Origin: Candidatus Heimdallarchaeota archaeon
GTDB taxonomy: Archaea; Asgardarchaeota; Heimdallarchaeia; JABLTI01
Reading direction: 5' to 3'
DNA: 16,160 nucleotides
NCBI GenBank assembly: GCA_019058275.1
Contig: JAHLVW010000040.1
Location: forward strand, 1 to 16,160
In this document: positions 1-16,160 of the stretch, in pieces
Layout: every line of letters starts with the position of its first letter
How positions within the stretch are numbered: the first letter of the stretch is position 1
Notes under the pieces: generated by a model
Told to the model about the DNA's origin: nothing
Seen by the model: the letters and a program-made list of their open reading frames with translations, nothing else
The model's database searches: none
Made by a program: the position numbers and the translations under genes

Positions 1-107
1 GAGAAGAACAATGATGTTTCTTTATTTATGTCCGCAATTGATTTCACTTCAACAGGAGAGAATTCGTATAGTATTTTGCTTAGCAATTCAGTTTGTTTAT
101 CATTCAA
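1..107 (-). CDS. Partial hypothetical protein running off the left edge (not in ORF track)
   Basis: TTG at 107-105 overlaps the TGA stop (102-100) of the 74-aa ORF. The frame is open to position 1: (M)NDKQTELLSKILYEFSPVEVKSIADINKETSLFF. The overlap suggests translational coupling. Confidence 0.45.
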   Translation of the reverse strand, partial: MNDKQTELLSKILYEFSPVEVKSIADINKETSLFF

Positions 108-324
108 CCCAAGATAATTTAGCATTTGGTTGCTTAAAAAGGCATTTCAGTGCTCGAGTGTCTTTCAGCCAGTTGAGCTTTCTTAGAATGGCTTGTAACT
201 GTGCTGGAACTACTTTTCTTTGTCTTTGTGCCCAGAGTAAAAAATCTTCAATCGACAAATAGTTGTTTTTTTCTTTACTTGGTGGCTTCTGCACTTGGGT
301 CATCTTCATCCACTCTAAGATCAA
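100..324 (-). CDS. Small basic hypothetical protein
   Basis: TTGA start/stop overlap with the 325-aa ORF. Alternative ATG starts (e.g. 303) lie just after GAGTGG. No recognisable family. Confidence 0.55.
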   Translation of the reverse strand: MILEWMKMTQVQKPPSKEKNNYLSIEDFLLWAQRQRKVVPAQLQAILRKLNWLKDTRALKCLFKQPNAKLSWVE

Positions 325-1298
325 GTTGATCCTTGTTTCTGAGACCTTTCGAACTCATGTAATGAAACCACTTCTCTTCGCCAACATTCAAGAATACAGA
401 GCAAAGTAATTTCACTCAATGGTAGTGGTTGTATTTCCGATTTCACAACCATTTTGAGAATCCTTTCTAATTGTCCAACAAAATAATTCGCATACTCATC
501 TTTTACTTGGGATTGTTTTTCTCCTTGGAGAAGATAACTCGTACCAGTATAGGTTTTTGTATAAGCAATTTCAGTCATTTTCCCAATTAAAACTCTCAAT
601 AGCTCTGATGACTTTAAACTAACTGTTCTTTGTTGCTTTTCGAGAAATTCTAGTACTAATCGCACCAATTTCTCTGCTTGTTGACAAGAAATTCCCAACG
701 CCAGTTCTAAGTTTTCATTATCTTTTGGCAACAATTTAAGCATAAGATATTCTTCGACTTGTTTGTAGGTTATTGCTTGTGGATGATGCTCTCCACAATC
801 AAAAAGTGTTTCCTTATTTGCTGTGAGATATTTCCCATCCCACTGAAGAGTTTGGATGAAAACCAACGAATTATTCTCTATCAATTGATTTTTCTTCAAA
901 AAATCTTGTGCTGAACAATAATGACTAGCGTCTTCAAAAAGGCAGAGAGTAAGTATTTTCCCATGGATGTCTCGCAGCTGCAGTTTTAGATACTTCTTTC
1001 TGTTCCTTGCAATAGAATCTGCTGCTGCTACTAAGAATCCCAAGAAATCGAAGAGTAATCCTCTGGTTGTCGCTTGATCTTTGTAGTCTTGTAACTTGTC
1101 AAACGAAAGTAGGAGTCCAATGTCTTCTTGTCGAGAAATAAACGAGTCATCTTCTGTTATATTTTGAACCTTTATAGAAGATGTTAGGAAAGAAGCTTTT
1201 ACGAATATTGATTCTCCTCCCTTTTGCTGTTCATTATCCATTACTTTCATCAACTCACTAGTATCGATCACAATCGATAATTTCTTCTCACTATCCAC
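321..1298 (-). CDS. OB-fold protein, RPA70/Rfa1 DBD-B-like ssDNA-binding domain plus helical C-terminus
   Basis: Long ORF with GTG start. The segment LLFDFLGFLV...YLKLQLRDIHGKILTLCLFEDA...LVFIQTLQWDGKYLT...HPQAITYK follows the RPA OB pattern (hDhhGhh...hxLxDxSG..hxhxLW/F..A...hhhh......GxxL.....PEA). CDS confidence is high; function is moderate. Confidence 0.65.
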   Translation of the reverse strand: MDSEKKLSIVIDTSELMKVMDNEQQKGGESIFVKASFLTSSIKVQNITEDDSFISRQEDIGLLLSFDKLQDYKDQATTRGLLFDFLGFLVAAADSIARNRKKYLKLQLRDIHGKILTLCLFEDASHYCSAQDFLKKNQLIENNSLVFIQTLQWDGKYLTANKETLFDCGEHHPQAITYKQVEEYLMLKLLPKDNENLELALGISCQQAEKLVRLVLEFLEKQQRTVSLKSSELLRVLIGKMTEIAYTKTYTGTSYLLQGEKQSQVKDEYANYFVGQLERILKMVVKSEIQPLPLSEITLLCILECWRREVVSLHEFERSQKQGST

Positions 1299-1603
1299 TT
1301 GATTCGTTTTCTTTAAAAAGAGCTAAAGTTAGCTATACGTTCAAGTTTCTGATGATTTATTGCTTTGTTCTTTTTCCTTCTAAGTATCCCGAAGAATTTC
1401 TTACACTTGTTTTAGTTACTTCATAAATTATATAAGGAAAAATAAGGAGTTAGCATGGGGATTCGAGCAACTTGAGGGGAAAAAACCATTACAGGAAAAA
1501 GGAAAAAATAAATTATTTTCCCCTGGAGATAGATTTTTCTTGTGCATAATTTCTAGATCAAGTTGTACAAATATCCCAAGACTATCTTAAGGAAATTCAA
1601 ATT

Positions 1604-1684
1604 TATACCTGGGGATGCTCCCATAATTTTCATCCCCTATTAAACCACAACGGGATTTTATTCTGAAGGGAGCTTCCAGGCATA
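1604..1684. other. Long imperfect GC-rich hairpin in an AT-rich intergenic region
   Basis: CCTGGGG(1608-14)/TTCCAGG(1674-80), GCTCCC(1617-22)/GGGAGC(1668-73), ATCCC(1632-36)/GGGAT(1652-56). Confidence 0.5.
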
Positions 1685-1843
1685 TATTCTTCTAGCCTTT
1701 TGTTTGTTATTAATCTTGAGCTCTAAAATCTAAAGAGAGTTTTTTTCTTTTTCCTCTTTTATCCTTTGTTTTGTCTTTTTATTATCTATAATGAGAAGAA
1801 TAATTGGTAATATTAATATAAAATATAAAGGGCCACTTATTCT

Positions 1844-2158
1844 TCAATCATCTAATCTTAATTGAATCAATAAAGGTACTAAAGCTAACCAAAATTCAAA
1901 AAAGCATATAACAATAATACTTACCCATTTATTTATTGATTGTCTTTGTCCCCATTTAAGAAAGGCAATCAATTTTTCCGTCATTTTTTTATAACTATCT
2001 GGAATATTATCTGATTTGTTTTCAGTTAGGATTTGATAGGAAGAAGTGTGTGTTTTCAAAATCTGTTTTTTGTTCTTTTTTATATTTTGCTCAATATTCC
2101 TTGATAAATCAGTCCATATTCTTTTGACTTTCTGTGCCTTTATAAAGAAATGAAAAAT
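1844..2158 (-). pseudogene. Possible remnant of a small membrane-protein gene
   Basis: The frame is open from 2158, beyond the TTG called at 2059, and has no ATG start at its 5' end. It has a hydrophobic C-terminal segment (WVSIIVICFFEFWLALVPLLI). The region is very AT-rich. Confidence 0.3.
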
Positions 2159-2499
2159 CTATTTTATTAAAAGTATCGGTTAACACTGGAAACTAAAGGA
2201 ATATATTTACCGCTTATATTCTCATAATTATCTATTAACAATCGAAATTATTGTAAAGATATGGAATGTATATATTGTTTATCAAAGAAAATTCATTATT
2301 AAAAGGCATATTATTACAAATTTTGTTTTCTCTTACAAAATTCCTTATAGTAGTCATTATAAGTTCTAGATCGTATTATCATTTAAAAGCAATTTATCTG
2401 TAACCTACATTAAGTTTATAAAATTATAAAATAAATAAGAAGCTGCTTAATTGGTGTAGATATATATGGGATGAGACACAAGCAATTTTTACATTCAAT

Positions 2500-3261
2500 T
2501 TGGAGGATATGTTTGGAGCCCAATTTGATGTAATTAACAACTTAATTTCATATATTCCTGAGATTACTAAGAATCTTGGTTTTTTAGACAAGGTTAAGAA
2601 GGACTATACAATAGAAAATTTAAGTATTCGTAAAAGACAATTTAGGAGTACTCAACGCTTATTTAGAGCTGTTTTAAAAGGTTTTCCATTAATCCATATT
2701 GATGCAGGTATAAATGGTTCTTTACAAATTGCCACAACAGAGATTAATTTGTTAATTGGTAATTTTGCAGAAAGGCTTGCATTTATGGATGAAGATGAGG
2801 ATGGAGATGAAGACGAAGAAATCAATGTTCCTCCCAAAAAATTATCCAAAGAAGGATTAAATAGAAAGGCAATTCAATTTATTAAGGACATTCAAAATCA
2901 ACTTTCATTACTTATAACATATTTAGCTGGTTTGGCTAATGTTGATCCGATTATTAGCTATAAGATTGATATTAGGTTCCCATTAAAACTACTCATAGAT
3001 GAAAAGGCAACCAAAATTTTCTCAGATATTAATCAAACATTAATGTCCAAATTTGAAAATTATAAATTTATAAAAGCAAATCTGTTGCGATTTGAATGTA
3101 TTTCAGATGATTTAGAACACACATTTATGATTGATAACAAATCTAAAGTTATATCTTATAAAGCTGAACTTGAAAGCAATATGAGTAATTTTGATATCTT
3201 AGAGGGAATTAAAAACAGTTATAAAATCACAAAAGAAATGTTAGCTAATTTAATGAAATGA
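2500..3261 (+). CDS. Hypothetical protein, first gene of a three-gene HEPN cassette, with acidic loop DEDEDGDEDEE
   Basis: 253-aa ORF; the frame is open from 2422, so the true start is uncertain. It lies 11 bp before the next gene. Confidence 0.75.
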   Translation: MEDMFGAQFDVINNLISYIPEITKNLGFLDKVKKDYTIENLSIRKRQFRSTQRLFRAVLKGFPLIHIDAGINGSLQIATTEINLLIGNFAERLAFMDEDEDGDEDEEINVPPKKLSKEGLNRKAIQFIKDIQNQLSLLITYLAGLANVDPIISYKIDIRFPLKLLIDEKATKIFSDINQTLMSKFENYKFIKANLLRFECISDDLEHTFMIDNKSKVISYKAELESNMSNFDILEGIKNSYKITKEMLANLMK

Positions 3262-3272
3262 GGAAATAGGAA

Positions 3273-3863
3273 ATGTATAGAGGATTATCTGAAAAAAATA
3301 TTCATTTAATTATCGATGCAATTAGAAACTCTGAGGATCCTAAAGCATTAAGTGAAATTGTATTTGGTACACATGAAAAAAATTCTATACTTGATGCAAT
3401 GAATATAGAACCACGATTTATTGGTAGTGATGAGATAAGTGTAAGAGAAACAACACGTATATTTCGTAAAGGTATCCAAAAAGAGCATGAATCTGAAATA
3501 GTGCGATTGTTAAAGGAATTGCTTAAAGAAATAAAAATTCAATCAGAAGGTTTTAAACGAATGCAACACATTCAGCAAGATCGAATTAGTTATTCAGCAG
3601 TTATTGATTTACAGAAATATATTCAAGAGACAATTGATGATTATCCCTCTATACTTGAAGTATTTGTTGAGGAAATATTTCCAGGTCGTTTGTTAATTTA
3701 TCTTATTATACCAAATGATTTATCATATAAACTACATAAGCCAATTGCTAGATATCAAAGTATTTTATTCAAACCTTTTAAGGAAATTATAGATGATTTT
3801 AGAGTTGTTCAGCAAATTAATCGAGATACAATTATAAAAAGAAATCTAATGAAAATAGTTTAA
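3273..3863 (+). CDS. Hypothetical protein; C-terminus resembles a degenerate minimal nucleotidyltransferase (MNT) fold, putative antitoxin
   Basis: ATG with AGGA upstream. C-terminal helix followed by YPSILEVFVEE...LLIYLIIP...helix...DFRVV matches MNT topology but lacks GS/DxD. It lies directly upstream of the HEPN gene. Confidence 0.55.
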   Translation: MYRGLSEKNIHLIIDAIRNSEDPKALSEIVFGTHEKNSILDAMNIEPRFIGSDEISVRETTRIFRKGIQKEHESEIVRLLKELLKEIKIQSEGFKRMQHIQQDRISYSAVIDLQKYIQETIDDYPSILEVFVEEIFPGRLLIYLIIPNDLSYKLHKPIARYQSILFKPFKEIIDDFRVVQQINRDTIIKRNLMKIV

Positions 3864-3864
3864 A

Positions 3865-4242
3865 TTGGTGAATTTCAATATGGTTGAATTAGATGAACAC
3901 TTAAAAGCTGTTGTTCATAACAAAGATTTCTTAGACTATGTTGAAGATAAAATGCCACCATTTGAGGATTGGGGTGTAACAGTACTCTTTTATATTGCTC
4001 TTCATTGTCTCCAAGCGTATTTTGCTAAAGAAAAAAAACATCCTCCAACTCATCATAATATTTGAATTCTGTTAGATGAAGACTTATCAATTACTCAAGA
4101 AATAAAAGATGATTATTTTACTTTGAAAGATTTAAGTGAGATAGCTAGATATACACATTCCTTAATGGATAAAGAAGAGTTTAATGAAATGAAGGAAGAT
4201 TGTACAAGAATTGTTACATACTTTCAAGAAAGAATTTGCTAA
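3865..4242 (+). pseudogene. HEPN-domain RNase toxin interrupted by an in-frame TGA at 4063-4065
   Basis: Reading through the stop gives ...HNKDF...DWGVTVLFYIALHCLQAYFAKEKKHPPTHHNI*ILLDEDLSITQEIKDDYFTLKDLSEIARYTHSLMDKEEFNEMKEDCTRIVTYFQERIC, ending at TAA 4240-42. This is a full HEPN-sized protein with the typical FYxAhH, TH and ARY motifs. Confidence 0.75.
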
Positions 4243-4249
4243 TAGTAAC

Positions 4250-4258
4250 TTTTTTTTT
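4250..4258 (+). terminator. Oligo-dT archaeal-type terminator
   Basis: T9 tract starting 8 nt after the TAA at 4242. This supports 4242 rather than 4065 as the original gene end. Confidence 0.5.
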
Positions 4259-4367
4259 GCTTAATTCATTATTTGTTGTTAACCCCTACAGAAGTTAACT
4301 GTTAATTCATTGTTAATAGGTAAAATATTTGATGTAAAAAGACATTCAAAATATTATTTTATTCGGA

Positions 4368-6194
4368 TTAATTTCTTTCAAAGAAGAATTCCCCGCTTTC
4401 TCTTTGCTCTCGATCCAATCGACTTCCTCCTTTGTTAATCCTCGCTCTACCTGTTTCCACATCACGTCTAAAAGTAATATCGAGTGTTTTCAAGAATTCA
4501 TTCATTCCTTCTCGTTTTCCAACTGGTCCTACTGTGAATCCTCTTACTCCTGGTTCACCCAAGAATAACATGACACGATCACCAAGAATATCTGCTAATT
4601 GCATATCATGTTCTATAGCTATTACTGAAGCATTGTAGAGTTTAGCAGCATTTCGAATAATCCTAGCAACCTTAATTCGCTCTTCTACATCAAGAAAAGC
4701 TGCAGGTTCATCTATAAGATAAAGCTCAGCTCTTTTTGATAAGCAAGCAGCAACAAAAACCCTTTGAAGCTCTCCTCCACTGAGAGTTGAGATTGGTTTA
4801 TCAAAGAGATGTTCAATACCCAAAGGTTGGTAGAAGGTCTGTTTTAGTATTTGTTCACCTGTATATCTTCCAGAATAATTAGTTATGAACTCATTTACTG
4901 TTCCCTCATAATCTCGAGTAATGAATTGAGGTTTGTAGGAAACACTAGCCATAACATCAGCTGAACCACGATTAGGTTTTAGAACACCTGCAAGCATTTT
5001 AACAAAAGTAGATTTTCCTGTTCCATTTTCACCAATTATCACCAATGTTTCTCCCTTATGCACTTGGCCTGGTGAAACCTTTAATCGAAATTTGTCAAAG
5101 CTTTTCCATAATGTAGTGAACTTAACATAAACTGGAACAGTGTCCCATTTACGTTCCCTTACGACGCGTAAGAAAGAAATAGCTTTACTTCGGAATGTGA
5201 TGTTTTCTTCCTTCAAGAAACCAGTCAAATAAGCATTAATACCTCCCTTTACGCCTTTAACCCCAGAAACAACACCAAAAGCATGTGGTGTTCCCCATAA
5301 AGCTTGAATTTGATCACTAAGATAATCAAGAATGGCTATATCATGCTCTACTACTAGAACAGACTTGTTTTCTGCAGCTAGTTTATGAAAGAGCTTTGCT
5401 AATTTTAATCGCTGTTTAACATCTAGAAAATTACCAGGTTCATCAATAAGATAAACATCAGCCTTCTTCAGTAATGCTAATGCAATAGCAAATCTTTGCC
5501 TTTCTCCACCAGATAGTTGAGTGAATTGTTTTTCTAAAATATTTCCTAATTGTAATTCCTTTGTTAAGGTGCGCTTTTTTCCTAGCTCATCATTGTTCTC
5601 CAAAATCTCATCTATTGTTTCTTTTTCTTCTAAGAACTTTGTTAAAACTTGTTCTTTGTAGGAAATCTTCACTCTCTTTTGCATTAATAATCTGAAATAT
5701 GCCTTATGAACAGAAAGATCAATATGCGAAAGAACATATTTCAAATCCAAATCTTTGCGTAAGTATTCTCCACCATTTGGTACAAATTTACCTGCAAGAA
5801 TATCCATTACTGTAGTTTTTCCTATACCATTAGCACCAATCAATCCTGAAACCTTACCCTTAGCCATAAAGGGTAAATCATATAGACGAAATGAATTTTC
5901 ATCAAATTGATGTATGGGTTGATCTTTTAGCTCTACGGGTAAACCAACCATTGCAATTGCATGTGTTGGACATTTATTAACGCAAATACCACAAGCGATA
6001 CATTTCTTACTGTTAATTCGAGCTTTCTTAGTTACTTTATCCGGATAAACAACTTTCGTTTTTTTATTAAGTGGGCATATCTTAATGCACGCATATCCAC
6101 AAGTTGCTGGTTGACAACGATCTAAATTAACAATAGGTATCCTTGTCTTTGTTTTTCTTTTGCTTAGAGCATCATCGGACATGTATAAAACCAA
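4368..6194 (-). CDS. rli1: ABCE1/Rli1 ribosome recycling ATPase (likely start ATG at 6182)
   Basis: N-terminal eight-Cys 2x[4Fe-4S] domain (CQPATCGYACIKICP...CIACGICVNKCP). Two ABC domains: GANGIGKT/LSGGE/YLIDEP/VEHD and GENGTGKS/LSGGE/YLIDEP/IEHD. C-terminal hinge TFRRD..TGRARINK.GS.LDREQ. Confidence 0.97.
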   Translation of the reverse strand: MVLYMSDDALSKRKTKTRIPIVNLDRCQPATCGYACIKICPLNKKTKVVYPDKVTKKARINSKKCIACGICVNKCPTHAIAMVGLPVELKDQPIHQFDENSFRLYDLPFMAKGKVSGLIGANGIGKTTVMDILAGKFVPNGGEYLRKDLDLKYVLSHIDLSVHKAYFRLLMQKRVKISYKEQVLTKFLEEKETIDEILENNDELGKKRTLTKELQLGNILEKQFTQLSGGERQRFAIALALLKKADVYLIDEPGNFLDVKQRLKLAKLFHKLAAENKSVLVVEHDIAILDYLSDQIQALWGTPHAFGVVSGVKGVKGGINAYLTGFLKEENITFRSKAISFLRVVRERKWDTVPVYVKFTTLWKSFDKFRLKVSPGQVHKGETLVIIGENGTGKSTFVKMLAGVLKPNRGSADVMASVSYKPQFITRDYEGTVNEFITNYSGRYTGEQILKQTFYQPLGIEHLFDKPISTLSGGELQRVFVAACLSKRAELYLIDEPAAFLDVEERIKVARIIRNAAKLYNASVIAIEHDMQLADILGDRVMLFLGEPGVRGFTVGPVGKREGMNEFLKTLDITFRRDVETGRARINKGGSRLDREQRESGEFFFERN

Positions 6195-6304
6195 ATGTGA
6201 GTTTCTAAAAATAGCAATTAAGTGCTTGTATGAATCTTTGAATGGTTACTTTTAATTCTTTGTCTGATGTGAATTGTTAAATTTCTGTATGTGAAATAGA
6301 TGTT

Positions 6305-6772
6305 ATGTCATTCTCATTAAGACTAGCAACCAAAGAGGATATCCCTCAATTAATTGAACTTCGAATAGAATTCTTGAAAGAAGTTCAAGAAGATGTCTCA
6401 AATGATAGTATGAATGTTTATCGAGAACATTTAGGTGGATACTTACAAAAACATATGAAAAATGAAACTTTTCTAGCTTGGTTAGCTGAAGATGAAAATA
6501 AAACTATCATTGCTACAAGTGGATTAGCAATTATAGAAAAACCACCTCATCTTAGCAACCTAACAGGCAAAGAGAGCTATATCATGGATATGTATACAAA
6601 ACCTGAATGGCGTAGACAAGGAATTGGTTCTGCAATTTTAGAGAAATTGCTTGAAGAGTCTAAAAATAGAGATATATTCTATATGTATCTATATGCTACA
6701 CCAATTGGGAGTGCATTATATGAAAAATATGGATTTAAGCAAAGTGAACATTCAATGTATCTTCGGTTGTAA
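6305..6772 (+). CDS. GNAT family N-acetyltransferase
   Basis: LRLATKED start, acetyl-CoA motif MYTKPEWRRQGIGS, and C-terminal LYEKYGF. Confidence 0.92.
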   Translation: MSFSLRLATKEDIPQLIELRIEFLKEVQEDVSNDSMNVYREHLGGYLQKHMKNETFLAWLAEDENKTIIATSGLAIIEKPPHLSNLTGKESYIMDMYTKPEWRRQGIGSAILEKLLEESKNRDIFYMYLYATPIGSALYEKYGFKQSEHSMYLRL

Positions 6773-6790
6773 AGAAAAGAAAGAAATTAT

Positions 6791-7363
6791 TCATTCCTTG
6801 GGAAACCAAGGAATAAACATTGATACTCTTCTTTTATAATCAGCATAGTCAGGTCTTTTTGCTAATTGCTTTTTCTCGATTAATGGAATGCTGATGAATA
6901 AAAACAGTATAACCATTACTATTGGTCCAGCTATTGTCCACCACCAACTTGGATCTGCTGCAAGTGCAAAGAATAATAGCCCCCACCAAAAGCTGACTTC
7001 AGCAAAATAATTAGGATGACGACAGGCTGCCCAAAGACCTACATCCATAACTTTCTTGGAATCACCACTTACTTTACTAAATATCTTCATCTGTTCATCA
7101 GCAATGAACTCGTACCAAACTGCTCCAATGGTTATAATCATAGCAATTGAATCTAACCAGTTAATTGATGCTGAGCTTAAAACCATTGCAGGATATAATG
7201 CTACACATCCTAAATAGACAATTAATGTGGGCATCATTTCTAAACCAGTAAATGCAATTAACCAGAATGTCTTTGGATTATCTTCGCGGTATTTAACATA
7301 ACGCCAATCTTCATGATGTAAACCTTTCCAACCTCTAACCCAGTTAAGAGTTAACCTTACACC
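6791..7363 (-). pseudogene. DUF1295 / steroid 5-alpha-reductase-like membrane protein, 5' truncated by an insertion
   Basis: The frame continues upstream of the called ATG (7237) as GVRLTLNWVRGWKGLHHEDWRY to 7363. The C-terminus has GLWAACRHPNYFAEVSFWWG and YADYKRRVSMFIPW. The expected W of WGxRL and the whole N-terminal part are replaced by element sequence. Confidence 0.88.
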
Positions 7364-7520
7364 GTTCCTTTTTTTATGGACAAATAGGACATAGCACTAT
7401 TTAACCATTCCCAGTCACCGCTACAAGCAAGTTGTCGCAGTTCATCTCTGAGCCCCCACCAGGAACAGTTAGGTGAAGGATTCCCGAGTCCATGTAGGGC
7501 ACGGGGCTGGTGTCTTTAAG
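7342..7520 (-). ncRNA. TnpB omegaRNA (reRNA) scaffold plus flank-derived guide; 5' end approximate
   Basis: Overlaps the tnpB 3' end. Hairpin CCUUCACC/GGUGGGGG (7479-7453) has a loop containing ACUGUUCCU, which pairs with terminal AGGAACGGU (7369-7361) as a pseudoknot. A second hairpin spans 7440-7418. The G-U wobbles work on the minus strand. Confidence 0.75.
7362..7395 (-). mobile_element. IS607-type right end
   Basis: The minus strand reads ...ATGTCCTATTTGTCCATAAAAAAAGGAAC-GG|TGTAAGG. It ends in a GG shared with the target, carries short direct repeats (TGTCCTATT/TGTCCATAA), and coincides exactly with the DUF1295 break point just downstream of tnpB. Confidence 0.75.
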
Positions 7521-9032
7521 ACTTTTAATTTCTTTATAATCTATGAAGCTTGCTCGATAGATGTTTATTGCAGCGATGTAATCACGGTCTGCGGTGAAGC
7601 CACATTGGGGGCAGTGGAACCAGCGAGCTCTTTTATTTTCAATCAGGTTGTTTGGTCCGAGAACTTTCACTCCTTTAGCAGTGCAGCGAGGGCAGTGTGA
7701 TGAGGTATTCCACGGGCAGACCTTTTGCAAGGTAAGCCCTTGCTCTTTGCACTTGTATTCTAAGAGAAAAGCTATTCTTCCTCTAAGCCATTGCGAGAGC
7801 CGGCGAGACCAGCTTCTCCTTCCACGAGGAGGTTTGTAATCTCTGAGGTCTTCTATGACTATTTTCGTGCAGTTCCAGTCGAGAGCAATTTGGATGAGGA
7901 TGTTTGTTGTTGTGTGTGCTAGTTCTTCTCCTAAGCGGTTCCGTTTTTCATAGAGCCTTCTTCGCTCTTCTTGGTATGCTTCCACACCAATTTGCTTGCT
8001 CTCCCTTCTTTTCTTTTGACTTGCGATTTGATGTTGGTTTCCTGCGATATGATCGTAGATTCTTTCGATGTGCCTGTACTGTGAACCCACCAATTTGATA
8101 GTTATCGGTTTTGATATCTGCTTGCCATCCTCGAAAATCGCCATTGTCGCTACTTTTTTCAATCCTTTGTCGATTGCTAACACACGCTCCTTGCTATCGT
8201 TCCTTTTGGGTTGGTTTTTGAACTCCCACGGGAATAGGAGGAAAAAGCATTCCAACCCCCCTTTAAGTTTCTTTTTGTGCAAGGTCGGTTTGAGTGGTTG
8301 GCTGGATATAGCCCCAGCAACTTTCTCTTGTATTTTTTCCGGGATGGCTATTTCGTTTGTTACCCACTCCCAATCGTTTGTGCTTTTTGGCTCTGGTGTT
8401 GTTGGGAGTTTCAGTTCATATTGGATCTTCTCTCCGTCAGCAAAGTATCTTATTGCTTGGTTGTCGTCTGGGGAGTAGGGGAACGCGAAGTGTTGTATTT
8501 TTGGCTTCACAAAATCAGTGTACTTGAAGAACGTGATGCTGATGTCTAATGCTTCATGCAAGTTTTTGATCATTTTAATTGTTTGATCTATCAAGACTTT
8601 CTTATGAAGTGGAAAGCTCTTGCCATTCTTCCCTTCTTTTCTGTATTGCTTCATGATTGCAGTAAGGAGTGTGCTATCCTTTGTTTCGAACCCAAATCGA
8701 ATCATTATTTCCAGGCAATCATAATAGCAGTTCTTGCGCTTGTATTGCCCCCTGATGATCCTTCCTGCCCATTCTGCAGTTCCTCGTCTGATTCGTGATG
8801 GAAGGTAGATTTTCTGCCTGTTCAGCTCTAGTTCTACTTGTGCTTCATTTATGACTTTGTAGGCTTTGAGGTTGCTTTTCCCTAACTGATTTATCCACTC
8901 TTCGCTCCAGAGTTTATCTAGCAATTGCTGAGCTGCTTTTGTTGTGAGTGCTTGGAACCACTGCAGACGCTCATCTCTTGGAAGCTTGAATTGGTAGCTT
9001 TTGGTGGGGATGTTTTTTTTCTTTCGGGGCAT
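7401..9032 (-). CDS. tnpB: TnpB-family RNA-guided endonuclease (large, 543 aa)
   Basis: RuvC-I VLAIDKG, RuvC-II IVIEDL, PWNTSSHCPRC...CPQC zinc ribbon, and RuvC-III DRDYIAAINI. All three catalytic acidic residues are present. The gene is visibly more GC-rich than its neighbours. Confidence 0.93.
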   Translation of the reverse strand: MPRKKKNIPTKSYQFKLPRDERLQWFQALTTKAAQQLLDKLWSEEWINQLGKSNLKAYKVINEAQVELELNRQKIYLPSRIRRGTAEWAGRIIRGQYKRKNCYYDCLEIMIRFGFETKDSTLLTAIMKQYRKEGKNGKSFPLHKKVLIDQTIKMIKNLHEALDISITFFKYTDFVKPKIQHFAFPYSPDDNQAIRYFADGEKIQYELKLPTTPEPKSTNDWEWVTNEIAIPEKIQEKVAGAISSQPLKPTLHKKKLKGGLECFFLLFPWEFKNQPKRNDSKERVLAIDKGLKKVATMAIFEDGKQISKPITIKLVGSQYRHIERIYDHIAGNQHQIASQKKRRESKQIGVEAYQEERRRLYEKRNRLGEELAHTTTNILIQIALDWNCTKIVIEDLRDYKPPRGRRSWSRRLSQWLRGRIAFLLEYKCKEQGLTLQKVCPWNTSSHCPRCTAKGVKVLGPNNLIENKRARWFHCPQCGFTADRDYIAAINIYRASFIDYKEIKSLKDTSPVPYMDSGILHLTVPGGGSEMNCDNLLVAVTGNG

Positions 9033-9046
9033 TTTCGTTCAGTAAA

Positions 9047-9084
9047 ATATATATTAAGCTAGATATATAGCATTTCTTTAAAGA
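9047..9084 (-). promoter_or_regulatory. Putative archaeal promoter of tnpB (short or absent leader)
   Basis: The minus strand has AAAGAAATGC followed by TATATAT about 30-37 nt upstream of the ATG. No SD sequence is present. Confidence 0.35.
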
Positions 9085-9201
9085 GCATGCCGAAAGTATT
9101 CGAAGTTTACTTAAAAGAATAATTAATCAATTAATAATTTGTACAGCTTTTCTAAGAGGTATTTAAGAAGTCAAGAACTAACAAATTATTAGGAGGAATT
9201 A

Positions 9202-10824
9202 ATGATCACTATACGTCTCCACTGGTCAAAGGATCCTTTGCTAATTGATCCCGAACCATTTGAACAAAACAATTGGTTAACTGCTAATGATTTGTTTGAA
9301 AATGACCACAGAGACAAAATCTTCAATTCTATTGATCAATTCCAACTTTATTCGATTGTAGTTCGTAAAATTGATTTCATTACCGGAGAGCGATTATTAC
9401 AATCTTTCCCCTATATTCTCTTGAATGATATGAGGATAAAAAATCTGCGAAAGAACACTTTGTCACTTGCAGAGCGAACCTACTATTATTTCGAAGGAAC
9501 TAAAGCTGATCATTCTATTTGCTTCTGGCAGAAAAAGATCAATAATTATTTGGAAGAGCAAAAGCGTTTGCCTTTTCCCCTCTTTAGACTATATCCTGAT
9601 TGGTTAGAAATTTATGAAGGTAATCAATTTCTCTCTTTCCAATCTGCACGGGGGGAGGGTTTTCAATTACCTCTCTATCTTACTGATGAGTTAACCTATC
9701 TTTCTGGTGTTATTATGGGTGATGGTCATCTTGCCAATTATTTTATCAATATTATTGATTCATCAAAAGAGCATATAGTAAGTCTCACAAAGATATTAGA
9801 AGAGATGTTTCACTCAAAAACAGAATTCTTCAAACAATCCAATGCAGAAGCTTGGAATGTCAACATACTTGGTAAATGGATCGTGAGGTTTTTCAATTTC
9901 CTCACAGGACAACCAATCAATAAGCGAAAATATCCTTCACTACGAGAACCCTTAATTTTCCAAAATAATGAGCTCTTTCGTAGGAAGTTTTGGCAGGGAG
10001 TGATGGACGCAGATGGTAGTTACAAAACAAATATCAGTTTTACTTCTGCATCTCAAAATTTATTTTTTGACTTTACAAATTTCTTAGAACAGAACAAATT
10101 AGACTTTAAAGTATATACTAATAGACTATATGGTGCTAAAACATATTCATTAAATCTTGATGGATTATCACGTAAGATATTTTCTACATTAATTGGTACA
10201 AATCATCCCCAAAAAAAGCAAGAGTTAGAGCAATTATTGAAAAGAAAAATCTATCCTTTTTCTCCTAGAGCATACACATTGATGAAACAGGGAACATGGG
10301 TAGGGAGAGTAGAGAGCTTTCAAGAAGAAAGTTTCATCGAAGGTTTCTTTGACTTTACTAAAGTCCCTTACTTTTGTGTTTCAAATTTAGGTCTCTTTCT
10401 AAAAGAATTACGTAGTAATCTGACTCAAAGAGAATTTGCTGAAAAGCTTTCAATAAACCATGGAAAGTTATCACAATATGAACGAAATGTTATAGCAGTT
10501 CCCACATCAATTCTGAAGGAAATCTTTCTTCAAACAAATCATTCAATTCCGAACTTTTTAAGAAATAATCCTAAATTAGCAATACAAGCTAGAAAGTCTA
10601 AATGTTTATTAGATACAAAACCAACTCCATACCTTTTAGAATTATTACAAGGAATACAAGTGAAAGAGAAAAAATATTTACAATTTATTGGTAGAAATAA
10701 CCAAATATTTGAAGAATATAAGGAAGAATTTTGTATCTATTTCTCAATTGATATACCTCAAAAAAGATTCTTCCGCAATGCTGTTCTCTATGCTTTTATT
10801 AAAGAGTTCTGTATGCTCAAATGA
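9202..10824 (+). CDS. Free-standing double-motif LAGLIDADG endonuclease-like protein with XRE-type HTH
   Basis: AGGAGG at 9191-96. Motif 1 LTYLSGVIMGDGHL and motif 2 FWQGVMDADGSY. HTH LKELRSNLTQREFAEKLSINHGKLSQYERN. No intein splicing termini. Confidence 0.85.
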   Translation: MITIRLHWSKDPLLIDPEPFEQNNWLTANDLFENDHRDKIFNSIDQFQLYSIVVRKIDFITGERLLQSFPYILLNDMRIKNLRKNTLSLAERTYYYFEGTKADHSICFWQKKINNYLEEQKRLPFPLFRLYPDWLEIYEGNQFLSFQSARGEGFQLPLYLTDELTYLSGVIMGDGHLANYFINIIDSSKEHIVSLTKILEEMFHSKTEFFKQSNAEAWNVNILGKWIVRFFNFLTGQPINKRKYPSLREPLIFQNNELFRRKFWQGVMDADGSYKTNISFTSASQNLFFDFTNFLEQNKLDFKVYTNRLYGAKTYSLNLDGLSRKIFSTLIGTNHPQKKQELEQLLKRKIYPFSPRAYTLMKQGTWVGRVESFQEESFIEGFFDFTKVPYFCVSNLGLFLKELRSNLTQREFAEKLSINHGKLSQYERNVIAVPTSILKEIFLQTNHSIPNFLRNNPKLAIQARKSKCLLDTKPTPYLLELLQGIQVKEKKYLQFIGRNNQIFEEYKEEFCIYFSIDIPQKRFFRNAVLYAFIKEFCMLK

Positions 10825-10844
10825 GTAGTGTTGAAAATAGACTG

Positions 10845-10940
10845 TTCTCGCAATGTCTTTGCTAGTCGCAGATTCGCGGTCACTACAAGCCCACTTACAG
10901 TGGTCTTGCTTAACGTTCTATCGCGGGAAACTATTGAGAA
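10845..10940 (+). ncRNA. Candidate structured RNA (four nested stems), family unknown
   Basis: GC-rich island in an AT-rich spacer. Stems: 10845-54/10933-40, 10858-62/10868-72, 10873-80/10920-27, 10886-95/10899-908. Confidence 0.4.
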
Positions 10941-11015
10941 GTAAGTATTTTTTCTAATAAAAAAGCAGATATTGAAGATTAGATAAATCAGAAAGGAACG
11001 TCTTTTTTTCTGGCG

Positions 11016-11127
11016 TTTATATAGTCTATATATTTTTGTCGGTGTTTTTTTAGTTCTTTATAAATAAAATTCCAGGAAGTAATAGTAGAAGTAAAAATTG
11101 AGTTAATTATGTGCTTTTTCTTGGAGA
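11016..11127 (+). promoter_or_regulatory. Putative promoter/operator region of the cas1-fusion operon
   Basis: TTTATATA (11016-23) and TTTATAAA (11057-64) TATA-like boxes, perfect palindrome TATATAG-T-CTATATA (11018-32), and GGAGA (11123-27) before the ATG. Confidence 0.4.
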
Positions 11128-11133
11128 GATTCC

Positions 11134-14100
11134 ATGAGTTCCACCGTTTATCCTAAAAAACGATTGCCAATCAGTGTATCGCTAGGTATCACCACGCAAT
11201 TATCTGGTTCTGAGACATTTTTTGATGATAGATTTGCATCTCTCTCGGAAGAGGAACTGAAAACGATATTATTCAATAGTGGTTCTCTTGCGTTTATTTG
11301 CAAAGACCAAAAGAGACAAAAATCGAAGCTCAGTGAGTTCCTAATCTTCCTAACTATCAGACGTGCTCTAGCACTAAAGAGCCATACAAAAAAACCTGTG
11401 ATGGTCGTTGTTTATTCTTGGCAAATTGGCAAGCAAGTTGCTACCGAGCTTGCAAGGCATACCACTGATTACAAACTCTACAATATGATCAGTAAAATAA
11501 AGGATAAAATCAACAAAGATTTGAAAGTAAAACTTCATACGCAAGCGGATTTCATCCTCTTAACCTACCACCAACTCCGAGACATTGTTTTTGATGTCAA
11601 GTGTCCAAAAGTCGAGCAGATTATCTTTGTTAACCCCCTTACAAAATACAACAGCCATCGTGAGGTTATTGCTTTAGATGACATTACTGCGGTTTTACAC
11701 AAGCACAAACGAAGAAAGGTGCAATTCACCTACGTATTTGATGCCAATTACTTTCCTGTCATGCAGAAAAAGGATTACCAATATCTCCTTGATGTTGATG
11801 ATTGCCTGTTCTTTGGTTGCAATGAAAAGCCTGTGAGCCTTTACAACAACATACTAAGCTCTGTTTTAGAGTACCTTGCAGATGAGCATATACAGTTTTT
11901 CATCTGGCGAGAGCTATACCGAAAAAGAGGACTATTTTCTGGATTAGTTCAGCAGTTCAAGAAGTCATTAACCTATAAATTGCATGTATTAAGTAATGGT
12001 CTTTACCCAAAGGACCTTGCAGACCAAGGAGAGACTGCTTTTATCAAATATGGTTTAAGAGAAAAAGCTGATATTGATAAAGAGATCAAAGGTAAAATAG
12101 GCAAAACCCTTCAACTTTTCACGAAAAAAACCACAAAAACGATCATAGGAGAGAAACAAGTTGATTTTGAACATCAGAAGATAACATATTCCTGGGAAGA
12201 ACCGATTGAAACACCGCCATTTTTGCCTTTAGTTGAAAAAAAGAGAGAAAATCATTACTATTACCTTACAGAATTAGGAGAGACAGTATTTACTTCTGCA
12301 TCGCATCATGCAGGCGCGAAAATAAGGTTTTCAACCTTTTTGCATGAGACATCAAACAGGCTTTTTAGAAAGAAAAAATCTCCCGCGAAGTTCACTCTTG
12401 AAGAGATCATAAACTTGTATAGAGTGCTTATTGGCATTGATCCCGAAGAGTTGCCAGATACAATCAAAGACTGTATAGCTGTTGATGCTGATCAAACAGA
12501 CCAAGAATTAGCTTACACCTTCGATAGCTTCATTGAACGAGAATTTGGCTTCATAATAAAGGACTACTCAAACCATGCAGCGAAAACGTTGCTAAACTCA
12601 TTTGAAGAATTTATGGATGAAAATGCGTTATTTTTTTTCAACAGACTAAAAAACTACAAGGAGAAAAAGAAACGAGCAAGAAAAGAAGACCTTCCAGAAG
12701 CAATCCTCAAGACAGTGAAATATAAACCGCTGCTGATCGGGAAAGTCAGCCAAAAACTCAATTTAGATTATAACCTGATAAGCAGAGAGCTGAAAAAGCT
12801 AGAAACTCAAGAACTTGTTGTTGCCATTAAAACAATGATTAATGACGGTAGCACCCGTTTGAAATATTGCCAACCAGAGGTGCTGAAGCAATACCCTTAT
12901 CTCAAGAAGGAGTGCGGCATTTGTACGCTTTACAAAAAACGATTTAATAGCTGCCCTTTTCTTAAACTTATAGACATTTACAATCCAACTCAGTTCCCCA
13001 CAGGCTTTCGTGAGTATGTGTGCAATGCTGTCAGAGAAACTGCTACACCATGTAAATACCTCGATGAACATTTGGATTTGGAAATTGAGGGAGAACAAGT
13101 CAGATATACTATAACCATAGAAGCACTTGCACAAAAGATGAGAATAGTTGAGGGGTCATTTCTTTTGGGACAAGAAGGGGTAAAATATTCCTGTGTAAAT
13201 TGCCAAACAGTGATCGAGGAATTTGGCACAGGAGAGGAGCTCTTTTTCCCACGGAGACGAATTCTATGCCCAAATTGCGCGACAGGATACTACCGAAAAG
13301 ATGAGCAGACTGTTCTGATTCAGACAGAGCACAGAGACGTTCTTCGTGGAAAATATTTTGAGCTCACAGGCTCGATACCAAAGATCCTGAAAGAAGGGGA
13401 ACCATCGTATGCTTATGTCATCTATGACAATGAAGAAGCAGATCTACTTATGAATAAGGAAAATTCAATGGTGCTTGAAATATGCAAACATAAAGTTCCC
13501 CTTAAGAAAGTCCAGTACATCTACTTTGCAGGGAAAGAACATCAGAGGCTCGAGAGATTCCTAACACATCTCTCAAACATTAGACCTGAAAGGTTTAATT
13601 ATTCAATTAATCGCTCTCCACAAAAAGAGGAAGAGGAACTAGCGCTAAGGGAGGGTTGTGAACCGTTCACTTCTGAACAGTACCATAAAGTCCATGAATT
13701 AATTGCTTTCATTTCCGAAGAAGAACTGTTAAACAATCCCTTTCTGAGAGGAAGGCACCTATCGAATATTGGTGCTTTGTTGAAATATCGACGAGAAGCT
13801 TCTGAGAAGAATGAATACCTAACCAGTATTAATAGGCAATTGTATGAAATGGTCGATCTCTTGCTCATCGTTCAAGCAGGTGTGAAGTCTAGCTACTATG
13901 GTCGACAGCTCGAAGGGCAAAGCCAAAATTGCCTCTATGATTTGTTGAAAGAAGAGGGAGAAAAAATGGGTCTCTGGACACATGGACGAGTGATCTCAAG
14001 GTTAGTAAAAGACTTGTTCTTATCTTCTACAGTAAAAGTTAGCAATGCTCGCGCTCCTCTAGATGCACTCCTCAACCAGGTGCTACGACAATTTCGGTCT

Positions 14101-15237
14101 ATAATCAACAAGGTGTTTAGAAAGATCGGATTAAATCCCTACTCGCTAGGAGCGGGATTGATACATAAGAGAAAAACAAAATCGGACATCGACCAGAAAG
14201 GACTCTACTTTGACTTCATTGAACCTGTAGGCTCTCTAGCTTTGATCACATTGCTTAGAGCTATAACAGAAGGCTTGTTCTCTGATGATGACTGTTCTCT
14301 CGAACTGGCAGGCAGCGGTCAGCTGATTTACCGTGTAAAACAATCATCCCTCGAGAAGATTGAGGAAATGGTTGAGAAAGCATTAGCCGAGCTTGTGTAT
14401 TATAGAGGAGAGAAGATAACTTTTCTAGCAGCTTTTGAGGAGAATCTATTATCCTTCAAACAAGCAATGCAACTCTGTTTTGACAAATGTGCTGATGGCA
14501 AGGAGCTATCTTCTAAAATTATCAGTCAAAGTTTGAAGATAGTTGGCTTCATTCCCTTTGTTTACTGCCCCGTAGGTTGTGAAGAAGAACTAGACATAAT
14601 CAATAAATTTGCTGTTAAGTATTCATCCTTCTTTGAGGAGCGCGAGGAGCAAGTGTTAGAAGCAAGGGAAAAGCGGACGGTCTTTAGAATAGTAGCAAAG
14701 AAAAAATGGTGGCAAAGTAATGGGGAACGCGGAAAGAAGAAGCTACAATTAACAAAATACCAAGCAAGAGAACAGGAGCGAAGTTTGTTGGTAGCCTTAG
14801 TTTTACTTTATCTTGATTTTCAAATGCATGGCTTAGATAATTATTATTCAACAAGGGAACTCCGAGGAATGCTTCACTTAACTCAGAACCAAGCTCAAAG
14901 GATCCTAACTAAAATGGTTGCTCAAGGGCTATTGCAGAAAATGAGATACAAAAAACAAAGCTTCTACCAGTTTAATTTTGATAATAGAACGGTTCAAGAG
15001 CTGCTCTTCACTTTAGAACAAATTCCTTGTGAGGATAAGAAGATGCGGCTGAAATTTCTGAGAAATTCAGGCAATGTTATTGAAAGGATGAATTCTCTCT
15101 TGTTAAAAGTTCAGCAAATCAAAGAAGGGCTGTCTGTAAATGTTGGCTGGAAAAGCTGGAAATTGCCTCAAGGCATTGAACAAATCATCGAGCTGTATGG
15201 CGAAAAAACAGGATTATGTTTAAAAGCCGAGGGATAA
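11134..15237 (+). CDS. cas1: Giant multidomain Cas1 homologue (Asgard aCas1-like): degenerate Hel308/Ski2-like module, wHTH, two Cys clusters, Cas1, wHTH
   Basis: Cas1 N-lobe-like AYVIY...KVPLKKVQYIYFAG from about aa 760. Catalytic lobe: RQLEG (E927), ARAPLDALLN, GLNPY..GLIH (H1011), GLYFDFIEP (D1027/E1030), followed by DDC...YRV...VYYRGEKITF. C-terminal wHTH YSTRELRGMLHLTQNQAQRILTKMVAQGLL. Confidence 0.82.
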   Translation: MSSTVYPKKRLPISVSLGITTQLSGSETFFDDRFASLSEEELKTILFNSGSLAFICKDQKRQKSKLSEFLIFLTIRRALALKSHTKKPVMVVVYSWQIGKQVATELARHTTDYKLYNMISKIKDKINKDLKVKLHTQADFILLTYHQLRDIVFDVKCPKVEQIIFVNPLTKYNSHREVIALDDITAVLHKHKRRKVQFTYVFDANYFPVMQKKDYQYLLDVDDCLFFGCNEKPVSLYNNILSSVLEYLADEHIQFFIWRELYRKRGLFSGLVQQFKKSLTYKLHVLSNGLYPKDLADQGETAFIKYGLREKADIDKEIKGKIGKTLQLFTKKTTKTIIGEKQVDFEHQKITYSWEEPIETPPFLPLVEKKRENHYYYLTELGETVFTSASHHAGAKIRFSTFLHETSNRLFRKKKSPAKFTLEEIINLYRVLIGIDPEELPDTIKDCIAVDADQTDQELAYTFDSFIEREFGFIIKDYSNHAAKTLLNSFEEFMDENALFFFNRLKNYKEKKKRARKEDLPEAILKTVKYKPLLIGKVSQKLNLDYNLISRELKKLETQELVVAIKTMINDGSTRLKYCQPEVLKQYPYLKKECGICTLYKKRFNSCPFLKLIDIYNPTQFPTGFREYVCNAVRETATPCKYLDEHLDLEIEGEQVRYTITIEALAQKMRIVEGSFLLGQEGVKYSCVNCQTVIEEFGTGEELFFPRRRILCPNCATGYYRKDEQTVLIQTEHRDVLRGKYFELTGSIPKILKEGEPSYAYVIYDNEEADLLMNKENSMVLEICKHKVPLKKVQYIYFAGKEHQRLERFLTHLSNIRPERFNYSINRSPQKEEEELALREGCEPFTSEQYHKVHELIAFISEEELLNNPFLRGRHLSNIGALLKYRREASEKNEYLTSINRQLYEMVDLLLIVQAGVKSSYYGRQLEGQSQNCLYDLLKEEGEKMGLWTHGRVISRLVKDLFLSSTVKVSNARAPLDALLNQVLRQFRSIINKVFRKIGLNPYSLGAGLIHKRKTKSDIDQKGLYFDFIEPVGSLALITLLRAITEGLFSDDDCSLELAGSGQLIYRVKQSSLEKIEEMVEKALAELVYYRGEKITFLAAFEENLLSFKQAMQLCFDKCADGKELSSKIISQSLKIVGFIPFVYCPVGCEEELDIINKFAVKYSSFFEEREEQVLEAREKRTVFRIVAKKKWWQSNGERGKKKLQLTKYQAREQERSLLVALVLLYLDFQMHGLDNYYSTRELRGMLHLTQNQAQRILTKMVAQGLLQKMRYKKQSFYQFNFDNRTVQELLFTLEQIPCEDKKMRLKFLRNSGNVIERMNSLLLKVQQIKEGLSVNVGWKSWKLPQGIEQIIELYGEKTGLCLKAEG

Positions 15238-15241
15238 TAAG

Positions 15242-16160
15242 ATGACCAAAAACTGGAAAGAAGAAAAAACAAACCACATTAAAGAGAAATTCCCCCTCAA
15301 ACCAACCACCAGACCTGAATGGCTAAAAATAGCTAAACTACCTGCAACAAAGCCTGTTACTTCGAGTGGTGTTTGTTGGGAAAATCTATTTCAAAAAAAG
15401 CTTGAATCATTTGCAGCTGTTCTCGAGAGAATGGTGAATAATCCTCATCCTTTTGACCACCAGAAAGAAGCAATAGAGTATTTGTTAGAGCCACAAGAGA
15501 ACAACAAAGACCTTATTATTAATGGTGGAACGTATTCCGGAAAATCGCTATCGTTTAGTGCTCCCGGGATTACCAAGCTGCTGAATGGAGAAACAGATTT
15601 CATTGTGCTGTTCTATCCATCCAAACAATTGCTAATGGATCAATTTGAGCGAATGAAGAATTTGGTCGTTGAAGTGAAGAAGGAAACAGGTGTTCGTTTA
15701 ACCACTCGAATGTACAGTGGAGATGTTGGGAGGAGTTCGGTAACGGGTAAAACCGCTCAGAAGAAGGATCTTCTTGAAACAGAAAAGTACCCACCGAACA
15801 TTCTCTTAGCCACTTTTGACAAGGTCTGGTATCAACTATTAGCCGGGAACAAAAACCCTCTACTCGAGAAAATAATGGACTGCCAATATGTTGTCTTCGA
15901 TGAAATCCACGCATTCGATGGGTTCGCTGCAGCTATAATTAGAATGTTCATCCAGGTGCACAAGTTAAGAAATCCTACTAGTCAAATTGTCCTTTCATCA
16001 GCTACGATTGATAGAGTGACAGAATTTCGGGATGACTTCTTGCCTGGAGCAAAAGTAATCACTTGTCCTCCAGTTAGGGGAGAGCAAGAGTTTCTTGGTG
16101 TATCAAGAGAGCACACTATTCCCATTCTAGTTGACTTGTGGGAAAGATTGGAAACAATAC
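15242..16160 (+). CDS. SF2 DEAH-box helicase, Hrq1/YprA/MrfA-like; partial, missed by the ORF track
   Basis: ATG 4 nt after the cas1 stop; frame open to the window edge. Motifs: Q PFDHQKEAI, I GGTYSGKS, Ia YPSKQLLMDQ, YSGD, Ib ILLATFD, II VVFDEIH, III LSSATI. Confidence 0.92.
   Translation, partial: MTKNWKEEKTNHIKEKFPLKPTTRPEWLKIAKLPATKPVTSSGVCWENLFQKKLESFAAVLERMVNNPHPFDHQKEAIEYLLEPQENNKDLIINGGTYSGKSLSFSAPGITKLLNGETDFIVLFYPSKQLLMDQFERMKNLVVEVKKETGVRLTTRMYSGDVGRSSVTGKTAQKKDLLETEKYPPNILLATFDKVWYQLLAGNKNPLLEKIMDCQYVVFDEIHAFDGFAAAIIRMFIQVHKLRNPTSQIVLSSATIDRVTEFRDDFLPGAKVITCPPVRGEQEFLGVSREHTIPILVDLWERLETI

Follow-up and report, generated by a model that had tools for sequence, protein, structure and literature searches.

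To our knowledge, the aCas1-TnpB loci of Asgard archaea are the only case in nature, outside CRISPR, where a Cas1-family protein is paired with the Cas12 ancestor. The Asgard Cas1 (aCas1) reportedly goes back to Makarova et al. (2020, CRISPR J), where the linkage of Cas1 to TnpB in Asgard archaea is also said to have been published. Elements of the IS607 family, for example IS607 of Helicobacter pylori, measure about 2 kb and carry a serine-recombinase TnpA together with TnpB. Casposons leave a target duplication of 14 to 15 bp upon integration, and other Cas1-type integration leaves one of repeat length. Asgard aCas1-TnpB loci have been divided into the groups Cas1H-Asgard-1 and Cas1H-Asgard-2 (Altae-Tran et al. 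2023, PNAS; PMC10691335). That study proposed aCas1 as the transposase of these loci, named a WhiA/meganuclease-like protein and a helicase as TnpB-linked cargo, and described a GTTCACTCA-like motif as the boundary of a hypervariable region that follows tnpB.

The right half of the window (the whole stretch of 16,160 nucleotides analyzed here) appears to be most of one 11,425-bp transposon that derives from the IS607 family, is non-autonomous and resides in a Heimdall-group Asgard archaeon; we give this reading a probability of roughly 0.7. The locus resembles the published ones in its Heimdall-group host, in the large diverged Cas1 beside a helicase and TnpB, in having no CRISPR array and in being a repeat-flanked, predicted transposon. 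The Asgard Cas1-TnpB linkage is thus already published and the locus is not new in kind. It differs from the published loci in that exact ends, reciprocal empty sites, miniatures and tnpA-bearing versions of 13 kb are documented. The GTTCACTCA motif had no exact match in the window, and matches with one mismatch occurred at chance level, none of them near the right end. Unlike the published proposal, the ends, the target word, the absence of a long target duplication, a tnpA stub and the IS607 relatives point to a serine recombinase.

Boundaries of the inserted element

The insertion splits a DUF1295 gene (Table 1). The PF06966 profile could be followed on the minus strand at window positions 6824 to 7366 (profile positions 50 to 235 of 235), with the frame read up to the junction; about 50 positions at the start of the profile are missing. 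The fragment aligns collinearly with the 317-aa gene that is intact in the sister genome G004. Within the genome, seven copies of tnpB share ...TTGTCCATAAAAAAAGGAACGGT and diverge beyond it, and for this reason the right end was set at window base 7361; the DUF1295 codons restart at base 7360. The 5' half of the gene is on another contig (C101:47562-47720, profile positions 2 to 51), where it terminates in ...TTTTGGGGT and is followed directly by CGCAACTG... and ATGGACAAATAGGACAT, that is, by a left end with GGACA repeats. C101 abuts the end of the window inside the helicase gene, with an overlap of 4 nt and the helicase in frame across the join. A single contig of the sister genome (G004:C104) covers the join between C101 and the window contig, C27 (98.0% and 99.35% identity), and the helicase, continuous over the two contigs to 1,052 aa, has an intact ORF of the same length there. 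The element consists of window positions 7361 to 16160 plus C101:47723-50347, 11,425 bp in total, with a GC content of 38.6% compared to 32% in the flanks. Starting from the DUF1295 5' half, the order is a first left end (LE1), a tnpA stub, a second left end (LE2), the helicase-MZB-phosphoesterase gene, the aCas1 fusion, the LAGLIDADG-HTH gene, tnpB with its guide-RNA scaffold, and the right end.

A preliminary description of the window had noted the interrupted DUF1295 gene at the right end, and the split of the profile between the window and C101 bears this out. It had also reported that no 5' half of that gene within 7 kb, no tnpA and no cluster of TGTCC end repeats are present upstream of tnpB; all three are indeed absent there, the only two Resolvase-family matches of the genome being on C11 and C117 and the sole GGACA-type end motif of the window being the right-end copy at 7376 to 7392. 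It had predicted that the left end lies past position 16160, carries TGTCC/GGACA repeats and adjoins the N-terminal half of DUF1295, with ...TGG(GG) as the last bases of that half; this agrees with what C101 contains (the half ends in TTTTGGGGT), and the element of more than 8.8 kb that it expected to carry the Cas1 system measures 11,425 bp and includes the Cas1-fold fusion.

Table 1 Features of the element and its insertion target in the window
Feature	Position	Strand	Evidence or remark
DUF1295 host gene, 3' fragment (insertion target)	6791..7360	-	Pfam PF06966, E = 8e-33, profile positions 95-235
Right end and guide-RNA (omegaRNA-like) scaffold	7361..7520	-	Overlaps tnpB 3' end; terminates ...AAAGGAACGGT at 7361
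17-nt motif ATGGACAAATAGGACAT, two GGACA/TGTCC units	7376..7392	.	Inverted copy of left-end motif C101:47741-47757
tnpB, RNA-guided nuclease, 543 aa	7401..9032	-	Pfam Cas12f1-like_TNB 1e-19; NCBIfam guided_TnpB 2e-26; PADLOC Cas12f 9e-25
Spacer between divergent tnpB and LAGLIDADG-HTH genes, presumed promoters	9033..9201	.	Aligns in six copies
Double-LAGLIDADG + HTH protein, WhiA/meganuclease-like, 540 aa	9202..10824	+	Pfam LAGLIDADG_3, HTH_3/19/31 (weak)
Asgard Cas1 (aCas1) fusion, 1367 aa	11134..15237	+	No Pfam match; Cas1 identity from structure model
Modelled Cas1-fold region, residues 800-1190	13531..14703	+	AlphaFold pLDDT 83, pTM 0.81
SF2 helicase-MZB-calcineurin-type phosphoesterase (MrfA/YprA-like), first 306 of 1052 codons	15242..16160	+	Pfam DEAD 5e-19

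Filled and empty sites

The preliminary description had called for a comparison with empty-site genomes, and the comparison with the sister genome provided empty sites in both directions. In G004 the exact DUF1295 site is uninterrupted; the two flanks match it with nucleotide identities of 93.9% and 95.3% and meet with an overlap of 3 nt (...TTTTGGGGT GTAAGG...). G004 carries the same element (96.7 to 99.4% nucleotide identity), including LE1, the stub and LE2, elsewhere, at a site that is vacant in the genome studied here (G000:C69, near base 29905) and empty also in G007 and G010. The two sister genomes are thus a reciprocal filled/empty pair, and the whole block is a discrete insertion, mobile as a unit. 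At the two filled/empty pairs, each of the two junctions has a GGT (ACC on the other strand), of which the empty site has a single copy; here a 3-bp duplication and a conservative GGT/GG core look alike in sequence. No long target duplication was found at either pair, the junctions sharing at most 3 nt. The target word is RGGGT, and the left flanks read RGGGT in most copies.

Element ends

Exact copies of ATGGACAAATAGGACAT occur only twice in the 4.1-Mb genome, once near each end of this element, and relaxed copies were found at all the other left ends. The resulting 17-nt inverted repeat is subterminal, 15 to 21 nt inside the ends, and the outermost 15 to 21 nt of the two ends are asymmetric. 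The scaffold stretch at the right end is common to 13 copies with a sharp boundary, namely seven full or partial ones in this genome (two of them miniatures of ~375 bp), four in other genomes (L046, L060, L064 and L066) and two plain IS607 units (L062 and L063); two of its stems show compensatory base changes. Canonical ends (flank GGGT followed by the left end, and ...GGAACGGT at the other side) were found at L046 and L060. Only the left end is available for C50, since this contig begins inside tnpB.

Behind LE1 comes ATGAAATTATCAGAGTGGGCACAACAAAAAGG, which has 91% identity to the beginning of the C11 gene for a serine recombinase (PF00239, E = 7e-16). This stub corresponds to the first 12 codons of tnpA (C101:47841-47876), and LE2, a second complete left end, comes after it, giving two tandem left ends. 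Both full tnpA genes of the genome (PF00239; C11 and C117) sit behind the same left-end type. Because its tnpA is reduced to 12 codons, this copy would be a non-autonomous IS607 derivative. The two ~375-bp miniatures (C45 and C117), near-identical to each other, contain a left end, the guide-RNA part and a right end. The spacer between tnpB and the LAGLIDADG-HTH gene showed no left-end motif or feature in the six aligned copies (C27, C50, C17, C11, C52 and C88). A left end at 9033 to 9200 in other copies, which the preliminary description had named as a refuting observation, was found in none of them.

Gene content

The tnpB, LAGLIDADG and helicase genes had been recognized before, and profile matches support the three calls. 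TnpB looks catalytically intact from its alignment to solved TnpB/Cas12f chains: the DRD of RuvC-III, the CxxC pairs of the zinc finger and the RuvC-II glutamate (VIEDL) are all retained. Host sequence directly adjoins its right-end scaffold. The LAGLIDADG-HTH protein, with NCBIfam matches to intein endonuclease regions, has about 20 copies in the genome, and its gene is always paired head-to-head with a tnpB of this clade; both motif aspartates (GDGHL and DADGS) are kept in 12 aligned copies.

The earlier Cas1 label of the 1,367-aa ORF received no support from sequence profiles and was upheld by the structure model. All 50 of the top 50 Foldseek matches of the Cas1-fold model in the PDB were Cas1 or casposase, the best being 4n06_B (1.4e-6) and the casposase 6opm (3e-6), with a TM score of about 0.5. 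No variation was seen at E927, H1011 and D1027 and almost none at E1030, and these residues stand in what would be the expected E/H/D-E order. The domain order of the fusion is an SF2-helicase-like N-terminal region, a winged helix, Cys clusters, the Cas1 fold and another winged helix, and the N-terminal model weakly matches Hel308, Pol-theta helicase and XPF (E of about 2e-4). In the family of 25 proteins, all named members are from Candidatus Heimdallarchaeota except for one partial match labelled Bathyarchaeia. The rest of the helicase gene, from C101:50347 down to 48108, contains Helicase_C, MZB and Metallophos domains. The best PDB sequence matches of the helicase include YprA (6znp), over both helicase lobes (E of 2.6e-8), with eIF4A scoring slightly better over a shorter stretch.

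Relatives and conservation of the linkage

The same four-gene order is found on C50 (54 to 74% amino acid identity) and at L043, L045, L046 and L060, at L059 with extra ORFs in between, and at L061 as far as the contig extends; the six L loci have each a different neighborhood. The aCas1-TnpB linkage is present at seven or more loci. One of them, the metagenome locus L060, is near an intact DUF1295 gene, an arrangement that the preliminary description had named as speaking against mobility; since the locus is a whole element with its own canonical ends inserted behind ABCE1, it favors mobility instead.

Two relatives of ~13 kb in this genome (C11 and C117) bear tnpA and have the same ends, and in such relatives the aCas1-helicase operon is accompanied by a RadA/Rad51-like ATPase. 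The closest tnpA homologues outside the genus (50 to 53% amino acid identity) belong to plain tnpA-tnpB units of ~2.1 kb encoding a TnpB of about 540 aa. Those in G017 and G033 terminate in ..GAAAGGAAYGGT, and the G017 unit has a left flank ..GGGT and a GACA-type left-end motif, while the stretch around the G033 unit showed no clear left end. Searches for a serine recombinase detected none in G004, which is 84% complete, in the L046 genome or in ten other genomes of the genus, five of which carry the aCas1 family; tnpA may thus be rare or unassembled, or another enzyme may move the elements.

The element is like IS607 in its asymmetric ends with repeated short subterminal motifs, in its insertion at a G-rich core with no long target duplication, and in having tnpB and a guide-RNA scaffold at the right end, with the scaffold stopping at the element boundary. 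It also has autonomous relatives with tnpA (including the N-terminal DNA-binding helix) directly behind the left end, and plain 2.1-kb units of the same lineage in a sister genus. Unlike a compact IS607 of about 2 kb, it reaches 11,425 bp, with three cargo genes and about 9 kb between the left end and tnpB. Other differences are the two tandem left ends, the tnpA cut to 12 codons, which leaves this copy without a full gene for the small serine recombinase, and the unusually long TnpB (543 aa), always paired with the LAGLIDADG-HTH gene.

Possible mode of transposition

The ends belong to the tnpA-tnpB IS607 lineage. As they are of IS607 type (GGT core, tnpA stub, shared ends), we take the aCas1-helicase operon to be cargo rather than transposase and a serine recombinase to be the mover. 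Judging from sequence, we infer that this enzyme likely acts in trans. An IS607-type recombinase, for which the ~13-kb relatives on C11 and C117 would be the source in this genome, would excise and integrate the element via the GGT core. TnpB, guided by a transcript running from the scaffold into the flank, would cut empty sites consisting of RGGGT plus flank, and the element would be copied back. The cargo might be a kit for DNA-break processing and recombination that helps a large element to survive TnpB-triggered repair, although this role is a conjecture.

Several observations count against the IS607 reading. This copy is without a serine recombinase, none was detected in G004, the L046 genome and the ten other genomes of the genus, and the 17-nt inverted repeat close to both ends would also be expected of a Cas1/casposase-type transposon.

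The alternative published in PMC10691335, in which the aCas1 fusion and the helicase-nuclease are the transposase of a polymerase-less, casposon-like element and the serine recombinase is a passenger or second system, seems unlikely to us. A Cas1-fold protein in a mobile element outside a CRISPR locus, with a casposase among its best structural matches, is certainly reminiscent of casposons, and the (near-)invariant residues of its putative active site, the inverted repeat close to both ends, the presence of aCas1 in every large copy and of tnpA in few, and the tnpA-less, canonical-ended elements where no Resolvase-family gene was detected would all fit. However, the junctions share at most 3 bases instead of the 14 to 15 bp of casposons or a repeat length, the inverted repeat is subterminal rather than terminal with the outermost 15 to 21 nt asymmetric, and the Cas1 is buried in a 1,367-aa fusion undetectable by sequence profiles. 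Domain searches found no family-B DNA polymerase, a casposon feature, among the element ORFs. Furthermore, Cas1-less tnpA-tnpB units have the same right-end terminus and a GACA-type left-end motif (one of them, in G017, also the GGGT left flank), a tnpA stub is retained at the left end, and the miniatures keep exactly the parts needed by an IS607 recombinase and TnpB. For this group, then, the published proposal may not be correct.

It is rather improbable that the aCas1-helicase pair is a second integration machine, independent of the serine recombinase and recognizing the same ends. If it were, the tnpA-less 11-kb form would be mobile in the G004 and L046 genomes, the element would represent a transposon that is driven by Cas1, travels with TnpB and duplicates almost none of its target, and the partnership of Cas1 with a Cas12 ancestor would be older than any CRISPR array.

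Homing driven only by nucleases, with TnpB and/or the LAGLIDADG protein cutting empty alleles and homologous recombination copying the element in the absence of any transposase, appears very improbable. An intact tnpB whose scaffold abuts the host sequence that would serve as guide, a LAGLIDADG protein with both catalytic aspartates in about 20 copies, and recombination-type cargo (in this copy the helicase-nuclease, in its relatives a RadA-like ATPase) would suit it. Homing, however, copies into the same site only, whereas the same element is at two unrelated sites in the sister genomes and its relatives occupy many further sites, unrelated to one another, always at an RGGGT word and with clean ends, so a site-specific recombinase or transposase is needed. 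Accidental linkage of a small tnpB element that lost its left end beside an unrelated Cas1-helicase island, raised in the preliminary description and compatible with some modular reshuffling (in C11 and C17 the orientation of the Cas1-helicase operon with respect to LAGLIDADG-tnpB is reversed), is excluded because the four-gene order recurs at many unrelated sites, together with the ends and independently in at least six other loci, the full 11.4 kb is delimited by exact filled/empty sites in two sister genomes, and a left end between tnpB and the LAGLIDADG gene is missing from all copies.

With a serine recombinase as the likely mover, IS607 elements of the small-serine-recombinase type can hold about 9 to 11 kb of cargo. 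The recombination-type cargo (helicase-nuclease, Cas1 fold, RadA-like ATPase) is a hint that cutting guided by RNA may be connected with repair encoded by the element. Base-exact ends, two reciprocal filled/empty sites in sister genomes, miniatures, tnpA-bearing and tnpA-less versions in one genome and plain IS607 cousins make this copy a clean test case, in which the transposase question is directly testable with defined substrates.

Relation to type V CRISPR-Cas

As in type V CRISPR-Cas, a nuclease of the TnpB/Cas12 lineage is physically linked to a Cas1-fold protein. A "proto type V" arrangement, as this linkage had been called, is speculative since there is no CRISPR array and nothing CRISPR-like: the searches gave no tandem or spaced direct repeat and no match to CRISPR or other RNA families of Rfam, and none of the ORFs searched was a cas2 or cas4. 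Unlike in type V, the nuclease is TnpB-sized, the guide would be flanking host DNA, and the Cas1 is not of a CRISPR clade, the canonical cas1 genes of this genome being elsewhere, on C26 and C76.

Boundaries and extent of the element

The tnpB, LAGLIDADG-HTH, Cas1-like and helicase genes to the right of the host genes (see table) form part of a discrete 11.4-kb unit whose place has changed between sister genomes. The window is contig C27 in full (16,160 bp), from an assembly of 4.1 Mb in 118 contigs; the names given to homologues assign the organism to the Heimdall group of Asgard archaea. The 3' regions of seven tnpB copies in this genome could be aligned up to ...TTGTCCATAAAAAAAGGAACGGT and diverged completely beyond it, which sets the right-end boundary at base 7361, essentially where the preliminary description had begun the element (7362); DUF1295 codons (G V R L T L N W ...) restart at 7360. 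A profile scan of the whole genome located DUF1295 profile positions 2-51 at C101:47562-47720, on another contig, where the fragment terminates in ...GCC TTT TGG GGT and is directly followed by CGCAACTGTTGCCCTAAAAT and ATGGACAAATAGGACAT. Both the missing N-terminal half of the gene and an adjoining left end, as had been predicted, are thus found on C101. The left-end 17-mer has exactly two copies in the genome, the other lying in inverted orientation at window 7376-7392.

Over its final 2.2 kb, C101 encodes on the minus strand Helicase_C, MZB and Metallophos domains, in a reading frame that runs off the contig end. C27 terminates in ...LWERLETI, while C101, when reverse-complemented, starts with IPGRACLVF; with the ATAC common to both, they join in frame into a 1052-aa protein. 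With the C101 part counted, the element measures 11,425 bp (GC content of 38.6% versus about 32% in the flanks), in agreement with the earlier estimate of more than 8.8 kb including the Cas1 system.

Features of the window and of the tnpA-bearing relatives in the same genome
Feature	Position	Strand	Description
ABCE1/RLI	4368-6194	minus	host gene
GNAT acetyltransferase	6305-6772	plus	host gene
DUF1295 gene, 3' part	left of element right end	minus	host gene
tnpB	7401-9032	minus	543 aa
Double-LAGLIDADG + HTH gene	9202-10824	plus	540 aa
Large ORF, without Pfam match	11134-15237	plus	1367 aa
DEAD-box helicase, 5' part	15242 to contig end	plus	first 306 codons
tnpA-bearing ~13-kb versions	C11:76000-89170 and C117:~24000-30935		tnpA + extra ORFs

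Filled and empty sites in sister genomes

In G004, a sister genome of the same genus, DUF1295 is intact (317 aa, 98% protein identity), and the sequences corresponding to C27:4367-7363 (93.9% nucleotide identity) and C101:42960-47720 (95.3%) join on a single contig, overlapping by 3 nt. There, the empty site reads ...TTTTGGGGT GTAAGGTT... and the filled site TTTTGGGGT/CGCAAC...GGAACGGT/GTAAGG (slashes mark the junctions); comparison of the two revealed no target duplication beyond the common GGT. The same element lies elsewhere in G004, where C286:9340-15839 corresponds to window 7361-13864 (96.7% nucleotide identity) and C104 matches C101:47717-50351 at 98.0%, contiguously with window 16160-13844 at 99.35%. 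C104 thus spans the join between the two contigs and proves it, and an intact 1052-aa helicase gene is present in this genome. The flanks of the G004 copy, with ACC at both junctions, correspond to the surroundings of base 29905 of contig C69 in our genome, where the site is empty (...AATTCTT ACC CTCTTATT...). The two genomes form a reciprocal pair of filled and empty sites. The C69 site is also empty in two further relatives (G007 and G010), and an uninterrupted DUF1295 is present in eight more genomes of the family, of which seven belong to the genus. Even with the empty sites in G007 and G010, a move from the C69 site into DUF1295 and two insertions are equally parsimonious.

TnpB of the G004:C286 copy shares just 88% protein identity with that of the window, whereas the Cas1 ORF shares 98-100%, a gap that hints at gene conversion among tnpB paralogues. 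Compared with the intact gene of G004, the 5' DUF1295 fragment (C101:47370-47722; L011:7019-7371) lacks 1 nt in a run of T. The resulting frameshift is due either to incipient decay of the split gene or to a sequencing error at the homopolymer. Beside the C69 site, a repeat of ~1.1 kb (~29964-31090) has an 87% copy at C33:40485-41605, and others occur in G002, G005 and G007. Because G007 lacks it at that position, the repeat is probably a further small mobile element. To the left of ABCE1, window 1-4366 shows no collinearity with G004, has a very low GC content (24-30%) and contains small ORFs without Pfam matches.

IS607-type ends and related elements

The ends are of IS607 type, the targets are RGGGT and there is no long duplication. 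The C101 left end runs on into ATGAAATTATCAGAGTGGGCACAACAAAAAGG, which shares 91% identity with the beginning of a serine-recombinase gene (Resolvase domain) on C11, one of only two Resolvase-type genes in this genome. Both tnpA genes (C11 and C117) lie behind one left-end layout, namely, a flank ..GGGT, about 20 nt with CAGTTG and then TGGACAAATAGGACA. On C101 the tnpA frame ends after 12 codons, at AAAAAGGGGT, and a second complete left end follows (TGTGACTGTTGCTGTTTTTT-ATGGACAATTAGGGCA). This second end, directly behind the stub, led us to discard a simple internal deletion of tnpA; a cargo element likely entered a resident IS607 within its tnpA, and the remainder of the resident was then lost. 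The composite now moves from the outer left end, as the G004 copy has the same succession of left end, stub and left end.

Two miniature copies, nearly identical to one another and about 375 bp in length, are located at C45:13190-13545 and C117:50578-50935. Each combines a left end with roughly the final 150 nt of the tnpB region (the guide-RNA part) and with the right end, and the pair suggests recent mobilization in trans. The C11 relative contains, in this order, the left end, tnpA, an unknown ORF, a RadA/Rad51-like ATPase, split Cas1-type ORFs (604 and 537 aa), helicase, phosphoesterase, LAGLIDADG-HTH (minus strand) and tnpB, and leaves the contig after about 13 kb. In both tnpA-bearing versions the unknown ORF (~320 aa) and the ATPase (Pfam Rad51, 1e-34) are located between tnpA and the Cas1-type ORFs. 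A copy on C17 keeps the order of the C11 relative, plus an Eco57I/MmeI-type restriction-modification methylase gene (C17:3077-6028) between the LAGLIDADG-HTH gene and the phosphoesterase. Outside the genus, the closest tnpA homologues (G017 and G033; 50-53% amino acid identity) immediately precede a tnpB of roughly 540 aa in plain units of about 2.1 kb, with right ends ..GAAAGGAAYGGT; the G017 unit starts behind ..GGGT with a TAGACAGATAGAACA motif. The ends shared by miniature copies, tnpA-bearing relatives and plain units are thus those of a genuine IS607 lineage, and judged by its sequences the whole group is an IS607 derivative.

Conservation of the four-gene linkage

A second, diverged copy on C50 (54-74% amino acid identity) has an unchanged gene order and a canonical left end, ..AGGGT/TGAACCGTTGC...TAGACAATTATGACA. 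Homologues of the large ORF were found in 25 database clusters, named Heimdallarchaeota where a name was given, bar one partial match labelled Bathyarchaeia. Six of the eight loci read in other genomes and metagenomes (L043, L045, L046, L059, L060 and L061) carry tnpB on the minus strand and LAGLIDADG-HTH, large ORF and helicase on the plus strand, with the helicase counted in five of the six, as the L061 contig ends before it. The host neighborhood differs in each. In L046 and L060 the ends match those of the window copy (flank GGGT or GGGGT, then the left end; right end ...GGAACGGT), and a second end type (CGTTAAC...AGATAGACCAT) is found in the other four. The L060 neighborhood is that of the window (PPS, GHMP kinase, intact DUF1295, GNAT and ABCE1), with the element placed behind ABCE1. 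The 3' flank of ABCE1 looks like a variable hotspot, because the L060 element sits at the boundary where the window stops matching G004.

Wherever tnpB occurs in our genome, it stands head-to-head with the LAGLIDADG-HTH gene. A left end at 9033-9200, the placement weighed against a large element in the preliminary description, is ruled out, as this spacer is conserved in six copies and contains no end motif. Among 40 relatives scanned, the large-ORF family (E < 1e-30) is limited to the genus, in 5 of its 10 other genomes, and is found at a distance of 2-4 kb from this tnpB clade where contigs extend far enough. Eight contigs (C50, C11, C19, C17, C53, C5, C78 and C73) begin or end within tnpB or its right end, making this repeat family a major cause of assembly breaks and the copy counts for this genome lower bounds.

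Mobility and comparison with published systems

Altae-Tran et al. 2023 (PMC10691335) described aCas1-associated TnpBs in two Asgard groups, noted flanking repeats, proposed aCas1 as the transposase and, for a branch with serine recombinase, listed helicase and WhiA/meganuclease-like proteins as cargo. The element described here is of the same kind, with a large Cas1 homologue and TnpB. The kind is already known, and the value of this copy lies in its unusually good resolution and in the evidence of IS607 derivation for this group.

We propose that a serine recombinase supplied in trans would excise and integrate the element through the GGT core. TnpB, guided by an RNA read through into the flank, would cut empty sites, and the element would be restored by recombination; other TnpB elements have been shown to cut empty sites in this role. 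The Cas1-helicase pair would be cargo, possibly machinery for break processing. Two observations count against the serine-recombinase step: no tnpA or other Resolvase-family gene was detected in G004, the L046 genome or the other genomes of the genus (all incomplete assemblies), and a subterminal 17-nt inverted repeat is present. Both favor the published alternative of aCas1 as the transposase, which we retain on these grounds and consider rather improbable.

A role of Cas1 in writing the TnpB guide is ruled out here, as the DNA behind the right end consists of ordinary DUF1295 codons identical in the G004 empty site. Neither a CRISPR array nor the GTTCACTCA motif was found in the window, and Rfam at gathering thresholds returned no family in the window or the C101 tail. 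Of the "proto type V" arrangement suggested beforehand, only the bare TnpB-Cas1 linkage is supported, and the element has no array, cas2, cas4 or written guide.

Proteins of the element

An alignment to solved TnpB/Cas12f chains shows that TnpB possesses the Glu of RuvC-II, the cysteines of the zinc finger and the DRD of RuvC-III; in the scaffold at the 3' end of tnpB, two stems have compensatory changes when 13 copies are compared. When residues 800-1190 of the large ORF were modeled (pLDDT 83), the top 50 structure matches were exclusively Cas1 and casposase (best E = 1.4e-6, TM about 0.5); E927, H1011 and D1027 are invariant, and E1030 is nearly so. For residues 1-500 there is a weak resemblance to SF2 helicase cores, among them those of Hel308, Pol-theta helicase and XPF. 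Pfam searches with the full-length ORF as well as with its thirds yielded no match, nor did phmmer or a 16-sequence profile against PDB, and NCBIfam and PADLOC gave nothing relevant. A genome-wide PF01867 scan recovered canonical cas1 genes only, the large ORF not among them, and hhalign against the canonical Cas1 of the same genome gave a probability of 0.4%. It is the structure model, and no sequence method, that points to Cas1. For the helicase, YprA/MrfA was the best PDB match covering both helicase lobes, and the protein also has MZB and calcineurin-type phosphoesterase domains.

The LAGLIDADG-HTH protein, present in about 20 copies, keeps both motif aspartates and may for this reason function as an endonuclease and not as a regulator of the WhiA type. 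Its family (the window gene and about 20 paralogues genome-wide) far outnumbers tnpB or the Cas1 ORF, and many members have no tnpB beside them; the gene may move independently or be part of several element types.
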